Of a stretch of 64,000 bases of DNA, positions 1 through 64,000 are shown piece after piece. The translations under genes and the position numbers were made by a program. Origin of the DNA: Candidatus Limnocylindria bacterium (GTDB taxonomy: Bacteria; Chloroflexota; Limnocylindria; P2-11E). Within the stretch, counting starts at the first letter, position 1. The number at the start of each line of letters is the position of its first letter. The notes under the pieces are model-generated. The model did not search any database, was not told the origin of the DNA, and worked only from the letters and a program-made list of their open reading frames with translations. Where the stretch lies: NCBI GenBank assembly GCA_036523395.1, contig DATDEH010000083.1:53686-117685 (forward strand), written 5' to 3'.

Positions 1-173
1 CCTATCCGCTCTCCGAGGCACGCGAGGCGGTGCGCTACGTCGGCACCGGTCAGGCTCGAGCAAAAGTCGTGATCACCGCGTAGGCTCTGCGGCGACCGCG
101 GGGATCGAACAACCCGACCATAGATCGGACAGCGGCTCGTGATCGAGAGTCAGCGCCCCGCCGTGGGCGAAGG

Positions 174-584
174 TCAAGGATGTCCAGCCGCCACGGCGAG
201 GGCGGTCTCATATTCGTTAGCCGTGATCCGGACGACGCCCGCTTGGAAGTCGGCCCTGGCATTCCCTGCCGGGTCGATGTGCGACAGCACGGTATTCATC
301 GGTACCGGCGGGTCCCATTCCTCGACCTGAGCCAGCAACACTCCGCTACGGGAATCGCCGGGGCACATCTGTGCCTCGGACGGCGTCCAAACATGGACCG
401 CTGAGGCAAGCTCAGCGCAGCCGATGAACTCCCGCTCGGGTGCGCCCAGGTAGATGAGGATCAGGTCGCCGGAGGCAAGCGCGTCGCGGTGCGGCTCGTC
501 TGCGTCGATGCCCCACATCTTGACGCGCAGGAACCCAGCGGCCTGTTCGCGCCGCGGCGGCCCCTTCGCTGCGTCCTCCTTCAC
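174..584 (-). CDS. hypothetical protein (core-genome flank left of the att repeat); start uncertain (internal Met at 518 possible)
   Basis: ORF of 136 aa with non-repetitive composition; no motif I can assign confidently. Confidence 0.35.
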   Translation of the reverse strand: MKEDAAKGPPRREQAAGFLRVKMWGIDADEPHRDALASGDLILIYLGAPEREFIGCAELASAVHVWTPSEAQMCPGDSRSGVLLAQVEEWDPPVPMNTVLSHIDPAGNARADFQAGVVRITANEYETALAVAAGHP

Positions 585-665
585 GAAGTTGCGCGATCCA
601 ATCGCGCGACAGAGGTCAAACGTACCTCTGTCTTTGGACCTCGGACCCTCGCGATTTGCACGGAA

Positions 666-711
666 CTGAGGCGACGGCGGGAATCGAACCCGCGATGAAG
701 GTTTTGCAGAC
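666..711 (-). repeat. 46-bp copy of tRNA-Cys 3' half (anticodon loop to 3' end); distal att repeat
   Basis: ctgaggcgacggcgggaatcgaacccgcgatgaaggttttgcagac is identical to 2337..2382 and matches 9516..9561 inside tRNA-Cys with 1 mismatch. Confidence 0.85.
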
Positions 712-2336
712 TTCTCGCTGAATTTTGGAACCGACTCGCGAATTCCTTAGCAATATTGCAGATAGCGCTCCTGGCTGACCCAACTCTTACTCCACAGACT
801 TCTGTCGTTTGTGTAGATGATCAGCGCGGTCACGATGGCGTCGACGATGAAGTAGGCGACCGTTGCGAGCCACTTTGTAGTAGCGGGCCGTTAATTCGAC
901 TAAGAGCACCGTCTCGAGTGCTATTGCCCTTCGAAGCGAGTGCCCTCGCTTGTGCGGCTGGGGGCCGCTACAGCAGCGAGCTGATCCAGTTGCTCCTGGA
1001 CGAACTCGGCGAGCCATTCCGGCACGCGGACGGTTGGATCGCCGAGCGGTTCCCAGGCATAGCGAAGCTCAAGGAGACACCCACTCGGCGTCGCCGACAG
1101 GATCTGCGTTACGTAGAAATTCTCTGTATCGCCGAGGACATGCATGGTTGTGCGGCTTTGGTTTGGATCGCGCTCGGAACGGATCACGCGCAGGACACTC
1201 CCTCGCGCCCCGTCCGCGCGGTGATGGCAGTGCGTCTCCTGGCCGAGTGCCGTGCCTCGGGCTCCCCTCTGCGCGAGCACGTGCTTCATGCCGGTACGAG
1301 GCACGAAGGGCGTGCGCGCGTTGCTGCGATCGGCCTCGTCCTCTAGCCCCTGCGGATCCTCAAGAAGCTCGAAATGCTCGCCAATGCCGTGGAGGGACTC
1401 GTCCCGCATCACGCGGCGGATTCGTTCCGGCGACATAGGGAAAGAGCGCTCGAAACACACCTGCGCTTCACGCCGCCCGAGATGTTCCGTGCGCTCCGCC
1501 AGGGCGCGAGCGCGGAGGCTGGTGAGCTCGATGTAGGCGCAGCGGACCGCCCCGAGATGCTCGACCCGCTCCTCATGAGCCACCGATCCCTCCGCGGCCA
1601 CAGCTGCGAGCGCCGCCTCGGTGAGCAGGATGTACTCGTGAGATGGCACCTTGTTCTTCAGCAGCCGGTGCGCCAGGACGATGTCGCTCCCGACGAAGTG
1701 ATCGCTCCCGCCGACACGCTGTTGGACGTACTCGCCACGATGGACGACGAACTTGAGGGTCAACGAACCCACGGAGGCGCACGCTCGGCAGAGACAGGTC
1801 GTCGCCAGGGTCATGAAGCGCAGACGTCGGTGGAACTCGACGAACTTCTCTTTCAAACACTCTGCTAGGCCTGCACCGTGCTCGTCGGACAGCCAGAAGA
1901 CGGCATCCCCCTCCAGCTGCGCAACCCTGAGATTCCCGGGTGCGCACTCGCAGAGCGTCCCGAGGAGTTCGGCGAGGATCTCCCGTGAGTGCTCGAGCTC
2001 GGTGGTCGCGATGAACTCGGTGTATCCGGAGACATCGCCGAGGACGATCAGTCCGTGGTCCACTGTCATCCCAACGATTATCGGCGCGGGCCGCTCACTG
2101 CACCTGTGAATCCTCGTCGACACGCATGACTTGTCTGACGCTGGTGTATCGCTGATGCCACACTGCAGTCGCAGCCAGGAAGACCTCTGTCCCGCAGGCT
2201 TCTGCGTTTCGCCGGCGGACTTCTGCGCCGCCCGCGCCAAACGCCAATGAAATCCGCGTGGCGCGAGCTGGTCGCGCGGCAGAGGTCTGATCGACCTCTG
2301 CCATACGACCTCGCGACATCGCGATTTGTTCCGAAT
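712..2336. mobile_element. older or remnant island bounded by the two partial tRNA-Cys repeats; no integrase of its own
   Basis: Flanked by identical 46-bp att-like repeats; contains one cargo gene (921..2069). Confidence 0.45.
921..2069 (-). CDS. nucleotidyl-cyclase-like domain protein (DUF2652-type; family name recalled from memory)
   Basis: N-terminus MTVDHGLIVLGDVSGYTEF resembles the class-III cyclase F-D-x-x-G-[FY]-T metal-binding motif, followed by LEGDAVFW; the 538-aa track ORF is an overextension that reads through the att repeat, so the start is placed at Met 2069. Confidence 0.55.
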   Translation of the reverse strand: MTVDHGLIVLGDVSGYTEFIATTELEHSREILAELLGTLCECAPGNLRVAQLEGDAVFWLSDEHGAGLAECLKEKFVEFHRRLRFMTLATTCLCRACASVGSLTLKFVVHRGEYVQQRVGGSDHFVGSDIVLAHRLLKNKVPSHEYILLTEAALAAVAAEGSVAHEERVEHLGAVRCAYIELTSLRARALAERTEHLGRREAQVCFERSFPMSPERIRRVMRDESLHGIGEHFELLEDPQGLEDEADRSNARTPFVPRTGMKHVLAQRGARGTALGQETHCHHRADGARGSVLRVIRSERDPNQSRTTMHVLGDTENFYVTQILSATPSGCLLELRYAWEPLGDPTVRVPEWLAEFVQEQLDQLAAVAAPSRTSEGTRFEGQ

Positions 2337-2382
2337 CTGAGGCGACGGCGGGAATCGAACCCGCGATGAAGGTTTTGCAGAC
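2337..2382 (-). repeat. 46-bp copy of tRNA-Cys 3' half; internal att repeat between the two islands
   Basis: Identical to 666..711; 45/46 to 9516..9561. Confidence 0.85.
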
Positions 2383-2866
2383 ATGTCGCGCATTTGTCGC
2401 TCAAGCTCGCGAGAACATTCGGAAATCGAGAAAGTCGCGCTCCCGGCTGACCAATTCGGGTGCGCAGACCTCTGCGGGTAACTGCACGCGACAACGTCGA
2501 TGAACGCGTTGTTGTCGCCTCGGCGGCGATGCACCAACTCGTCGCGCAGCCAGCGATTTCACGTTGCTGTGATGAGCGCCAGGTGATCCACCGTGCTGCT
2601 GATGCTCCGCCCTCGCTTGCCATGCGAAACGGCCGACGACGAATACCAGGATGACTGCCGTCCTTGCGTAGAAATTCGGCCCACGCCGAGTGCCCGTGAC
2701 TGTCGCGGGAAGTCCATCCGTCATCACTTCTCTGCACACGAGTACCGCAGGTTCAAGCACGCGGGAAATGCCTTTCCGCTGTGGTTCCCGGGGTATTCGT
2801 GCTCTAGGTCCCGGCTGCCTGAAGACGACGTCAGGTGGCTGACGTCGATGTTTGGCGCCTCAGTCC

Positions 2867-3460
2867 TCACCGATGCCGAGCCATGTTCCACACAGCAATC
2901 CGCTGGTCAGAGCAGTTGGCGGGGTCGTTTGTGGCGCCCTTGCCGACGGCGAAATGGGTCCCGACTTGTGCCACGCTAACCCTCAGGTCGTACTCAAAGT
3001 CACGGCTCGAGTTGGCCTGTCCCCGCGCGAGATCGAAGCGCTCGCCCGCAGCGCGGCGGTCGAGGAAGTACCGCACTATCGCATCGCGATCTCGCGGTGC
3101 CGCAAAGTCTCCGCCGACCTGACGCCGATCGTCACTAAAGATCACGGCCGTCGCAAGAGCTGCCGTAATCGCTTGCCCGTCACCGGCGTCAATGGCGCGA
3201 ACGAAAGAGCCTAATAGTTCAGACACGTCTGCCTTCGTGCAGGGAAGGTTGCTCGCGGGTCGGGAACCGCTATCTGGGATCGAACAAGATAACGTGAGCA
3301 CGCACGCAAGCAAAAGACCAAAGACGAAGCGCGCCGCAGGCGTGCGACCGGGGCTCTGCAGACGAGCTACAGGCCCACGGCGAGGAGCGCAGCGGACCCC
3401 AGAAGGACAAGATGGCCTGCGCCGATGATCCGCGCCATCGGCTGCCGATGGATCAGCCAT
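2867..3460 (-). CDS. putative secreted lipoprotein (last gene of the island operon)
   Basis: Hydrophobic segment ARFVFGLLLACVLTLSCS with a Cys-containing lipobox-like end; no ATG/GTG immediately upstream of the signal peptide, so the start codon is uncertain and overlap with the upstream gene may be shorter. Confidence 0.4.
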   Translation of the reverse strand: MADPSAADGADHRRRPSCPSGVRCAPRRGPVARLQSPGRTPAARFVFGLLLACVLTLSCSIPDSGSRPASNLPCTKADVSELLGSFVRAIDAGDGQAITAALATAVIFSDDRRQVGGDFAAPRDRDAIVRYFLDRRAAGERFDLARGQANSSRDFEYDLRVSVAQVGTHFAVGKGATNDPANCSDQRIAVWNMARHR

Positions 3461-3951
3461 AGCGCCTCCTCGTTAAAGTCGCGTCCTCGTCGGTATTCGA
3501 TAAGGCTTGCCAGAAAGAGCGCCGCGCCGCCAACGGCACGCGTACCGCCGTACGCGCCAAATACCATTGCACCGACAGCCGGGTTCCCGAGTAGGAACGC
3601 GGCGGCTGGCACCAGATACCAGGACCAGAATCCAATCCGGGTCGTCGCTCCGATGCCAAGTACTGCTCCCGTGGGCAGTCCCCATCGAATGGGGCTGGTG
3701 TTCACCCACCGCAGTGGTGTCTCCCTATCACACTGCATCAACTGCGGACCCCGGCCAAACCACGCGGCGCCCCCGAGAGCAACGGCCAGCATGGCACCGA
3801 GGCTCGCAAGGATCGTCCTCCCGCTGGCATCAACGTAACTACCAAGCAGACCCAGTAGAGCGCCAGCGGCAGCCGCGGCGGCTGCGGCACTGAGCGTGAA
3901 GCTCAGGACCGCAAGGCCACGCCTCGCATGACTCCTTCTGTTCCGAAGCAC
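3367..3951 (-). CDS. polytopic integral membrane protein, unknown family
   Basis: 194 aa with 5-6 hydrophobic helices (LAVLSFTLSAAAAAAAAGALLGLL, AVLGIGATT, VPAAAFLLGNPAVGAMVFGAYGG, LLGSAALLAVGL); lies directly downstream of the Cys-rich peptide gene. Confidence 0.45.
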   Translation of the reverse strand: MLRNRRSHARRGLAVLSFTLSAAAAAAAAGALLGLLGSYVDASGRTILASLGAMLAVALGGAAWFGRGPQLMQCDRETPLRWVNTSPIRWGLPTGAVLGIGATTRIGFWSWYLVPAAAFLLGNPAVGAMVFGAYGGTRAVGGAALFLASLIEYRRGRDFNEEALWLIHRQPMARIIGAGHLVLLGSAALLAVGL

Positions 3952-4130
3952 GTCGGAACACGCGATCCCGAAGACCGCGTTGACACCTCAGGGCAGGGTC
4001 TGTTGCAGGACCGCGACGAGGGATGCGGAGCCGACCCAGAGCCAGACTACGTCGGCGTCACCGGAACGAAGTGCGAGTCCTATTGCGAGGCCCACGGCAG
4101 TGAGCGCAACTAGGAGAAGCACTCTCAGAG

Positions 4131-4520
4131 TCAGCATGAACCGCCGCACGGTCCGATGTAGGCCCGGCAGATGCAGGTGTATCCAGCGCAGTTGTCGACC
4201 CAGTCACAGCACAGGTACTCCGCGCGGCAGTAGCACGTGTACCAGCACTGTGTACCGTTCGGACAACCGAGATAGCCATCGGTACACGGCGTTCCACAGG
4301 TGTCAATGCACTGCGTGCCGCTACAGTTGTGACACAGTTTGTAGCCGAAGCACGGGTACGAACTCACGTGATTCGCGCTGGCAAGGTCTGGCGCAGTCAC
4401 CCTAAGCGCGGCGCTGAACAGCAGTCCGCCCAGCAGAGCGAGGGCCCGACTGCGGCCGAACCGCACCCTCTCAAGAGCTGGGTCTGTGGGATCGCCGATA
4501 TCAACGAGTTGCATGGACAT
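4131..4520 (-). CDS. secreted cysteine-rich small protein (17 Cys in about 78-aa mature region)
   Basis: N-region with Arg cluster, hydrophobic core ALALLGGLLFSAAL, then VTA/ASA cleavage-like sites. Mature part is VSSYPCFGYKLCHNCSGTQCIDTCGTPCTDGYLGCPNGTQCWYTCYCRAEYLCCDWVDNCAGYTCICRAYIGPCGGSC. Start overlaps the upstream thioredoxin gene by 20 nt. Confidence 0.55.
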   Translation of the reverse strand: MSMQLVDIGDPTDPALERVRFGRSRALALLGGLLFSAALRVTAPDLASANHVSSYPCFGYKLCHNCSGTQCIDTCGTPCTDGYLGCPNGTQCWYTCYCRAEYLCCDWVDNCAGYTCICRAYIGPCGGSC

Positions 4521-5097
4521 CTTCCAATGCCTCCCTTAGTGGACTCGGTAGGCGACGTCTTCCGTCGCTCCGCGCTCGCACGATCACCTCGAAATCTCGG
4601 ACCGTGTGCATGTACGACTTCGCGGTTACATGGCCGCTTTCAATCTCAAGTAGGAAGGGTGTCCGCTGGAGTTCCAGCGCCTTGGCGAGCGACGAGGCTA
4701 CGGGGTCGACCACGGTCTGGATCCAGGCCGGAAACTGCTCGACGAGCGTGGCTGCCAGCTCCGATCTTCCCGGAACTAAGGCCACCGTGCGTGGAACTTC
4801 GCGCGCCTTGGCCAGTTGCGGCACCAGTTCGCGACATGGACTGCAGGTCGCCGATGTCAGCAGCAAGTAAACAGGACCCTTGGCGGCCTCGGGGATTGTT
4901 GCGATGACTTCCGGTGACACTGCCCGTCCGATCTCCAGCCCATCTATGTTCCCCGCTGGCCGGCCCGCCCCAGACGCCTCCAAGCGCACCGCGAACACCG
5001 CCATCTGGCGGACCAGCGTCAGCGTCGTGATCGTCAGGACTCCTGTCCAAATCGCGAGCCCAATTGACACAAGTTCAGACACGTGACGGCCCTCCAT
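4501..5097 (-). CDS. membrane-anchored thioredoxin-fold thiol-disulfide oxidoreductase (TlpA/MauD-like)
   Basis: N-terminal TM helix LVSIGLAIWTGVLTITTLTLV, then a thioredoxin-like region with a CSPC (CxxC) active site in YLLLTSATCSPCRELVPQL. Confidence 0.6.
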   Translation of the reverse strand: MEGRHVSELVSIGLAIWTGVLTITTLTLVRQMAVFAVRLEASGAGRPAGNIDGLEIGRAVSPEVIATIPEAAKGPVYLLLTSATCSPCRELVPQLAKAREVPRTVALVPGRSELAATLVEQFPAWIQTVVDPVASSLAKALELQRTPFLLEIESGHVTAKSYMHTVRDFEVIVRARSDGRRRLPSPLREALEDVHATR

Positions 5098-5653
5098 GTT
5101 CGTGCCGACTGAGTCGCAGAAGCCCGGGCATCGATGAACCTAACCACGCTGACGCCGTCAATGCGAGTGCGATCAGTAGCTGCTCAACGATGTGCAATGT
5201 CGTCGGAGGGCCCAGCGCAAGCGCGAGAGTCGCAAGCAAGGCCAGTCCACCCGTGCGCGCGAGAGTCCGTCGCGAGACGCCCTCATCAGCTTCTCCAAAG
5301 CAGAAGCAGGGCTCATGGTTGCCGCGCGCGAGTTGTCGACCGATCAGACCCGTGTACAGCCAGAGCAGCAAGGCGGCAACCGCGATTGCAAAGGCACGGC
5401 TGCTTTCGACAATCAAGCCCAAGGCTAGGCTCGCCTCGAAGATTCCTACCGCCAAGGCCATCCGCGGATGAACACCGGAGATGATGCCGAACGAACTGAT
5501 TCCCCGAGCCGCCAGACTGGGCTCGCGGATCTTCGCTACTGCTGCGACTCCCAATACAACGGCGATGACGCACGCGGCGACGCCTCCGGTCTCACTGCCC
5601 CACTCACTACCGAGTGCGGACAGAGCGGAGCCGATCAGGGCGAATCCGCTCAC
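5075..5653 (-). CDS. MauE/DoxX-like redox-associated membrane protein
   Basis: Four hydrophobic helices and a paired-Cys motif EPCFCFGE near the third helix; the organisation next to a membrane thioredoxin mirrors the mauE-mauD pairing of methylamine dehydrogenase clusters (family call from memory of sequence features). Confidence 0.55.
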   Translation of the reverse strand: MSGFALIGSALSALGSEWGSETGGVAACVIAVVLGVAAVAKIREPSLAARGISSFGIISGVHPRMALAVGIFEASLALGLIVESSRAFAIAVAALLLWLYTGLIGRQLARGNHEPCFCFGEADEGVSRRTLARTGGLALLATLALALGPPTTLHIVEQLLIALALTASAWLGSSMPGLLRLSRHEHGGPSRV

Positions 5654-5655
5654 GG

Positions 5656-6192
5656 CTAGGCGGTCCGAAATATCTCGCGAGCCACGGGCCCGTCCCGTGG
5701 GTCAACGCGTACGACCATCGTCACGGTGTCACCAGGCGAGATCGCCTGAACTGATATTGGATCGGTGCGTGTGCCGTTGTAGAAGCGACAGTCAGCAGGG
5801 ACTCTCGCCGAGCCAGCGCTCGTCGCGATGATGTCGGCAGTGGCAGACACAACCGGACCTGACACCAGGCGATAGAGCGCCTCCACTCGCGACGCACGCA
5901 ACGGCGGCCTGTCTCCTTCAAGTTCGGCGACCACCTCATCGCCTCGCATGAATGCTTTGTAGGACGCCGCGCCGTCACGGTTGAACGCTGCGTCGTGTAT
6001 TTGCACGAGCTGTCTACCTTGGGTTGTCTGCAGAAGCATGACGCTTTGATTGAGCTGCTCGATTACGCCGTTTACGCTTGGTTTCACAGGTCCTGCTTCA
6101 CCGGCAACACTTAGGGTGCCGAGACTTGTCATGCCTACGACGACACCGGCGGCAGTCAGAAGACGGCGGCGGGTAAGCGGAACGTCATTCAT
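5656..6192 (-). CDS. Tat-signal secreted protein, unknown function (first gene of the operon)
   Basis: Twin-arginine motif TRRRLLTAAGVVVG followed by an AxA-like site; a 3-nt gap separates it from the MauE-like gene. Confidence 0.5.
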   Translation of the reverse strand: MNDVPLTRRRLLTAAGVVVGMTSLGTLSVAGEAGPVKPSVNGVIEQLNQSVMLLQTTQGRQLVQIHDAAFNRDGAASYKAFMRGDEVVAELEGDRPPLRASRVEALYRLVSGPVVSATADIIATSAGSARVPADCRFYNGTRTDPISVQAISPGDTVTMVVRVDPRDGPVAREIFRTA

Positions 6193-6404
6193 AGGGCATC
6201 CCTCGCTTTCGACTATTCCCCGACGAGAGGGGCATCCGATCGTGGCCGCTGCGCCGAAGAAGTCGCTACCAAACGTAGTGACGCGGGGGGCCTCGTCAAA
6301 GTCGGCAGTTCTACCGACGCCATGCGAATGGATCCGAGCCCCCGCAGGACTGACCGCCGAGACAGTTGGAGGTCGGCTTGCCGATCCGCGAGCCCGGAAG
6401 AGTG

Positions 6405-6746
6405 TTAGTCCCGGCCAGGCCGATGTCCTTTGGACGGTGGGCGGTCGCCGCCGTCGGACTTCTCAAGACGATCCAGCCATTCAGGGTCCTGAAGAACCTG
6501 CGCGACGAGCGCAGCGCGACAGTGCACGTGATAGCGGTCATAAAGGCGCTCAAGGTGAGTGCGCACGGTGCGATACGAGGTGCCGACCCGATACGCAATC
6601 TCCTTGTCGGTCGAACCGTCGGCGAGGAGTTGGACGATTGCGGTCTGCGCGTTCGTCATTTGCCGGATGCGGCGTTTTGGGCGGTCGTCTCGATCGTCCT
6701 CAGCTCTCGCCGCCGCGACGGAGGTCGAAGGCTTCGGTTTGACCAC
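6405..6746 (-). CDS. LuxR/GerE-family HTH transcriptional regulator (small)
   Basis: C-terminal TNAQTAIVQLLADGSTDKEIAYRVGTSYRTVRTHLERLY matches the LuxR-type HTH signature. Confidence 0.6.
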   Translation of the reverse strand: MVKPKPSTSVAAARAEDDRDDRPKRRIRQMTNAQTAIVQLLADGSTDKEIAYRVGTSYRTVRTHLERLYDRYHVHCRAALVAQVLQDPEWLDRLEKSDGGDRPPSKGHRPGRD

Positions 6747-6884
6747 GAAATGTGACTTCCTCCGAGTCTCGTATGACGCTCGGGCAACTCAGCGACGGGT
6801 GGCGCCGGGCTCACCCTTTCGTCCGCGCTCAGGTAGCGGATAGTCCTACTGACTGGCAGGTCAGGCAACTGTACCTTTGGTCAA

Positions 6885-7094
6885 ATGCCTGGGCAGTCGT
6901 CGCGCAGACAGCCGACGCCTCAGCAGCAGGAAGTGCTCGATCTGCTGTTGCGGGGCGCGACCAACAAGCAAATCGCAGTCCGACTTGGGATCACCGAACG
7001 TGGCGTCAAGTACCACGTGTCACGGCTACTCGCGCGCTACTCCGTGGACAGTCGCGCGGAACTCATCTCGTTGATCCTTCGCAGGCGGCGCTGA
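6885..7094 (+). CDS. stand-alone LuxR/GerE-family HTH protein (69 aa)
   Basis: TPQQQEVLDLLLRGATNKQIAVRLGITERGVKYHVSRLLARY is the LuxR-type HTH signature; divergent to 6405..6746. Confidence 0.6.
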   Translation: MPGQSSRRQPTPQQQEVLDLLLRGATNKQIAVRLGITERGVKYHVSRLLARYSVDSRAELISLILRRRR

Positions 7095-7328
7095 TCGGCA
7101 TAGCGAGTCGACCAATGAGGCACTCCGCCAAAGAGCCCAGGCACGTAAATGCGACCCGGGACAGATTCCAGTGGCTTGCCGCCAGCCCGCGAGTCCTGGT
7201 CACATTTTCGATGTGAAGTGCGCCACGGTGACCCATGGACTACTCCGGTACAACGCGGGGGTGCCTCGGACATTTCTCGTTAGTCGCTTTGGCGTTCTGG
7301 CCCTGTTGGTGACGCTGTTGGGCAGGCC

Positions 7329-8300
7329 TTGGTCTCGGCCAACAATCCGACCGGCGCTTTCGTCCGATTCGTCCGAGACCGGACGCAAACCGTATGGCCT
7401 GAGTTTCTTCTCATCCGAAAGTTCCTTCCTCGCGTTCGAGAAGAATCCATAATCACCGCGAGCCGCCGCGAGACCGATGTCGTCCGCCTCGTTGCGCTCC
7501 ACCGCTTCCTCACCCGCCCTCAGCTCGAGGATTTCCTGTTCGCGGAATCGACGCTGACGCCACGCTCGCGGCAGGTCGTGACCTGGCGGATCCTCGGACG
7601 CCTCCAGCGCCACGGCCTCGTTGCTGCTACGCCGCGCCAGAGCGGCGGCGCGGTTGCCGGCTCCACGTTGCCTGGATATTTCCTGACCACGACCGGGCTG
7701 CGCGTCGCCGCCACCTTCTACCCCGATCTCCCGGCACGTCGGCCGGCGCGACGCGCGCCGTTCCTCCTCGCGCATAGCGTCATGGCCGCCGACGTCGAGC
7801 TCGCCTTCCGCCGCGCGGCGCGCGGGAATTCCGGACACGAGCTGGAGCTCTGGGAGTGCGACTGGCAGACCCGGCTGAAGCTCGGGAGCAAGAAGCTTCT
7901 GCCAGACGCGCGACTCGTGTATCGCTTGGGCCGGGTGCTGCTCGATGCCTTCGTCGAGGTGGATCTCGGGACCGAGGGGACGCGCTTCTTCGCCGGCAAG
8001 ATCGACCGGTACATCTCGGCCCGCTACGACGGCGGCTGGCGCACGCATCTGTCGCGCTGGCCGATGACGCTCACGATCACACCGACTGCGGCGCGGGCGG
8101 CGTCGCTCTGGGAGGCGACCACCGCGAGGCTGAACGCGCACCCCTGGTCTTCGGGCGGGATGGCCTTCAAGTTCTGCTCGATCGATGCGCTTCTGGGCGA
8201 ACCCGGAGTGCTCGGCGCGCGCTGGCGCGTCGCCGGCACAAAGGAGTCGACTCTGTTCGCGACTCCAGAGCAACTTGCCGCGGCAAGCGGTGCTGAGTGA
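7329..8300 (+). CDS. replication-relaxation family protein (plasmid/ICE-type)
   Basis: N-terminal winged-helix signature ETDVVRLVALHRFLTRPQLEDFLF...SRQVVTWRILGRLQRHGLV is typical of the replication-relaxation family; the antisense 404-aa ORF 7200..8414 is rejected as an R/A-rich artefact. Confidence 0.5.
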   Translation: MVSANNPTGAFVRFVRDRTQTVWPEFLLIRKFLPRVREESIITASRRETDVVRLVALHRFLTRPQLEDFLFAESTLTPRSRQVVTWRILGRLQRHGLVAATPRQSGGAVAGSTLPGYFLTTTGLRVAATFYPDLPARRPARRAPFLLAHSVMAADVELAFRRAARGNSGHELELWECDWQTRLKLGSKKLLPDARLVYRLGRVLLDAFVEVDLGTEGTRFFAGKIDRYISARYDGGWRTHLSRWPMTLTITPTAARAASLWEATTARLNAHPWSSGGMAFKFCSIDALLGEPGVLGARWRVAGTKESTLFATPEQLAAASGAE

Positions 8301-8389
8301 AACGTGGGTCAATCCGCCATCAGTCATCGGTGGGCGGTCGCCGGTGATACGCTCGGCCGCGGTCAGCCGGGAGCGCGTGAAGGTGGCAC

Positions 8390-9420
8390 ATGGCCGCACA
8401 ACGCGCGTGGACATTCACAACTGAAGACGAGTCCCAGACGCTGAAGCCCTCGTACCCGCTCACGGAAGCGATCGCGGACTTCCGGCGCGATGCGCCGATC
8501 CGCGAGACCACCCTCCGCGGGTACACCGTCTCGCTCCGCCTATTCACCGAGTGGCTTCAAGCGAAGGCCGACGCACGACCTGCACTCGCCGACCTCACGT
8601 ACGAAAACGCGTCGGCGTTCGGGGCGAACTTCCGTCCCACGGACAAGCACGCACCGCGCTACACCGAGCGCAACAAGCTAGTCGCGCTCAAAGCGCTCGC
8701 GAAGTGGCTCGCCGAGCGGCACCTGTACTTCGAGGCACGCGGTGACCAGCGCCTCTCGATCCTCCGCGACCTGAGGCTCCCACCGGTCCGCAGCTCGGAC
8801 GCAAACCCTTCAGCGACCGTGAGGTGAAGGCGATCCTCGGCGCGGTTTCCAAGATCGCCACCTACCCGATGCGCGAGCGCGCGATCCTCACCCTCCAGAT
8901 GTCGGCGCCGATGCGGCCCGACGAGGTGCGGCGCATCGCTCTCCGCGACTTCGAGCCGCGCGAGCGCGAAAGACGCGGACACATCCGGATCCGCGGCGCG
9001 AAGACCGAAGCCGGGTCCGACCGAGTCATCCCGCTGGACGACGAGGCCGAGTCGGCGCTCCACAGCTACCTCCGGTTCGAGCGGCCGGCGTGGGCCGGCG
9101 ACGGACCGAGAGATCACGCCGGCGAAGAGCCGCTCTTCCTGAACCGCGACGGCAGAGGCTTCACCGAGTTCTCCTGGAACAGCCGAAATCAGATCCTGCG
9201 ACGCCGGCTCCAGCAGTCCGGCGTTCGCGACTTCGTCCAGTACCGCTCCCGCGGATACGCCGCGAAGCGCCTGCAGAAGCGACGCGTGCCGCTGCAGGTG
9301 ATCATGCAGATCGGCGGCTGGAAGCGGGAAGCGATGCCGACGCGGTACATCGGCAAGTACGACGAGGACGAGCTCAAGGACTTCCCCACCGCGAACCTGC
9401 GCGACGTCCTCGCGAGGTAA
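8390..9420 (+). pseudogene. tyrosine-type site-specific integrase, apparently split by a frameshift (N-terminal ORF 8390..8827, catalytic ORF 8824..9420)
   Basis: N-terminal ORF has the SAM-like core-binding features (YTVSLRLFTEWL). The second frame reads GRKPFSDREVKAILGAV (classic integrase linker) followed by a catalytic domain with Arg (MRPDEV), Lys (GAKTEAG), GGWK (Trp at the His-II position, as in Cre) and the TRYIGKY nucleophile Tyr. The two frames overlap around 8746..8827. Confidence 0.7.
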
Positions 9421-9516
9421 CAAGAGACCACTGCGGGTCAGACCTCTGCGGGAAAACGGAAGACCTCTGCGGGGGCAAGAACGCGATCAGCACGATCGGC
9501 CCGGTTCTATTGACTC

Positions 9517-9589
<73 letters not shown>

Positions 9590-9720
9590 TAGGAGCGGCG
9601 GCGGCGAGCGACTCGCCGGGCGCCGCGACGACGGCGACGTGAGCGAAGCGATACGTCGCCTAAGAGGCACGTACCCACAGCTAACGGCGCCGGTCGGGTC
9701 AGTCAAGTCTACGGGGAAAA

Positions 9721-10494
9721 ATGCGGGAGGGCAGGCGACGTGCATACTGCCGCCGCATGCTTCCCATCGGCGACCAGGACGAACCGGGCGGCCTCCCGCT
9801 CGTCAACATCGCGATCATCGCGATCAACGTCCTCGTCTTCGTCCTGCTCCAGCTCCCGAGCGATGCGTTCACGATGGGCTTCAGCACGATCCCGAAGGAG
9901 ATCACGACTGGCGTCGACCTGGTCGGCCCGGTCGCGATCACTCTCCCCGACGGCAGCGTCGAGACGCTCATCGAGGCGCCGGGTCCGAGTCCCATCTGGC
10001 TGACGCTGTTCACGTCGATGTTCATGCACGGCGGCTGGCTGCACATCGGTGGGAACATGCTCTTTCTGTTCATCTTTGGCGACAACGTCGAGCGGCGGCT
10101 TGGCTCGCTCCTGTATCTCGCGTTCTATCTGGTCTGCGGCGTCGTCGCATCCGCGGCGCAGATCGCCACCGACGTCAACTCCGTGATCCCGAGCCTCGGA
10201 GCGTCGGGTGCGATCAGCGGTGTGCTCGCGGCCTACCTCGTGTACTTCCCGCAGAACCGTGTGCGCGTTCTGGTGGGTTTCCGCTACGTCACCGAGGTGC
10301 CCGCGCTGGTGATGATCGGGCTATGGGCGCTGATCCAGTTCATATCGGGATTCGGCTCCATCGCCACGACCGCTTCGAGCGGCGGAGGCGTCGCGTACTT
10401 CGCGCACATCGGAGGGTTCATCGCCGGCGTCGTACTGGCATTCCTGTTGCGCGCTGTGGGCCGAGGACCCACGAGACCCTTCGCGACCGTGTAG
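9721..10494 (+). CDS. rhomboid-family intramembrane serine protease
   Basis: HGGWLHIGGNMLFLFIFG, the catalytic GASGAISGV and AHIGGFIAG motifs; 6 TM segments; an alternative start at Met 9754 is possible. Confidence 0.85.
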   Translation: MREGRRRAYCRRMLPIGDQDEPGGLPLVNIAIIAINVLVFVLLQLPSDAFTMGFSTIPKEITTGVDLVGPVAITLPDGSVETLIEAPGPSPIWLTLFTSMFMHGGWLHIGGNMLFLFIFGDNVERRLGSLLYLAFYLVCGVVASAAQIATDVNSVIPSLGASGAISGVLAAYLVYFPQNRVRVLVGFRYVTEVPALVMIGLWALIQFISGFGSIATTASSGGGVAYFAHIGGFIAGVVLAFLLRAVGRGPTRPFATV

Positions 10495-10502
10495 CTGGCC
10501 GC

Positions 10503-12095
10503 TTAGAGGATGCGGGCGATCCGCTCCACGTCCTCGGCCACATCGGTACGGCCGTCGAGACGGTACGCGTGGGACAAGAGGTGGCACTTCTCTTTTGCCG
10601 TATCGCGCCGCCCGATCGCGCAATCGATCTCGATGAGCAGTCGCTGCGGCTCGCGGTCGGTGAGACCGTGGGCGATGTAGTCGAGCAGGAGGTCCGAGGC
10701 TGACTGCAGCTTCCCGTGGGTGAGGAGGCGGCGCGCCGCGTCGAGGGTCGCGTCGGTCGCGCGCTTGTCGCGCCTGCCGATGAGGAGCGTCGCGCGCGCC
10801 GCGACCGTGTTCGCGGCCTCGAGATCGTTGCCCTGCGGGACCAGCGCCTTGAGCTCGCGTTCGAGATCGAGTGGCGGGCGCGCTGCCCGTGGCGGTCGTG
10901 CGGGCGCGATGACCGGCGCCGGAACGGGCGCGGACTTGTGGCCGTTGGGCGAGAGGCCGGCACGGGCGAGAAGATCCACAGGCCGCCCGAGATCCACCCC
11001 TTCGGCGTGTGTGACGGTGCTCGCGCCGTTGAGCACGACCGTCGTCTGCGAGGCGGAGGGCCGGGTCGTCTGCGAAGCCGAGGGCTGGGCCGCGGCCGGA
11101 GCTTTCACTGGTTCGGCCTTCGCGGGCGTGGGCTTCGCGGGCTCGGGCCGCAGGACTGGTGGCTCGGTCCGGAACGTGGGCGGCTCGGGCTCGGATCGGA
11201 AAGCGTGCGGCTCTGGTCGTAGCGCTGCCGGCGTCGTCCGGAATGTCGGCGGCTCCGGCTGCGCGCGGAAGACGGGCCGATCGATCTTCGGCGCCGGCGC
11301 CACCGGCTTTGGAGCGAGCTCGGAGCGGGCGATGATGGGCGGCACTTCACCGATCCGTGGCGCAGGGCCGGCGGAGCCACCGGTCGCGGCCGCGACGCGA
11401 TCGACGATCGCCCTGAGGCCGGGTAGGTCGCCGAGCGTCTCGCGCCCGTATGTGAGCTCCAGCCACGCGCGACGCGTGTCGTGCTGAGCGAGGGCCATGT
11501 CGACGAAGCGCGCGTACTCGCGGATCGCGCTCGGGAGGTCGCCCTGGTTCGCGAGCGCGGCCGCGAGACGACGGTGCGCGGCGAGATCGGACGGAGCGAT
11601 CGCCACGGCCTCGAGCAGCAAAGCGACGGCGGTCGCGCGATCACCGCCCTGTGCGAATCTCCCCGCCGCTTCGCGCAGCGTCGTGAGCGCCGCGCCGACA
11701 TCCTGCTGCGCTGCCTGCGCGCGCGCGAGACCGCAGTACGCCTCGATGTCGCCGCGCTTCTCGACGAGCTCGCGGAACGCCACCTCAGACTGCCGAGCTT
11801 TCCCGCTTTCGAGAAGCTTCGCCGCGTTGTCGGTCGCGCGACGGTGGCCGCCACTCTGCGGCTTCTGCGAGGCGCCGCACGCAGCGAGCGCTGAGGCAAG
11901 CTCGGCCGCGCGCTCCTCGCCCATCGCGCGCGCTGCCTTCGTACGTACTCGCGCGACCAGACCGTCGAGCTGAGCAGGGCTGATGGTGTTGGCGTTGACG
12001 CCGAGCGCGTGGAATTCCGTGGAGAGGAAGGTCTGCGTAGCGGGCCCGAGGTAGCCCTTGGCTACCCCCAGCAGCTGCTGCGCAAACGCGTTCAA
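10503..12095 (-). CDS. TPR-like repeat protein with a Pro-rich tandem-repeat linker
   Basis: Ala/Leu-rich helical repeat blocks; central PEPPTFRT repeats and SASQTT repeats; start overlaps the stop of the upstream dCache-HAMP gene by 4 nt. Confidence 0.5.
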   Translation of the reverse strand: MNAFAQQLLGVAKGYLGPATQTFLSTEFHALGVNANTISPAQLDGLVARVRTKAARAMGEERAAELASALAACGASQKPQSGGHRRATDNAAKLLESGKARQSEVAFRELVEKRGDIEAYCGLARAQAAQQDVGAALTTLREAAGRFAQGGDRATAVALLLEAVAIAPSDLAAHRRLAAALANQGDLPSAIREYARFVDMALAQHDTRRAWLELTYGRETLGDLPGLRAIVDRVAAATGGSAGPAPRIGEVPPIIARSELAPKPVAPAPKIDRPVFRAQPEPPTFRTTPAALRPEPHAFRSEPEPPTFRTEPPVLRPEPAKPTPAKAEPVKAPAAAQPSASQTTRPSASQTTVVLNGASTVTHAEGVDLGRPVDLLARAGLSPNGHKSAPVPAPVIAPARPPRAARPPLDLERELKALVPQGNDLEAANTVAARATLLIGRRDKRATDATLDAARRLLTHGKLQSASDLLLDYIAHGLTDREPQRLLIEIDCAIGRRDTAKEKCHLLSHAYRLDGRTDVAEDVERIARIL

Positions 12096-13333
12096 TCTTC
12101 GCCTGCGGTCGCGTCGTCCGACAATGCGTAGAAGCGGAGGGCGTTCAGCATCCGATCAAAGGCGGACGCGACCTCGCGCGTGATGTCGTCACCCGAGCGT
12201 GTGTCGAAGCGCGCGTACCGAAGGTCAACATCGCCGGTGGAGACCATCGTCGCCTCACCAACGAGGCGTCGCAGCGGACGCACCAGCGAACGAGTCAGCA
12301 GCACGCCGATGACGAGCGAGAGGAGCAGTCCCACGATGACCATGCTCGTCGCGTTCACCGTGGCGTCGTCCGCGGCCTTGGTGTACGTCGCGATCGGGAC
12401 CGCGAGCACGTAGGCCCACGGCTTGGCGGTGAGACGGGTCACGACGCCGCGCTGCTCGAGGTCCGCGTTGCCGAAGGAGAACTGCGAAGAGGTCGTGATC
12501 CCCCTGGGCAGCTTGTCGAGCGCGGTCTTCAGCGTGGGCAGCGGGTCGATGACGAGCTGCTCCGGGGTCTTCGTACCAAAGCGCTTGTCCGCCGCGAGCT
12601 TCTTCGCGGTCTCCGCCTCGATCGGTGCGATCGGCTTGTAGATGAGCGACTCCGCCTGATCGCGGTGACCCTTCGTCTCGGACACCGCGAGCCGGATCCC
12701 GAAGTCGTCCACGAGGAAACCGTGAGCGCCGGCGCCAACGGCGCCGAGGTCGCCCTCGACGACGTCCCAGATCGCGGCGAGGTTCACGCGGGTACGCACG
12801 ACAGCGAGGACCTTCTCGCCGTCCATCACAGGCGCGGAGAAGAAAAGAGCTGGCTTGTTCGTGATGACGGAGTAGCTCGGGTCGCTGATGTACGGCGTGC
12901 CCTTGAACGCGGTCGTGAAGTACTCGCGGAACTTCACGCTCGTGCCCTCGTCGGTGAGGATCGACGCCGCGACGATCGTTCCGTCGGGGTCGACGACCGC
13001 GACCGATTCGTATTCAGGCGAGCGGGCGGCCGCGGCGGAGAGAGCCACGCGCGCGGCCGCCTTCGCGGCGGGGTCTTTCATGTTTTGGCCGAAGCGGATG
13101 ATGTCCGGCAGCTTGCCGACGAGGACGATGTCGCCAAGCCGGCTCTGCAGATACGCATCGATGGCGCCGGCGGTCGAGGTCGAGCGCTGCTGGATGTTCG
13201 TGACGCCGAGGCTCGTGAGGTCCTGACGAGTCGTTTGGATGGAGACCATGCTCACGAGGGTCACGGGGACGATGCCAACGCAAAGGAGTGCTCCGAGGAC
13301 CTTCTGCCAGAAACGGATCCGAAGGAAACCCAT
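12092..13333 (-). CDS. membrane sensor with periplasmic double-Cache-like domain and HAMP domain, no output domain
   Basis: N-terminal TM (LGALLCVGIVPVTLVSMV), about 280-aa extracytoplasmic region, second TM (MVIVGLLLSLVIGVLL), then a HAMP-like segment TRSLVRPLRRLVGEATMVSTGDVDLR...ITREVASAFDRMLNAL; the protein ends about 25 aa later. Confidence 0.55.
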   Translation of the reverse strand: MGFLRIRFWQKVLGALLCVGIVPVTLVSMVSIQTTRQDLTSLGVTNIQQRSTSTAGAIDAYLQSRLGDIVLVGKLPDIIRFGQNMKDPAAKAAARVALSAAAARSPEYESVAVVDPDGTIVAASILTDEGTSVKFREYFTTAFKGTPYISDPSYSVITNKPALFFSAPVMDGEKVLAVVRTRVNLAAIWDVVEGDLGAVGAGAHGFLVDDFGIRLAVSETKGHRDQAESLIYKPIAPIEAETAKKLAADKRFGTKTPEQLVIDPLPTLKTALDKLPRGITTSSQFSFGNADLEQRGVVTRLTAKPWAYVLAVPIATYTKAADDATVNATSMVIVGLLLSLVIGVLLTRSLVRPLRRLVGEATMVSTGDVDLRYARFDTRSGDDITREVASAFDRMLNALRFYALSDDATAGED

Positions 13334-13488
13334 AGCTACCCCTGACCTCTCTCCATGTGTCGCCCCACAGGCTCGTCGCCTACGCGCACTGTGGGCGCGT
13401 GAGCACACGGCGGGTAGTCAGGCCCGCATAAACCGTCCGTACCGGCTTCGGACTAGTACCCCAATGGGGGGACTATGACGGTCCGGCG

Positions 13489-14016
13489 TCAGCGCGGGAT
13501 GCGCTGCGAGCGCCGTGCGTCGCGCATCAGGCCACGCAGCAAGCGCTTGGACTCCTCAAGTTCCGTGCGGTCCGCCTCGGTCAGGCCGCCGCGCTGAGGA
13601 TCGAGGCGCCACCAGCACTCGAAGCCCCAGAGGCGCTCTTCGCCGAGCCGCAGGCGCGGGATCCCGGTACCGGCCCGGCGGAGCTCGCCGGTCTCGAAGT
13701 CGAAGAAGCCTTCAAAGCTGGCGGCCTGGCCGGTGCGGTCGGGTTCGCCCTCGCGCAGGTCGAGAAGGATCACGCAGGGCGTTCCCGGGCGGATCTCATC
13801 CGCCGCACGCACCGGTCGGGCACGGGTGCCGCGCCGCGCTGGTCGCCGGTCCGGGCGCGCATCGCGAGGTGGACCACGACGTGGATCGCGGAGGGCGGGG
13901 GCGCGCTCGGGTTGTGCAGGCGCGCGCTCCGGTTGCGCTGGTGGTTGCTGTGGACGTCCTCCGCGCCGTCGTCCACCGCGCGACCGACGACGCGGTGATC
14001 GCCCTGCGTCCGGCAT
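13489..14016 (-). CDS. conserved hypothetical protein, divergent from aceE (start uncertain)
   Basis: Structured C-terminal region ([17 protein letters not shown]...[34 protein letters not shown]); the track ORF to 14595 is an overextension into the aceE antisense region. Confidence 0.35.
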
Positions 14017-14085
14017 GCCGTCATATTGGCATGCCGCGGCTTGGTCGACCGTCGTGACCGGTCGCGCCGGTACACTCGATCTCGG

Positions 14086-16770
14086 ATGCACGAAGTTTTC
14101 GACGAGTTCAAGCGACAGCTCCCCGATATCGATCCGGCCGAGACCGATGAGTGGATCGAGTCCCTCGACGCCCTCGTCAAGCAAGCGGGCCCCGAGCGGG
14201 CGCGCTTCGTCCTCTACAAGCTCCTCAAGCGCGCGCGCATGCTGCAGGTAGGACTGCCGCCGCTCACGCAGACGCGTTACATCAACACGATCTCCCCTGA
14301 GCAGGAGCCCGACTTCCCGGGCGATGAGGAGATGGAACACCGCATCCGGCAGTACATCCGCTGGAACGCCGTCGCGATGGTCGTGCGCGCGAACCATCGC
14401 TATGACGGCATCGGCGGGCACCTCGCGACCTATGCGTCGTCCGCGACGCTCTACGAGGTCGGCTTCAACCACTTCTTCCGCGGCAAGGACGACGGCAATG
14501 ACGGCGATCAGGTCTTCTACCAGGGCCACGCATCGCCTGGCATCTACGCGCGCGCGTTCCTCGAGGGCCGCCTGAAGGAGAGCCAGCTCGATCACTTCCG
14601 GCGCGAGAGCAAGCCCGGTGAGGGACTGTCCTCATATCCCCACCCGCGCCTCATGCCCGACTACTGGGAATTCCCGACCGTCTCGATGGGGCTCGGTCCG
14701 ATCACTGCGATCTATCAGGCGCGCTTCAACCGCTACCTGCAGAACCGCGGGATCAAGGACACGAACGCGCAGCGGGTGTGGGGATTCCTCGGCGATGGCG
14801 AATGCGACGAGCCCGAGTCGCTCGGCGCGCTCCATCTCGCGGCCCGCGAGGGGCTCGACAACCTGACCTTCGTCGTGAACTGCAACCTACAGCGTCTCGA
14901 TGGTCCGGTGCGTGGCAACGGCAAGATCATCCAGGAGCTGGAGGCGGTGTTCCGCGGCTCGGGCTGGAACGTGATCAAGGTGATCTGGGGCCGCGAGTGG
15001 GACGACCTTCTTGCGCGCGACGTCGACGGTGTCCTCGTGAACAAGATGAACGAGACGACCGACGGCGAGTCGCAGCGCCTCACGATCGCTGACGGCGCGT
15101 ACATCCGGGAGCACTTCTTCGGACCGGACCCGCGCCTCCGCAAGCTCGTCGAGCACCTATCCGATGCGGACCTGATGAAGCTGCGACGTGGCGGTCATGA
15201 CTATCGCAAGGTCTATGCGGCCTACCACGAGGCCGTCCGACACACCGCGGCGCCGACCGCGATCCTCGCGCAGACGGTCAAGGGCTGGGCGCTCGGACCC
15301 AACGTCGAGGGACGCAACATCACACACCAGGCGAAGAAGCTCACGTTCGAAGAGCTGAAGATCTTCCGCGATCGCCTCGAGCTACCGATCACCGATAAGC
15401 AGCTCGAGGAGGATCCGCCGTACTACCACCCGGGGATGGACAGCTCCGAGGTCCGGTACATGCTCGAGCGTCGCCGGGCGCTCGGTGGCGTCGTGCCCAA
15501 GCGGGTCGTTCGAGGAAAGCCGCTGCCTGTCCCAAGCGATGCCGCGTTCGCCGAGTTCCCGAAGGGATCGGGGAAAGCAGCCGCGTCGACGACGATGGCG
15601 TTCACGCGGCTCCTGCGGAATCTGCTGCGCGATGAGTCGATCGGCTCGCGCGTCGTCCCGATCATCCCGGACGAAGCGCGCACGTTCGGCATGGACCCGC
15701 TTTTCAAAGAGGTCGGCATCTACTCTTCGCTCGGCCAGACCTACGAGCCGGTCGACGCTGAGACGCTGCTTCCCTATCGCGAGGCGACGAATGGACAGGT
15801 GCTCGAGGAGGGCATCACCGAGGCCGGCTCGATGGCGAGCTTCACCGCAGCGGGCACGAGCTACGCGACGCACTCCGAAGCGATGCTGCCCTTCTACATC
15901 TTCTACTCGATGTTCGGGTTCCAGCGCACGATGGACCAGATCTGGGCGTTTGGTGACGCGCGCGGGCGCGGGTTCCTCCTCGGGGCGACCGCTGGCCGCA
16001 CGACGCTCAACGGCGAGGGCCTGCAGCACGAGGACGGGCACAGCCATCTGCTCGCGACGGCCGTGCCCAACATCCGCGCATACGATCCGGCGTTCGCGTA
16101 CGAGACCGCGGTCATCGTGCGCGACGGCATCCGCCGCATGTTCGTCGACAACATGGACGTCTTCTACTACCTCACGCTCTACAACGAGAACTACCCGATG
16201 CCGCCGATGCCCGCGGGCGTCGAGGACGGCATCCTGCGCGGCATCTACCTCTTCCGGAAAGGCGAGGGCGGCGGCCGAAGCCATGTCACGCTCCTCGGCT
16301 CCGGCCCGATCCTGATGCAGGTGCTGCGGACCCAGGAGATGCTGCAGGAGAAGTACGACGTCGCCGCGGACGTGTACAGCGTCACGAGTTACCAGCAGCT
16401 GCGCAACGAGGCGCTCGAGGTCGAGCGCTGGAACCGGCTGCACCCGACGGAGACCGCGAAGGTCCCCTACGTGGTGCAGGTGCTGGGCGGCGCGACGCCG
16501 ATCATCGCCGCGAGCGACTTCATGAAGGCGGTCCCGGATCAGATCTCCCGCTGGCTCTCGCAGCCCTTCGTTCCGTTGGGGACCGACGGCTTCGGACGGA
16601 GCGACACGCGCGAGGCGCTACGCCGTCACTTCGAAGTGGACGCGGAGAGCATCGCGGTCGCGTCCCTCAACGCACTCGCGCTCTGCGAGCAGTACTCGCC
16701 GCAGGACGTCGCGAAGGCTATCGCGGATCTCGGCATCGATCCGAACAAACCGGAGCCGCGGACCGCCTAA
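14086..16770 (+). CDS. aceE: pyruvate dehydrogenase E1 component, homodimeric type
   Basis: About 895 aa; the N-terminal [18 protein letters not shown], the ThDP-binding [13 protein letters not shown] and overall architecture are characteristic of AceE. Confidence 0.9.
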
Positions 16771-16771
16771 C

Positions 16772-17407
16772 TCAGCGCGGCGTGCGCTGGAACTCGACCA
16801 AGCGGCCGTCTTCGCACCGGAAGGTCACGACCGAGTCGGCGTACTCGCTATGACCGGTGAAAACTCTGCCGCTCGCGTCGCCGCCGCCGATGCTGCCGCC
16901 GCTCAGCATCTGTTGGGCCGCGCCGGGCCACCTACTGCTCGAAGTGCCCGCGCCATTCTCGAAGCACTCGGCGGTCGCGGGTACGGCCTGGGCGACATAC
17001 AGCATCACGACGCCAAACCCGAGGAGAGCGCCACCGAGGGCGGCGGGTCGCGCGTACGTCAGCTCACCCCGTCGCAGCGCGCGGTACAGCAAGAGGAGGA
17101 ACACCACCCCAGCCGGCAAGACAGCGAGGCCGATCGAGAACGCCGCGAGGAAGCCGAAGAACAGACAGCCGCTCGCGAGCAACGCGAGCAACGTGACATA
17201 TCGCGAGCGCCGCCAGGGCACTACTTGCGCACCCACCGCCAGACCGAACATCGCAGCCGCGAGAAGCACGTAGTCGAAGCGCTCCGGCTCGAAGATCTTC
17301 GAGCCATCCGCACGCAGCGCTAGGTAAACGGGGAACAGAAGGACGGCACCGACACCCGCCGCTACCGCGACGGCCAAGATGCGCAGCGCTTGCGACGAGT
17401 TACGCAC
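16772..17407 (-). CDS. integral membrane protein, unknown function
   Basis: Several hydrophobic helices; 211 aa. Confidence 0.45.
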   Translation of the reverse strand: MRNSSQALRILAVAVAAGVGAVLLFPVYLALRADGSKIFEPERFDYVLLAAAMFGLAVGAQVVPWRRSRYVTLLALLASGCLFFGFLAAFSIGLAVLPAGVVFLLLLYRALRRGELTYARPAALGGALLGFGVVMLYVAQAVPATAECFENGAGTSSSRWPGAAQQMLSGGSIGGGDASGRVFTGHSEYADSVVTFRCEDGRLVEFQRTPR

Positions 17408-19079
17408 GGGTCAACGGTCGGTAGCGGATGCGATGCGGCTGCCAGTCGTCGCCCTTTTCCTTGCGCATGAACTCCTCGTACGAGTGGTAGTTCCCCTCGA
17501 ACCAGCGCACGCGGCTGTCGCCCTCGAAGACGAGGAGATGCGTCGCCACGCGGTCGAGGAACCAGCGGTCGTGGCTGATCACTACGACACATCCGGCGAA
17601 ATCGAGGAGCGCTTCCTCGAGGGCACGTAGTGTGTCGACATCGAGGTCGTTCGACGGCTCGTCGAGCAGCAGGACGTTCGCACCGGACTTGAGCATCTTC
17701 GCGAGATGGACGCGATTGCGCTCGCCGCCCGAAAGGTCACCGACCCGCTTCTGCTGGTCCGCGCCGCGGAAGTTGAACGACGCGACGTACGCGCGCGCAT
17801 TGCGCGTCCGTGCACCGATCTGGATGTTCTCCTGTCCCTCGGCGATCTCCTCCCACACGTTCTTCTTGGGGTCGAGCGCGTCGCGCGACTGCGACACGTA
17901 GCCAAGCTTCACGGTCTCGCCCACCACGAGCGATCCGCCATCTGCCTTTTCCTCGCCGGTGATGAGACGGAACAGCGTCGTCTTGCCGGCGCCGTTCGGT
18001 CCGATGATCCCGACGATGCCGCCACGCGGCAGCGCGAACGTGAGGTCGTCGAAGAGCAGCCGGTCCCCGTATCCCTTGCGGAGCTTGGTCGCGTTGATCA
18101 CGACGTCACCGAGCCGCGGGCCGGGCGGGATGCTGATCTCGAGCTCGCGCTCGCGCTCGTCCGGCGACTCCGCCAGGAGTCGTTCATACGACTCGATGCG
18201 CGCCTTGCTCTTCGCCTGGCGCGCGCGCGGCGATGCCTGCACCCACTCGAGCTCGCGAGCGAGGGTGCGCTGGCGCGCCGACTCCTGCTTCTCTTCGTCC
18301 GCGAGCCGTTTGCGCTTCTGATCGAGCCACGAGCTGTAGTTGCCCTCGTACGGGATGCCCGCGCCCTTGTCGAGCTCGAGGATCCAGCTCGCGGCGTTGT
18401 CGAGGAAGTAGCGGTCGTGCGTCACCGCGACGACGCACCCGTCATAGCCGGTGAGCGTTCGCTCTAGCCACGCCACCGATTCCGCGTCGAGGTGGTTCGT
18501 GGGCTCGTCGAGCAGCAGCAGGTCGGGGTGAGCGAGAAGCAAGCGGCAGAGCGCGACGCGGCGACGCTCACCGCCCGACAGGGTCTTCACGTCCTGCTCG
18601 CCGGGCGGCAGCCGCAGCGCGTCCATCGCGTGGTCGATCTGGCTGTCGAGATCCCACAGCCCTTTGGCCTCGATCTCGTCCTGCGCCTTCTGGAAATCGA
18701 CATTGAGCCTGTCCATATCGGCATCCGATAGCGACTCGCCGAACTTCGCCGACAGCTCTTCGTACCGTTTGAGCACGGCGCGGCGGTCGGCGACGCCCTC
18801 TTCGACGTTGCCGCGGACGTCCTTGTTCGCATCCAGCTGCGGCTCCTGGGCGAGCAGGCCGGCGCGGTAGCCCTCCGTGATGCGGGCGTCGCCGACGTAC
18901 TCCTTGTCGATCCCGGCCATGATCCGGAGGAGCGTGGATTTCCCCGCTCCATTCGGCCCCAGCACGCCGATCTTCGCCGTCGGGTAGAAGGCCAGCGTGA
19001 TGCCCTTCAGGATCTCGCGCTGCGACCCGGGCGCGATCTTCTTGAGGCCGTACATCGTGTAGATGAATTGCGGCGGCAT
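17400..19079 (-). CDS. ettA: energy-dependent translational throttle protein EttA (ABC-F ATPase)
   Basis: Two ABC cassettes (GPNGAGKSTLL ... LSGGERRRVAL ... GPNGAGKTTLF ... LSGGERNRVHL) with inter-domain linker; about 558 aa. Confidence 0.9.
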   Translation of the reverse strand: MPPQFIYTMYGLKKIAPGSQREILKGITLAFYPTAKIGVLGPNGAGKSTLLRIMAGIDKEYVGDARITEGYRAGLLAQEPQLDANKDVRGNVEEGVADRRAVLKRYEELSAKFGESLSDADMDRLNVDFQKAQDEIEAKGLWDLDSQIDHAMDALRLPPGEQDVKTLSGGERRRVALCRLLLAHPDLLLLDEPTNHLDAESVAWLERTLTGYDGCVVAVTHDRYFLDNAASWILELDKGAGIPYEGNYSSWLDQKRKRLADEEKQESARQRTLARELEWVQASPRARQAKSKARIESYERLLAESPDERERELEISIPPGPRLGDVVINATKLRKGYGDRLLFDDLTFALPRGGIVGIIGPNGAGKTTLFRLITGEEKADGGSLVVGETVKLGYVSQSRDALDPKKNVWEEIAEGQENIQIGARTRNARAYVASFNFRGADQQKRVGDLSGGERNRVHLAKMLKSGANVLLLDEPSNDLDVDTLRALEEALLDFAGCVVVISHDRWFLDRVATHLLVFEGDSRVRWFEGNYHSYEEFMRKEKGDDWQPHRIRYRPLTRA

Positions 19080-19139
19080 GTAAGAACCGTATCAGCGGAC
19101 AGTCAGATACGCTTTCCCCCGCCACACCGGGGAGGGCTG

Positions 19140-21710
19140 ATGAGCGACGAGGGGCGCAGCTTCCGTCTGGCCAAGGACGTCATGCCGAGCGCCTATGCGC
19201 TCCGGTTCGAGCTCGAGTTCGACCGCTGGACCTCGACCGGCCACGAGCAGATCACGCTCCGCACATCAAAGCCCACGCGCGAGATCGTGCTTCACGCGCT
19301 GGAGCTGGACATCCGGAAAGCGACGCTCGACGGTGATGCTGCGCAGGCGACCAACTACGACACGGAGGCCGAGACCGCCACGCTGCGGTTCAGACGAGAG
19401 ATCCCCGCCGGCGAGCACACGCTCGAGATCTCGTGGACAGGCAGCATCCGCGAATCGCTGCGCGGCCTGTACCGCTCGCTGCGCGGCGAAGAGCGCTACG
19501 CGGCGACTCAGTTCGAGGCCGCTGACGCGCGCCGAGCGTTCCCGTGCTTTGACGAGCCCGAGTTCAAGGCCCGTTTCAGCGTCGAATTGATCCATCCCGC
19601 CGGGAACGCTGCCATCGCGAACATGCCCGTTGTATCCCAAGAACAGCTGGACGAGCACCGCACGCGGAGCACCTTCCGCGAGACGCCGAAGATCTCCACC
19701 TACCTCGTCGCGTTCACGGTCGGCCCCTACGAGTTCACCGAGGTCGCGACGACCCCGTCGGGGATCCCCGTCCGCGTCTGCCTGCCACCGGGGCTCGCGG
19801 CGCAGGGCACGTACGCGCGCGACGCGCACGTGCGTTCCGTCGAGTGGCTTCAGGGGTACACGGCGCTCCCCTACCCGTATTACAAGGTCGACGCGATCGG
19901 GATCCCGGACTTCGAGGCCGGCGCGATGGAGAACCCGGGCGCGATCACGTATCGCACGCGGCTCCTCGCCGCGGACGAGCGCAACGCTTCGATCCAGACC
20001 CTGAAGGGCGTGTTCAGCACCGCCGCGCACGAGCTCACCCACATGTGGTGGGGCGACCTCGTGACGATGCGGTGGTGGACGGATCTCTGGCTCAATGAAT
20101 CGTTCGCGTCGTTCGTAGGCGAGAAGGCCACCGCCGCGCTCAATCCGGAGTGGCGCTACTGGCGCGACTTCGTCGCCGACAACACGAGCGCGTTCAACCT
20201 CGATGCGCTTGCCTCGACGCACCCGATCTCGGTCGAGGCGAAGAGTGCCGAGGAGGCGTCGCAGCGCTTCGACGCGATCTCGTACACGAAAGGCGCGGCG
20301 GTGCTCCGTATGATCGAGGGGTACCTCGGCGAGGGCGCGTTCCGCGAAGGCGTTCGCATCTACCTGAAGCGGCACGCGGAGGCGAACGCGTCGGCGGACG
20401 ACTTCTGGCACGCGCTGGACGAATCGTCGGGCCAGGACGTGACCGCCATCGCGAACGCGTGGATCAAGGAGTCGGGGCACCCGCTGCTGGACATCCGCGC
20501 GCGCGACGCCGACGGCGGGCTCGAGCTTGACCTTTCGCAGACTCGCTACTTCTCCGACTCGAACGCCACGGCGACAAAGCAGCGCTGGCCGATACCGCTC
20601 GTGATCAAGTACGGCACCGCCGATGGTGTACGCGAGCACCGCTCAGTGTTGAGGTCAGAGCGCGGGACCATCCAGCTTCCCGGCGCGAAGTGGTTCTTCC
20701 CGAACGCGGGCGGCCGGGGCTTCTATCGCTTCCGTTTCGCCAGCGGATTCGAGGGTGACCGTCTCGATGCCGGCATCGAGCATCTGGCCGCCGAGGAACG
20801 GCTCTCGCTCGTCGACGATCTCTGGGCGATCGCACGTCACGGGAAGGCCACGCTCGCGATGTTCCTAACGCGACTCGAAACGCTGCGCGGTGAACAAGAC
20901 CGCGCGGTGCTCGCCGCCATCGGCGACTCGATGTCGTGGCTCGGCAACTACGCGGTGCGCGACGCGACGGAGCGTCCGTTCGCACGTCTCGTCGACGATC
21001 TCTACCGCCCGATCCTCGAAGCTGCGGGCTGGACGGCCCGCGACGGCGACGACACCGACACACGTGAGAAGCGCACGCGCGCGATCGGCATGCTCGGCTT
21101 CCATGCTCGCGCAAAGGACATTCGCGACGAGGCGCAGCGCCGCGTGCGCGACCACCTCGAGGGTCGTGAGCGGCTCAACCCCGACGTCGCCGGGACGATC
21201 GTCGCCGTTGCCGCGACCGTCGGCGACAACGCGCTCTGGGACCGCTACGTCGCGCGCATGCAGCAGGCGCAAGCCACCGATACGCAGGAGGAGGCGCGTT
21301 TCCGCCAGGGGCTCATCTCCTTCGAAGAGCCCGAGCTCGCGCAGCGCACCGCCGAGGCGATCTTCTCGCCGCTCATCCGCGTGCAGGACCGCGGGCTCAT
21401 GCTCATCCCGATGATGCAGTCCCGTCGCACGCGTCTCGCGGCCTGGGAGGCCGTAAAGACGCACTGGGACGGCGACGTCGCCGGAACGGACATGGCGCCG
21501 CTGCTCAAGCAGGGCTACGTGACCGCGATCAGCCAGCTCACCCAGCGCGGCCTGGCCGATGAGGCGGCCGCGTTCCTCGAGGCGAAGCGCACGCCGGACA
21601 TCCAGGAGACGGTCGCGCAGAGCCTGGAGCGGCTCCGGATCAACACCGCGGCCGCGGAGCGCCTGGCGGCCGAGCTCGAGGACGCGCTGCGGGTGCCGAC
21701 CGCTCGCTAG
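19140..21710 (+). CDS. pepN: M1-family aminopeptidase N
   Basis: GAMEN exopeptidase motif and HELTHMWWGDLVTMRWWTDLWLNESFA (HExxH...E zinc site); start placed at Met 19140. Confidence 0.9.
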   Translation: MSDEGRSFRLAKDVMPSAYALRFELEFDRWTSTGHEQITLRTSKPTREIVLHALELDIRKATLDGDAAQATNYDTEAETATLRFRREIPAGEHTLEISWTGSIRESLRGLYRSLRGEERYAATQFEAADARRAFPCFDEPEFKARFSVELIHPAGNAAIANMPVVSQEQLDEHRTRSTFRETPKISTYLVAFTVGPYEFTEVATTPSGIPVRVCLPPGLAAQGTYARDAHVRSVEWLQGYTALPYPYYKVDAIGIPDFEAGAMENPGAITYRTRLLAADERNASIQTLKGVFSTAAHELTHMWWGDLVTMRWWTDLWLNESFASFVGEKATAALNPEWRYWRDFVADNTSAFNLDALASTHPISVEAKSAEEASQRFDAISYTKGAAVLRMIEGYLGEGAFREGVRIYLKRHAEANASADDFWHALDESSGQDVTAIANAWIKESGHPLLDIRARDADGGLELDLSQTRYFSDSNATATKQRWPIPLVIKYGTADGVREHRSVLRSERGTIQLPGAKWFFPNAGGRGFYRFRFASGFEGDRLDAGIEHLAAEERLSLVDDLWAIARHGKATLAMFLTRLETLRGEQDRAVLAAIGDSMSWLGNYAVRDATERPFARLVDDLYRPILEAAGWTARDGDDTDTREKRTRAIGMLGFHARAKDIRDEAQRRVRDHLEGRERLNPDVAGTIVAVAATVGDNALWDRYVARMQQAQATDTQEEARFRQGLISFEEPELAQRTAEAIFSPLIRVQDRGLMLIPMMQSRRTRLAAWEAVKTHWDGDVAGTDMAPLLKQGYVTAISQLTQRGLADEAAAFLEAKRTPDIQETVAQSLERLRINTAAAERLAAELEDALRVPTAR

Positions 21711-21711
21711 C

Positions 21712-22725
21712 TCAGCCGCCGATGAAGCTCATCTCGATCTTCTTGAGGCCGACGGTCTCCTCCGAGCGGAGCTCGGAATACCGGTCGTCGCGCGCGGTCC
21801 AGATCGCGGAGATCGAGTCGGCCATCTGAACATCCGTCGCGTCGCTGCGCACCAGGCCGCGAAGATCGTGGCCCTGTGTCGCGAAGAGGCATGTGTAAAG
21901 CGAGCCGTCGGCTGACAGACGGGCGCGTGTGCAGTCGGCGCAGAACGCCTGCGTCACCGAAGCGATGACGCCGATCTCGCCGCTGCCATCACGGTAGCGC
22001 CAGCGCTCGGCGACCTCGCCCTGGTAGTTCTTCTCGACCGGCTCGAGTGGCAGCTCGCGATCGATCGTCGCGACGATCTCGCGCGCCGACACGACATCGT
22101 TCAGCCGCCACCCGTTCGACGAGCCGACATCCATGTATTCGATGAAGCGGAGGATCCGACCGGTGCCGCGGAAGTGACGCGCCATCGGCAGGATGCTGTC
22201 GTCGTTGAGGCCGCGCTTCACGACCATGTTCACCTTCAGCGGTGCGAGACCGGCCGCCTCAGCCGCGTCCATGCCCTCGAGCACTTTCGCGACGGGGAAG
22301 TCCACGTCGTTCATGCGCTTGAACACCTCGTCGTCGAGCGAATCGAGGCTCACCGTCACGCGCTTCAGCCCCGCGTCGCGCAGCGCGCGCGCCTTTGAGG
22401 CGAGGAGCGAGCCGTTCGTCGTGAGGGTCAGGTCGAGGTCACTGACTTTCGCGAGCATCTCCACCAGTCGCTCGATGTTGCGCCGGACGAGCGGCTCGCC
22501 ACCCGTGAGCCGCACCTTGCGCACGCCCAAGCCGACGAAGACGCGCACGAGTCGCTCGATCTCTTCGAACGACAGGATCTCGGCACGCGGGAGGAACTGG
22601 AAGTCCTTGCCGAAGACCTCCTTCGGCATGCAGTACACGCAGCGGAAGTTGCACCGGTCGGTAACGCTGACGCGCAGGTCGTGCAGCGGACGGGCGAATA
22701 CGTCGGTTGGCAGCATCACCCACAA
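21712..22725 (-). CDS. moaA: GTP 3',8-cyclase MoaA (molybdenum cofactor biosynthesis)
   Basis: Radical-SAM CNFRCVYC cluster motif, a C-terminal second 4Fe-4S Cys triad ([18 protein letters not shown]) and GG tail. Confidence 0.9.
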
Positions 22726-22787
22726 GTATCGACTAGTCCTGGCCCAGCCCGAACAGTCGAAGGGCCGACGACGTTCATACTGTCGGA

Positions 22788-23096
22788 GTGGTGCGGCGAC
22801 TCGTAACGTTCATCTTCGTGGGCTCGATGGTCGGCTGCGGAGCCACAGGCGCTCCGGCTGGGACGCCCGTTCCTGACGGCGGACAACACGGTGCCGAGCC
22901 GCGACTCGCCTCCGACCCTCCTCTGGCTCACCCGCCGAGTTCGGCAACCCCGGCGAAGCCAGCCCCCCCGGACCCCGCAATGCCAGCGGTGCCCACCAGC
23001 CCGGCCGGCGCGGCGACCCCCCCGAAGACAGATCCCTTGCGCGATGCCCCCACTTCGACTGGTCAAGGCATCAACGAGCGCACGGCACCGGAGTGA
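22788..23096 (+). CDS. putative small Pro-rich lipoprotein
   Basis: Signal peptide with lipobox FVGSMVGC, then a Pro/Ala-rich low-complexity region; weak call. Confidence 0.3.
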
Positions 23097-23155
23097 AATG
23101 AACGAGGGCCCCGACCATGCGGTCGGGGCCCTCGCCGATTGCATGTCTCCAGACG

Positions 23156-26100
23156 TTATGGCGTGATGTCGCGGAACTCGACGCGGGCCGACCCGATGAT
23201 CGCGCCAGTTACGCTCCCGATGCGGACGTTGACGCTGCCGCGGAGGAAGCGCCCCGCGCCAGGGTTGGATGCGGCTGTGCCGCTGGCGGTGACGCTGAAC
23301 GTGCCACCGGCAGGACGGTTCGCGAAGCCGCTGCCGGCCGTGATCGTGACCCCGCCGTAGATGGCGTTCGTGAAGGTGTCGGTGTAGCCAAACGTCGTCG
23401 TGCCGAGGGGTACGTCAAACCCGTCGACGAGCGCGACCCATGTACCGGCCGCGGGATCGGCGATGGTGACGCTCTCGGCGAACGCCCCGGTGGCGCTCTG
23501 GCCCATCGGTGTGCACACGCGTGGACGCGTCGGAGCTGTGCACCGGAATACATACAGATCGAGGTCCGCTGAAGGATCGCTGCTGACCAGCTGCATGATC
23601 GCGACAGTTAGCGCGGTCGTAGCCGCGGGAACTTCGAACTCGTATTGCTGCAGTGTCCCATGCGCGATCGTCGGTTCGATGGCGCGCGTGCTCGCGAAAG
23701 TCGAGCCCGTCGTGCCGAGAGTGCCCGCAGCGAACTCGTTCGTGATCGTGAACCCTTGGGTGGCCGCCACGCCGACCGTGGTCGGCGTCTTCGTCCACGA
23801 TGCGGGCGCGAAGCTCGCCCTGTACGCCGTCGCAGTGACAGTGAAGGTCGAGTTCGGGACCGCGGCGGCACGCGAGGCCCGGAGTGCGATCTCCCAGACG
23901 CCAGCGCGTGGGTTGGTGACGGTTGATGTGCGCGTAGCGCTACCGGTCGGTCCGAAGAATCCGGCGCCGCAGGGCGTCGCTCCCGTCGTCGCCAGCGGGA
24001 TGCCACGTGGGTCGACGCACGTGACCGCGATGCGTCCGCCGTTCGTGCGGGTCACGGTGAACTGGACGGCTGTGGTGCCGCTCGGAACGTTGAAGAAGAT
24101 CTTCGGCTCATTCGTCTCAAATCGTGCCGCGCTGCCGGAGATCGTTTGCGTGTAACCCGTCGTAGCGGAGAGCGGATTGTGGACAACGACGGTGTTGAGG
24201 ATCTGATAGTCGATGCCCACCGTGGTCGGGTCATCGAGCCGCAAGAGAGCGCTGTACACCCCGGCCGCCGCCTGTGCATTGAAGGTCACCACAAGCGTCG
24301 CGGGCACACCGTTCCTTAGCGTGATTGTCGCCGCCCCTGCCGTGAATGCGGATGAATCTCCGAGGAAGCTGACGTTGTACGTTCCCTGGCCGCCGCTCGT
24401 CCGCGTGAAGGCGTAGGTGAGGGTCTTCGATTGGCCGGTGGTGATGCCTTCACGCTCATGGATGCCCGTGCCCATGCCGGGCGTGGCGAGGAAGGGACTA
24501 AGTACCGTGTGCGTGGGGACGGCCGACGTGATCTCGACCGTCTTGATGCCGTTCTCCGACTCGCCATCGGAGGATGACAGCAGGTCCCACGCCGCGCCCA
24601 CGCGGAAGAGGCCCGGTCCCTGCTCGTGGGCCTGGTAGCCGCTAATGAAGCGGGCAGAGGACATGATCGCTTGGCGGAGCTGCGCGGGCTTGTGCGAGAC
24701 GTCGCGCTGCTTCGCCGCGGAGAGCAGCAGCGCCGCGCCACCGGTCGCCTCGGGCGCCGCCATCGACGTGCCGTTGAACATCGCGTAGCCGTAAGAGCAG
24801 GTGTACGCCACACACTGTCCGGCCTGCGACTGCCACTGCGGAATGCTGGACACCGCTGAACCGGGCGTGACGATCTGCGGCTTCGTGAAGCCGTCCTCGC
24901 GCGGGCCGCGCGACGAGAAGTCGTGCAGCGCCTCGGCGCTCGGCACGTCGTTGCCGTAGTTCGCGAGCACAGTCTCCTTGGTCCAGTAGGCCCCGACGCT
25001 CATGACCTTCGTTGCGACCGAAGGGTCACCGACGGTGTTGATACCGGGACCGCTGTTGCCGGCCGAGATGAACATCTGGACGCCATATTTCTGGATCAGG
25101 TCGTTGTAGATGATGGCGCGCGGATTGTTGCCGTCATTGAGCGCGGGCAGTCCGCCGATACTCATGTTGACGACGTCGACCTTTGCGACCTTGACGGCGT
25201 AGATCATGCCCTCGATGAGCGCGTGAGCCGTGCAGCCCGAGACGAACAGGCAGACGCGCACCGAGACGATCTTCGCGCCGGGGGCTGCGCCGTCGTAGGC
25301 ACCGCCGAAGAACCCGTTACCCGCCGCGATGCCGGCGACATGCGTGCCGTGCGCGCCGGAGACGATGCCGATGTTGATCGCGTTGAATGCGCGCTCGATC
25401 TGCACCACGAACGGCACCGATTCGCGGATCGGTGTCGCCGGGTTGTCTCTGCCGAAGGAGCCGACGTCGAACGACTCGTCGTTGCTGTTGCCCGAGTTGG
25501 AAGACTGTCCCTGATCGCCGCTGAAGTTGTGGTCGGCGTTCTGCCGGCCGTATGGACGCATCGGCGTCTCATCGGCGAAGCTTCCGTCACCGTTGCTGTC
25601 GACGATGACCGAGTCGCCGCGGTCGTCCCAGAGGACGGCGAAGCTGTCGCCGCAGACACCGTTGCGGTTGAGATCCGAACCGCATCCGATGTCGTACTCG
25701 CTGCCGTCGCCAAGGCTCGCCTCATTGAACTCGGCGAACCGGTAGTGGCCGGGAGCAGCACCGGTATACGTGCGACCGCCGACCGTGAAGCTTCCACTGG
25801 CTGGTACGTCGATGACCGTATTCATGATCAGCCAGGTCGGGTCGCCGTCGTCGGTGGGATGCGTGTACGTCACCCAGTCAACGATCTTGCGCTCGCCGGT
25901 GGTCGTGGTCTTGAGGGCCGGGTGGACGAGATCGATCCCCGTGTCGAGGATGCCGATCGTGACCCCGCGCCCGTCGAACTTCGGGTGCGCAGCGACGAAC
26001 TGCGGTGCGCCGATGTCGCGTGTGGGCATGTAGGCGTTCTGCTTCGGCGTCGTTGGCCCCGGTGGGTCGACTAGCGTGGCGCTGTCCTCGGCCTCAGGGC

Positions 26101-26518
26101 GGGGAGCCGGGAGCGGAATGAGCGAATCGACCTCGGCGCCACGTACACCCTTCAGCTGTGTGGCGCGGTCGACGTTGACCGTCGGCACCGAAACACGGAC
26201 GTAGCCGAGTGCTTTGTCGTGGTACTTGATGGTGCCGCCCAGGCCTTGCAAAGCCATGACGACAGCTGGCGATGCGAGGTCATCGGTCGCGATTAGCAGT
26301 GTGACGTTCGGCGCGCCGTCGACCGTCGCCTGCGCGACACGCTCGCGGCTGGCCTTATCCAGAGTCGAGCGTCGGTCGCCATCGTCGGCGAGTGCCGGGG
26401 ATGGTGACGCGAAAGCGAATAACTGCAGCACGAGGCAAGCGATGACTAACGCAACGGACGCGCGCGATTCAGGACGAAGACTCAACACGGAACGCCCTCC
26501 CTCAACCTCTACACCCAA
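23156..26518 (-). CDS. large secreted S8 subtilisin-family serine peptidase with extended C-terminal beta-rich domains
   Basis: Catalytic triad motifs DTGID, HGTHVAG and GTSMAAPE; signal peptide ASVALVIACLVLQLFAFASPSPALA (GTG start at 26488 is possible); long Thr/Gly/Ala-rich C-terminal region. Confidence 0.85.
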   Translation of the reverse strand: MGVEVEGGRSVLSLRPESRASVALVIACLVLQLFAFASPSPALADDGDRRSTLDKASRERVAQATVDGAPNVTLLIATDDLASPAVVMALQGLGGTIKYHDKALGYVRVSVPTVNVDRATQLKGVRGAEVDSLIPLPAPRPEAEDSATLVDPPGPTTPKQNAYMPTRDIGAPQFVAAHPKFDGRGVTIGILDTGIDLVHPALKTTTTGERKIVDWVTYTHPTDDGDPTWLIMNTVIDVPASGSFTVGGRTYTGAAPGHYRFAEFNEASLGDGSEYDIGCGSDLNRNGVCGDSFAVLWDDRGDSVIVDSNGDGSFADETPMRPYGRQNADHNFSGDQGQSSNSGNSNDESFDVGSFGRDNPATPIRESVPFVVQIERAFNAINIGIVSGAHGTHVAGIAAGNGFFGGAYDGAAPGAKIVSVRVCLFVSGCTAHALIEGMIYAVKVAKVDVVNMSIGGLPALNDGNNPRAIIYNDLIQKYGVQMFISAGNSGPGINTVGDPSVATKVMSVGAYWTKETVLANYGNDVPSAEALHDFSSRGPREDGFTKPQIVTPGSAVSSIPQWQSQAGQCVAYTCSYGYAMFNGTSMAAPEATGGAALLLSAAKQRDVSHKPAQLRQAIMSSARFISGYQAHEQGPGLFRVGAAWDLLSSSDGESENGIKTVEITSAVPTHTVLSPFLATPGMGTGIHEREGITTGQSKTLTYAFTRTSGGQGTYNVSFLGDSSAFTAGAATITLRNGVPATLVVTFNAQAAAGVYSALLRLDDPTTVGIDYQILNTVVVHNPLSATTGYTQTISGSAARFETNEPKIFFNVPSGTTAVQFTVTRTNGGRIAVTCVDPRGIPLATTGATPCGAGFFGPTGSATRTSTVTNPRAGVWEIALRASRAAAVPNSTFTVTATAYRASFAPASWTKTPTTVGVAATQGFTITNEFAAGTLGTTGSTFASTRAIEPTIAHGTLQQYEFEVPAATTALTVAIMQLVSSDPSADLDLYVFRCTAPTRPRVCTPMGQSATGAFAESVTIADPAAGTWVALVDGFDVPLGTTTFGYTDTFTNAIYGGVTITAGSGFANRPAGGTFSVTASGTAASNPGAGRFLRGSVNVRIGSVTGAIIGSARVEFRDITP

Positions 26519-26617
26519 GTACGGACAGCGAGGGAGTGTGGAGCATGGCGTCCGGTACGTAAAGGGACGACCCGGGCCAGGTAAGTTCGTTACACGCGTG
26601 CGACCCGGCTATTCCGA

Positions 26618-26875
26618 CTAAACGTCTCTCGCCGCGGCGCGGACAGCGTCGCCTATCAGGCCTCGTTCAGGAAATCCACCGTCGCGCCCCATCGAGTGGA
26701 CGAGTTGGCCGTCGACTGAAACGTCGAACGTGCCCGACTCCCACGGGATGAGCTCGATCGCCGAGAGCTGCGCGCCGAATTCGTACATGAGCGCCTTCGT
26801 GAGCTCGAGAGCCTGTGGCTCGTACCCGCATTCGGCGCAGTAGGTGATCTTGACCCTGACCGGTCGCCCGGTCAC
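26618..26875 (-). CDS. SelW/Rdx-family redox protein (Cys form)
   Basis: VKITYCAECGY CxxC motif at the N-terminus of an about 85-aa protein, typical of the Rdx/SelW fold. Confidence 0.7.
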   Translation of the reverse strand: MTGRPVRVKITYCAECGYEPQALELTKALMYEFGAQLSAIELIPWESGTFDVSVDGQLVHSMGRDGGFPERGLIGDAVRAAARDV

Positions 26876-27498
26876 ACCGCCACCGCGCTGACGAGCTCCC
26901 GCAACTCGCGCTGCACTTCGGCGTTCGCGAACGGGACGGTCTCCTCACGCATCGTCTGGAGCTCGGCCTGGAGCCGCGCGCGGACCTCCTCGGGCAGCTG
27001 GTCGACCGGAGCGTCAGGGGAGCCGAATTCCGGGTGCGCCTCGAAGATGCGTTTTCGCTCCTTGGCGCGACGCTCGGTCACCGACGCCGGGCGCTCGATC
27101 CAGTGGCCGAGCTCGCGGAAGTCCTGGTCGAAGAACACGAAGACCGGGATCGACTGGTACTTCCCTTGGTTGAGCCAGCGCTCCATCAGGTCGAGGTTCT
27201 GGTCGCGGTAGAAGACGCGTACGTCGAGCGTCGAGACCTCTTTCGCCAGCCGGCCCAGGACCGGGAGGTTGGCCACGACGTCACCGCACCAATCCTCCGC
27301 GAGGACGAGGACACGAAGCTTCCGTGGGAGGGCTGTGAAGACGTGCAGCGTCTCGGGGTCGAGCGTGACGCGGTCTTCGTTCTGAGCGAACCGCTCCTGG
27401 TTGCGCGTCATCGCCGCCTTGAACGCGTCGTACGTGATGCCGTGATCCCAGCGCGCTCTGTCGAGTGCCATCTCGCCCTCCGTGAGCAATGTATCCAT
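26872..27498 (-). CDS. thioredoxin-fold protein (single-Cys WCGD motif)
   Basis: LVLAEDWCGDVVANLP thioredoxin-like active-site region with only one Cys; stop overlaps the SelW-like gene start by 4 nt. Confidence 0.5.
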   Translation of the reverse strand: MDTLLTEGEMALDRARWDHGITYDAFKAAMTRNQERFAQNEDRVTLDPETLHVFTALPRKLRVLVLAEDWCGDVVANLPVLGRLAKEVSTLDVRVFYRDQNLDLMERWLNQGKYQSIPVFVFFDQDFRELGHWIERPASVTERRAKERKRIFEAHPEFGSPDAPVDQLPEEVRARLQAELQTMREETVPFANAEVQRELRELVSAVAV

Positions 27499-27654
27499 CT
27501 TGACGTAACACGCACCGCCGGCGGCGTGTTCCCTCGCCTAAACTCGCTGCATGTCCACGATCACCGATCCGTCGGTCACGCTGCGCCGCGGCGACCTTGC
27601 CTTCCGCCCGGCGACGCTGGATGACGCCGCCTTCGCGGCCACGTCGCGACCCTC

Positions 27655-28548
27655 ATGCGGCCCGACGAACCGGAGGATCCGGCGTCGTGGCGTCACTGGT
27701 GGGTGAGCGAGGACCCAGCCTGGACACACGAGCGCTTCATCGTCCTTCGCGACAGCGTGCCGATCGGCTACGCGCGGCACAACCACGCGCCCTGGGATCA
27801 GATGAATAAACGCTACGGACGCGTTGGCTTCGAGCTGCTGCCATCGGAACGCACCGATGCTCAGCTGGCGACCGTGTTCGACTTCATCGAGGACCGCGCC
27901 CACTCATCTGGGACCGCGATCTTCGCGGCGTACGCCCGCGAGGACGACGAGCCTCTAAAGAACTGGCTCGTTGACCGCGGGTACCGTCAGAAACGCAGCA
28001 GCAAGGCCTGGGAGCTGGACCTGATCGCGCAGCGTCGCGCGCTCGAAGCTTTAGCCGCCGAAAGCCGCGCGAAGATGCGCGCCGCGGGCATCACCATCCA
28101 GACCATCGATCGCGAGGGCGATCCCGAGAAGCTCCACAAGATCCACGAGATGAGCGAAGAGGCCGCGTCGGACGTCCCGACGACCATTCCCCATGTGCGT
28201 CAGCCCTTCGAGGTCTTCGTGCGCTGGTTCGATGCGCCGACGGTCCGACTAGATCGCATGTGGATCGCGCGCGAAGGTGACGACATCGTCGGCATCTCTG
28301 TGCTCTCGTACCCGCCGACGCGCGGCAACGTGTGGACCGACTGGACCGGCACGGCGCGCAAGGTCCGCGGCCGTGGCGTCGCGCGCGCGCTCAAGCTCGA
28401 AACCGTGCTGCAGGCGATCGCGCTCGGCGTGAAGAGCGTTCGCACCGAGAACGACGGCGAGAACGCGCCGATCCTTCACTTGAACGAGCAGATGGGCTAC
28501 GTCCGGATCCCCGGCTGGATCCAGTTCTTGAAGGGCGCGAAGCCCTAG
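27655..28548 (+). CDS. GNAT-family N-acetyltransferase (two-domain), possibly frameshifted at its 5' end
   Basis: Acetyl-CoA motif RGRGVARAL. An upstream ATG at 27551 opens a 51-codon frame (VTLRRGDLAFRPATLDDAAFAA) that looks like the missing GNAT N-terminus but is in a different frame from 27655. Confidence 0.6.
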   Translation: MRPDEPEDPASWRHWWVSEDPAWTHERFIVLRDSVPIGYARHNHAPWDQMNKRYGRVGFELLPSERTDAQLATVFDFIEDRAHSSGTAIFAAYAREDDEPLKNWLVDRGYRQKRSSKAWELDLIAQRRALEALAAESRAKMRAAGITIQTIDREGDPEKLHKIHEMSEEAASDVPTTIPHVRQPFEVFVRWFDAPTVRLDRMWIAREGDDIVGISVLSYPPTRGNVWTDWTGTARKVRGRGVARALKLETVLQAIALGVKSVRTENDGENAPILHLNEQMGYVRIPGWIQFLKGAKP

Positions 28549-29498
28549 CGCGCCTCCTCAGGCGTGATGCTGAGGACGACCTTCTCGCCGCGGCGCACCG
28601 TGGTGATGAGAGTCGCAGCGCCGATACGGTCCCCGCCCAACACGCGCTGCAGATCGGACAACGTTGGAAGCGCTGAACCGTCGAGCGCGACGAGAATGTC
28701 GCCCTCGCGGATGCCCGCGCGTCGCGCCGGCGAGTTCGGCGTCACCTCGAGCACGCGGATGCCCGACTCCGCGCCGAGTCCAAGCGAAAGTGACAGCTGC
28801 CGGCCGATCGGCGTCGCCGCGCCAGAGATGCCGAGATAGGCGCGGCGGACACGTCCGTCACGGATGAGGGCGGTGGCCACGAGGCGTGCGGTGGCGGCCG
28901 GGATAGCGAATGCGATGCCCTGCGCCATGGCGTTGATCGCAGTATTCACGCCGACCACCTTGCCGTGCGTGTCGACCAGCGGGCCGCCCGAGTTGCCCGG
29001 GTTGAGCGCGGCGTCGGTCTGGATGACGTTCTCGATGATGCGGCCATCCTTCGCGCGCAGAGAACGTCCAAGCGCGCTCACCACACCCGTCGTCACGGTC
29101 GACTGCAGACCGAGCGGATCTCCGATCGCGATCACCAGCTGACCGACGCGGAGCGCGTCGGAGTCGCCTAGTTCGGCCGCGGGAAGAGAGGGACCGAGCA
29201 CGCGCACGAGGGCAAGATCGGTGGCCGCGTCGGCGCCGACGACCGGGGCGCGATAGGTCGCGCCTTCTGCGAACGCCACCTCGACCTCGACGGCACCCTC
29301 GACCACGTGCGCATTGGTGAGCACGTACCCATCCGGTGTGATCACCAGACCGCTGCCGCCGCCCTGGCCGCGCCGCACGTGCGCGACCGCCGGGGTCACG
29401 CGCTCCACGACGCGGATGACCGCCTGCGAGTAGGCGTCCAGCAGCGCGCTGGCTGGATCGGAGTCCGCGTTGGCCGGGCGCCGGATCTCGGTCGCCAT
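28545..29498 (-). CDS. HtrA/DegP-family trypsin-like serine protease with PDZ domain
   Basis: Catalytic motifs TNAHVV, DLALVRV and GNSGGPLV plus a C-terminal PDZ-like region; start placed at Met 29498. Confidence 0.85.
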   Translation of the reverse strand: MATEIRRPANADSDPASALLDAYSQAVIRVVERVTPAVAHVRRGQGGGSGLVITPDGYVLTNAHVVEGAVEVEVAFAEGATYRAPVVGADAATDLALVRVLGPSLPAAELGDSDALRVGQLVIAIGDPLGLQSTVTTGVVSALGRSLRAKDGRIIENVIQTDAALNPGNSGGPLVDTHGKVVGVNTAINAMAQGIAFAIPAATARLVATALIRDGRVRRAYLGISGAATPIGRQLSLSLGLGAESGIRVLEVTPNSPARRAGIREGDILVALDGSALPTLSDLQRVLGGDRIGAATLITTVRRGEKVVLSITPEEAR

Positions 29499-29500
29499 GC

Positions 29501-30028
29501 TCAGTTCAGCGGGCCCTGCTGCCGGACGGCTCCGACCTGCTCGACCGCAGCCTTCAGCTCTTTGAGCCACTCACCCTGGTTCTGCTGCACGAGCCGCACG
29601 CACCAGGCGAGCGCGTGGGCACGGCTGCGCGCGACGCCGGAATCGACCAGCGCATCGAGCACCTCGCGCTCGGGCAGGCGGAGACGCGTCATCGCCGGGA
29701 CCGCGAGATGCGTGAACATCTCGCGCGCATCGCCGCAGCGCGCGCCCCACGAGACCTTGCGCCCGAAGCGCCGCTCGGCCTCCTCGGAGATCTGCATGCG
29801 CAGGTCGCGGGTGTCCTCGCGGTGCTGCTTGATGCGTCCGGAGCGGGCCGCGGTCGCGGCCTCCGGACCGGCGTCGCCGGGCAGCTGCACGTCGGCGAGG
29901 GTGCCGATCACCCAGACCTCATCGCGGTCGGCGCGGACTTCGGGCGCGGTGGAGAACCAGTCCTTGGGAATCCGGCCGGCGAACCAGCCCTTCATTTCGT
30001 CATTTGCGCTCATTTCGGCCTCCTGCAT
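29501..30028 (-). CDS. hypothetical protein
   Basis: 175-aa ORF with balanced composition immediately upstream of htrA-like gene; no motif recognised. Confidence 0.4.
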   Translation of the reverse strand: MQEAEMSANDEMKGWFAGRIPKDWFSTAPEVRADRDEVWVIGTLADVQLPGDAGPEAATAARSGRIKQHREDTRDLRMQISEEAERRFGRKVSWGARCGDAREMFTHLAVPAMTRLRLPEREVLDALVDSGVARSRAHALAWCVRLVQQNQGEWLKELKAAVEQVGAVRQQGPLN

Positions 30029-30073
30029 AGGTTGTAATTGATGTAATCACAATTGGCCAAAAGCGCAAGGGGG

Positions 30074-31021
30074 TCAGTGCCTGGGGCGTCCTCCGCCCAG
30101 TCCACGCAGGCGGGGGTCAAGCGCGTCGCGGAGCCCGTCGCCGATCAGGTAGAGGCACAGGATCGTCAGCGAGATCGCAAGCCCGGGGCCATACACCAGC
30201 CATGGCGCACGCGAGAGGAACTGGCTTGCGCCGTTGAGCATGTTCCCCCACGACGGAACGGGCGGCTGGATGCCAAAGCCCAGATATGAGAGCGCCGACT
30301 CGGCCAGGATGATCCCGCCCACGTCGATCATCGCGATGACGACGAGCAGCGGCAGGACGTTCGGGAAGATGTGACGAAGCATGACGCGCACGTGCGAGGC
30401 TCCGATCGCGCGTGCGCCCAGGACGAACTCGCGTTCGCGCAGCGCGAGCGCCTGGCCGCGCGAGATGTTGCAGATGCCCAACCACCCCAGGAGCCCGATG
30501 AACACCGCGAGCGACAACGGGTCGAGCCTGAACAGCAGGCCGACGATGATCAGCAGGAACAGGGTTGGGATGCTGTTGAGCGTGGTGACCATCCACACGA
30601 TGACGTCGTCCCACCACCCGCGGAAGTAGCCAGCCGAGATGCCGAGTGCCGCGCCCACGCTGACCGACACGAGCGCGCCGAACGTTCCGATGAAGAGCGA
30701 GACGCGTCCGCCGTACAGGAGGCGGACGATCTCGCTGCGGCCCAGGCGGTCGCTGCCCAGCCACCAGGCAGCCTCGTCCAGCGTCGGGCGGCGGTAGTTG
30801 TTCACGAGGTCCTGCTTCGAGAACGAGACATGGAAGAAGTTGTCGGCGAGGAGATCAGCTCCGACCGCAAGAGCGATCATGAGCGCGAGCACACCGAGCG
30901 CGCCGAGCGTCAGGGGATCGTGGCGTACCCGCCAGAAGACGTCAGACCAATAGCCCGACGCCTCACGGCGCGCCTGGTCCCCCACGGGTAGCTGAACCGC
31001 GGCCGCTCCGCCGGACATCAC
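30074..31021 (-). CDS. ABC transporter permease (peptide/nickel type, DppC/OppC-like)
   Basis: Six TM segments and EAA-like loop (SALSYLGFG...P); 4-nt overlap with the upstream permease. Confidence 0.85.
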   Translation of the reverse strand: MMSGGAAAVQLPVGDQARREASGYWSDVFWRVRHDPLTLGALGVLALMIALAVGADLLADNFFHVSFSKQDLVNNYRRPTLDEAAWWLGSDRLGRSEIVRLLYGGRVSLFIGTFGALVSVSVGAALGISAGYFRGWWDDVIVWMVTTLNSIPTLFLLIIVGLLFRLDPLSLAVFIGLLGWLGICNISRGQALALREREFVLGARAIGASHVRVMLRHIFPNVLPLLVVIAMIDVGGIILAESALSYLGFGIQPPVPSWGNMLNGASQFLSRAPWLVYGPGLAISLTILCLYLIGDGLRDALDPRLRGLGGGRPRH

Positions 31022-31977
31022 CGCACCTTGATGCGCGGGTCGACCCAGGCGTAGGCGATGTCACGGAGGATGTACGACGCGAGGAGGAGGACACTGCCGA
31101 TGATCACCGCCGCTTGCACCACCGGGTAGTCCTTGTTATTCGCCGCCTCGAAGAGCAGACGCCCGAGTCCCGGCCAGGTGAAGATCTGCTCCACCACCAC
31201 CGAGCCGCCGATCACGATCGTGAGGATCCCTCCGAACAGCGACACGATCGGGATGAGCGCGTTGCGCAGCACGTGTCGGAGGACCACCCAACGCTCTCGT
31301 AGGCCCTTGCTCCGGGCGGTGCGCACGAAATCCTGTCCGAGGATCTCGAGCATCTCTGTTCGGAGGTAGCGAGGATAGGTCGCGATGCCTCCATTGGCGT
31401 AGAGCAGCACCGGACCGACCATGTGCCAGGCGCGGTCCCAACAGAGCGTGCAGTCCGTTCCGATCGTGTTCATGCTGCCGATCGGGAACCAGCGCAGCTG
31501 CACACCGAGGATCAGCACGAAGAGCAGCCCGAGGAAGAAGTCCGGAACAGCGTTCAAGACGACCGACAGGACGCGGATGCCGTGGTCGGCCGGGCTGCCG
31601 CGGGCGAGCGCGGCAACGACGCCGAGCGGGATCCCGATCGTGAGCGCCACGACGAATCCCACGACCGCAAGCTGCAGGCTGTTGGGGATGCGTTCGGCGA
31701 TGAGCTGGATCGCCGGACGATGGGAGTAGAAGGACTTTCCGAAGTCGAGCCGCATCATGTCCCACGCCCAGTCGACGAACTGGACCGGCAACGGCCGATT
31801 GAGCCCGTAGCTCTCGCGGATCTCCTCGCGCTGTTCGGCGGTGACGTCGGTCGAACCACCGATGATGAAGTCCACCGGATCCGCCGGTGACAGCCGGGTG
31901 AGAAGAAAGGTCAGCAGCATGATCCCGAACAACGTCGGGACCGCCTGAACCAGCCGCCTGAGGATGAATCGGCTCAC
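31018..31977 (-). CDS. ABC transporter permease (DppB/OppB-like)
   Basis: Binding-protein-dependent transport signature region (FVRTARSKGLRERWVVLRHVLRNALIP). Confidence 0.85.
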   Translation of the reverse strand: MSRFILRRLVQAVPTLFGIMLLTFLLTRLSPADPVDFIIGGSTDVTAEQREEIRESYGLNRPLPVQFVDWAWDMMRLDFGKSFYSHRPAIQLIAERIPNSLQLAVVGFVVALTIGIPLGVVAALARGSPADHGIRVLSVVLNAVPDFFLGLLFVLILGVQLRWFPIGSMNTIGTDCTLCWDRAWHMVGPVLLYANGGIATYPRYLRTEMLEILGQDFVRTARSKGLRERWVVLRHVLRNALIPIVSLFGGILTIVIGGSVVVEQIFTWPGLGRLLFEAANNKDYPVVQAAVIIGSVLLLASYILRDIAYAWVDPRIKVR

Positions 31978-31989
31978 GCCATCAGCGGC

Positions 31990-33687
31990 TCAGCGCTTGA
32001 TCCACCACTTTTCGATATTCCACGCCGACCCAGAGCTGAAGGGTCTGGGGTCGAAGTTCTGCATCTGCTTGTTCGAGAACACCAAGTTGTCCGAGTTGTA
32101 CAAGAAAGTCCACGGCGCTTCATCGTTCAGCAGCTTGTCGTGTTGCGCGATCACTCGCTTCCGAGCCGCTTGACTGCAGTCCGGCCCGTCGCGTTGCGCG
32201 GTGATGAGCGCGTCGCCCTTGCTCCAGCCAACGCGGTTCAGGCCGGTCGAGGTCGCCTGGCTGGAATGCCACACGCCATACGGATCGGGGTCCGTGCCGT
32301 AGGCGATCCCCAGGATGACGCCTTCCCAGTCAGGCTTGCTGAAGCGCGTGCGCTCCGTGAGCGCTTGGAACGATTCCAACAGCGGATCGATCTTGACGCC
32401 GATCTGCGCGTATTGCTCCTGAGCGATCTGCAGGATCGTCGTGCGCGTGTTGCTGTCGGAATTCGTCTCGATCTTCATCTTGATCGGCTGTCCGTCGGTC
32501 CAGCGGTAGACGCCGTCCGAGCCCATCTTCGCTCCGGCCTTCTCGAGCAGGTCCTTTGCCTTCTTTTGGTCATACGCGTACTTGTTCAGCCCCGTGTCGT
32601 CGTACGCCCACATTGTTGGCAACGTGTTCGCGAACACCGGCTTGCCGTAACCGAAGATCACCTTGTCGATGATCTGGTTCACGTTGAGTCCGTACCACAG
32701 CGCTTGACGGACCTCCTTGCTCGCGAGCCACGGTGCCTTCGGGTTGTTGGGGTTCCAGCCGATGTACCCATTGCTGAAGCTCGGGAATCTGAACCCTTTC
32801 AGCGTGTCGACCTTGGAGAGCTCCTCGTAATCCTTCGGGTCGACCCCGCTGTAACTGACCTCGCCCACCTTGAGCGCGTTCGTGATCGCGGTCGAGTCCG
32901 CGTAGAACTTGATGTAGTACTCCTCGATCAGTGGCGCGCCCGCGTAGTACTTCTCGTTGCGCACGAGCGTCACGTGATCGCCCGGCTTGTATTCCTTGAA
33001 CAGGAACGGCCCCATCGATACCGCCGGCTCCATGTTCATCGTGTTGTCGTCGATGTTCTTCGTGGTGTCGGTCGTCTTGCTGTCCCAGTACTTGCTGAAC
33101 ATGTGCTTGGGGATGATGCCGCCGGCGCCGGCGCCGCCCATCTGGCTCACCGCCGGGCAGAACACCTTCGTGAATCTGATCGTGATCGTCTTGCCGTTGT
33201 TCCCGACCTGGATCCCGCTGATGCCGTCGATCTTGCCATCCGCGTAGTCCTTCGCCCCGGCCACGTTGTCGAACGTCCCCTTGCGAATGGTCTTCTTGCT
33301 GCGCATGACCGCTTCGGCCGTGTACTTGTAGTCCTCGCCGGTGAACGCCGTGCCGTCGCTCCAGACAAGGTTGTCGCGGAGCGTGTACGTGAGCGTCAGG
33401 CCGTCGGCACTGAGCTCGTACTTCTCGGCGAGGCGCCCGACGACCTCGCCCGTATCGGGATCGTTGCGCGTCAGGCTGAGGTAGATCCAGCCCCAGACAC
33501 CCGACGAAGCCGTGTCGGACGATAGGACCGGCTGCAGCGTTTTGATGTCGGAGGTGAAGCCATCGACGATCCGGCCACCGGCGACGGGCTTGTCGACCAC
33601 CGACGGAGCGGGGGTCTGGCTCGTCTGCGAAGCGCAGGCCGCACCGACCAGCACGACAGTGATGAAGACCACAGCGAAACGACTCAT
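31990..33687 (-). CDS. ABC transporter substrate-binding lipoprotein, family 5 (peptide/nickel)
   Basis: Lipoprotein signal VVLVGAACAS and about 550-aa family-5 solute-binding protein architecture; start placed at Met 33687. Confidence 0.8.
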   Translation of the reverse strand: MSRFAVVFITVVLVGAACASQTSQTPAPSVVDKPVAGGRIVDGFTSDIKTLQPVLSSDTASSGVWGWIYLSLTRNDPDTGEVVGRLAEKYELSADGLTLTYTLRDNLVWSDGTAFTGEDYKYTAEAVMRSKKTIRKGTFDNVAGAKDYADGKIDGISGIQVGNNGKTITIRFTKVFCPAVSQMGGAGAGGIIPKHMFSKYWDSKTTDTTKNIDDNTMNMEPAVSMGPFLFKEYKPGDHVTLVRNEKYYAGAPLIEEYYIKFYADSTAITNALKVGEVSYSGVDPKDYEELSKVDTLKGFRFPSFSNGYIGWNPNNPKAPWLASKEVRQALWYGLNVNQIIDKVIFGYGKPVFANTLPTMWAYDDTGLNKYAYDQKKAKDLLEKAGAKMGSDGVYRWTDGQPIKMKIETNSDSNTRTTILQIAQEQYAQIGVKIDPLLESFQALTERTRFSKPDWEGVILGIAYGTDPDPYGVWHSSQATSTGLNRVGWSKGDALITAQRDGPDCSQAARKRVIAQHDKLLNDEAPWTFLYNSDNLVFSNKQMQNFDPRPFSSGSAWNIEKWWIKR

Positions 33688-33794
33688 CCCACAGCCCTCC
33701 CTGCGCCTCGCAACTCGCGAGTCCTGCGCCACGGAACCGGTTCGCGGGGGGAGCCTAGCAAATCGGTCAATTACGAATCACGTACTTTCCGGCC

Positions 33795-34940
33795 GTGCGC
33801 GTGGCCGTCGCCCTTCTCTCGCTCAGCGCGGTCGCGTTCGGATTCACGTATTCGGACCACGCGCCGCTCATCCCACTCGTGTCGGTCGACTTCCGGCTCG
33901 ACGACCTCGGCGCGGGTCTGCTCTCGACGGCGCTGTTCCTGGCGTACATGGCGACCACGCTCCTCACGACCGGCTTAGGCGAGCGGGTCGGTCCGAAACG
34001 CATGGTCGGCGCTGGGCTCGCCGTGTGCGCGGTCGGCACGGTGATCTTCGCTGCCTCACCGAGCTACAGCGTCGCGCTCGTGGCCAAGGTGACGCAAGGC
34101 ATCGGTTCGGCACTCGCGTTCGTCGCCGGCGCTCGTTACCTGGCCGGGCTCTATCGAGAGCGCCGCAATCACTTCGCGCTCGGTCTCTATGGCGCTGGCT
34201 ATCCACTGGGGAGCGCGCTTGCACTCATCGCGATGCCGACCCTCGCGGGCACGCTTGGCGGCTGGCGTGGCGCGTTCTGGGCCGAAGCAGCGTTCGTCGG
34301 TGGAGTCGCGATCGCGTGGTGGCGCGCGCCGTCGGTGCCGCGCGTGCCGCGCCCCGGGAACATCCGCGACGCGCTGCGCTGCCCCAACTGTTGGTGGACG
34401 AGCCTGCAGCACGCCGCCGGGTTCGGGCTCGGCATCGCCTCCGGCACGTGGATCACCGTGTATCTCCTGCGCGAGTTCCGCCTCCCTCTCGAGCTCTCGG
34501 GCGTGCTCGGCTCGCTCCTCCTTCTCCTGGCGGTGGTGACGCGACCAGTCGGCGGGTGGCTTCTCGCGCGCGAGCACCTGCCGGCGCGACGGGTGATGCG
34601 CATCGGCGATCTCGCGATCGTCGCCGGCGTCGCGCTGCTCGCGATCCCGGAACGCCCGCTACCGATCGCGCTCGGTGGCGCGATCCTCGTGGGTATCGGT
34701 GTGGGTCTGCCCTACTCGGCGGTGTTCAATACCGCCGCGGCATCGCTGCCCGCCGCTCCCGGTGCGGCCCAGGGTCTGGCGGCGATCGGCGGGACGGCGG
34801 GGGTGATGGTGACCGCGCCCGCGATGGGTTACGCCGTGCAGACCTTTGGCTTCTGGTCCGCTTGGCTCTTCGTCGGTGCCGTGTCCGCCGTCGCGTTCGT
34901 CGGGACCGCGTTCATGCGCGGTGAGGAGGAGCTGACGTGA
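33795..34940 (+). CDS. MFS transporter
   Basis: 12 predicted TM helices; the MFS motif region GERVGPKRMVGAGL lies between TM2 and TM3. Confidence 0.75.
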   Translation: MRVAVALLSLSAVAFGFTYSDHAPLIPLVSVDFRLDDLGAGLLSTALFLAYMATTLLTTGLGERVGPKRMVGAGLAVCAVGTVIFAASPSYSVALVAKVTQGIGSALAFVAGARYLAGLYRERRNHFALGLYGAGYPLGSALALIAMPTLAGTLGGWRGAFWAEAAFVGGVAIAWWRAPSVPRVPRPGNIRDALRCPNCWWTSLQHAAGFGLGIASGTWITVYLLREFRLPLELSGVLGSLLLLLAVVTRPVGGWLLAREHLPARRVMRIGDLAIVAGVALLAIPERPLPIALGGAILVGIGVGLPYSAVFNTAAASLPAAPGAAQGLAAIGGTAGVMVTAPAMGYAVQTFGFWSAWLFVGAVSAVAFVGTAFMRGEEELT

Positions 34941-35389
34941 GGTCGATCGCCACGCCCGTGGCGATCGTGCTGCTCGTCGGGGTCGGCGCGGTCGAGGCGA
35001 GCGCGAGCGCCCGGCAGCTCGCGGAGTCGGCCGGACCGCTGCGCCTCGGGGGCGCGGGCGTGGCGTTGACGGCAGCCGGACTCATCGCCAGCGCTGCGAT
35101 CTATCTCGTGCTCGGCCACCTCGCGGCCGACGAGCGTGGTGCATTGCGCGCCGGCGCGATCACCGGGACTCTCGCCGGCCTCGTCGGCGGCGCCCTGCGC
35201 GCGGTCATCATCAGTGGAGTGGTCGCGGATCTCGTCGCGCGGTACGCCGCGGCAGGGGACTGGTTCGTGCCGGCGGCGCTTGCGACATTCGTCCTGGTGT
35301 CGCTCGTGGCGAGCGCTGTGGGTGGCGCGGCGCTCGCGTGGACCGGCCGCAGGCTCAGTCGAGCTGCGCGGTCGCGACCTCCTGCCTGA
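34937..35389 (+). CDS. small membrane protein
   Basis: 150 aa Ala/Gly/Leu-rich with 4 hydrophobic segments; 4-nt overlap with the MFS gene; weak. Confidence 0.3.
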   Translation: MRSIATPVAIVLLVGVGAVEASASARQLAESAGPLRLGGAGVALTAAGLIASAAIYLVLGHLAADERGALRAGAITGTLAGLVGGALRAVIISGVVADLVARYAAAGDWFVPAALATFVLVSLVASAVGGAALAWTGRRLSRAARSRPPA

Positions 35390-36326
35390 CCCGCTCGATG
35401 CTGCCGTCGGCCTGCAGGGACTGGAAGGTCGCGACGACCTCGGGATCGAACTGCGCTCCGGAGCCGGCGATGACCGCGGCCATGCCCTCCTCGATCGTCC
35501 ACGCGGTCTTGTACGGCCGCTTCGAGGTGAGCGCGTCGAAGACATCGGCGACGGAGACGATGCGCGCGGCCAGCGAGATCGCGTCGCCCTTCTTGCCATC
35601 GGGGTAGCCGCGTCCGTCCCAACGTTCGTGATGCTCGCGCGCGATCGCGCGGGCCGTCTCGAAGAAGCGCGCCTCACCGAGCATCACCTCGCCATCGATG
35701 CAGTGCTGCTTGATGACCTCGAACTCCTGGCTCGAGAGGTGATGCTCGCTCTGGAGGATGTGATCCGGCGTATGGATCTTGCCTACGTCGTGCATCACGC
35801 TCGAGTAGCCGAACTCTTCGACGACCTGCGCAGGTAGTCCGAGGCGGGTGCCGATGGCTTCGACATATTTGCGAACGCGAAGCAGATGCGCGCCGGTGGT
35901 CTGGTCCTTGATCGTCGCGGCAAGGAGCAGGTGGCTGATGCCCTGCAGACCGGTCCGCCGGAGCTCCTCGTTCGCGACGCGCTCGGCCTCGAGCGCGGTC
36001 TCGAGCTGCTCGCGGCGCTCGCGCTCACTGCGCAGCATCTCCGCGAGATCCTCCGCGTAACGCGTGCTCTGCCGTTCGAGGAGGCGCAACTCGCGCAGCT
36101 TCGTCTCGTACTCGAGGCGCACCGACTGTTCGCGTCGGTAGACCTCGGCGAAGTCGCTCGCCATCCGCACTGCTTGAGAGTTCGCCTGATCGGCCACGCG
36201 GATCGCCTGCTGGAGCAATTGGCGGAACACCTCGCCGGCGACGGTCGAACTCGCCGGCGGCATCGTGATACTGGGAGAGACTTCGATCACTTCGATCGAC
36301 ATCCGCTCGGGCCTTTCCTCTGGCAT
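35355..36326 (-). CDS. HD-GYP domain phosphodiesterase with N-terminal coiled coil
   Basis: HDVGKI ... HHERWDGRGYPDG signature of HD-GYP c-di-GMP phosphodiesterases; start placed at Met 36326 just after the upstream REC gene. Confidence 0.75.
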   Translation of the reverse strand: MPEERPERMSIEVIEVSPSITMPPASSTVAGEVFRQLLQQAIRVADQANSQAVRMASDFAEVYRREQSVRLEYETKLRELRLLERQSTRYAEDLAEMLRSERERREQLETALEAERVANEELRRTGLQGISHLLLAATIKDQTTGAHLLRVRKYVEAIGTRLGLPAQVVEEFGYSSVMHDVGKIHTPDHILQSEHHLSSQEFEVIKQHCIDGEVMLGEARFFETARAIAREHHERWDGRGYPDGKKGDAISLAARIVSVADVFDALTSKRPYKTAWTIEEGMAAVIAGSGAQFDPEVVATFQSLQADGSIERVRQEVATAQLD

Positions 36327-36333
36327 GGCGGGG

Positions 36334-36705
36334 TCAGCTGTGCGCGAGGATCCCGCGGATAGTGTCGATGAGCTCGAGCGGCCCGAAGGGCTTGGTGAGG
36401 TACTGCGTCGCACCGACCGAGAATCCGGTCTTCTTGTCGCTCTCGCTCTCATGCGCCGTCAGCATCACGACCGGGATGTCCTTCGTGCCCGGCTCGGACT
36501 TGAGCTGCCGGCAGACCTCGAAGCCGTTCGGTCCGGGCCCCATGTCGACGTCGAGGAGGACCAGGTCGGGCGTCTCGGCACGTGCGAGCTCGAGCGCCTC
36601 GGTGCCGTTCTTGGCCTCGAGGATCGTCCAGCCCTGCGTCGACAGGGTGATCCGGACCATCTGGCGGATGGGTACGAGGTCGTCTGCGATAAGGAGTTTT
36701 GCCAT
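36334..36705 (-). CDS. single-domain response regulator (CheY-like receiver)
   Basis: KLLIADD, phospho-acceptor in LVLLDVDMGPGPNG, Thr in VVMLTA, Lys in YLTKPF. Confidence 0.75.
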   Translation of the reverse strand: MAKLLIADDLVPIRQMVRITLSTQGWTILEAKNGTEALELARAETPDLVLLDVDMGPGPNGFEVCRQLKSEPGTKDIPVVMLTAHESESDKKTGFSVGATQYLTKPFGPLELIDTIRGILAHS

Positions 36706-36757
36706 GCGACGCATGGTAGACGGGTCGCGCGTCATCAGACCCCCCCTCCGTGGGGAC

Positions 36758-37462
36758 TTAAGCCCCACGGGCTAGCACTTTCCCCCCGCGCGGGGAGGTC
36801 GGCCCCTGGCGTGTCCACGAATCGAGGGTCACCAGGCCGAGCCGAGCGGCCTCCGCGACGGCCTCGAGGCGTGAGTGCGCGCCGAGCTTGCGAAGCACCG
36901 CCTGAACGTGTGCGCGAAGGGTCGCTGTGGAGATGCCGAGTGATGCCGCGGCTGCCGCGGTGCTCGCGCCCGTGGCGAGGAGATAGAGGACCTCGAGCTC
37001 GCGCGGCGTGAGTGGCTCGATGGCCGTCGCGGGCTCACTGCGTTCCGAGAGCAACAGGCGCTGGAGCTCGCTCGATGAGAAGAGCACCTCGCCTGCCGCT
37101 GCCGCGCGCACCGCGCCGACGACGTCGTTGAAGCCGCGCTCTTTCGTAAGGTGGCCGACCGCGCCGGACCGCGCGACGTCCGCGAGCGTGAACGCGCTGG
37201 GGTCGCCGGTGAGCACGACGATGGCCGTCTTCGGCATCGTCGAGCGGACCGCGCGCGCGAGATCCGCGCCGGTCCCGTCGGGCAGGTGGTAATCGGCGAG
37301 TACGACATCGGGTCGCGCCTCGTCCAGGGCTGCGATCGCGCTCCGCACGTCATGCGCGACCGCCACGACGTCGATGTCGCTGGCGCTGCGCATCCCGACC
37401 CGAAGGAGCTCGGCGAAGAGCCGTTCGTCGTCAACGATCATCACGCGGATCGCGTCGCTCAT
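36758..37462 (-). CDS. NarL/FixJ-family response regulator (REC + LuxR HTH)
   Basis: Receiver (VMIVDDE...VVLADYHLPDGTG...VLTG) plus C-terminal LTPRELEVLYLLATGASTAAAAASLGISTATLRAHVQAVLRKLG. Confidence 0.8.
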   Translation of the reverse strand: MSDAIRVMIVDDERLFAELLRVGMRSASDIDVVAVAHDVRSAIAALDEARPDVVLADYHLPDGTGADLARAVRSTMPKTAIVVLTGDPSAFTLADVARSGAVGHLTKERGFNDVVGAVRAAAAGEVLFSSSELQRLLLSERSEPATAIEPLTPRELEVLYLLATGASTAAAAASLGISTATLRAHVQAVLRKLGAHSRLEAVAEAARLGLVTLDSWTRQGPTSPRGGKVLARGA

Positions 37463-38790
37463 TGCTCGACTTCCGGGCTTCGAGCGGACCGCACCTGCGC
37501 GGCAAGTGCAGCGACGGCGGCCGGATCAAGCTCGCCGCGACCGACGGCGCCCTGAAGAATGCGAACGGCCTCCTGCTCGGTGACCGCGGGGCGGTCCGGG
37601 CGATCGACGAGCAGCGCTTCGAACCGATCGGCCACGCTCACGATGCGGACCTCGAGCGGGATCTTCTCGGCCGTGAGGTGATCCGGATACCCACCGCCGT
37701 CGAGACGCTCGTGGTGCCAGCGAACGATCGGCAGGATCGGCGCGAGTGGCGACACGTGCCTGAGGAGCTCTTCGCCCAGGAGCGGATGCTGCTCGATCGC
37801 CTCGCGCTCGTGTGGCGTGAGCTCGCCGGCCTTGACGACGATCGGCGGTGGCAGCTTCGCGTTGCCGACATCGCGAAGGAGCGCGCCGAGTCGGATCGTG
37901 CCGATCGCGACCTGGTCGAGCCCGAGCACCTGCGCGATGGAGACGGAGCGTGCCGCGACGCGTTCGCTGTGGCCCATCATGAATCGATCGTGCGCCTCGA
38001 GCGACGTCGCGAGCGTGATGAGCGCGTCCGCCGCGGCGCCCATGTCGCGCACGAGGCGCATCTCGCGCACGAGCAGATCCGCGTGTCGCGAAAGCTCGCC
38101 GTCCAGCCGCGCGAACTCGGTGGCGGGTGTCTCCGAGCCCCGCGCGATGACGAGAACGGCGGTGCCGCCATCCACGAGGCCCGCGTCGGGCGCCACACCT
38201 TCGTCGATGAGAACGAGGTCAACGGCGTCCGCCCCGTCCTTCGCTATGTCAAACCGCGACGCGAGCAGCTTCTCTGCCGTGGCGCGCCGCGCCCCATCCT
38301 TCAGCGAGACCGCGGCCATCGGCCGGGCGCGCTGGGGACGTGCCGCCAGCGGCTCGAGCCGCGGCGGACGGGCGTTCCGCGTCTGGAGGAGCACAGCGTC
38401 GATTCGGGCGAGGAGCTCAGCCGCGTTCCACGGTTTTGTGACGTAGTCCGCGGCGCCGCACGAGAGGCCACGCACCTTGTCGACGACCTCGCCGCGGGCC
38501 GAGAGGAAGATCACCGGGATGTGCGCGATCGCGCCGTCGCTCTTGATGCGCAGGCAGACGTCGTAGCCGTCGGTGTCCGGCAGCATCACGTCCAGCAGTA
38601 CAAGGTCGGGGACGAGCTCGCGTACCAGCGCGAGGCCCTGGCCGCCGTCGCGCCCAACGGCGACCTTCATGCCGTTCGCCTGCAGGCGGCGCTGAAGGAC
38701 ATCGGCGGACGCCGGGTCGTCTTCCACCACCACGACGCTCGTGGCCTTCTTCGCGGTGCCGGGCAGGGGCGTCATCGCCAGATCGTTCAT
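37459..38790 (-). CDS. response regulator with HD-GYP-type output domain
   Basis: N-terminal receiver (VVVVEDD...LVLLDVMLPDTDG...IFLSA...YVTKPW) and C-terminal HSERV...HHERLDGGGYPD. Confidence 0.75.
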   Translation of the reverse strand: MNDLAMTPLPGTAKKATSVVVVEDDPASADVLQRRLQANGMKVAVGRDGGQGLALVRELVPDLVLLDVMLPDTDGYDVCLRIKSDGAIAHIPVIFLSARGEVVDKVRGLSCGAADYVTKPWNAAELLARIDAVLLQTRNARPPRLEPLAARPQRARPMAAVSLKDGARRATAEKLLASRFDIAKDGADAVDLVLIDEGVAPDAGLVDGGTAVLVIARGSETPATEFARLDGELSRHADLLVREMRLVRDMGAAADALITLATSLEAHDRFMMGHSERVAARSVSIAQVLGLDQVAIGTIRLGALLRDVGNAKLPPPIVVKAGELTPHEREAIEQHPLLGEELLRHVSPLAPILPIVRWHHERLDGGGYPDHLTAEKIPLEVRIVSVADRFEALLVDRPDRPAVTEQEAVRILQGAVGRGELDPAAVAALAAQVRSARSPEVEQ

Positions 38791-39548
38791 GTCGCGAGAC
38801 CTGTCTGCTCTTCGCCGAGAAGGTGACGCATCGCGACGACGAACTTCGAAGGTCGCTCGTTCACCATGTGGTCGCGGATGTAGGAATAGAGCTCATCCGC
38901 CCAGCGAGGCAGTTCCTGGAACCACTTCACTTCTATGATCACGCCCGGCTCGCGCGCGATGACCGGGCCGATGCGGCAGGGCATCGAGCTCGCGTCGTTC
39001 GTCACCCACGGGACGGCGAGATACATCAGGTTGTGATCCGCGGTGATGCGCATGCTTCCGTCGGGCGCCGAGTACGCGATGCGGTTGTACTGCGTCACCA
39101 CGACCGGTCGCACGCCGTCCGCGATCGTGCGCTCCGCGCGCTCGACGAGCCCGTTCTTGTCCCGCGGCATCTTCTGCTCGCCGCGGAGATACGCGGGCAG
39201 GGACATCGTCGGCACCTCGTAGCGCTCCTTGAACGACGTGCTGGCGGAGTCGTCCTTCATCTCGAGATAGACGGTCCCGCCGGCCAGGATCTCGTTCGGC
39301 CGTGTCCGGTGATATTCGCGGACGCGGATCTGGAGTGCCTTTCCCGCCTCGGCCGCGCGGAACACGCTCCAACCGTACGTATCGAGGTACGCGGTCGTCG
39401 ACCACTGGTATGGGCGGTCGTCACGATCGAGCCCGAGGTAGGTTCCGCTCGTGCGGAGCGCGAGGCGCGCGACGGACTCGTTCACCAGGAAGCGGTGCTC
39501 GTTGCGACGCTCGGTGTCGCTGCCTGCGTCGAGAACGATGTTCTTCAT
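38787..39548 (-). CDS. VTC/CYTH-like (triphosphate tunnel fold) domain protein
   Basis: EHRFLV...YQWSTTAYLDTYGWSVF...KALQIRVREYH...GTVYLEMKDD...SFKERYEV follows the VTC/CYTH pattern (ExK ... Y.S.YFDT ... R.K.R.R ... E.K); family assignment from memory. Confidence 0.45.
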   Translation of the reverse strand: MKNIVLDAGSDTERRNEHRFLVNESVARLALRTSGTYLGLDRDDRPYQWSTTAYLDTYGWSVFRAAEAGKALQIRVREYHRTRPNEILAGGTVYLEMKDDSASTSFKERYEVPTMSLPAYLRGEQKMPRDKNGLVERAERTIADGVRPVVVTQYNRIAYSAPDGSMRITADHNLMYLAVPWVTNDASSMPCRIGPVIAREPGVIIEVKWFQELPRWADELYSYIRDHMVNERPSKFVVAMRHLLGEEQTGLAT

Positions 39549-41098
39549 GCCGTGACAACCACGTGATCGGCGGCCGCCGCAGGCAGCGTGAGGTCGATGA
39601 TCGCGCCGGCCTCTCCGGGATTGGCGACGCGGATGGTGCCACCGTGCAGCGCAACGGCGAGCCGGCAGAACGCGAGACCGAGGCCCGTCCCACCGCGGCT
39701 CCGACCGCTGGGGCCCTGATAGAACCGGTCGAACACGTTCGGAGCATCGGTCGTCGTGATACCGGGGCCCGTGTCGGATACGCGGATCAGAACGAAGTCG
39801 GATCCCTCGTCGGCCTTTCGGGCTTCGACGCGGACCTTGCCGCCGGAAGGTGTGTGCTTGACCGCGTTCGCGAGCAGATTCGTGAGCACACGGACGACGA
39901 GACCGTCGTCGACGAAGACCGTCGCATCACCAACTTCGCTCGTGACGGTGATGTTCTTCGCGCGAGCTTCAGGTTTCACCTGGGAGATGCTCTTGCGCGT
40001 GAGGTCCTCAAGACGCATCGCCTGGGGCACCGCCTCGAGACGCCCCTCCTCGAGCTTGTAGACATCGAGAAGAGCATTGACCATCCGCAGCATCTCGCTG
40101 ACGTTCGATTCGGAAAGGCCGAGCAGCTCGGTGAACTCGGGCCGCGACGGGTCGAGCTGACCCATGCCGACGAGCTGGAGGAAGGCAACGACGCTGTTGG
40201 CCAGGTTCCGGATGTCGTGGCCGAGCATCCCAATGAGCTCCTGACGCGAGCGCTCGACCTTCCTGAGCTCTTCGTTGCTGGCGCGGAGCTCATCCTGTAG
40301 CCGCTTCGTGAAGAGGGCGCTGCGCACGCGGGCGGCGAGCTCGACGGGCTCGAATGGCTTTGCGACATAGTCGACGCCGCCGGCCTCGAAGCCAGTGACG
40401 ACATCGTCGGTCTGATCCTTCGCCGTGACGAAGATCACCGGGATAGCCGCGGTGCTCGCGTTCACCTTGAGCCGGCGGCAGGTCTCCCAGCCGTCTATGC
40501 CGGGCATCATCACGTCGAGCAGGACGAGATCGGGATGGTCGCGCTCGGCGATCGCGAGCGCCTGTTCGCCGCTGGACGCGCGCAATACCGCGCAGCCCAG
40601 GGCCGCGAGACGGCGCGAGATGAGATCGAGGTTCGCCGGCTCGTCGTCGACGGCGAGAACGGTGCCGAGGCGCTGGACCGGCGCCACGGCCGCGTCCTGT
40701 CGCCTCGTCCCCAGAGCGAGCGGGGCATTCTCGGGCAGGAAGCGCGCGAGCACCGCGCGCAGTTCGGCCGGGGCGTACGGCTTGGACACGAAGTCATCGC
40801 AGCCTGCGTCGATCGCGCGTTGCCGGTCTTGCTGCATCGCGAGCGCCGACACGGCGATGATCGGGATGCGCGCCGCCCAAGGCTCTTCGCGCAGCTTGCG
40901 AGTGACGGCCCACCCGTCGATTCGCGGCAGCAGCAGGTCTACGAGGATCGCGTCGGGGTGCTGGGCGCGCGCGATGTCGAGGCCGCTCTGGCCATCCATC
41001 GCGATGAGCGCCTCGTGACCGGCCGCGCGGATGATGCGCTGCGCGACGTCGAGGTTGTTGGCCTCGTCCTCGATGACGAGAACGCGAGCCACGCTCAT
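39545..41098 (-). CDS. hybrid signalling protein: two receiver domains followed by HisKA-HATPase kinase core
   Basis: REC1 (VLVIEDE...ILVDLLLPRIDGW...KPY), REC2 (VLAVDDE...VLLDVMMPGIDGW...KPF), H-box MLGHDIRNLANS, G-boxes DTGPGI and GGTGLGLAF; start at 41098 overlaps the upstream kinase stop by 4 nt. Confidence 0.8.
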   Translation of the reverse strand: MSVARVLVIEDEANNLDVAQRIIRAAGHEALIAMDGQSGLDIARAQHPDAILVDLLLPRIDGWAVTRKLREEPWAARIPIIAVSALAMQQDRQRAIDAGCDDFVSKPYAPAELRAVLARFLPENAPLALGTRRQDAAVAPVQRLGTVLAVDDEPANLDLISRRLAALGCAVLRASSGEQALAIAERDHPDLVLLDVMMPGIDGWETCRRLKVNASTAAIPVIFVTAKDQTDDVVTGFEAGGVDYVAKPFEPVELAARVRSALFTKRLQDELRASNEELRKVERSRQELIGMLGHDIRNLANSVVAFLQLVGMGQLDPSRPEFTELLGLSESNVSEMLRMVNALLDVYKLEEGRLEAVPQAMRLEDLTRKSISQVKPEARAKNITVTSEVGDATVFVDDGLVVRVLTNLLANAVKHTPSGGKVRVEARKADEGSDFVLIRVSDTGPGITTTDAPNVFDRFYQGPSGRSRGGTGLGLAFCRLAVALHGGTIRVANPGEAGAIIDLTLPAAAADHVVVTA

Positions 41099-43407
41099 GA
41101 CCTCGCCGCCGCGCCCGTCAGGGGACCCTCGGTCAGCGCCGTGGCGCGCACCCGGACCGGCAGCGTGAAGAGGAACGTGCTGCCGGCGCCGACGGTGCTC
41201 TCCACCCAGATGCGGCCGCCATGCAGGGCGATGAGCCGCTTCGAGATGGCCAATCCCAGTCCGGTGCCGCCGTAGCGGCGCGTCGTGGATGCGTCGACCT
41301 GGCGGAACTCGTCGAAGATGTACGTCTGCGCCTCCGGTGGGATCCCCACGCCGGTGTCCACGACCGCGATGGTGATCCAGCCATCGACGATGGTCGCGCG
41401 GACCGTCACTCCGCCGTGTTCGGTGAACTTCACCGCATTTGCCATGAGGTTGACGAGCACCTGACGGATGCGCGCCCGGTCCGCCCACGCCGCGGGCAAA
41501 GAGATCGCGACATCGGCGCGCAGGGTCAGAGATTTCGCATCCGCGTGCGCACGCATGAGCTCGATGACGTCGTCGATCACGAGGGGGATATCGACCTCCT
41601 CGATGTTGAGCTCCATCTTGCCGGCCTCGATCTTCGCGAGGTCGAGAAGTCCGTTGATGAGGCCGAGCAGGTTGTCCGCCGCCTGCACGACGCGCTCGAG
41701 ATCCGCGGTCTGCTGCTCGGTGAGATCGCCGTCGAGCCCATCGAGCATCAGCTTCGTATACCCGATGATCGCGTTCATCGGCGTGCGCAGCTCGTGGCTG
41801 ACGGACGCGAGGAACTCGCTCTTCAGCCGGTTGGCGCGCTCGAGCTGCAGGTTGTTGTCCTTCAGCTCGTTGACCAGGTCCGCGTTCTCCTTGGCGACGC
41901 TGACGAGCCGGGCGATCGTCCGCAGCGCGCGCGCCTCGGTGTCGGTGATCTCGCGCGGTCCCTTGAAGTACGCCGACAGGAGACCCGCGGCGCGGCCGCG
42001 CGCTGACAGCGGGATGTGCGCGACGTAGGGCAGCGGAGTCTGCGGCACGTGCAGATGCTGGATCTGGTTCGGGTCGTAGACCGGATTCACCAAGACCCGT
42101 GTGGCGAGCATCACCGCCGTGTCCGCGGTGACACCGATCGTCGTCGGCGCGATCAGGCGGCCGCCCGAACCCATCGGCGCGCCAGGCGCGTCCTCGCGGA
42201 TCACGATCGATGCGCCGTCCGCGTGGAACAGCGCGACCATGCGGGACAGCGACTCAGCGAAGATGCGCTCGCGGTCGGTGACACCGACGACCGCGTCGGC
42301 GACCTCGTTCACGGTGCGCACCTCGGCCATGTATTCCTCTTGGGCACGCTGACGTTCGCTCAGCGATCTGGCCATCGTGTCGAAGGCTCGCTCGAGCGTG
42401 CCGATCTCATGATGCGACCGCTGCCGGATGCGCACTCCAAGGTCGCCGGCCTCGATCTGCTGTGCCGCGGCGGCGAGATCTTCCAACGGCTTGGTCATCG
42501 CCGTCGCCGAGCGATAGGCGAAGAACGTGACCAGCCCGATGAGGCCCGCTGCGAGCACGAACATGATGACGAGCAACGCGCGCTGCGAGTTGTTGAGCGC
42601 GTCGACCGGGAGCAAGACCGCGAGAACGCCAAGAGTTGCCCGCTGGCCGATGACCCGGAAGATCCCGTAGAAGTTCCGTTCACCGATCTTTACGTCTTGG
42701 GCGACCACGTCGCCCGGAGCACCGTCGACCTGCTCCAACGTGGGGAACGCGACTCCGTCGGGGATCTCCGTTGTGTATGCGCGCACTTTGCCGTTCCAGA
42801 TGAGTGCGATCTGCGCGTCGCTCTTGGTGTTGATCGCCTTCAGGTAGTCGTTCCCCAGGATCGTGCCGACCTCGAGGAAGCCGATCTTCTCGCCGTCCTT
42901 GTTGCTGCGGATCTCCCAGATCGCGCGGATGACCAGACCGTGCGCGGGTTCGTCGGTCAGGACCCAGGACTGCTGCGCGCCGGCCAGGGCGTCGGTGAGG
43001 ATCTGCGGGAGAAGGGTCTCGCCTGGCACAAAGTCCTGCGCACCGGCGATGAGATGGCCATCGATGTCCGACACGCTCATGAAGTCGACGCGCAGACGCG
43101 ATTTCTGCGGTAGGAGGAACGCCTCAAGGCTCTGGCGGTCCTTGGCCTCTGCAAGCGCGCGAGTGGTGTCCAGGCCTGCCATCAGCTGGGCAGCCTTCAG
43201 GGCGAGGTCTTTCTGATCCTGAATGTCGTTCTTCGCGGCGACGGCGACCACGTTCGCCTCGTCTTCGAACTGCCTCGTGACGAGCTCGTTGGACTCGTAC
43301 AGGGCGACGGCCGCGAGAACCACAAGGGCGCCTATGGCCACTGCCACCGTCCGACCGACGAGGGCGCGTAGCAGACTCGGCGCGAAGAGTTGCGTGAAGA
43401 AACGCAC
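41095..43407 (-). CDS. membrane sensor histidine kinase (periplasmic sensor, HAMP, GAF-like region, HisKA, HATPase)
   Basis: Two TM segments around an about 250-aa extracytoplasmic domain, HAMP (LEDLAAAAQQIEAGDLGVRI), H-box SVSHELRTPMNAIIGY, N/G boxes NLMANAVKFT, DTGVGI, GGTGLGLAISK. Confidence 0.8.
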   Translation of the reverse strand: MRFFTQLFAPSLLRALVGRTVAVAIGALVVLAAVALYESNELVTRQFEDEANVVAVAAKNDIQDQKDLALKAAQLMAGLDTTRALAEAKDRQSLEAFLLPQKSRLRVDFMSVSDIDGHLIAGAQDFVPGETLLPQILTDALAGAQQSWVLTDEPAHGLVIRAIWEIRSNKDGEKIGFLEVGTILGNDYLKAINTKSDAQIALIWNGKVRAYTTEIPDGVAFPTLEQVDGAPGDVVAQDVKIGERNFYGIFRVIGQRATLGVLAVLLPVDALNNSQRALLVIMFVLAAGLIGLVTFFAYRSATAMTKPLEDLAAAAQQIEAGDLGVRIRQRSHHEIGTLERAFDTMARSLSERQRAQEEYMAEVRTVNEVADAVVGVTDRERIFAESLSRMVALFHADGASIVIREDAPGAPMGSGGRLIAPTTIGVTADTAVMLATRVLVNPVYDPNQIQHLHVPQTPLPYVAHIPLSARGRAAGLLSAYFKGPREITDTEARALRTIARLVSVAKENADLVNELKDNNLQLERANRLKSEFLASVSHELRTPMNAIIGYTKLMLDGLDGDLTEQQTADLERVVQAADNLLGLINGLLDLAKIEAGKMELNIEEVDIPLVIDDVIELMRAHADAKSLTLRADVAISLPAAWADRARIRQVLVNLMANAVKFTEHGGVTVRATIVDGWITIAVVDTGVGIPPEAQTYIFDEFRQVDASTTRRYGGTGLGLAISKRLIALHGGRIWVESTVGAGSTFLFTLPVRVRATALTEGPLTGAAARS

Positions 43408-43417
43408 GAAGACGGGC

Positions 43418-44257
43418 CTAGATGCCGGCCAGGATCTTCTGCCCTTCGGGGCCCTTCACGAAGTCGATGAAAGCCTTGATGGTTGGCTTCACTTTCGCCG
43501 GCTCCGGGTTGTACACGAAGAACAGGGGACGGCGGATGGGATACGTGCCATTCGCCAGTGTCTCCTTGGTGGCGGCGACGTTGTCGATCGTCAGCAACCG
43601 TACGTCAGCAGTGCTGAAGGCCTTCGCGTTCATGGTCATCATTCCGATCGAGTCTTTGAAGGACCCGATGGCCTTGAGCGTCTCGTCGATCTGGAAGACC
43701 TCGACCGCGTCTTTCGAGTAGACCGGCTTCGTCGCGCCGAAGAAGTACGACTCGAAGGCCGAACGGGTTGAAGACTCGGGCTCGCGCAGCAGCACGCGGA
43801 TCTTGCCTGGAGAACCACCGACGTCCTTCCAGTCGGTGATCTGGCCAGTGAAGATCTTCGCGACCTGGTCCTTGGTAAGCGCCTTGACCACGCTCGACGC
43901 GTTCACACCGACGCCGGTACCGGATGCGCCGATCGGCACACTCTCGACAGTGCCCTTTTCCGCCGCTCGAAGATCACGGCTGATGAAGCCGAGATCCACG
44001 GTGCCATTCACGGTGAGCGACACGCCGGCGTCCGAGCCAACGTCGTCAAGTCCCTGCCAGAGCACCGTGGGGTGCACTTCAGAGAAGCCACTCGTGAGCG
44101 CCCTGACGGCATCGAGCGCCCCGCCGCCGCCCTTGGTGACGAAGGTGCCGGCCAGCGGATCCGGGGTCGACTTTGTCGCGATGGGACTTGCGCCGCCGCA
44201 GCTCGCCACCAGCAGCGCCACGAGGATCAGTTTCAGAGATTTATGTAGGAGCGTCAT
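43418..44257 (-). CDS. periplasmic substrate-binding lipoprotein (PstS/PBP-like), first gene of the signalling operon
   Basis: Lipobox LLVASCGG; type-II periplasmic-binding-fold features (TVNGTVDLGFISRDL ... GSPGKIRVL ... NGTYPIRRPLFFVY); only 10 nt upstream of the kinase gene. Confidence 0.65.
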   Translation of the reverse strand: MTLLHKSLKLILVALLVASCGGASPIATKSTPDPLAGTFVTKGGGGALDAVRALTSGFSEVHPTVLWQGLDDVGSDAGVSLTVNGTVDLGFISRDLRAAEKGTVESVPIGASGTGVGVNASSVVKALTKDQVAKIFTGQITDWKDVGGSPGKIRVLLREPESSTRSAFESYFFGATKPVYSKDAVEVFQIDETLKAIGSFKDSIGMMTMNAKAFSTADVRLLTIDNVAATKETLANGTYPIRRPLFFVYNPEPAKVKPTIKAFIDFVKGPEGQKILAGI

Positions 44258-44380
44258 GTACCCCTTGTCCTCCAGGCCGGCGCTCGCCGGTTAAGCCAAT
44301 TGTGGGAAGTGTGGCTCCGCTAACTGGCGTGTCTATCCCTCTAACGGGGAGGGGACGCTCCGAAACGGCCTAATTAGGCC

Positions 44381-44611
44381 CTATACGTCAGTTGGGGTAG
44401 CTGCGGGACGGCTGCGCTTGGCCGGCAGGCGGTGCAGGAGCCGCTCAGAGGACGCCGCGATCTCCGCGACCGCCGCATCGAAAGCCTGGGCGTTTGCGGG
44501 CGCCGGTGCCCTGAATCCGCTGATCTTGCGGACGAACTGGAGCGCCGCCGCCCGGACCTCTTCTTCGGTCGCGGGAGCTGTGCCACGGAGGGTCTTGATG
44601 CTTCGACACAT
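44381..44611 (-). CDS. small conserved protein (DUF2277-like, MCRSIKTL N-terminus)
   Basis: 76 aa starting MCRSIKTLRG, a pattern I recall for the DUF2277 family; family number from memory. Confidence 0.5.
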   Translation of the reverse strand: MCRSIKTLRGTAPATEEEVRAAALQFVRKISGFRAPAPANAQAFDAAVAEIAASSERLLHRLPAKRSRPAATPTDV

Positions 44612-44666
44612 ACACGAGAACGATACGGCGAATCGGCGTCTGCGGCGCCGTCGCTAGCATCCGGGC

Positions 44667-45644
44667 GTGCTCGTCCTGGATAAGCGCGAGGTCGAATCGC
44701 TGCTTGATCCGGACGCCCTGCGCGCCGCCGTGGCCGCGGCCCTATCCGATCTCTCGGCCGGACGAGCCTCGATGCCCACTCGCATCGCCGCCCTCGTCGC
44801 CGAGCGCGACGCGCTGCTGGCGGCGATGCCGGCGTACCTGCCGAGCGCCGGCGCGCTCACGACGAAGCTCGTTTCGCTCTTTCCGCGCAACACCGATCGG
44901 CCGACGCATCAGGCCGTGATCGTCGCCTTCGATCCGCTGACCGGAACGCCAGCGGCACTCATGGACGGCGAGGCCATCACCGCGGCGCGGACCGCCGCGG
45001 GTTCCGCGCTCGCCACCGATCTGCTCGCTCGGAAGGACGCCAAGACGCTCGCAGTCCTCGGTGCGGGCGTGCAGGCGCGCGCGCATCTTCGCGCGCTGAC
45101 GCGCGTGCGCCGGTTCCGCGAGATCCTCATCGGCGCCCGAGACCTCGAAAAGGCCAAGAACCTCGCGCGCGAGGTCGCGGCAGAGACAGGCCTCCCCGTT
45201 CGCGCCGCGTCATTCGCCGATGCCGTGCGCGCCGCCGACGTCGTGTGCGCGTGCACGCATAGCGCGGAGCCGGTCGTGCGTCGCCAGTGGCTGCGTCCCG
45301 GTACGCACGTGAACTCCGTCGGTTACAACACCGCGGGCCGCGAGGTCGATGGCGAGACTGTCGCGGCGGCGCTGGTCGTGATCGAATCGCGCGCCGCCGC
45401 GCTCGCGCCACCGCCGGGCGGTTCGAACGATCTCCTCTGGCCGATCCGCGACGGACTCATCGACGCGAAACACATCCACGCCGAGCTAGGCGAGGTCGTG
45501 TCCGGCGCGCGTCCCGGTCGCGCCGATGCAACGCAGCTGACGCTCTACAAGTCCGTGGGCGTGGCCGTCGAAGACGCAGCCGCGGCGGCGCTCGTGTTGC
45601 GGCTCGCGCGCGGGCGCGGCATCGGAAGGACGATCGAGATCTAG
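44667..45644 (+). CDS. ornithine cyclodeaminase/mu-crystallin family protein
   Basis: Rossmann LAVLGAGVQARAHL NAD-binding motif and overall about 325-aa OCD architecture. Confidence 0.85.
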   Translation: MLVLDKREVESLLDPDALRAAVAAALSDLSAGRASMPTRIAALVAERDALLAAMPAYLPSAGALTTKLVSLFPRNTDRPTHQAVIVAFDPLTGTPAALMDGEAITAARTAAGSALATDLLARKDAKTLAVLGAGVQARAHLRALTRVRRFREILIGARDLEKAKNLAREVAAETGLPVRAASFADAVRAADVVCACTHSAEPVVRRQWLRPGTHVNSVGYNTAGREVDGETVAAALVVIESRAAALAPPPGGSNDLLWPIRDGLIDAKHIHAELGEVVSGARPGRADATQLTLYKSVGVAVEDAAAAALVLRLARGRGIGRTIEI

Positions 45645-45901
45645 GCGAACGCGCGGTACGCGAGCCAGATCAGGAGTCCCGCGGCCGCGATCCAGATCGT
45701 GACGATGATCGCCGCCGCCTTGCGGTTCGTCGGCCGTTCGGACGCGGCCTGAGCCCGCGCACGGCACTCGACAAGGACGGCGTCCGGGATCATCTTCACT
45801 GCGAGAGCGATGCCGAGTGGCACGAGGATCAGGTCATCGAGGTACCCGAGCACGGGTATGAAGTCAGGTATCAGGTCGATCGGACTGAGCGCATAGGCCA
45901 C
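45641..45901 (-). CDS. DUF1232 (YkvA-like) small membrane protein
   Basis: Signature SPIDLIPDFIPVLGYLDDLILV. Confidence 0.65.
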   Translation of the reverse strand: MAYALSPIDLIPDFIPVLGYLDDLILVPLGIALAVKMIPDAVLVECRARAQAASERPTNRKAAAIIVTIWIAAAGLLIWLAYRAFA

Positions 45902-46002
45902 GACGCCACCGGCGAATACCTTCGCGTACCAGGGCGTGCGCGGATCGCGGCAGGCGAGGTATACGGCATACGTGTCGCGCTTGATGTCGCGCGCTCGCTG
46001 CC

Positions 46003-47808
46003 TCAGTACTCGCCGCCGGCGCCTTTGCGTGGACCTTCGAGAAGCTGTCCGACCCCGCGCTGCTCGCCCTGCAGCGCGTCGAGCACGCGCAGCGCCGCGT
46101 CGATCGTGAGCCCGCGGCGGAAGTCATCCAGAGCGGGCCGCAGCGCCGGCGACGGCTGGTCGTTCGGATCGCTCGAGTTCGACGGATCGCCGGTCGGCTC
46201 CTGCGGCTGTCCCGTGCTCGGGCCCGGCTGCGGCGAGGCACCGGCGGGGGGCTGACCGCTCTGCCCGGGTCCCTGCGCGCCGGGGTTGGGGCTTCCGGGC
46301 TGACCCTGCCCCGGCCCGGGCTGCTGGCCGGGCTGCGGCGGACGGGCCGACAGCAGGCGCTGGATGACCTCGAGGTTGAACTTCGCGTCGCGATCGCCGG
46401 GATCGATGCGGAGCACTTCGCGATAGGCATCGCGCGCGTCCTCGTAGCGGCCCATGCGGAAGAGCGTGTTGCCGCGGTCGTACTGCGCGGTCGCGCGGAG
46501 CTTCAGATCCTTACCGCCGATCGCCTTGCCGTATTCGGGAAGCGCCTGCGGATACTGGGCGAGCTTGTGCAGCGCGTTCGCGGCGTTCACGGCGAGCTCG
46601 GGCGAGTCGGGCAGCTCCAGCTGGAGATCCCGGTATTCGGCGAGCGCTCCGGCGTAGTCACCCGCTGCGAACAGGCCGTTCGCCGCCTCGTTCGAGACCG
46701 CGTTCTCGCCACACGCGATCCCCCAGAGCGCGGCCGAGCCGATGGCGATGCCGAGGATCCGGCGTCCGCGACGTGCGACCGGCCGGCCGAGGCCGTGCGG
46801 CATTGGCATCGCGCGGCGCTCCGAGATCAGCCACTCGAGCAGGAGGAGCGCGACGGCGAGCGCGACGAACGGCGCGGACTTCTCGTCAGGGACCGCGCCC
46901 GCATCATCGAGTGGTTCGACGGCTTCCATCGTGCGGAGCTCGCGCACGAGATCGCTGATCACGGTGTCGTTGCCGGCGTACCGGAAGTAGCGCCCACCGC
47001 CCTTCTCGGCGACGGAACGCAGGGTCTCCTCCACGAGGCGACTCACGATCGGAGTGCCCGCGGCGCTCCGCAGGTAACCGGTGAACTTCCCGTTGTTCGC
47101 GTCGTACGTCGGGATCTGCCCGCCGGTGGTCGTCCCAATACCGACCGCGTAGATGCGTGCACCCTTGAGCTCGCGGGCCTCGGGCACGTCGCTGTTCGTG
47201 ATCTCGCCATCGGAGACGAGCACGATCGCGCGCTGCCGCAGCGGATCAAGGTCCGGCGAGAACGCGCCGAGCGCGGACTCGAGGCCGGCGCGAAGCGACG
47301 ATCCCTCTGTCAGGCGCAGTCCGCGCCCGGAGTTGTCGAGGACCTCGCCGAGGACGCGCGGGTCCGTTGTCGGGGGGTAACGGACGGCCCCCTGCCCCTT
47401 GAAGAGAACGAGTGCCACACGGCTGCCGATCATCTGGCGCCCGAGCTCTTCCGAGAAGTGCCGCGCGGCACGCAACCGGTCGGGTACGACGTCCTGCGTG
47501 GCCATGCTCTGCGATACGTCGACGGCGAGGGCGATATCCACGCCGAGCCGTCGCGCGGCGCGAGCGCGCAGGTCGACGTATGGACCGGCGAGCGCGATGA
47601 CGAGGCTCGCGAGCGCGAGGAACACGAACGTCGTCTTGAGCCACCAGCGCGTTCCGCTCCGCGACACGAGGGCAGCCGCGCCACCGAACGACCGGACCGC
47701 GCGGATGCGTGCGCGATACGCGAGAGCGACGAGCACCGCGATCAAGGGAAGTGCCGCGAGCAGCAGGAGCATCTCCGGCCGCGCGAACCCAACGGCTGGA
47801 ATGGTCAC
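46003..47808 (-). CDS. VWA-domain protein with C-terminal TPR repeats and Pro/Gln-rich tail (BatB/BatC-like)
   Basis: MIDAS-like LAVDVSQSM, TM anchor, TPR-like YDRGNTLFRMGRYEDARDAYREVLRIDP, low-complexity PQPGQQPGPGQGQPGSPNPG. Confidence 0.7.
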   Translation of the reverse strand: MTIPAVGFARPEMLLLLAALPLIAVLVALAYRARIRAVRSFGGAAALVSRSGTRWWLKTTFVFLALASLVIALAGPYVDLRARAARRLGVDIALAVDVSQSMATQDVVPDRLRAARHFSEELGRQMIGSRVALVLFKGQGAVRYPPTTDPRVLGEVLDNSGRGLRLTEGSSLRAGLESALGAFSPDLDPLRQRAIVLVSDGEITNSDVPEARELKGARIYAVGIGTTTGGQIPTYDANNGKFTGYLRSAAGTPIVSRLVEETLRSVAEKGGGRYFRYAGNDTVISDLVRELRTMEAVEPLDDAGAVPDEKSAPFVALAVALLLLEWLISERRAMPMPHGLGRPVARRGRRILGIAIGSAALWGIACGENAVSNEAANGLFAAGDYAGALAEYRDLQLELPDSPELAVNAANALHKLAQYPQALPEYGKAIGGKDLKLRATAQYDRGNTLFRMGRYEDARDAYREVLRIDPGDRDAKFNLEVIQRLLSARPPQPGQQPGPGQGQPGSPNPGAQGPGQSGQPPAGASPQPGPSTGQPQEPTGDPSNSSDPNDQPSPALRPALDDFRRGLTIDAALRVLDALQGEQRGVGQLLEGPRKGAGGEY

Positions 47809-48773
47809 GGCGTCCTCCGGAAGACCGTGAGCGCGAGGACGAGCTGCAGCGCGAGGAGTCCCGCGCCGGCGGCCACGAATGGCAGCGAGACATCGTCGGT
47901 GGAGATGAACGCGCGCGTGCCGACGCGTGCCTTCTCGAGGGTCTGGATCTCGCGGTATACATCGCGGAGCGCGGTCTCGTCGGACGCTCGGTAATAGAGA
48001 CCACCGGTCATCTCGCTCATCCGCTTCATGGTCGCCTCATCGACATCCGCGCGCGATCGCGCCGCCACCGCACCGATCGTGTACAGGCGCACGCCGAGCA
48101 GCTTCGCGATCTGCGCGGCCTCGGTCGGCGCGATGTCACCGGCATTGTTCGAACCGTCGGTGAGGAGGATCGCGACCTTGCTGCGGGCGCTGGACTCGCG
48201 CACGAGGAGGAGGCCGGTCGCGAGCCCGGTGCCGATCGCCGTTCCGTCGCGAAGTGGCCGGCCCGCGGCGAGCGGCTCCACCAGGCGCTGCGCCGCCGTG
48301 TAGTCGAGCGTGAGCGGGCTGAGCACCATGGATTCCGCGCTGAAGATCACGATGCCCACGCGGTCGTTCTTCAGGCCGCCGAGGAAGTCGTGCACCACCC
48401 TCTTGACGACCTCGATGCGCGACTGCCCGCCGAGATCGGGTGTCGACATCGAGGACGAAGTGTCAAGCACGACGACGATGTCGATCCCCTCGGCCGGCAC
48501 GTCGAAGGCGGCCTGGACGACGGACGGCGCCGCGAGCGCGACGATGAGCGCGGTCGCGGCCAGCACGCGCAGCGGCAGCAGCAGCCAGCGCGTCCGGACG
48601 CGCCAGCTGCCGTGAGCGCGTGGCACGAGCCCGAGCGAGGAGAAGAGCACGCCCCCGCTGCGACCGCGTTCGCGGCGGAGCTCGAGCGCGGCCGCGATCA
48701 CCACGATCGCGAGCAACGGGAGCGCCCACGGCGCCTCGAAGCGGATCTCCGTCCCGAAGATGCGTGTGCTCAC
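47805..48773 (-). CDS. VWA-domain membrane protein (BatA-like)
   Basis: N-terminal TM, MIDAS VVVLDTSSSM ... LLTDGSNN, C-terminal TM. Confidence 0.75.
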   Translation of the reverse strand: MSTRIFGTEIRFEAPWALPLLAIVVIAAALELRRERGRSGGVLFSSLGLVPRAHGSWRVRTRWLLLPLRVLAATALIVALAAPSVVQAAFDVPAEGIDIVVVLDTSSSMSTPDLGGQSRIEVVKRVVHDFLGGLKNDRVGIVIFSAESMVLSPLTLDYTAAQRLVEPLAAGRPLRDGTAIGTGLATGLLLVRESSARSKVAILLTDGSNNAGDIAPTEAAQIAKLLGVRLYTIGAVAARSRADVDEATMKRMSEMTGGLYYRASDETALRDVYREIQTLEKARVGTRAFISTDDVSLPFVAAGAGLLALQLVLALTVFRRTP

Positions 48774-49729
48774 TGCGGCCTCAGCGCCGCGATCTCGTAC
48801 TCCTCCGCCGTCGCCGCGCGCCGCACCACGTCGAGGGCCGCGCGGACGGCGTTCTGCGCATGCGCCGGATACGGGATCGCATGGCGGAACCGCACCTCGT
48901 CGCCTTCGCGCAGGATGTCGTAGATGGCGCTCGCCTGTGTTCGGTCGACGCCCGCGCGTTCGAGCGCGGCGCGCAGCTCACGGGTCGTGTGGCCGGGATC
49001 GATCCCGAAGCGCTGGACCGCGTAGCGGCGGAGGCTCGCGGTGAGGAGCGCGTAATGCTCGGCCGTCTTCCCCTTCTCCGGCAGGCGCTGCTCCGCGAGC
49101 GCGTCGAGCTCGCGCAGCGCCCGCTGCACCGGCGTGAGGCGCTCCTCCGCCGACAAGGGCGCACGTCGCCGCAAAAGCATCCAGAAAATGAAGCCCGCGA
49201 GCACCGTGAATGCGGCCACCGCGACGATGCCCAGGACGATGCGCGCGAGCTTCGCGGCGAACGCCTCGGGCAGGTCGACCTGCGGCTTCAGCGGCTTCAC
49301 GTCCGAGGTGTCCTCGCCGTCCCTGATCACGGTGGCGATGTGCAAGACAAACGGCGCGGTCACCGCGACGCCCGTGACGCCGTTCGGACCGCTGTACGGG
49401 ATCCCGATCGGCGGCACGGAGAGATCGCCGACGACCCATGCCGTGACGCGATAGCGGAAGGTCCAGCGGGCGATCCCCGCGGGGCGCGACGAGCGGCCGG
49501 ACGGCAGGACCTCGAGCACTTCGAGATCGCCGATGGTGTGCGCGATCGTCGGATCGCCCACCTGATATCCCGCCTCGGCATCCGCGTACACGGTGAGGAA
49601 CGCCGGTTCGCCGACGGTGATCGTCGCGCGATCGAGCGTTGCGGCCGCGTTGACCGGGTCCGCGGCCGCTGCGATTCCCGCCACGGCGAGCGGCAACGAG
49701 AACACGAGCGCGAGGACCAGCCGTTTCAT
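48770..49729 (-). CDS. membrane-anchored protein of the MoxR/VWA (Bat-like) operon
   Basis: Signal peptide MKRLVLALVFSLPLAVAGIAAA, central TM (IVLGIVAVAAFTVLAGFIFWMLL); the track ORF to 50341 is an R-rich overextension. Confidence 0.45.
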   Translation of the reverse strand: MKRLVLALVFSLPLAVAGIAAAADPVNAAATLDRATITVGEPAFLTVYADAEAGYQVGDPTIAHTIGDLEVLEVLPSGRSSRPAGIARWTFRYRVTAWVVGDLSVPPIGIPYSGPNGVTGVAVTAPFVLHIATVIRDGEDTSDVKPLKPQVDLPEAFAAKLARIVLGIVAVAAFTVLAGFIFWMLLRRRAPLSAEERLTPVQRALRELDALAEQRLPEKGKTAEHYALLTASLRRYAVQRFGIDPGHTTRELRAALERAGVDRTQASAIYDILREGDEVRFRHAIPYPAHAQNAVRAALDVVRRAATAEEYEIAALRPQ

Positions 49730-50652
49730 GTGCGCCGCGTCCGCGCGTTGAACAGCGCCATGAGCGCGGGGACGAAGGGACGATCGGTGTACAGATCGAT
49801 GCTGTCGATATTCATCCGCGCCAGAGCCTGCCGGCGTTCGGTTCGCCGGCGCCGTGCCGTGCTCGCGTATTCCTCGCGCAGTCGCCGATCGCTCGTGTCG
49901 ACGTGCGCGATCCTCCCGGTCTCGGCGTCCTCGAGCGCGACGACCCCGACGTTCGGCAGCTCGAGCTCGCGCGGGTCGTTGAGCACCAGCGCGATGACAT
50001 CGTGCTTGCGGCCGAGCATGCGTACCGCGGGATCGTCCACGAGACCGACATCGAGGAAATCTGAGACGAGGAAGACCACGCTGCGCTTCTTCGTGATGTT
50101 GATGAGGAAGCGCGCGGCCTCCGTCATCTCGGTCCGGACGCGGCGCGGTGGCGCGAACAGGAGCTCGCGGATCACCTGCAGCAGATGTTCGCGTCCGCGC
50201 CGCGACGGCATCCACTCCTGGAGTCCTTCCGCGAAGCGGAGGAGTCCGACCCGGTCGTGGCTGCGCATCGCGGTCATCGCGAGCAGCGCCGCGACCTCCG
50301 CCGCGAGGTCGCGCTTGCTCTGATCGACCGAGCCGAACCACGAGGATGCCGAGATGTCGACGGCGAGAAGGATGTTGAGCTCGCGGTCCTCACGGAACTT
50401 CTTGATGTAGGGCGTGCCCATCCGCGCGGTGACATTCCAGTCGATGCTGCGGATGTCGTCGCCCGGCTCGTACTCGCGGACCTCTTCGAACTCGAGCCCC
50501 GATCCGCGGAAGACGCTGCGGTAGGTCCCGAGGAGCGCCTCGTCGGCCAGGATGCGCGCTTTGATCTCGACCTGGCGAATGCGTCGGAGCACGTTCGCTG
50601 GAAGGGCCTGTTCGCCCCGGACGCCGCCGTGAGCGCGTGTCGTCGCGATCAC
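49726..50652 (-). CDS. DUF58-domain protein (MoxR-associated)
   Basis: Conserved EFEEVREYEPGDDIRSIDWNVTAR and LLAVDISASS motifs typical of DUF58 partners of MoxR ATPases. Confidence 0.8.
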   Translation of the reverse strand: MIATTRAHGGVRGEQALPANVLRRIRQVEIKARILADEALLGTYRSVFRGSGLEFEEVREYEPGDDIRSIDWNVTARMGTPYIKKFREDRELNILLAVDISASSWFGSVDQSKRDLAAEVAALLAMTAMRSHDRVGLLRFAEGLQEWMPSRRGREHLLQVIRELLFAPPRRVRTEMTEAARFLINITKKRSVVFLVSDFLDVGLVDDPAVRMLGRKHDVIALVLNDPRELELPNVGVVALEDAETGRIAHVDTSDRRLREEYASTARRRRTERRQALARMNIDSIDLYTDRPFVPALMALFNARTRRT

Positions 50653-50654
50653 GA

Positions 50655-51647
50655 TCAGGGGAGCGGGACCTTGTCCAGCACCTTCGCGATAACGGACTCG
50701 GGCGTGACCTCCTCGGCCTCCGCTTGGTACGTGACGATGAGACGGTGGCGCATCACGTCGGGCGCGACGGCCTTGATGTCATCGGGCAGCACGTAATCGC
50801 GTCCCTCGAGGAACGCGTTGGCGCGGGCCGCGAGCGAGATGAAGATCGAGGCGCGTGGTGAGACGCCGTACGCGATCATCGGCCCGAGGTCGCTCAGGCC
50901 GAACTGCTCGGGCTCTCTCGTCGCGAACACGATGCGAACGACGTAGTCCTTGAGGGAGTCCTCCATGTGGACCTGCTTTACCGCCGCGCGTGCGTCGAGG
51001 ACGGCCTTCGGCGTGGCAACACGCCGGACCTGCGGCGCCGCGCCGATCGTCTGGCGATCCATGATCTCGCGTTCTTCCTGCTGCGTCGGATACCCGATGA
51101 CGACCTTCATCATGAATCGGTCGACCTGCGCCTCCGGCAGGCGATACGTTCCTTCGTGTTCGATCGGGTTCTGCGTCGCAAGCACCATGAACAGCTCACC
51201 GAGCGGATGCGTCGTCCCGCCGATGCTCACCTGCTTCTCCTGCATCGCCTCGAGCAGCGCGCTCTGCACCTTGGGCGGCGCGCGGTTGACCTCGTCGGCG
51301 AGAAGGATGTCGGTGAAGATCGGGCCGAGGCGCGGCCGGAATGTCTGGTCGGCCGGGTTGTAGATCATCGTTCCGTTGAGGTCAGCCGGCAGAAGATCCG
51401 GCGTGAACTGGACCCGCTTGAAGCTCGCTTCGATCGTGTCCGACAGCGTCTTCACGGCGAGCGTCTTCGCGAGTCCGGGAACGCCCTCGATGAGGAGGTG
51501 CCCGTTACAGAGAAGACCGAGCAGCAGGCGATTCACCAGGTAGTCCTGCCCGACGATCACCTTGCGGATCTCGTGCAGGACAGGGGCGATGAAGTCCCCC
51601 CGCCGCAGGACCGCGTCGTTCGACGTGGGCGGCCGGTACGTCTTCAT
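50655..51647 (-). CDS. MoxR-family AAA+ ATPase
   Basis: Walker A GVPGLAKT, Walker B ILLADEVNRAPPKVQSALLEAMQE, MoxR-type length about 330 aa. Confidence 0.9.
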   Translation of the reverse strand: MKTYRPPTSNDAVLRRGDFIAPVLHEIRKVIVGQDYLVNRLLLGLLCNGHLLIEGVPGLAKTLAVKTLSDTIEASFKRVQFTPDLLPADLNGTMIYNPADQTFRPRLGPIFTDILLADEVNRAPPKVQSALLEAMQEKQVSIGGTTHPLGELFMVLATQNPIEHEGTYRLPEAQVDRFMMKVVIGYPTQQEEREIMDRQTIGAAPQVRRVATPKAVLDARAAVKQVHMEDSLKDYVVRIVFATREPEQFGLSDLGPMIAYGVSPRASIFISLAARANAFLEGRDYVLPDDIKAVAPDVMRHRLIVTYQAEAEEVTPESVIAKVLDKVPLP

Positions 51648-51708
51648 CGTCCCACAGCGTACCGGCTGGAAGTGGCTTCGGTTCGCTTCGCGCCAAAAGG
51701 CGCGCCGG

Positions 51709-52161
51709 TCAGCGCTTCAGCTCTTGGAGCACTTCCTGGGCGTGGCCATCCGGCTTCACCCCGTACCACGCTTTCTTCACCTTCCCGCGCTCGTCCACCA
51801 GGAACGTGGAGCGGATCACGCCCTCGCCGCGGCCCGGCCGGTCGCCCCATGCGCCGTACGCATCGTGGGCCTTACGGTCCGGATCGCTGAGCAGCGGGAA
51901 CTTGAGCTTGAACTTCTCCTGGAACGCGCGGTGCGACGCGGCGTCGTCGCGCGAGACGCCGAGCACGGGGATACCCAGCGACTGGAACGCGGTGAGGTTG
52001 TCGTTGAACTGGCAGGCCTCGACCGTGCACCCGGGTGTGTCGTCCTTTGGGTAGAAGTACACGACGTACTTCTTCCCGCGCATCGCGTCGGTCGAGACAA
52101 GCTTGCCGTTCTCGTCGGTCAACGCGAACGTCGGAGCGGCGTCGCCGGAACTCAGCTCCAT
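51709..52161 (-). CDS. bcp: thiol peroxidase Bcp (peroxiredoxin)
   Basis: YFYPKDDTPGCT peroxidatic Cys motif and resolving Cys region. Confidence 0.85.
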   Translation of the reverse strand: MELSSGDAAPTFALTDENGKLVSTDAMRGKKYVVYFYPKDDTPGCTVEACQFNDNLTAFQSLGIPVLGVSRDDAASHRAFQEKFKLKFPLLSDPDRKAHDAYGAWGDRPGRGEGVIRSTFLVDERGKVKKAWYGVKPDGHAQEVLQELKR

Positions 52162-52194
52162 GGGTCTTCTCCCTCTCGGTGGCTTGTTCTGAGT

Positions 52195-54105
52195 CTATGA
52201 GGCGGCCGCGATCCGCGATGCGGTCCGGCGTGCGAGCGCCATGACCGTGAGCATCGGGTTCACGCCTGACGCGCTCGGGAACGCGCTCGCATCGGTGACG
52301 TAGAGACCCCGCACGTCGTGGACCTGGCCGTCGGGATCGGCGACCGACGTCGCCGGATCCAGGCCGATACGACAGCTCGACATCTGATGCGCCGAGAAGA
52401 GCGCCACGCGGTTCGTCACGACGCCGCGGCGCTCGATCTCCGCGACGAACGGCTCGATCGGTCCGCCGGCGTGCTCGAGCGGCGGCGTGTGCAGCGTGAA
52501 CACGCGGCGAGCGCCGGCGGCGGCGTGGATGCGCGCGCACTCGCTCATCCCGCGGGTCAGACGGCGGCGGTCATGAAGGGCACACGAGTAGTCGACGATC
52601 GGCTCGCCTTCGCGATCCACACGCACCCGACCCTCCGTCTCATCACGCACGATCGCGATGAACGGCGCGATGTGCCGCGCGCCCGCCGCGCGGGAGCGGT
52701 GCGCCTCGCTCCCCCACCACGGGAACGACGCCGCGAGGATGCCCGGATACCCCTGCGGGATCTCGATGCGGAACCCGAAGCCGTTGTCCACATCGGCGAA
52801 CTCGTCCCCGAGCACCGACTGCGGCACCCCCGACCACACGCCGCCGAGGTCCTCGTCATACGCCCCCGATGTGACGGAGACGGGATGCACGTGCAGGTGC
52901 CGGCCCGCCTGCGCCGTCGCGATGCCGGATCGAAGGAGCAGCGCGGGCGAGAGGAGCGCGCCTCCGGCAAGCGCGACGACCGGCGCGCGCACTCGCAGCT
53001 CGCCTCCGTCGACGCGCGCGACGACGCCGGTCACGCCGCCACCCTGCGTCTCGATGCGCCGCGCCTCGGTGACCTGCAGGATCTCCGCGCCGCGCGCGCA
53101 CGCGTCTGCGAGATACGTGCGCATGGTCGAACGCTTTGCGGCGCGGCGGCAGCCCAGCGTGCACGGTCCGCACGCGGCCACGTCCATCCCCTCGGTAGTG
53201 CAGCCACTGACGTTGCGCGCGATCGTGGCAGTCGACAGCCCCAGCGCGCGCAGGCCTCGCTCGAGGACGGCGTTGGGTCCATTCCGCGCGCTCTCGTCGG
53301 TGTTCACGTGGATCCGCGCGGAGACCGCGTCGTAATGCTCGTCGAGGTCATCGATGCCCGCCCGGTGCCAGTCCTCGCGCACGCGCGCGGGGATCCGAAG
53401 CGAGGTGTTCCAGTTCACGATCGTGCCGCCACCGACAGCGGAGCCGGCGAGCAATGCGATGCCGCGGTCGCTCGTCGCGGCGATACCGCGGTCGACGAAG
53501 AGCGACGCATACCCGGCGAGCTCTCGTCCGTCGAAGTCGCTCTCGATGCGCAGCGCCGCGCGCTCGAGGACGACGACGCGTTTTCCCGCGGCCGCGAGCT
53601 CCGCGGCGACCACGCTGCCGCCCGCACCCGATCCGATGACACACACGTCCGCGACGACCGTCTCGCCCGGGACTCCGCGCCGCGCGATCAATCTGGCTGG
53701 TTCGGCGGGGCGGTCGAGCGGCGGACGCGTGTAGCCCGTGAGCGCCGCGTACGGCGAGCCGTCCTGGCCATACGTATAGAGAAGGACGAGCCGCTTCATC
53801 ACCTGGAACGCGCGACGCTTCAGTGGCAGGGGGCTGGCGGCCCAGCGCTTCAGGTACTCCTCGCGCTCGGCCTGCGCGAGCGTCGTGAAACGGATGGCGC
53901 GGCCGGTAAGAGCGAAGTTGAGGATGGGCGACTCGATCGTGTCGAGGAGCTGATCGAGCTCGGCGACGAGCGCGGGACGGCCAAGCGCCGTGACCTCGGA
54001 ACGGAGCACGCGATCGACGCCGAGCCCGCTCGCGCTGGGGAGGTCGCCCACAGCCGGAACGAAGGCGTCGCATAGGGCCTCGAGCGTGCGATCGCGATCC
54101 GACAT
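52195..54105 (-). CDS. GMC-family FAD-dependent oxidoreductase with N-terminal extension
   Basis: FAD-binding DVCVIGSGAGGSVVAAELA and GMC C-terminal signature region (HQMSSCRIGLDP...GLYVTDASAFPSASGVNP). Confidence 0.8.
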   Translation of the reverse strand: MSDRDRTLEALCDAFVPAVGDLPSASGLGVDRVLRSEVTALGRPALVAELDQLLDTIESPILNFALTGRAIRFTTLAQAEREEYLKRWAASPLPLKRRAFQVMKRLVLLYTYGQDGSPYAALTGYTRPPLDRPAEPARLIARRGVPGETVVADVCVIGSGAGGSVVAAELAAAGKRVVVLERAALRIESDFDGRELAGYASLFVDRGIAATSDRGIALLAGSAVGGGTIVNWNTSLRIPARVREDWHRAGIDDLDEHYDAVSARIHVNTDESARNGPNAVLERGLRALGLSTATIARNVSGCTTEGMDVAACGPCTLGCRRAAKRSTMRTYLADACARGAEILQVTEARRIETQGGGVTGVVARVDGGELRVRAPVVALAGGALLSPALLLRSGIATAQAGRHLHVHPVSVTSGAYDEDLGGVWSGVPQSVLGDEFADVDNGFGFRIEIPQGYPGILAASFPWWGSEAHRSRAAGARHIAPFIAIVRDETEGRVRVDREGEPIVDYSCALHDRRRLTRGMSECARIHAAAGARRVFTLHTPPLEHAGGPIEPFVAEIERRGVVTNRVALFSAHQMSSCRIGLDPATSVADPDGQVHDVRGLYVTDASAFPSASGVNPMLTVMALARRTASRIAAAS

Positions 54106-54116
54106 CGCGACGGAGG

Positions 54117-54776
54117 CTAGTGCTTCGGCAGCTCCGCGTGCCGGCCGATGACCGGAAGCGACTCCCCGACCGCAAGGAGCACCGGCACGATGCGGCTCTG
54201 CAGCAGCTCGGGCCGCACGGTCTGCTCGTAGAACGCGAGCGTCGCGTCGAATTTCGCGAGCTGGTCAGCGGCGACGGGCGAGCTGGATGCGGCGGTCGCC
54301 ATGGCCTTCAGCACCGCAGGGTCCGCGAACATCCCGAGCGCGGGATTCGCGGCGGCGAGCGCCTGCACCGCGGAGACGTCCTGGATCTCGATCGTCGCCT
54401 TCCCGTGCAGCGGGGATAGCCATCCATCTACGGCGAGCACGCCGAGGACCGCGACGTACACGCCGACCGAGGCCGTCACCGCACCGAGCGGGATGCCCAC
54501 GGCCTGATCGAGCCGGCGCAGTGCCGGCACCTTGTACACAAGTCCGATGAGCACGCCACCAACGCGACCCAGGAGCATGCCGCCGATGAAGAGCGCGACC
54601 GCGCCGAGCCCAAGGCCGGCCGTCCCGGTGGGCACGATGCCGTTGAGGGGGCCGGCGTACAGCGAGGCGATCGAGAACAGCGCGCCGCCGAGCGCGATGA
54701 GCGGAAGGACGAAGCCCTTCCGCCAGCCCGCGATCGCGCCGAGGGCGATCGCTCCGATGATCACGAGGTCCGCCAT
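54117..54776 (-). CDS. CvpA-family membrane protein
   Basis: Four N-terminal TM helices starting MADLVIIGAIALGAIAGWRKGFV; CvpA-like arrangement. Confidence 0.5.
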   Translation of the reverse strand: MADLVIIGAIALGAIAGWRKGFVLPLIALGGALFSIASLYAGPLNGIVPTGTAGLGLGAVALFIGGMLLGRVGGVLIGLVYKVPALRRLDQAVGIPLGAVTASVGVYVAVLGVLAVDGWLSPLHGKATIEIQDVSAVQALAAANPALGMFADPAVLKAMATAASSSPVAADQLAKFDATLAFYEQTVRPELLQSRIVPVLLAVGESLPVIGRHAELPKH

Positions 54777-54862
54777 GGCCCGGGAGTCTACTGATGGAGC
54801 AGCGACAGCTGCTCCAGAAAGCCGGAACCGAAGGTGTAGGTCACGTGTCAGGATTCGCGCGA

Positions 54863-55861
54863 ATGTCTCGGATCGGGATCGCGCTCGGGACCGTGCATGA
54901 CCGTCCGTTCACGGAGGTCGCGGCCTTCGCGCGCACGGCCGAGGAATGCGGCTACGAGGCCATCTTCGTGCCCGAAGCGTGGGGCCGCGACGCCTTCGTA
55001 ACGCTCGGCGCGCTCGCCCGTGTAACGGAACGCATCGCTTTGGGCACCGGCATCGTGAACGTCTACAGCCGCACTCCGGCGCTTCTCGCGATGGCCGCGG
55101 TCACGCTCGACGAGATCTCCGGTGGCCGCGCGATCCTCGGCCTGGGAACGTCGGGGCAACGCGTCGTCGAAGGGTGGCACGGCGTTCCGATGGCGCGACC
55201 GCTGCGACGCCTGCGCGAGGTGACGGAAGCGGTGCGCGCGATCGTGAGCGGATCGCGTCGCGGTTATGCCGGCGAGACGCTGAGCGTCGCGCCCGGCTTC
55301 GGCGTCACGCTCGCGCGGGTGAGGGACCGCATCCCGATCTTTCATGCGAGCCTCACGCCGCGCGGCGTGCAGCAGTGCGCGGAGGTCGCTGATGGCTGGC
55401 TCCCGTACTTCGCGAGCCCAGACACCCTGCGCGCCGATCTCGCGACGATCGAGGACGTGCTTCGCGCCGCGGGCCGCCAGCGCTCCTCGTTCACCGTTGC
55501 GCCGTTCCTTCCGGTCCTCGTGAGCGATGACGACGCGGCTCCACGCGCGGTGCTCCGGCGTCATCTCGCCTTCTACATCGGGGGGATGGGGCGTTTCTAT
55601 CGTGAGACCGTCGCGCGTCACGGGTTCGGGGACGCGGCCGAGGAGATCCGGCGCCTATGGGATGCGCGTGAGCGCGATGCCGCGGCCGCGGCCGTGACGG
55701 ATGACCTGCTCGACGCGTTCGCGATCGTCGGCGACGCGGCGCACTGTCGTGCGCGACTCGACGACTATCGCGCGGCCGGCGCGGACCTCCCGATCGTGGC
55801 GCTTCCGGGAGACGTTCCGCTCGCGGACGTCGAGCGCACCGTCCGCGCGCTCCGGATGTAG
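54863..55861 (+). CDS. luciferase-like monooxygenase family (likely F420-dependent) oxidoreductase
   Basis: TIM-barrel LLM signatures (FARTAEECGYEAIFVPE ... LGLGTSGQRVVEGWHG); start could be 54794. Confidence 0.75.
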   Translation: MSRIGIALGTVHDRPFTEVAAFARTAEECGYEAIFVPEAWGRDAFVTLGALARVTERIALGTGIVNVYSRTPALLAMAAVTLDEISGGRAILGLGTSGQRVVEGWHGVPMARPLRRLREVTEAVRAIVSGSRRGYAGETLSVAPGFGVTLARVRDRIPIFHASLTPRGVQQCAEVADGWLPYFASPDTLRADLATIEDVLRAAGRQRSSFTVAPFLPVLVSDDDAAPRAVLRRHLAFYIGGMGRFYRETVARHGFGDAAEEIRRLWDARERDAAAAAVTDDLLDAFAIVGDAAHCRARLDDYRAAGADLPIVALPGDVPLADVERTVRALRM

Positions 55862-55865
55862 ACGG

Positions 55866-56270
55866 CTAGCGCCAGGCAGCGACGATGGCGGCCATGATCA
55901 TCTGACCGAGCAGCCCATGCGCCGCATCGATCGCGAAGAGACTCCACGGTCGTTTCGTGATGACCGTGTTCGCGGCGAAGGCCGCGCCGAAGAATCCAAC
56001 GCCCACGAGCGCTCCGAGCACGAGTCCGTCGGCGAGCGTTGACGCGCCGAGCGACCGCGCGAGGACGGCCAGCGTCCAGGCATTGACGAACGCGGCGAGG
56101 ATCGAGATCACGAACTCAGGGCCGGGCCGCATCGGCTCGTTGGGCCTGCCGATCAGCGCCATCCAACGCGCGCCGAACACCTGTGGCAGGAAGAACACGA
56201 AGCCGAACACCATCACGGCGATCGTCGCGACCACGACAGCGATGTAGTTGACGCCGAGATCAAGAGACAC
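55866..56270 (-). CDS. small four-helix integral membrane protein
   Basis: 134 aa, four hydrophobic segments. Confidence 0.5.
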   Translation of the reverse strand: MSLDLGVNYIAVVVATIAVMVFGFVFFLPQVFGARWMALIGRPNEPMRPGPEFVISILAAFVNAWTLAVLARSLGASTLADGLVLGALVGVGFFGAAFAANTVITKRPWSLFAIDAAHGLLGQMIMAAIVAAWR

Positions 56271-56327
56271 AGTTCCCTCCCGTGTCGCACCGTGCGACGG
56301 CGGGATGCTATTCCTTGGGCGGCGACG

Positions 56328-57140
56328 CTATGGGCGGGTCAGCGCCTTCTTCGACAGGGTCTCGTCGAGGAGCGCCGCGACGCGCTGGCGCGCGAGCTGC
56401 TCGGCCTCTTCCCACCACTGGACGAGGCGCTGCTCCTGCTCGCGCTGGCGCTCGCCGAGCTGGAACTCGAATTCCTTGAGCTGCCGCATGAGGCGTTCAC
56501 TGAAACGCTGCTCCTCACCGAGAAGCTCGCTCTCGATCCGCTGGCTCTCCGACCTGCGCCACGCCTCGAGCCGCTCGGCCTCTTCGCGACGCCGACCTTC
56601 GAACTCGGCGTGAAGCCGATCTTCGGCCGCCTCGTAGCGGCGCCGGGTCTCGACGAGCTCCACCGTGAGCGCGCCGTTGAGACGCTCGGCGAGGTTTCGC
56701 GGCTGCTCGGCGGACCAGATCCTGTCTGATTCCTCGCGCCTGCGCGCGATCGCTTCCCGTTCGAGGCGCTCCGCTTCAGCGATGCGCCGCTCGGCCTCGG
56801 CGCGTTGAAGCTCCATCGACTGCATGAGCTCGGCGCGCCGTGTGCGGAGCTCCGCCTCAAGCCGCTCCAGGCCTTCGGCGCGGCGTCGAGCAAGCTCGGA
56901 CGCGAGGGCTCCAGCTGTCGCATCGATCACTTCGGTCGGCGTCTCTTCAATGACCGAGTGCGGCATCGGCTCGGGATCGAGGGCGTCGGCTGTCGCATCG
57001 CGGGTCGCCTGCTCCGCCGCGGTCGTGACGCCGCCGTGCTCGTTCCACACGAGCTCACCACGTGCGGCCGCATCTGGACGTCGGCTGATCAGTGAGGTGT
57101 GCCGCGTTGCGCCATCGTCCGGCTTCTCGATCATCCCCAA
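56328..57140 (-). CDS. coiled-coil protein (Glu/Arg-rich), unknown function
   Basis: Extended heptad-like ERLEAELRTRRAELMQ...EAERLEREAIARRREE repeats. Confidence 0.45.
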   Translation of the reverse strand: MGMIEKPDDGATRHTSLISRRPDAAARGELVWNEHGGVTTAAEQATRDATADALDPEPMPHSVIEETPTEVIDATAGALASELARRRAEGLERLEAELRTRRAELMQSMELQRAEAERRIAEAERLEREAIARRREESDRIWSAEQPRNLAERLNGALTVELVETRRRYEAAEDRLHAEFEGRRREEAERLEAWRRSESQRIESELLGEEQRFSERLMRQLKEFEFQLGERQREQEQRLVQWWEEAEQLARQRVAALLDETLSKKALTRP

Positions 57141-57247
57141 ACCCCCGCTAGTTCGTCAGGTTAGGTGTATCGCCCCGCTGTCATAGCGCGCATCACCTGA
57201 GAGGGGGTAGCAGCCGCGTTGCGGACGTACGGGCGGCGCGGGCCGGG

Positions 57248-57748
57248 CTACTCGGCTGGGTGCTCTTCGCCCTCTTCGCTGTGCCCGTTTTCCTGCGTCG
57301 ACCGGCCGCTTGGCACGAGCTCGCGACCGTTAGCGAAGCCCTTGCCCTTCTTATTGCGCTCGCGGCGATCCGTCGACGCGACCGTCACCATCGCGCGCGC
57401 ACCGCCGGTCATGCGCGAGTTGCCCTCGAACACGGCGCCCTTGTCCATGACCAGGGACGGAGCGTAGATATCCGCTTGGACGCGCGCGGTCGCGCGGAGC
57501 ACGATCGAATCGCTGGCATTGACGTTCCCGTTGATGTCGCCCTTGATCTCGACCGAGCCGCAGTTGATGGTCGCCGAGACCTTGGCCCCTTCGCCGATGA
57601 TCAGGAGGTCGGTCGTCGTGATCTCGCCGGTGAACGTTCCGTCGATACGGACCTGACCCTCGAAGTGGAGCTTGCCCTCGAAGACCGAGCCGGCGCCGAG
57701 CAGCGCGTTCAGCGCCGCGGTCGAGCTTGACTGCCCAAGATCACGCAT
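57248..57748 (-). CDS. bactofilin-family cytoskeletal protein
   Basis: Beta-helical bactofilin repeats GSVFEGKLHFEGQVRIDGTFTGEITTTDLLIIGEGAKVSATINCGSVEIKGDINGNVNA with a disordered acidic C-terminus. Confidence 0.8.
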   Translation of the reverse strand: MRDLGQSSSTAALNALLGAGSVFEGKLHFEGQVRIDGTFTGEITTTDLLIIGEGAKVSATINCGSVEIKGDINGNVNASDSIVLRATARVQADIYAPSLVMDKGAVFEGNSRMTGGARAMVTVASTDRRERNKKGKGFANGRELVPSGRSTQENGHSEEGEEHPAE

Positions 57749-57805
57749 GGGTACCTCCTGTCGCGCTACAAAGAACGCTCGGAGGCCACCGGATGCTACG
57801 GGCGG

Positions 57806-58294
57806 CTACGGCTCCTGGCGGGGCGGGCGGCCGCCACGCAGCAGGCCGGCGTAGATCCCCGGGGTCGAACCCGCGATAGCCACCGCTCCGACCGCGTTCG
57901 CGTAGAACTCAGCGGGGCCGACCCCACCGATGATCGCGTAGGCGTACCCCTGGGCGGCCATGGCGTGGAGCGTCATGAGGAGGAGCGCCGTCCCGATCCC
58001 CTGCTTCCGCTCCGATTCGAGCACGCCGGTCGGGCCAAAGAACGCCTTCGCGGTGGCGTCGTAGCACGCGAATCCGAGGATCTCCTGCCCGCGCTGGGCG
58101 CGGAAACAGGAGATGGGAAGGCGCGCGAAGCTGACCTCGCATTCGCTCGCCCACCCCTCACCGAACTGCTGGCGCACCCACGACACGACCACGTCCTTCT
58201 CAGGCGCGATGGCGCGGCGGACGTCGACCCCGGCCTGATGGAGCGTGGCGACGCGAGCTGACGCCTCGGGGATGTCGTAGAGGCGGACGAGCAT
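57806..58294 (-). CDS. GNAT-family N-acetyltransferase
   Basis: Acetyl-CoA-binding motif QGIGTALL in an about 160-aa protein; the upstream 84 codons of the track ORF are R/A-rich and probably non-coding. Confidence 0.6.
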   Translation of the reverse strand: MLVRLYDIPEASARVATLHQAGVDVRRAIAPEKDVVVSWVRQQFGEGWASECEVSFARLPISCFRAQRGQEILGFACYDATAKAFFGPTGVLESERKQGIGTALLLMTLHAMAAQGYAYAIIGGVGPAEFYANAVGAVAIAGSTPGIYAGLLRGGRPPRQEP

Positions 58295-58326
58295 GTCCTG
58301 CACGGCCGGCGGACTATAGCCCCGCT

Positions 58327-58980
58327 TCAGCTTCGCCCACGCTCGCTCAGATAGTGATGCCACAGGAGGCGCGCCGCGGCCGCGCGGTGCGGACTCCAGG
58401 CGCGTGCGCGGCGAGCGAGTGCTTCCGGCGATGGTCGCTCGCGCAGCTTCCACAGCTGGCGCACCGCCTCCAGCAGCGCGAGATCGGCGGTCGGGAAGAC
58501 GTCCGAGCGACGCAGCGCGAAGAGCAGGTAGCACTGCGCGGTCCACGGTCCAACGCCGTGCAGCGCATCAAGCGCGGCGGCCGCGTCGACGTCCGGCAGG
58601 ATGGCGATCGCATCGAGATCGAGCGCCTTGCCCTCGAGCTGCGCCGCAAGCGCCGCGAGGTAAGCGGACTTCTGGCGCGTCACGCCGAGCGCCCGCATTC
58701 CCGCTGCGCCCAGCGTCGCGACATTTGCCGGCGTGACATGGCAGGTCGCGTTCGCGATCCGCGCGTACATCGCGCGCGCCTGCGCGAGCGAGACCTGCTG
58801 CTCGAGCATGAGCAGCGCGAGCGTTTCGAAGCCGGGCTCGCGCGGCCAGAGCGGCGGAGGGCCGTGTCGTTTCACGATGCGCGCGAAACGCGGCTCGACG
58901 CGGGCGAGCGTGCGGACGGCGCGAGCGAGTGCGGGCTCATCCAAAGTAGTGACCTGACGAGAGATCCCGCGAGCGCGCAT
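58327..58980 (-). CDS. HhH-GPD DNA glycosylase (DNA-3-methyladenine glycosylase II / AlkA-like)
   Basis: LEQQVSLAQA ... helix-hairpin-helix LHGVGPWTAQCYLLFALRRSDVFPTADLAL with catalytic Asp; start uncertain because the frame continues upstream into a receiver-domain remnant. Confidence 0.7.
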   Translation of the reverse strand: MRARGISRQVTTLDEPALARAVRTLARVEPRFARIVKRHGPPPLWPREPGFETLALLMLEQQVSLAQARAMYARIANATCHVTPANVATLGAAGMRALGVTRQKSAYLAALAAQLEGKALDLDAIAILPDVDAAAALDALHGVGPWTAQCYLLFALRRSDVFPTADLALLEAVRQLWKLRERPSPEALARRARAWSPHRAAAARLLWHHYLSERGRS

Positions 58981-59039
58981 TCTCCGACGATAGGCCGTGC
59001 GGCGACTTCGTTGTCGCACGGCATCGGGTCGATATGCGG

Positions 59040-59250
59040 TGCTGAGCAGTCGCTCCGTCAGAGACACCAGCGCGTCCAGCTTGAACGGTTTCGAGAAGAA
59101 GGCATCCGCACGTATTCGCGCCGCGGTCTCGGTGGCTCTCCCGGTGCCGCTGACGACAATGATCCGAGCGCGGCTGCCCGGGATGCGGCGATATGCGTTA
59201 GCGAGGCGCCGTCCAGACCGGGCAACGCAAGGTCGAGAACGAGCGCCTTC
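59040..59250 (-). pseudogene. remnant of a second receiver (REC) domain, N-terminally truncated and frameshifted
   Basis: One frame gives EKALVLDLALPGLDGASLTHIAASRAAALGS; after a 1-nt shift the frame continuous with the glycosylase ORF gives RARIIVVSGTGRATETAARIRADAFFSKPFKLDALVSLTERLL. Together these make the beta3-alpha5 part of a CheY-like fold. Confidence 0.35.
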
Positions 59251-59607
59251 TCAGCCGTAGGCGAAGCGTCGTACCGACTGCAACAAGAGCTCGAGATCGA
59301 AGGGCTTCCCAACGAATTCGTCGACGACCAGATCCTTCGCGATCGGGTCCCCTCGCGAAGCTCCGCTGATCACGATGACCTTCGCGCGGCCGCCTGAGCG
59401 CCGGTACAGGTGAAGGAACTCCCCGCCGTTCATTCCGCCGCTCAAGAAGAGGTCCAGGAGGATCACATCGGGGTCTCGTCGTGCGGCCTGTTCCCGCGCC
59501 AGGTAGCCGGTCGCGGCCTCGACGACCTCGTAGCCGCTCTCGCGCAGAGCGAACCCCAACATCCGCATGGCTTCGGCGTCGTCCTCGACGATCAGGATCC
59601 GTTTCAT
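59251..59607 (-). CDS. single-domain response regulator (CheY-like)
   Basis: ILIVEDD, VILLDLFLSGGMNG, VIVISG, GKPF. Confidence 0.8.
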   Translation of the reverse strand: MKRILIVEDDAEAMRMLGFALRESGYEVVEAATGYLAREQAARRDPDVILLDLFLSGGMNGGEFLHLYRRSGGRAKVIVISGASRGDPIAKDLVVDEFVGKPFDLELLLQSVRRFAYG

Positions 59608-59861
59608 TTGCCTAGGCGCATCTTACGTGTCGGGTCTGCGTGCGGGTCGACGCCTTCACCGAGAAGCGAGCTACTTGCCGGCCATGAGGCGCAGATACCC
59701 GCCAAGGAGTTGCGGGTAGATCCTCACGGGGAGCCCGGAGTCGGCAAGCTGTTGCACGCGCGACTCCCCGTCGCCACCGAGACCCGCGGCGGCATCCGCC
59801 GCATCTGATCACAGGAACCGCGCCGTAGCTGGCGAGCGTCCGGCCAAGGACCCACCCGCAG

Positions 59862-60659
59862 CTACATGGGCGACCCGCCCATCACGAACTGGGCAACCGC
59901 CGGGATCGTCGCGACTGCGATCCCGAATCCCACAAGCACCACCGCGACCCCCTTCGCGACGGCCGGCGTCGGCGCGAGGACCTTCTCACTGAAGATGACA
60001 GCCGCAACTGCGGCCATCCACCCGACACTGGCAAGTCCGACCGCAAGCAGCACGAGCATGAGGCCCACGCAGCAGCCCAGGCAGACCACGCCCTCGTCGA
60101 TCCCCATAAGCAGGGCGCCCCTCACGCCTGGCCGGAAGCCACGGAAGAGCCAATGAAATGGAGACCGACAGTGCGTGAGAAGCGCGTCCTTCATTGGGGT
60201 CAACTGATACAGGCCCGCCGCGCCAATCACGGCGCCGAGGAACACCTGCGGCGCAGCTTGAACCACGGGAATCTCGACGATGAGCGGCACAAGCAGCGCG
60301 ACGAGCACGTATGCGCCGACCCCGACGGCGCTCCAGATCATCAGATATCCAGCCACGAAGACCGCCGCCAGCAGTGGCCACGTTCCGGTCCGCTGCCGCG
60401 TGTATTGCGCGTACACAAGCACCACCGGAGCGAATGCGGGGAACATCATCGCGGCCATCATCACGACCCACGTAGCGAGGAAGATTGCGAAGCTCGCCGG
60501 GGCTGGCCCAGCGGACATCGTCATCGAGCTGCTTTGTGTGGCCACGTAGGCCCACGCGACGGCAGCGAGCGCGAGGAGCGTAACGAGGATCACTACGGCC
60601 GCCCCCGTCAACGCCAGGCGACCGAAACGAGCTTCGAAGTTGGGAGCCGTGGAACTCAA
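59862..60659 (-). CDS. DUF2182-type integral membrane protein (predicted metal-binding)
   Basis: Seven hydrophobic helices with conserved CRSPFHW and VVCLGCCVGLM Cys cluster. Confidence 0.55.
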   Translation of the reverse strand: MSSTAPNFEARFGRLALTGAAVVILVTLLALAAVAWAYVATQSSSMTMSAGPAPASFAIFLATWVVMMAAMMFPAFAPVVLVYAQYTRQRTGTWPLLAAVFVAGYLMIWSAVGVGAYVLVALLVPLIVEIPVVQAAPQVFLGAVIGAAGLYQLTPMKDALLTHCRSPFHWLFRGFRPGVRGALLMGIDEGVVCLGCCVGLMLVLLAVGLASVGWMAAVAAVIFSEKVLAPTPAVAKGVAVVLVGFGIAVATIPAVAQFVMGGSPM

Positions 60660-60709
60660 GGGCGGTACCCCGTTAGAAACGGTGAGGGCCCGCGCAGCCG
60701 GCTACTTCG

Positions 60710-61303
60710 TCACGCCTCGTACTTGAACTCCGTCGTAAATCCGTTCGTGCCCGACCCCTCGAACTTCCAGGCGCCGTCGTAACGGATCCGTCCGGCCCTC
60801 GCGACTCGCACCGGCTGTGGAACGATACCCAGGGCCGGGTTGCTGATCACCGGCGCCGTCTTGCCGTCCCCTCCCGTTAATTCTTCGCTGTTCATCTCGA
60901 GAAGCTTGCCCACCTTCAGCTGTCGCTTGCCGTTGGTCTTCTCGAAAGAGATCGGCGCCGCCGTCACCCCCGTTACCGTTCCAATGAGCGGCACGACGGC
61001 GGCAAGGTGACCCCCTGCTTGTCCGGAGAAGATGGCGCCCAGAGCTTTAGCCTGGTCAGGCTTGGCCCGCTCGTCTAGATACAGAGCGACCTTCCATCCG
61101 CCATCGGTCATCTTCTTGGGCGAGTACAAGGCGAGCGCGACGTTGAGGTTCGAAAGATCAACGCCATCCTTTGTTCCGCGCGTGATGTGCCATGCTGCGA
61201 AGGCTTGGCACGAGTCGTTCGTCGCTGGGCTCAGCATGATGCATTGACACGCCACCGTGCAGTTGCAGGTCTCGAAGTAGTCGCCCTCGACGGAATAGCT
61301 CAT
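60710..61303 (-). CDS. DUF1326-type protein (N-terminal CxC-x3-C-x-C cluster)
   Basis: YFETCNCTVACQCIM Cys cluster at the N-terminus; lies immediately upstream of the DUF2182 gene, a pairing I recall as conserved. Confidence 0.55.
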   Translation of the reverse strand: MSYSVEGDYFETCNCTVACQCIMLSPATNDSCQAFAAWHITRGTKDGVDLSNLNVALALYSPKKMTDGGWKVALYLDERAKPDQAKALGAIFSGQAGGHLAAVVPLIGTVTGVTAAPISFEKTNGKRQLKVGKLLEMNSEELTGGDGKTAPVISNPALGIVPQPVRVARAGRIRYDGAWKFEGSGTNGFTTEFKYEA

Positions 61304-61639
61304 TTATGCCGACCTCCCCGTTGCGCGATCGCGCGCAGTGTACGTACGCCGGACTTTACGCGGCGCGTTCGGGAGGCGGTGGCCGCTAAGGAAGCAGCTT
61401 TTCGGCTGAGCACGATGGCGCGGGCGTCCGGTCGAGGCTCTTCAAGGCCGGAGAGGATGACTTCGCGAGGCTGTAGCCGCGGCTCGATCGGCACTTCAGC
61501 AGTGGGCACGTCGAGGTGCGCGATACGATCTCGGACGCGGGCCGCGTCGTCCACCTCTAACGCGCAGCCACTCTCAAATGTGGGAACAGTGGCCCATTGT
61601 TGCCGCGTCGCGGGTCGCGGGGTTGGTCGCGAAACCGCC

Positions 61640-61714
61640 GGGGTCAAGCACGCGGAAGTGGTAACAGCTCGGCTCCTTCAGGACGAGCGCGGCTGGCTCC
61701 GGTTTGCGGGTTAA
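61640..61714 (+). repeat. 75-bp imperfect direct repeat, copy A; encodes the C-terminal 23 aa plus stop of a plus-strand ORF
   Basis: 63/75 identical to 63016..63090; 7 of the 12 differences fall at third codon positions of the plus frame (VKHAEVVTARLLQDERGWLRFAG*). Confidence 0.6.
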
Positions 61715-61762
61715 TAAGGAGCAAGGGAGCCGCTGGCGGCCACGGGCTAACGAGGCGGACCC

Positions 61763-62875
61763 TCACTCGAGGCACTCGTAAACCGCGGCTTCGAGGCGCG
61801 TGCGGAAGCCCGAGTTCAACTTGTTCATGACGTAACTGAACGCGAGCTTTCGCTCTCGGTCGGCGAGGCCGAACGCGCCCCCGATCCCGCCATGACCGAA
61901 CGTCGCGACGGATCCGCCATTAGGAAGCGCTCGGGTATAGAGCATGAACCCGGTAGCAAAGCGCAGCGGAGACCCGCCGGCCATCATCGGTTGCATGCCC
62001 GGTCCGATCTGGACGGTCGCACGGTCGATCGTGTCGGGACGCAGGATCCGGACGCCGTCGAGCTCGCCGCCGCGCGCGAGCGCGCCGTACACCCGGGCGA
62101 CGCCCATCGCAGTCGCGTGTCCGTTGGCGGACGGAACCTCCGCGGCCCGCCAGTTGCGCGAGTTCGGGCCCCACATCGCGTTGTCCTCCGCACGCTCCTC
62201 GGGGCTCAGCCCCGGAGCAGCGTCAAGGGGCGTTACCACCTGCCCCTGGACGAGCGTCGCGCAGCGCGCATCGTGCTCCGGCCCAACGCCCAGCAGGAAA
62301 TCGGCTCCGAGCGGCCCGCACACCTCCTCGCGCAGGTACGTGCCGATCGTGCGTCCGTCGATCCTGCGCAGAACCTCGCCGTTCAGGTAGCCCCACGTGA
62401 CCCAGTGGTAGACCTGCTGCGACCCAGGCTCCCACTCCGGTGCGGCCTCGGCGAGCGCGGTCGTCACCGCCGTCCAGTCGTTGGCGACGTTGCGTGGCAG
62501 CCGCGGCGCCGTGGGCAGACCGGCCTGGTGGCTGATCAGCAGGCGCATCGTTATGTCCTGCTTCCCGTTCTGCGCGAACTCGGGCCAGTACTTCGCCACC
62601 GGAGCGTCGAGGTCGAGCAGTCCCTGCTCGATGAGGCGGTTCATGCAGACCGACGCCATGCCTTTGGTCACCGAATACACGTTGACGATCGTGTCTCGCT
62701 CCCAGGGGCGCGTCCGCTCTTCGTCGGTCCAGCCGCCCCACAGATCGATCACGGGCTCGCCGTCGATCAGCACCGCGACGCCAGCGCCGATCTCGCCGCT
62801 CTCGAAGCTGCGCTCGAAGACGTCCCGCACTTTCGCGAACGTCTCGTCGCAGGTGCCGCGCACGGGTGCGCTCAT
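61763..62875 (-). CDS. serine hydrolase of the beta-lactamase/esterase (class C-like) family
   Basis: SVTK (Ser-x-x-Lys) nucleophile motif and about 370-aa beta-lactamase-related fold; start placed at Met 62875. Confidence 0.8.
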   Translation of the reverse strand: MSAPVRGTCDETFAKVRDVFERSFESGEIGAGVAVLIDGEPVIDLWGGWTDEERTRPWERDTIVNVYSVTKGMASVCMNRLIEQGLLDLDAPVAKYWPEFAQNGKQDITMRLLISHQAGLPTAPRLPRNVANDWTAVTTALAEAAPEWEPGSQQVYHWVTWGYLNGEVLRRIDGRTIGTYLREEVCGPLGADFLLGVGPEHDARCATLVQGQVVTPLDAAPGLSPEERAEDNAMWGPNSRNWRAAEVPSANGHATAMGVARVYGALARGGELDGVRILRPDTIDRATVQIGPGMQPMMAGGSPLRFATGFMLYTRALPNGGSVATFGHGGIGGAFGLADRERKLAFSYVMNKLNSGFRTRLEAAVYECLE

Positions 62876-62925
62876 CTGTCTCCCCGAGGATGCGCCACGT
62901 GGTAAGGGCTGGAGCATAGGGGCTT

Positions 62926-63090
62926 GTGAGTGACCTGTCGGACCTGTGGCGTCCGACTCTGCGGCGTTTCATCAGGCCTGAGTCACATACGCCGAACCTC
63001 GGAGCGGAAGACGGGGGGGTCAAGCACGCGGAAGTGGTAACCGTCCGGCTCGTTCAGGACGATCGCGGGTGGCTCCGAATCGCGAGCTGA
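62926..63090 (+). CDS. candidate small protein (54 aa, GTG start) ending in the conserved 23-aa tail (repeat copy B)
   Basis: Open frame from GTG 62926 to TGA 63088..63090: VSDLSDLWRPTLRRFIRPESHTPNLGAEDGGVKHAEVVTVRLVQDDRGWLRIAS; only the last 23 aa are supported, by the purifying-selection-like pattern. Confidence 0.3.
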   Translation: MSDLSDLWRPTLRRFIRPESHTPNLGAEDGGVKHAEVVTVRLVQDDRGWLRIAS

Positions 63091-63112
63091 GCCGCTTGTC
63101 GGCAGGAATGAT

Positions 63113-64000
63113 CTAACTCCCGCGCACCGTCTCCTCGCGCAACGCGGCCGTCGCCGCCACCACGTCGCGGGCGATCTGTTGCGAGAGCTCCCAGCCCGAC
63201 GGGAAGCGCATGTCGTCGCGCACCCGGCGCACGAAGAACACCTGCACGGACTCCCCGCGGAGCTCTGTTTCACGCTCGAGGAAATGCAGCTCCAGGTGCC
63301 GCTCGACGGCGCCGCTCGCGCCCGCGGACAGCGCGAGATTCGCGACCGCGCCCACGCGCTCACCCTCCACGACGGCCCACACCGCGTAGACACCGTCGCG
63401 GGGCACGAGCCGGTCCGTCGGCAGGAGCAGGTCGATCGCGGGATGGCCGAGCCCTTTCGCGCGCAGTCGACCGTCCGGGGCCGCGCGGCCGACAAGGGAG
63501 TAGGTCCGACCGAGAAGGCGATCCGCATCGGCGACGTCGCCAGCCAGCAGCGCATTGCGGACGAGTGCGGCGGTCACGGCCCGGCGCTCGGAATACACGG
63601 TGTCGATCACGTCGACGACAAAGCCGTGCCTGACACCGAGGGACACGAGCGTCCGTATGTCGCCGACCCGGTCGTGCCCGAAGCGGAAGTCTGCGGCGAC
63701 GATCACTCGACGCACCTCACCGGCGTCCGTCACGCGCGATACGAACTCATCCGGCAGCTGGTGGGCGAAGTCATCGGTGAAGCGGACGATGACGACGGCA
63801 TCCGCGCCCGCCTCGAAGAGAAGCTGGGTCCGCTCGGCCGTATCGGTGAGCGCCGAGCGAGGCGCCGCCGGCGCGAGGTACTCGATCGGGATCGGGTCGA
63901 AGTGCATCGCGAGCGCGGTGGCGCCGTCCCGGCGCGCGGTATCGCGGAGCGCCCGAAGGGCCGCCCGGTGGCCGATGTGGACGCCGTCGAATTCCCCGAT
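63113..64000 (-). CDS. ribF: bifunctional riboflavin kinase / FMN adenylyltransferase, 5'-truncated by the window edge
   Basis: The minus-strand frame reads IGEFDGVHIGHRAALRAL at 63950..64000 (FAD-synthetase GxFDGxHxGH motif); downstream is the riboflavin-kinase region with conserved RRVRDDMRFPS...LSQQIARD. Confidence 0.85.
   Translation of the reverse strand: MGEFDGVHIGHRAALRALRDTARRDGATALAMHFDPIPIEYLAPAAPRSALTDTAERTQLLFEAGADAVVIVRFTDDFAHQLPDEFVSRVTDAGEVRRVIVAADFRFGHDRVGDIRTLVSLGVRHGFVVDVIDTVYSERRAVTAALVRNALLAGDVADADRLLGRTYSLVGRAAPDGRLRAKGLGHPAIDLLLPTDRLVPRDGVYAVWAVVEGERVGAVANLALSAGASGAVERHLELHFLERETELRGESVQVFFVRRVRDDMRFPSGWELSQQIARDVVAATAALREETVRGS

Follow-up and report, generated by a model that had tools for sequence, protein, structure and literature searches.

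A Mobile mau-like Cassette Probably Dedicated to One Disulfide-Rich Exported Protein in a Candidatus Limnocylindria Bacterium

Introduction

[quoted passage not shown] In a Candidatus Limnocylindria genome (contig DATDEH010000083.1), relatives of these proteins are encoded beside a small, Cys-rich exported protein, which raises the question of what the maturation genes serve if not an amine dehydrogenase. The reading favored here, at a probability of roughly 0.7, is that the locus is a stripped-down, self-contained, and horizontally mobile mau-like module that produces one heavily disulfide-bonded extracytoplasmic protein and is not an amine dehydrogenase.

Gene Content of the Cassette

The ORFs of the window, defined here as the whole 64,000-nucleotide stretch analyzed, include a cassette of seven co-directional minus-strand genes in the order A-B-C-D-D2-E-F:

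A, 5656..6192, minus strand, 178 aa with TRRRLL; secreted protein (Tat signal) containing two small beta-barrel repeats of DUF5666 type
B, 5075..5653, minus strand, 192 aa; putative MauE-family membrane thiol oxidase (DsbB/VKOR analogue), Pfam MauE
C, 4501..5097, minus strand, 198 aa with CSPC (C85-S-P-C88); MauD-like membrane-anchored thioredoxin-fold protein
D, 4131..4520, minus strand, 129 aa with 17 Cys; exported Cys-rich protein
D2, 3988..4149, minus strand, 53 aa; small membrane protein with C-terminal QQTLP
E, 3367..3951, minus strand, 194 aa; polytopic membrane protein, very probably MauF-like
F, 2867..3460, minus strand, 197 aa; lipoprotein, weakly NTF2/SnoaL-like, start codon uncertain

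The preliminary description of this DNA listed six of these genes as the operon. All six were found at the coordinates it gave, but it had overlooked D2, which fills the 179-nucleotide interval between D and E. The packing by 3-nucleotide gaps or short overlaps that it reported holds at the A-B junction (a 2-nucleotide gap) and for B-C and C-D, which overlap by 23 and 20 nucleotides, but not for the spaced D and E. E and F overlap if the longest ORF is taken for F, the start of which lies at position 3226 in the Logan gene call.

The cassette ORFs are real genes, based on their homologues, conserved neighborhood, reading-frame GC3 (0.62–0.72), and a GGGAGG sequence 9 nucleotides 5’ of the D ATG. 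That the Cys-rich ORF might be a non-coding frame lacking homologues had been considered earlier; its homologues are many.

The Island and Its Host

The cassette is the cargo of an island integrated at tRNA-Cys and is not chromosomal background. The island is 7.1 kb in length and is bounded by exact 44-nucleotide copies of the 3’ part of the tRNA gene. The features outside the cassette are:

2339..2382, strand not assigned; exact 44-nucleotide direct repeat of the 3’ portion of tRNA-Cys, found by repeat search, one island boundary
6405..6746, minus strand; LuxR/GerE-family regulator (Pfam GerE, E 1.3e-8), directly upstream of A and co-directional
6885..7094, plus strand; second GerE-family regulator (Pfam GerE, E 4.2e-14), divergent
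7329..8300, plus strand; Replication-relaxation family protein of the island (Pfam Replic_Relax, E 5.6e-22)
8390..9420, plus strand; tyrosine integrase, in two ORFs in different frames (8390–8827 and 8824–9420), Pfam Phage_integrase on the second
9517..9589, minus strand; tRNA-Cys (GCA), the integration target (ARAGORN), with the other boundary in its 44 nucleotides at 9518–9561

A third 44-nucleotide copy at positions 668–711 bounds a further 1.6-kb segment, so that three exact matches exist against 0 expected. Logan contig L003 equals window positions 2353–9547 at 100%, with its ends falling inside both repeats, and contains the same split of the integrase frame. The GC3 of the cargo compares with 0.86–0.90 for host genes. 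The host belongs to the Chloroflexota and the genome relatives to the Actinomycetota. Among the related loci, L007 has IS elements flanking the module, and L013 also has a GerE gene upstream of the cassette.

Conservation across Related Loci

Sixteen independent loci share the gene neighborhood. In all 14 related loci long enough to show it, the gene immediately upstream of D is C; A is found in every locus long enough upstream, and B, D2, E, and F are likewise present wherever the contigs reach. HMM matches to D2 occur in 13 of the 16 loci and F homologues with lipoboxes in 10. The seven-gene set is kept despite a permuted order in L011 and L013, and D is strictly accompanied by A and F. The B-C-D order is that of mauE-mauD-mauA in four canonical clusters (PMC4543880).

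MauB, MauG, MauC (amicyanin), MauJ, MauL, MauM, and MauN were not found in the window by tblastn (E ≤ 0.01), nor in the 16 related loci, which bears out the earlier statement that amine dehydrogenase genes are absent. It had also been considered that homologous loci might always include MauA and MauB; the related loci never contain either.

These data bear on the possibility of a methylamine dehydrogenase cluster in decay, from which mauB, mauG, and mauC have been lost and in which D is a degenerating mauA. The mau-like gene order and the homology to MauF, MauE, and MauD would fit such a history. However, the same seven genes recur without MauB and MauG in 16 independent loci of various lineages, every ORF is intact, 12 Cys, a Trp, and an Asp are kept across 199 clusters of D, and the families of A, D2, and F belong specifically to this module and do not occur in mau clusters. 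A decayed cluster is effectively refuted by the recurrence of the set, the conservation of D, and the intact ORFs.

Helper Proteins B, C, and E

B matches Pfam MauE with an E-value of 1.6e-19 and 70.9 bits (cut-off 27). Its C116-F-C118-F-G motif lies in the loop that joins the third and fourth hydrophobic segments (TM3-TM4) and agrees with the MauE CXC(-F-G) active site, which was defined experimentally along with DsbB complementation (bioRxiv 10.64898/2026.03.05.709764). Judged from its sequence, B is a true MauE.

The C family aligned with four MauD sequences in hhalign at a probability of 98.2% (E 4.2e-14, 176 columns), and thioredoxin-family proteins rank top when its profile is compared with the PDB. 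Its score against the NCBIfam MauD equivalog is 11.9 bits, far under the 188.6-bit cut-off. The profile comparison identifies C as a full-length MauD homologue. B and C do not belong to unrelated families, a possibility considered earlier, given the Pfam match of the former and the hhalign result of the latter.

Residues 14–190 of E align with residues 103–274 of MauF, the C-terminal two-thirds of that protein (three MauF sequences, hhalign probability 93.2%, E 3e-7), a score to be read with the caveat that transmembrane proteins inflate profile scores. E has four hydrophobic segments, the conserved motifs RETPxxW and TRxGFWxWYxVP, and no conserved Cys; it differs from MauF in lacking the N-terminal conserved Cys motif, and the invariant MauF segment STWSPCGYSS is absent. 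E is very probably MauF-like, in which case the whole MauF/E/D set is in the cassette. The MauE/MauD-type pair described earlier beside a hyper-Cys exported protein is upheld by B, C, and the constant C-D adjacency, with the addition that the MauF likeness of E had gone unspotted.

The Cys-Rich Protein D

All 17 Cys of D lie within the 80 residues that follow an ASA/N signal-peptidase site, for a content of 21% Cys. The earlier count of 17, all in the mature part, stands, while the mature part is 80 residues and not about 78. The leader has the conserved motif VPFGR(S/N)R as well as the ASA/N site. Family-wide, 12 of the 17 Cys are conserved and W93 and D106 are invariant; among 90 divergent sequences this Trp and Asp are the sole invariant non-Cys residues, and at position 107 some members have Y, N, F, or H in place of Trp. 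An exhaustive profile search (E ≤ 1e-3) yielded 199 cluster representatives, and neither Pfam nor NCBIfam has a model for them; D founds an unannotated protein family. Away from the Cys scaffold the family diverges fast, with a mean column identity of 22–32%. C-D fusion proteins occur (P0147 and P0279).

The AF2 models of the family are confident and form a compact, beta-rich disulfide knot with aromatic residues. The best PDB matches of the predicted fold are the TTQ light chains MauA and AauA, and the D family may derive from MauA. Like MauA, D has 12 conserved Cys and a long Tat-like leader; the two leaders align, a similarity that Tat-like signals may share in general. Both proteins have in common a string of Cys/Trp motifs in the same order, which was picked post hoc and was matched by 3 of 200,000 shuffles. 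Neither the MauA Pfam model nor profile comparison recognizes D, mature D has 80 residues where mature MauA has about 130, and nothing in D corresponds to the stretch of MauA that bears the second TTQ tryptophan (Trp108).

D could be a shortened MauA relative that serves a new extracytoplasmic redox enzyme as its small subunit; Trp93, Asp106, and a neighboring Cys or Trp107 would then form a protein-derived cofactor, tryptophylquinone-like or based on another cross-link, without MauG, A would replace the heavy chain MauB, and F would be an accessory subunit. The two invariant residues and the light-chain matches suggest this, as do the MauF/E/D homologues in mau-like order, the position of A in the mauB slot of canonical clusters, its Tat pathway in all loci, and the co-conservation of A and F with D. 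However, a search of the cassette and flanks found no cofactor-forming enzyme (MauG-type di-haem, flavoprotein, or radical SAM) and no amicyanin or cytochrome acceptor nearby, no Cys or His is conserved in A that would suggest a redox center, the Trp108 segment is missing, and Trp107 is replaced in some members. Such an enzyme is unlikely; a catalytic quinoprotein is the less likely role for D because no cofactor-forming enzyme is present.

The Cys content would also suit an extracytoplasmic metal-binding protein, metallothionein-like or copper-storage-like, with thiolates binding Cu or Zn. The second residue of the predicted mature protein is frequently His (AxA/xH), though not family-wide, and the Tat-like leader resembles that carried by Csp1-type copper storage proteins. 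D is, however, always paired with the thiol-oxidizing MauE/MauD couple, and a private thiol oxidase of this kind would remove free thiolates, so that metal binding fits poorly. The beta-rich aromatic knot is also unlike metallothioneins or the four-helix Csp proteins, and this role is very improbable.

Partner Proteins and Proposed Pathway

A has weak TAT_signal matches. Its orthologue in L005 matches Pfam DUF5666 (E 2.6e-8) and TAT_signal (0.002), and an A orthologue is named “DUF5666 domain-containing protein” at NCBI. D2 has two hydrophobic segments and an invariant C-terminal QQ(T/A)LP; orthologues in L001, L005, L006, L007, L011, and L013 all end in QQTLP or QQALP. F contains a lipobox-like FGLLLAC sequence and two conserved Cys, and its homologues show weak matches to SnoaL_2 (E 1e-3), DUF4440, and SnoaL_3.

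The favored mau-like module would work as follows. D would be exported by means of a leader that has a Tat-like R-x-R n-region and is cleaved at an AxA site. Its 12 conserved Cys would be oxidized to about six disulfides by C through CxPC, as homology suggests, and B would re-oxidize C through its CXC loop and pass electrons to a membrane quinone, an activity taken from other MauE proteins. E and D2 may help in the membrane. A and F, which always co-occur with D, are most likely its extracytoplasmic partners; they may serve as subunits of a complex, as a chaperone, or as an immunity/receptor pair. The best guess for the end product is a hyper-stable secreted or surface effector (antimicrobial, inhibitor, or binding protein) carried as accessory cargo. 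The functions suggested earlier, namely a bacteriocin-like toxin, a metal-binding peptide, or a signal, are hypothetical. The earlier term “export module” is unsupported, since D, A, and F have ordinary Sec-, Tat-, or lipoprotein-type signals and the cassette contains no exporter.

Comparison with Known Systems

The cassette shares with the mau cluster (mauFBEDACJGLMN) the order of mauE, mauD, and a small Cys-rich exported protein. It differs in having no MauB, no MauG, L, M, or N for TTQ biogenesis, no amicyanin, and no MauJ, and in its three additional components, the Tat protein A with DUF5666, the QQTLP mini-protein D2, and the NTF2-like lipoprotein F. Its hosts are Actinomycetota and Chloroflexota, whereas mau is found in methylotrophic Proteobacteria.

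A rival reading is a bacteriocin-type toxin locus, in which D would be a secreted antimicrobial disulfide knot, B and C would be its private oxidative-folding enzymes, and D2/E and/or F would give self-immunity. Small membrane proteins and lipoproteins are typical immunity candidates, and D2, E, and F are of these types. The cargo of a tRNA-integrated island, flanked by IS elements elsewhere, with a patchy distribution, cross-phylum transfer, atypical composition, and fast divergence of D off its Cys scaffold, is also consistent with a toxin. Against it, the locus lacks an ABC exporter and a peptidase of its own, and D has a general signal peptide, not a double-glycine leader; the homology of E is to the maturation factor MauF and not to an immunity family; the secreted Tat protein A is left without a role; and no viral contig carries the D family. 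A toxin locus is possible but doubtful.

The closest precedent for a toxin, by analogy, is sublancin 168 with BdbA/BdbB. Its locus (sunA-sunT-bdbA-sunS-bdbB) is on prophage SP-beta, a mobile element on which a disulfide-containing secreted product is accompanied by the thioredoxin-like BdbA and the DsbB-like BdbB, and these oxidoreductases make folding independent of the host. The cassette similarly has a mobile disulfide product traveling with its own thioredoxin-like protein and oxidase. The oxidase is DsbB-type in sublancin and MauE in the cassette, and sublancin, a glycopeptide of 37 aa that shows no homology to D, has a double-glycine leader and an ABC exporter dedicated to it.

MauE is itself a generalist DsbB-like disulfide-forming enzyme, presumed to act via a thioredoxin-fold partner such as MauD, and MauA is found in only 10.2% of the species that carry MauE (Gonzalez et al., bioRxiv 2026, 10.64898/2026.03.05.709764). 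The cassette MauE is likewise without MauA and has the CXC-F-G site, but it is not housekeeping: it belongs to a dedicated, mobile gene set in which one obvious substrate and a MauF-like partner are encoded.

A bioinformatic precedent comes from the decRiPPter candidate RiPP families of Streptomyces, some of which have mauE, and one of these also mauD, in genomes without other mau genes (Kloosterman et al. 2020, PMC7794033). Their precursors are 57–66 aa in length with short non-signal leaders, MauF-like, DUF5666, or NTF2-like partners were not reported there, and a relation to D is not demonstrable at 13 bits with equal compositional bias. As in the cassette, MauE/MauD adjoin a Cys-rich precursor (at least 8 Cys), and the hosts are also Actinomycetota.

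Organization of the Operon

The cassette is composed of seven minus-strand genes, designated A, B, C, D, D2, E, and F in order of transcription, with D encoding the Cys-rich exported protein. Their positions are as follows.

5656-6192, minus strand, A, ORF of 178 aa
5075-5653, minus strand, B, ORF of 192 aa
4501-5097, minus strand, C, ORF of 198 aa
4131-4520, minus strand, D, ORF of 129 aa
3988-4149, minus strand, D2, ORF of 53 aa with two hydrophobic segments
3367-3951, minus strand, E, ORF of 194 aa
2867-3460, minus strand, F, ORF of 197 aa

The preliminary description counted six ORFs, and all six are present; D2 is a seventh gene, filling the interval between D and E. The tight packing with 3-nt gaps or overlaps that had been described holds at A-B (2-nt gap), B-C (23-nt overlap), and C-D (20-nt overlap), but not at D-E, where the distance is 179 nt. 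The count of 17 Cys residues in D is also correct, but the mature part had been put at about 78 aa, and all 17 fall within the 80 residues that follow the ASA|N signal-peptidase site. GC3 in the operon is 0.62-0.72, compared with 0.86-0.90 in the surrounding housekeeping genes. A promoter scan returned no promoter-like sites, and terminator-like sites numbered 7 versus 3.5 in shuffles, a modest excess that yielded nothing usable.

Proteins Encoded with D

Over residues 25-146, B scores 70.9 bits (E 1.6e-19) with the Pfam MauE family (PF07291), whose gathering threshold is 27 bits, and is a MauE protein with predicted quinone-linked thiol oxidase activity. The sequence C116-F-C118-F-G of B sits between hydrophobic segments 78-96 and 138-156, in the third-fourth loop, and the motif is kept as CFC, CYC, CGC, or CAC in the orthologues. 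A 2026 preprint recently showed MauE to be a widespread DsbB-like oxidase. MauE proteins substitute for DsbB in E. coli, their activity requires a CXC motif in the TM3-TM4 loop, usually followed by F-G, and MauE without MauA is common, with MauA present in 10.2% of MauE-bearing species (bioRxiv 10.64898/2026.03.05.709764).

C has no Pfam match. It scores 11.9 bits against the 188.6-bit cut-off of the NCBIfam MauD equivalog (TIGR02661) and is therefore not an orthologue-level MauD. When a profile of six C orthologues was compared with the PDB, thioredoxin-family structures topped the matches. Aligned by hhalign with MauD from canonical mau clusters (four sequences), the C family gives a probability of 98.2% (E 4.2e-14) at full length, over 176 columns that take in the CxxC motif (C85-S-P-C88 in C) and the LLRQ motif of the N-terminal membrane anchor. 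C is encoded between B and D, here and at related loci, and mauD likewise lies between mauE and mauA in the canonical clusters (L018 and L020-L022). By these comparisons C is a MauD homologue, and the MauE-like and MauD-like labels of the preliminary description are both borne out.

E has no Pfam or NCBIfam match. Its residues 14-190 align with residues 103-274 of MauF, the C-terminal two-thirds of that protein, with an hhalign probability of 93.2% (E 3e-7), where the alignments are shallow (6 versus 3 sequences) and transmembrane bias may contribute. The N-terminal STWSPCGYSS segment of MauF, with its invariant GGLLSTWSPCGYSS motif, is absent from E. E is classed, as judged from sequence, as MauF-like.

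D2 is a membrane protein of 50-60 aa with little conserved beyond an invariant C-terminal QQ(T/A)LP-COOH. Its orthologues (seven loci, with orthologues in L001, L005-L007, L011, and L013) all end in QQTLP or QQALP. To our knowledge, no sorting or processing signal takes this form. The likeness of LQQTLP to LSTWSP prompted the idea that D2 is the missing N-terminal part of MauF, encoded by a split gene; this was dropped at an hhalign probability of 0.1%.

All orthologues of A bear a twin-arginine signal; the protein contains two repeats of DUF5666, a domain on which the literature offered nothing informative. The lipoprotein F resembles SnoaL/NTF2-like proteins weakly, and its only matches in Pfam and NCBIfam are weak ones of the SnoaL type.

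The D Family

A word-indexed search returned only two relatives of D. When the profile search was exhaustive, 199 cluster representatives came up at E<=1e-3, almost all 110-150 aa in length; at E<=1e-10 the number is 107. Across 90 aligned members C57, C63, W93, C104, D106, and C116 are invariant, six further Cys positions are conserved in at least 90%, and conserved Cys positions number 12 in all. The leader motif VPFGR(S/N)R is also conserved, and W107 is variable. AlphaFold models of D from two alignments (full-length and mature-only) have pLDDT values of 85.8 and 85.5.

No member of the family has a Pfam match, D has none in NCBIfam, and public records name the orthologues 'hypothetical protein'. 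D stands for an unannotated family of about 200 clusters at 50% identity, with three further partner families always present. No D-family locus was found on viral contigs.

Two kinds of deviating members were seen. P0072, P0075, and P0113 form a subfamily that is longer by a further domain of some 100 aa at the C-terminus; its members retain the Trp and Asp but have a single Cys in place of the CC doublet (RCTDYW, WCSDWY). P0147 (287 aa) and P0279 (313 aa) join a MauD-like protein and D in one polypeptide, and are candidate fusions or artefacts of frameshift or assembly.

The cassette differs from class II/sublancin-type bacteriocin loci. Those loci have a double-glycine leader and a dedicated ABC exporter/peptidase, whereas D has a signal-peptidase-type leader (AxA) and the cassette is without any ABC transporter. 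In Streptomyces, decRiPPter had already flagged Cys-rich precursors encoded beside MauE and MauD as candidate RiPPs (PMC7794033). These belong to a different, much shorter family than D, and a relationship between the MauE-linked precursors and D was not demonstrable. New here are the D family, the MauF-like member, the mobile-island context, and a set of seven genes that is constant in content and includes DUF5666, QQTLP, and NTF2-like partners.

Comparison of D with MauA

None of the 90 D-family members matched PF02975 (MauA) at E<=1. A D profile compared with the PDB found no MADH chain and nothing relevant, and a Foldseek search of the D model against the PDB found no MauA and no significant match. 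With hhalign, only the leaders align, both against a single MauA and against a 26-sequence MauA alignment (48%, E 1.9e-4 for the latter); for the mature regions the local and global probabilities are below 1%. The mature-only comparison favoured another, non-significant register, in which CCDW..CIC is placed against CDYW..CxC.

Besides the leader similarity, D and MauA have in common the ordered string C-x5-C .. CPxG .. W-x2-3-C .. CC .. C-x-C, and both features speak for a relationship. The string was matched by 3 of 200,000 shuffles of MauA, a figure to be read as post hoc since the motif was chosen after both families had been seen. Set against a MauA of twelve Cys and six disulfides, D offers its twelve conserved Cys positions and this post hoc string. 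The disulfides of MauA join residues 23-88, 29-61, 36-121, 38-86, 46-77, and 78-109. A relationship between the two is likely in the sense of about even odds, and descent of D from a TTQ light chain, which would also be new, is possible.

The TTQ tryptophans of MauA are Trp57 and Trp108. D has W93 alone as an invariant Trp and lacks the region matching MauA residues 90-131, which bears Trp108. D might still be a catalytic quinoprotein, a role that would fit the invariant Trp/Asp pair, a predicted structure that may be regarded as MauA-like, and the presence of a Tat-exported partner. This role is less likely because the cassette is without a cofactor-forming enzyme. Favoured is that D is a stable secreted effector, or a structural or binding protein that is bound to a partner.

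A more specific form of the quinoprotein idea, which we consider improbable, derives the D family from the TTQ-dehydrogenase light chain by miniaturisation. In soil Actinomycetota and Chloroflexota it would be joined with the Tat-exported DUF5666 protein in an unprecedented extracytoplasmic quinoprotein, or another protein with a cross-linked cofactor, and its invariant Trp/Asp site would mature without MauG. If true, a protein-derived cofactor would be formed here by a new route, one that a mobile element has spread. Any cofactor carried by D would define a new quinoprotein class.

Conservation of the Module

Sixteen loci were compared. Three from genomes and ten from metagenomes carry the D pattern; the other three are short contigs reached by way of D-family proteins. 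The genome scan for the D pattern was run with a 14-sequence alignment, and the loci were scanned with HMMs of the seven cassette families. In each of the 14 loci whose sequence reaches upstream of D, the gene immediately preceding it is C. A, B, D2, E, and F were found wherever the contigs extend.

Two loci (L011 and L013) have the permuted order B-C'-D2-E-A-C''-D-F, which retains the full set and includes two MauD-like genes. The shorter L016 has D2-E-C-D-F, part of the same permuted order. This variant architecture spans 3888-8241 in L011 and 3990-8496 in L013, and the thioredoxin motifs in the L011 translations are CSSC and CPAC. Two MauD-like thioredoxins hint that oxidase and isomerase or reductase roles may be separate in the variant loci.

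No homologue of MauB, MauG, amicyanin, MauJ, MauL, MauM, or MauN was found by tblastn in the 64-kb window or the 16 loci, in keeping with the earlier remark that the window has no MauB or MauG. The flanks scanned with Pfam contain no Me-amine-dh_H or CCP_MauG domain. Unrelated genes flank the module at the related loci, with IS transposases on both sides in L007. The possibility raised in the preliminary description that this is a decayed mau cluster is excluded by these conservation data, as the module is retained across loci and all 16 are without MauB and MauG.

The four canonical mau clusters are all arranged mauB-mauE-mauD-mauA, with mauF ahead in three, and the same order appears in PMC4543880. 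The cassette resembles them in having homologues of MauF, MauE, and MauD and a 12-Cys exported small protein in the mauA position. It differs in having none of the mau genes for a heavy chain, for forming TTQ, or for electron transfer. In the Methylobacterium mau reference (L018), mauB at 7528-8756 is called as two ORFs of 164 and 245 aa, which points to a sequencing error or a frameshift in the assembly.

Proposed Folding Pathway

Genetics in Methylobacterium and Paracoccus reportedly identify MauF, MauE, and MauD as the mau proteins needed for accumulation of the small subunit. The most economical reading of the cassette, judged on gene content, would be a dedicated oxidative-folding pathway for D. 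D would be exported, C would put disulfides into it, and B would re-oxidise C and pass the electrons to quinone. E and D2 may help within the membrane, and A and F would be extracytoplasmic partners of D. With its own oxidase pair the product would be independent of the host disulfide machinery, which fits a cassette that moves between phyla.

The cassette combines the MauF/MauE/MauD set with one small, confidently modelled putative substrate, without heavy-chain or TTQ genes. It is a minimal system for studying how MauF, MauE, and MauD fold a predicted six-disulfide protein, and lets the separability of the folding job from quinone-cofactor formation be tested. Should D be an antimicrobial or inhibitor, it would offer a very stable scaffold whose folding proteins are supplied along with it for production in other hosts.

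Integrative Island and Host

The operon lies in a tRNA-associated region with the following features.

9517-9589, minus strand, tRNA-Cys, the only tRNA in the window (ARAGORN)
8390-8827 and 8824-9420, tyrosine integrase in two overlapping ORFs of different frames, 145 aa (N-terminal) and 198 aa (catalytic)
about 921-2330, minus strand, DUF2652-domain gene (Pfam E 1.3e-27)

Exact 44-nt direct copies of the 3' part of the tRNA-Cys occur at 9518-9561, 2339-2382, and 668-711, against a chance expectation of zero. Between the first two copies lies a 7.1-kb segment with the integrase, Replic_Relax, two GerE/LuxR regulators, and the seven-gene operon. As in a tRNA-integrated island, direct repeats derived from the tRNA flank the segment and a tyrosine integrase (Phage_integrase) is found beside the tRNA. 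A Logan contig of the island (L003; 7,195 nt, three samples) is 100% identical to window positions 2353-9547 and ends within both repeats.

The integrase ORFs meet at a GTGA at 8824-8827, and an identical split occurs in the Logan contig, which was assembled independently. The division into two frames makes current mobility doubtful; it is either a frameshift pseudogene, with the island locked in place, or programmed coupling.

The pyruvate dehydrogenase E1 of the host is about 85% identical to proteins named Candidatus Limnocylindria or Chloroflexota, whereas the cassette's relatives in resolved genomes come from Actinomycetota MAGs, one of them a Gaiellaceae. On these grounds the operon is cargo of foreign origin carried by an integrative island, and such a package of folding machinery and substrate can cross phyla on a 7-kb element. 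GC3 of the island's integrase and Replic_Relax (0.81-0.90, genes 7329-9420) is close to that of the host (0.86-0.90, genes 9700-22000). As the cargo is low in GC3 and the island host-like, the cargo may have joined the island after the island had settled in this lineage.

A second segment of 1.6 kb (668-2382) lies between the third and second repeat copies. It contains the DUF2652-domain gene and no integrase, and has the appearance of a satellite or of a tandem island remnant. Similarity also extends some 25 nt beyond the repeats, between 640-667 and 2311-2338. Worth noting is that an island coding for a 17-Cys protein sits in a tRNA-Cys(GCA) and adds no extra tRNA, which is probably a coincidence.

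Follow-up and report, generated by a model that had tools for sequence, protein, structure and literature searches.

A conserved signalling operon of Candidatus Limnocylindria containing a Vtc4-like tunnel protein

The eight minus-strand genes at positions 35355-44257 of the window (the whole 64,000-nucleotide stretch analysed here) form a strongly conserved, real signalling operon of soil Chloroflexota (Limnocylindria), encoding in turn a binding lipoprotein, two histidine kinases, a Vtc4-like protein, a receiver-linked HD-GYP protein, a LuxR-type regulator, a lone receiver and a stand-alone HD-GYP protein. The individual domains of the cluster are all familiar, and two-component and c-di-GMP genes often share an operon; the novelty lies in a Vtc4-like tunnel enzyme that is consistently part of such a system, and the VTC gene, treated in the preliminary description as one member among others, turns out to be the informative one. 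We tentatively read the operon, in terms that stop somewhat short of calling it probable, as a branched signalling pathway with two kinases and an integral Vtc4-like enzyme, in which a phosphate-type signal would govern both transcription and c-di-GMP, and an enzyme that makes or binds polyphosphate would be tied to the kinase.

Organization and conservation of the operon

All eight open reading frames were present where the preliminary description had placed them, and every one of its domain calls was confirmed by Pfam. The chained four-nucleotide overlaps that it reported were also recovered, the sequence reading ATGA at each of the four stop/start junctions (41095/41098, 39545/39548, 38787/38790 and 37459/37462), while the gap between the genes for the binding lipoprotein and the first kinase is 10 nt and that between the LuxR-type and lone receiver (REC) genes is about 22 nt. 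The maximal open reading frame of the lone REC spans 36334-36768, but its start is most likely the ATG at 36735, behind GGAGGGGGGG, giving a protein of 133 amino acids. Similarly, the last HD-GYP gene has a maximal frame of 35355-36452, of which the ATG at 36326, 7 nt past the REC stop codon, is the most likely start (323 amino acids) and position 36452 an unlikely one; the refined lengths of both proteins agree with those of the genes called in relatives. A GC-rich minus-strand hairpin, CCGTGGGG-CTTAAGT-CCCCACGG (36748-36770), spans the stop codon of the LuxR-type gene, directly ahead of the Shine-Dalgarno sequence of the REC gene. Comparable stem-loops are present in the orthologous spacers, where we found no covariation support for the hairpin, and a search of the minus strand within the cluster for intrinsic terminator-like sites found none.

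Four-base ATGA overlaps are common within operons of GC-rich genomes, and they are therefore not remarkable in themselves. The same gene order with tight spacing was, however, found in 67 species-level genomes, nearly all of them Candidatus Limnocylindria, which makes the cluster more than a product of chance; with the short gaps and the overlaps, the proposal of a single translationally coupled unit is supported. Across these genomes, in which the VTC protein is 53-96% identical, the junctions are tight throughout the conserved loci and the overlapping stop and start codons are conserved, and the chromosomal flanks of the window cluster are those of its relatives. The lone REC is 67-97% identical to its orthologues and, in the more distant relatives, is the best-conserved protein of the cluster. 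One locus (L079) has neither the binding lipoprotein nor the first kinase, but keeps the second kinase, VTC and all of the downstream genes. The operon appears to have been vertically inherited in Candidatus Limnocylindria (Chloroflexota).

The VTC protein and its partners

The fourth gene (38787-39548, minus strand) encodes a triphosphate tunnel metalloenzyme of 253 amino acids, for which the original VTC/CYTH-like call was upheld by Pfam (VTC, E = 2.2e-23) and survived a fold comparison, the protein having a closed eight-stranded beta-tunnel closest to those of Vtc proteins. Vtc4 is the eukaryotic polyphosphate polymerase, whereas in bacteria the synthesis of polyphosphate is ascribed to PPK enzymes. 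For the full-length alignment we used a Vtc4 sequence that we take to be correct and that agrees with the segments printed by HMMER. In this alignment, R75/R77, E96/K98, K107/R109, Y154/R156, R167, E206/K208 and S234/K235 of the window protein match R264/R266, E279/K281, K294/R296, Y359/R361, R373, E426/K428 and S457/K458 of Vtc4, and all are invariant; the equivalents of Lys458, the metal-binding Glu426 and Ser457, invariant in the subfamily, are also kept in nearly all of 113 outgroup bacterial VTC proteins. In Vtc4, K458 is the catalytic lysine, and basic residues that replace the acidic patch of the hydrolases mark the enzyme as a polymerase (PMC4641920). The equivalent of Vtc4 Lys200 is Arg19, which keeps the charge and is invariant in the subfamily (RxExR[FY]), and arginine also occupies this position in 28 of the 113 other bacterial VTC proteins. 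Bacterial VTC domains, including that of the window, carry a glutamate (E17) where Vtc4 has Thr198, one of the four positions making up the 'acidic patch' of the hydrolytic tunnel enzymes (PMC4641920).

Pfam found only the VTC domain in the protein, and neither an SPX domain nor Vtc1-type transmembrane partners were found in the 253 residues or in the window. Judged by its sequence, the subfamily is sharply separated from other bacterial VTC proteins, with about nine near-full-length representatives (at 50% identity) scoring 196-370 bits and the next near-full-length match 83 bits, shorter fragment matches filling the range between; its signature is RxExRF, P(Y/W)xW(S/R)TTxYCDT and RPSKF. Our search of the literature found no demonstrated activity for any bacterial VTC-domain protein, and no paper giving such proteins a function or linking them to histidine kinases or c-di-GMP. 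It is for the first of these reasons that the word polymerase is used here on the basis of residue conservation only. The window protein may be an active enzyme making polyphosphate from ATP, or may at least bind and process a polyphosphate chain.

Most relatives carry a ninth gene, encoding an MFS/TLC-like membrane protein (MFSX), directly before VTC, and this arrangement is seen in 45 of the 64 loci in which both the second kinase and VTC were detected. In most relatives, the VTC gene follows the MFSX gene and not that of the second kinase. MFSX is completely absent from the window's clade, and in L079 it is internally deleted, while VTC and the signalling genes stay intact. The ancestral cluster probably held MFSX directly upstream of VTC, with a subsequent loss in the window's lineage.

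In another arrangement, VTC is fused to a histidine kinase: two cNMP_binding-VTC-HisKA-HATPase proteins, 64% identical to each other, were found on several contigs. At one such locus (L075) the fusion is accompanied by a cNMP-GGDEF gene, a HAMP kinase orthologous to the first kinase of the window, three PBP_like_2 genes (the one compared being 51% identical to the window's lipoprotein), an MFSX orthologue (60% identity), a REC gene and a PAS-GGDEF-EAL gene. A third architecture consists of MFS-like, VTC, FIST and PAS-GGDEF-EAL genes; c-di-GMP enzymes thus consistently accompany VTC, in three different architectures. A low-confidence linker of about 30 residues, not a continuous signalling helix, lies between VTC and the kinase in the AF2 model of the fusion, which therefore shows association and not mechanism. 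Even so, the conserved operon, the repeated pairing of VTC with a membrane protein and the VTC-histidine-kinase fusions beside GGDEF/EAL genes point to a signalling-linked role for VTC, as far as sequence comparison can indicate one. Given these fusions and the co-occurrence, the protein would work in physical association with the kinase layer, and would couple the phosphate, polyphosphate and energy state of the cell to c-di-GMP and gene expression, if the direction of control is as we suppose.

The binding lipoprotein and the two kinases

The lipoprotein (279 amino acids; 43418-44257, minus strand) had been described as PstS-like, in agreement with its PBP_like_2 match (E = 1.6e-31) and its lipobox, LVAS-C. 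Its best solved relatives are the phosphate-binding proteins 1twy (7e-26) and 4gd5 (8e-25). However, it scores 128 bits against the NCBIfam PstS family TIGR02136, below the cut-off of 206.6, and the N-terminal anion-binding motif 'GSTS' reads 'GGGG', although the SR and R...SST motifs are retained; because of this score and the diverged motif, the protein may bind something other than orthophosphate. Neither a Pst permease nor a Pst ATPase (PstCAB) was found in the cluster or its flanks, the neighbour of the lipoprotein gene being that of a histidine kinase. From its homology, we suggest that the protein binds a phosphate-type anion outside the cell.

That neighbouring kinase, HK1 (770 amino acids; 41095-43407, minus strand), consists of a transmembrane segment, an extracytoplasmic domain of about 240 residues, a second transmembrane segment and HAMP, GAF (GAF_2), HisKA (E = 1.8e-19) and HATPase_c (E = 1.4e-30) domains, with a canonical H-box, SHELRTP. 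The extracytoplasmic part gave a borderline Pfam match to dCache_3 and shares 39% identity with the corresponding domain of the kinase adjoining the VTC-kinase fusion in L075. By analogy with LuxPQ and TorTS, the lipoprotein may dock on this domain.

The second kinase, HK2 (517 amino acids; 39545-41098, minus strand), is a cytoplasmic REC-REC-HisKA-HATPase_c protein whose gene has ATGA overlaps at both ends. Its two REC stretches (E = 9e-55) sit N-terminal to the kinase core, in which HATPase_c was found at E = 2.2e-26 and HisKA, with the H-box GHDIRN, at E = 4.6e-06, its 27.0 bits being just over the cut-off of 26.9. HisKA with an H-box histidine and HATPase_c are thus present in both kinases, and all five REC domains of the cluster match Pfam with the acidic pocket, phospho-acceptor Asp, Thr/Ser and Lys (DD...D...T/S...K), which bears out the assignment of the cluster as a two-component signalling system. 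The same cannot be said of the multistep phosphorelay originally proposed: no HPt domain (PF01627) or other phosphotransfer family was among the Pfam and NCBIfam matches of the eight proteins, and a classical His-Asp-His-Asp relay is on this ground not supported. With no HPt domain, and with HK2 regulated by its own receiver domains, a cascade of two kinases fits better. Because L079 keeps HK2 and the downstream genes but has no lipoprotein or HK1, HK2 is, on this comparison of loci, the likely core kinase for the receivers of the cluster. We infer that HK1 would phosphorylate the receiver domains of HK2, and so set its activity, and that HK2 would phosphorylate the three downstream receivers, as motifs and gene order suggest.

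Output proteins

The HD-GYP, LuxR-type and single-domain REC outputs were all confirmed at the level of Pfam domains, but the claim of two c-di-GMP phosphodiesterases stood for only one of them. The stand-alone HD-GYP protein (323 amino acids; 35355-36326, minus strand), which has an N-terminal coiled-coil region, matches HD_5 (E = 4.9e-35) and carries the motifs MHDVGK and HHERWDGRGYP, canonical in 55 of 55 orthologues, as well as the other His/Asp residues that bind metal; it is a predicted phosphodiesterase, with PmGH (4mcw, E = 6.6e-40) and a cGAMP phosphodiesterase (5z7c, E = 6.8e-38) among its phmmer matches. In our alignment, the residue that we take to be the third-metal Glu of PmGH is replaced by Thr. 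By comparison, the REC-linked protein (443 amino acids; 37459-38790, minus strand; REC and HD_5 in Pfam) has LRDVGN in place of HDxGK, although HHERLDGGGYP is retained. The replacement, L[RK]D[VIL]G[NH], puts Arg or Lys at the HD histidine in 62 of 65 orthologues, that is, in all where the motif was located, and the protein is not a canonical HD-GYP. This 'RD-GYP' protein, with no metal-binding histidine, might instead be a non-catalytic adaptor or a c-di-GMP-binding element, to judge from its motifs and gene position.

The lone, CheY-like REC (36334-36735, minus strand; E = 3.1e-26) had been regarded as a sink. It is always immediately upstream of the canonical HD-GYP gene, with a modal gap of 7 nt, an arrangement that fits a split REC/HD-GYP pair no less well than a sink, and the REC may turn on the adjoining protein and hence c-di-GMP hydrolysis. 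The remaining output is a NarL/LuxR-type DNA-binding response regulator of 234 amino acids (36758-37462, minus strand; REC, E = 3.7e-19; GerE, E = 2.1e-15), with sub-threshold NCBIfam matches to the NarL-type regulators MctR, MadR and NarL, and would be expected to alter transcription. As the preliminary description had stated, there is no GGDEF cyclase in the window: no open reading frame of at least 150 amino acids contains a GG[DE]EF motif, and two GGDEF proteins used as tblastn queries against the window gave no match.

Discussion

A more specific proposal concerns the VTC subfamily as a whole, namely that its members are working polyphosphate polymerases or polyphosphate-chain sensors hard-wired into histidine-kinase/c-di-GMP signalling, free-standing in Limnocylindria and part of a cNMP-VTC-kinase fusion elsewhere, and were ancestrally paired with MFSX; we consider it a serious candidate, but a doubtful one. 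That VTC is non-enzymatic seems to us unlikely. It would then be a cytoplasmic sensor of polyphosphate, inorganic triphosphate or nucleoside triphosphate reporting to a histidine kinase, separate in Limnocylindria and fused elsewhere, and the operon would integrate outside (lipoprotein-HK1) and inside (VTC-HK2) signals. The order of the fusion does place VTC at the usual sensor-domain site of histidine kinases, and translational coupling links VTC to HK2 in the window. The residues that bind the phosphate chain are also the catalytic ones and, because chain binding and catalysis need the same residues, their conservation does not separate an enzyme from a sensor; nevertheless, the invariant equivalents of Lys458, Glu426 and Ser457 exceed the needs of a pure binding module. 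The flexible linker of the AF2 fusion model, in place of a helical connection to the DHp helix, and the adjacency of VTC to a membrane protein gene rather than a kinase gene in most relatives also count against a pure sensor.

This same adjacency could mean that VTC and MFSX correspond in bacteria to the yeast VTC complex, making polyphosphate and carrying either this polymer or a nucleotide/phosphate substrate through the membrane, with the two-component and c-di-GMP genes merely regulating the process and the window holding a reduced version. In yeast, Vtc4 acts atop a membrane channel (PMC4641920). The MFSX-VTC pair is also found beside FIST and GGDEF-EAL genes, an MFSX orthologue lies in the fusion locus, and the extracytoplasmic PstS-like protein could sense an exported product; c-di-GMP regulates other polymer-secretion systems. 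Yet the loss of MFSX in the window's clade and its internal deletion in L079, with VTC intact in both cases, argue that VTC function is independent of it. MFSX is, moreover, only weakly MFS/TLC-like, we found neither a relation to Vtc1-type channel helices nor a solved homologue by sequence, and we know of no description of polyphosphate export by MFS proteins, all of which make such a machine decidedly improbable. Class IV (CyaB-type) adenylate cyclases belong to the same superfamily as the VTC tunnel enzymes, and one may ask whether VTC makes a nucleotide-derived second messenger, sensed by the GAF domain of HK1 or by the cNMP-binding domains of the fusion lineage and perhaps degraded by the HD-GYP proteins. 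The cNMP_binding domains that both VTC and the adjacent GGDEF protein carry as fusions in L075, the GAF domain itself and the absence of a GGDEF gene from the window would fit. We nonetheless judge it very unlikely, as the stand-alone HD-GYP is closely related to a proven c-di-GMP enzyme, and because the other architectures have GGDEF genes along with VTC, c-di-GMP from ordinary cyclases is the simpler messenger. The fold and residues are also of the Vtc4 type, basic where cyclases and hydrolases have an acidic two-metal patch, with Glu at only one of the four acidic positions (PMC4641920). Finally, two-component genes are numerous and often clustered, and the eight genes might be neighbours with no common function, VTC being a passenger among unrelated two-component genes; this is already disfavoured, and barely credible, given that the order is maintained in genomes with VTC proteins only 53-96% identical, that the stop/start codon overlaps are conserved, and that the same families recur, rearranged and fused, in another lineage.

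The operon gives the uncharacterised bacterial VTC proteins a first clear functional context. If a VTC polymerase or sensor is indeed hard-wired into signalling, it would represent a previously unrecognised, PPK-independent route from polyphosphate to c-di-GMP, and a bacterial counterpart, possibly an evolutionary relative, of the eukaryotic machine for polyphosphate synthesis and translocation. Confirmation of the role would also show how abundant uncultured soil bacteria couple phosphate status to a lifestyle switch, and would make available a soluble homologue of the yeast polymerase that lends itself to experiment.

Comparison with known systems

Yeast Vtc4, the catalytic subunit of the vacuolar VTC polyphosphate polymerase, belongs to the same Pfam family as the window protein, which keeps all of its tunnel residues, including the Lys458 equivalent (PMC4641920). 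The window protein, however, is only about 20% identical to it, is free-standing, has no SPX domain or Vtc1-type transmembrane helices, differs at Lys200 (Arg) and Thr198 (Glu) and is encoded in a bacterial signalling operon. With other bacterial VTC-domain proteins it shares the domain and the conserved tunnel residues, but its subfamily has its own signature and a signalling gene neighbourhood, whereas other bacterial VTC genes appear usually to be paired with one for a DUF4956 membrane protein.

The secreted binding protein encoded beside a membrane kinase with a large extracytoplasmic domain recalls LuxP-LuxQ and TorT-TorS. As in the PstS/PhoR phosphate system, the binding protein is of the phosphate-binding PstS family, but the cluster has no PstCAB transporter or PhoU, and the protein departs from PstS in its sub-cut-off score and altered binding motif. 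RpfC/RpfG of Xanthomonas, a sensor kinase and a REC-HD-GYP response regulator that degrades c-di-GMP, is likewise a two-component pathway ending in a receiver-controlled HD-GYP. In the window, by contrast, the active-type HD-GYP is a separate protein beside a single-domain REC, the fused REC-HD-GYP has no HD histidine, and the cluster has two kinases, lacks an HPt domain and adds an external binding protein and a VTC enzyme, none of which is known of RpfC/RpfG. A parallel to the fused protein is PA2572 of Pseudomonas aeruginosa, also a receiver joined to an HD-GYP domain with a replaced HD dyad, which has no detectable c-di-GMP hydrolysis and yet plays a regulatory role (PMC3411652); the dyad there is YN, whereas the window protein has Arg/Lys-Asp (RD/KD) and keeps the Asp, the remaining His/Asp ligands and the GYP motif.

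Gene content and layout

As the preliminary description had it, eight minus-strand ORFs follow one another in tandem at 35355-44257, and Pfam annotation assigned domains to every one of their products. The first gene (PBP; 43418-44257, 279 aa; PBP_like_2, E 1.6e-31) encodes a PstS-family binding protein with an N-terminal lipoprotein signal (LVAS-C), and is followed by the genes of the membrane sensor kinase HK1 (41095-43407, 770 aa; HAMP, GAF, HisKA and HATPase_c, plus a borderline dCache_3 match flanked by two membrane helices) and of a second kinase, HK2 (39545-41098, 517 aa; two REC domains, HisKA and HATPase_c). The VTC gene (38787-39548, 253 aa; Pfam VTC, E 2.2e-23) precedes those for a REC-fused HD-GYP protein (37459-38790, 443 aa; REC and HD_5/HD), a LuxR-type regulator (36758-37462, 234 aa; REC and GerE), a single REC protein (36334-36735, 133 aa; REC) and a stand-alone HD-GYP protein (35355-36326, 323 aa; HD_5/HD). 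All four ATGA stop/start overlaps proposed previously, at 41095/41098, 39545/39548, 38787/38790 and 37459/37462, are in the sequence, and the remaining junctions are short (PBP/HK1, 10 nt; LuxR/REC, about 22 nt; REC/HD-GYP, 7 nt). The starts at 36735 (single REC) and 36326 (stand-alone HD-GYP) were preferred to those of the maximal ORFs, because 36735 lies behind a GGAGG-rich stretch and both protein lengths are those called in relatives.

A scan of 34800-45000 found no terminator-like site on the minus strand within the cluster, the four sites detected all being on the plus strand and at chance level; no sigma-70-like site was found in the same interval, a scan that is uninformative for promoters of this phylum. 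A leader riboswitch or other known RNA was rejected, since Rfam, at gathering thresholds over the whole window, returned tRNA alone, the sole match being a tRNA gene at 9519-9589 (minus strand). The LuxR-type gene's stop codon is spanned by a hairpin at 36748-36770 (minus strand), CCGTGGGG-CTTAAGT-CCCCACGG, with a perfect 8-bp GC stem that ends just 5' of the Shine-Dalgarno sequence of the REC gene, GGAGGGGGGG. GC-rich stem-loops also occur in the LuxR/REC spacer of most orthologues, and such a stem-loop could set the expression ratio of the first six to the last two genes; as a conserved RNA structure the hairpin was dropped, RNAalifold on nine close relatives giving no compensatory pair.

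Conservation and genomic setting

A scan using one genome per species gave 67 loci, nearly all in Limnocylindria metagenome-assembled genomes; the few labelled otherwise are probably binning errors. When the eight window proteins were compared with all loci by tblastn, the order PBP, HK1, HK2, VTC, REC-fused HD-GYP, LuxR, REC, HD-GYP was kept wherever the contig was long enough, in loci whose VTC proteins are 53-96% identical to that of the window, and the junctions across loci are still overlapping or very short. The VTC protein has exact copies on short metagenome contigs only, and its homologues are annotated as Chloroflexota or Candidatus Limnocylindria. Relatives share an upstream flank of an ornithine-cyclodeaminase-family gene and a DUF2277 gene, and a downstream flank of a small membrane protein, an MFS_1 transporter, a peptide-type ABC system and an HtrA-like protease. 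A mobile element or defence island was rejected, because these flanking genes are of housekeeping type and do not differ between relatives; by this comparison the cluster is a vertically inherited chromosomal operon.

Several neighbouring genes were noted in passing. The DUF2277 gene (44381-44611, minus strand; 76 aa) shares the strand of the PBP gene and precedes it by 123 nt, a position kept in relatives and even in L079, a locus with neither PBP nor HK1. At the other end, an ORF at 34937-35389 (plus strand; 150 aa, no Pfam match) is convergent with the stand-alone HD-GYP gene, overlapping it by 35 nt at the 3' end; it is conserved in relatives, and its counterpart in one of them (locus L006) gives a weak DUF4010 membrane-protein match. 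Upstream of the operon region, at 46003-48773 (minus strand), are VWA-TPR and BatA/VWA genes, a Bat-like aerotolerance-type cluster, which adjoin the cluster in relatives too.

A ninth gene, which we call MFSX, lies between HK2 and VTC, directly upstream of the latter, in 45 of the 64 loci that have both (L006:6925-8427, L005:8491-9987 and 43 further loci). Its product, of about 500 aa, is a multi-pass membrane protein with a C-terminal HEAT-like tail, whose Pfam matches (MFS_1, TLC, the ATP/ADP transporter family, and HEAT) are all weak and for which no solved homologue was found by sequence. The window's clade has lost MFSX, which is also missing from five loci of the clade at 64-69% identity; tblastn found no copy elsewhere in the window. 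The trimmed cluster L079:3462-9546, in which PBP and HK1 are gone and both HK2 and VTC are kept, together with the four genes that follow, carries an internally deleted, in-frame MFSX remnant of 111 aa, comprising the N-terminus and the C-terminal tail.

The binding protein and the kinases

The closest solved relatives of PBP are the PstS-type phosphate-binding proteins 1twy (7e-26) and 4gd5 (8e-25), and it scores 128 bits against the NCBI PstS family, under the cut-off of 206.6. The Ser/Thr motif that would bind the anion at the N-terminus is Gly-rich in PBP, its SR and R…SST motifs are kept, and no Pst transporter genes lie beside it in the cluster or its flanks. Our best guess for the ligand is a phosphate-type anion, with pyrophosphate, polyphosphate, phosphite or another oxyanion just as possible.

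Neither Pfam nor NCBIfam detected an HPt domain in any of the eight proteins, and the multistep phosphorelay of the preliminary description was therefore dropped in its classical form. The two receivers of HK2 are N-terminal to its kinase core, and the phospho-acceptor residues are kept in all five receiver domains of the cluster. Since L079 retains HK2 and all the receivers without PBP and HK1, HK2 is likely to be the kinase of the three receivers encoded downstream, and HK1 would feed into it from above.

The HD-GYP proteins

Two c-di-GMP phosphodiesterases had been proposed, of which the stand-alone protein is supported and the REC-fused one is not. The former has the motifs MHDVGK and HHERWDGRGYP, matches the proven c-di-GMP phosphodiesterase PmGH (E 6.6e-40) and is canonical in all 55 of its orthologues. 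The REC-fused protein retains HHERLDGGGYP and has LRDVGN at the position of the HD dyad, with Arg or Lys in place of the His in every orthologue in which the motif was located (62 of 65). It is comparable in this respect to the Pseudomonas aeruginosa protein PA2572 (REC-YN-GYP), also a variant at the HD dyad, for which c-di-GMP hydrolysis was undetectable and a regulatory role is present (PMC3411652). With the canonical motifs of the one and the lost His of the other, the first is most likely an active HD-GYP enzyme with its own separate receiver and the second a non-catalytic relative. No GGDEF protein accompanies them in the window, the GG[DE]EF motif being absent from every long ORF, as previously stated.

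Between the REC domain and the degenerate HD-GYP domain of the REC-fused protein (37459-38790, minus strand) there is a linker of about 120 residues (residues ~140-260), a stretch of which (…DLVLIDEGV…AVLVIARG…) weakly resembles a second, degenerate receiver, with 32-35% local identity to real REC domains over 61-75 residues.

The VTC protein

The AlphaFold2 model of the VTC protein, built from a 35-sequence alignment, is confident (pLDDT 86.6, pTM 0.86), and yeast Vtc4, a polyphosphate polymerase, is its top Foldseek match in the PDB (E 3e-15). For comparison of residues, yeast Vtc4 was placed in a multiple alignment with 19 members of the subfamily and 113 further bacterial VTC representatives; the yeast sequence served as a provisional reference, and it agrees with HMMER output in both residue numbers and printed segments. 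Window residues R15, E17 and R19 align with Vtc4 R196, T198 and K200; R75/R77, E96/K98 and K107/R109 with R264/R266, E279/K281 and K294/R296; and Y154/R156, R167, E206/K208 and S234/K235 with Y359/R361, R373, E426/K428 and S457/K458. All of these positions are invariant within the subfamily. A HMMER local alignment placed R81/R83 opposite R264/R266, and was rejected in favour of R75/R77 on the full-length alignment and the family invariants (RxREY versus RLRWY).

In Vtc4 the catalytic lysine is Lys458, and the polymerase has basic residues where the hydrolytic and cyclase tunnel enzymes carry a four-glutamate acidic patch (PMC4641920). At the basic and acidic-patch positions the window protein is, as far as the alignment tells, Vtc4-like except for E17 and the change of Lys200 to Arg; nearly all bacterial VTC proteins have Glu at the former position, and the latter change is conservative and found in a quarter of other bacterial VTC proteins. 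When 1.84 billion representatives were searched exhaustively by profile, 1,345 proved VTC-like, among which only about nine near-full-length representatives scored 196-370 bits; the next near-full-length match scored 83 bits, the range between being occupied by shorter fragments. By profile score, the window-type VTC proteins form a distinct subfamily.

VTC-kinase fusions and other architectures

One of these representatives, P0127 (L078:1005-2990, 661 aa), is a cNMP_binding-VTC-HisKA-HATPase_c protein. A second such fusion, P0271 (L075:10001-11992), is 64% identical to it and present on several contigs, one of 402 kb; over the full length, its VTC domain and the window VTC share 38% identity. 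The fusion-bearing contigs have a GC content of 0.66-0.67, and we found no published description of the architecture. Locus L075 encodes, in order, a cNMP-GGDEF protein, P0271, a HAMP histidine kinase (its extracytoplasmic domain 39% identical to that of HK1), three PBP_like_2 proteins (with 51% identity to the window PBP in the one compared), an MFSX orthologue (60% identity at an hhalign probability of 100%), a single REC protein and a PAS-GGDEF-EAL protein. The VTC representative P0125 lies in a third arrangement, of MFS-like, VTC, FIST and PAS-GGDEF-EAL genes in that order.

Enzymes of c-di-GMP metabolism accompany the VTC subfamily in all three architectures, as does an MFSX or MFS-like gene except in lineages with MFSX loss; a histidine kinase belongs to two of the three, and in one lineage it is covalently joined to VTC. 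AF2 modelled the fusion with a well-folded VTC domain, which a linker of low confidence, about 30 residues long, connects to the DHp helix of the kinase. The continuous signalling helix that had been expected was accordingly rejected, and we take the fusion to indicate association rather than a particular signalling mechanism. The fusion proteins argue for a physical association of VTC and kinase.

Proposed pathway and alternatives

Reading the ligand, phosphotransfer routes, enzyme activities and direction of control from the observed gene content, motifs, fold, conservation, fusion and co-occurrence, we tentatively propose a single pathway. PBP and HK1 would read an external phosphate-type signal and pass it on to HK2, which would have three outputs: transcription via the LuxR-type regulator, c-di-GMP breakdown via the pair of single REC and stand-alone HD-GYP proteins, and an adaptor role of the REC-fused, degenerate HD-GYP protein. 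VTC, associated with the kinase layer, would make or handle polyphosphate, and its action would couple phosphate stores and c-di-GMP.

Other readings give VTC a different part. It might be a non-catalytic sensor domain for the kinase, a role that its fusion to kinases would suit; the counterpart of the Vtc4 catalytic lysine is invariant across the subfamily, and we think this reading unlikely. Somewhat harder to credit is a synthesis and translocation machine of VTC and MFSX, regulated by the signalling genes; the two genes are adjacent in most loci, and half of the machine would have been lost in the window. We give little weight to a nucleotide messenger made by VTC and sensed by GAF or cNMP domains: HK1 and the fusions do contain such domains, and the tunnel positions of VTC are largely those of the polymerase. 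That the cluster genes are unrelated neighbours is scarcely believable; the same gene order recurs from genome to genome.

In the literature searched we found no published link of VTC domains to histidine kinases, HD-GYP proteins or c-di-GMP, nothing on polyphosphate in Limnocylindria and nothing on VTC with DUF4956. The parts of the cluster are ordinary; what is both unusual and well supported is the association of VTC with signalling, through which bacterial VTC proteins acquire a role that can be tested. The VTC protein resembles the catalytic core of yeast Vtc4, and the pathway would work in the manner of RpfC/RpfG, with extra branches and a binding-protein input; a two-component/HD-GYP pathway, a binding-protein input and a Vtc4-like enzyme are combined in none of the known systems.
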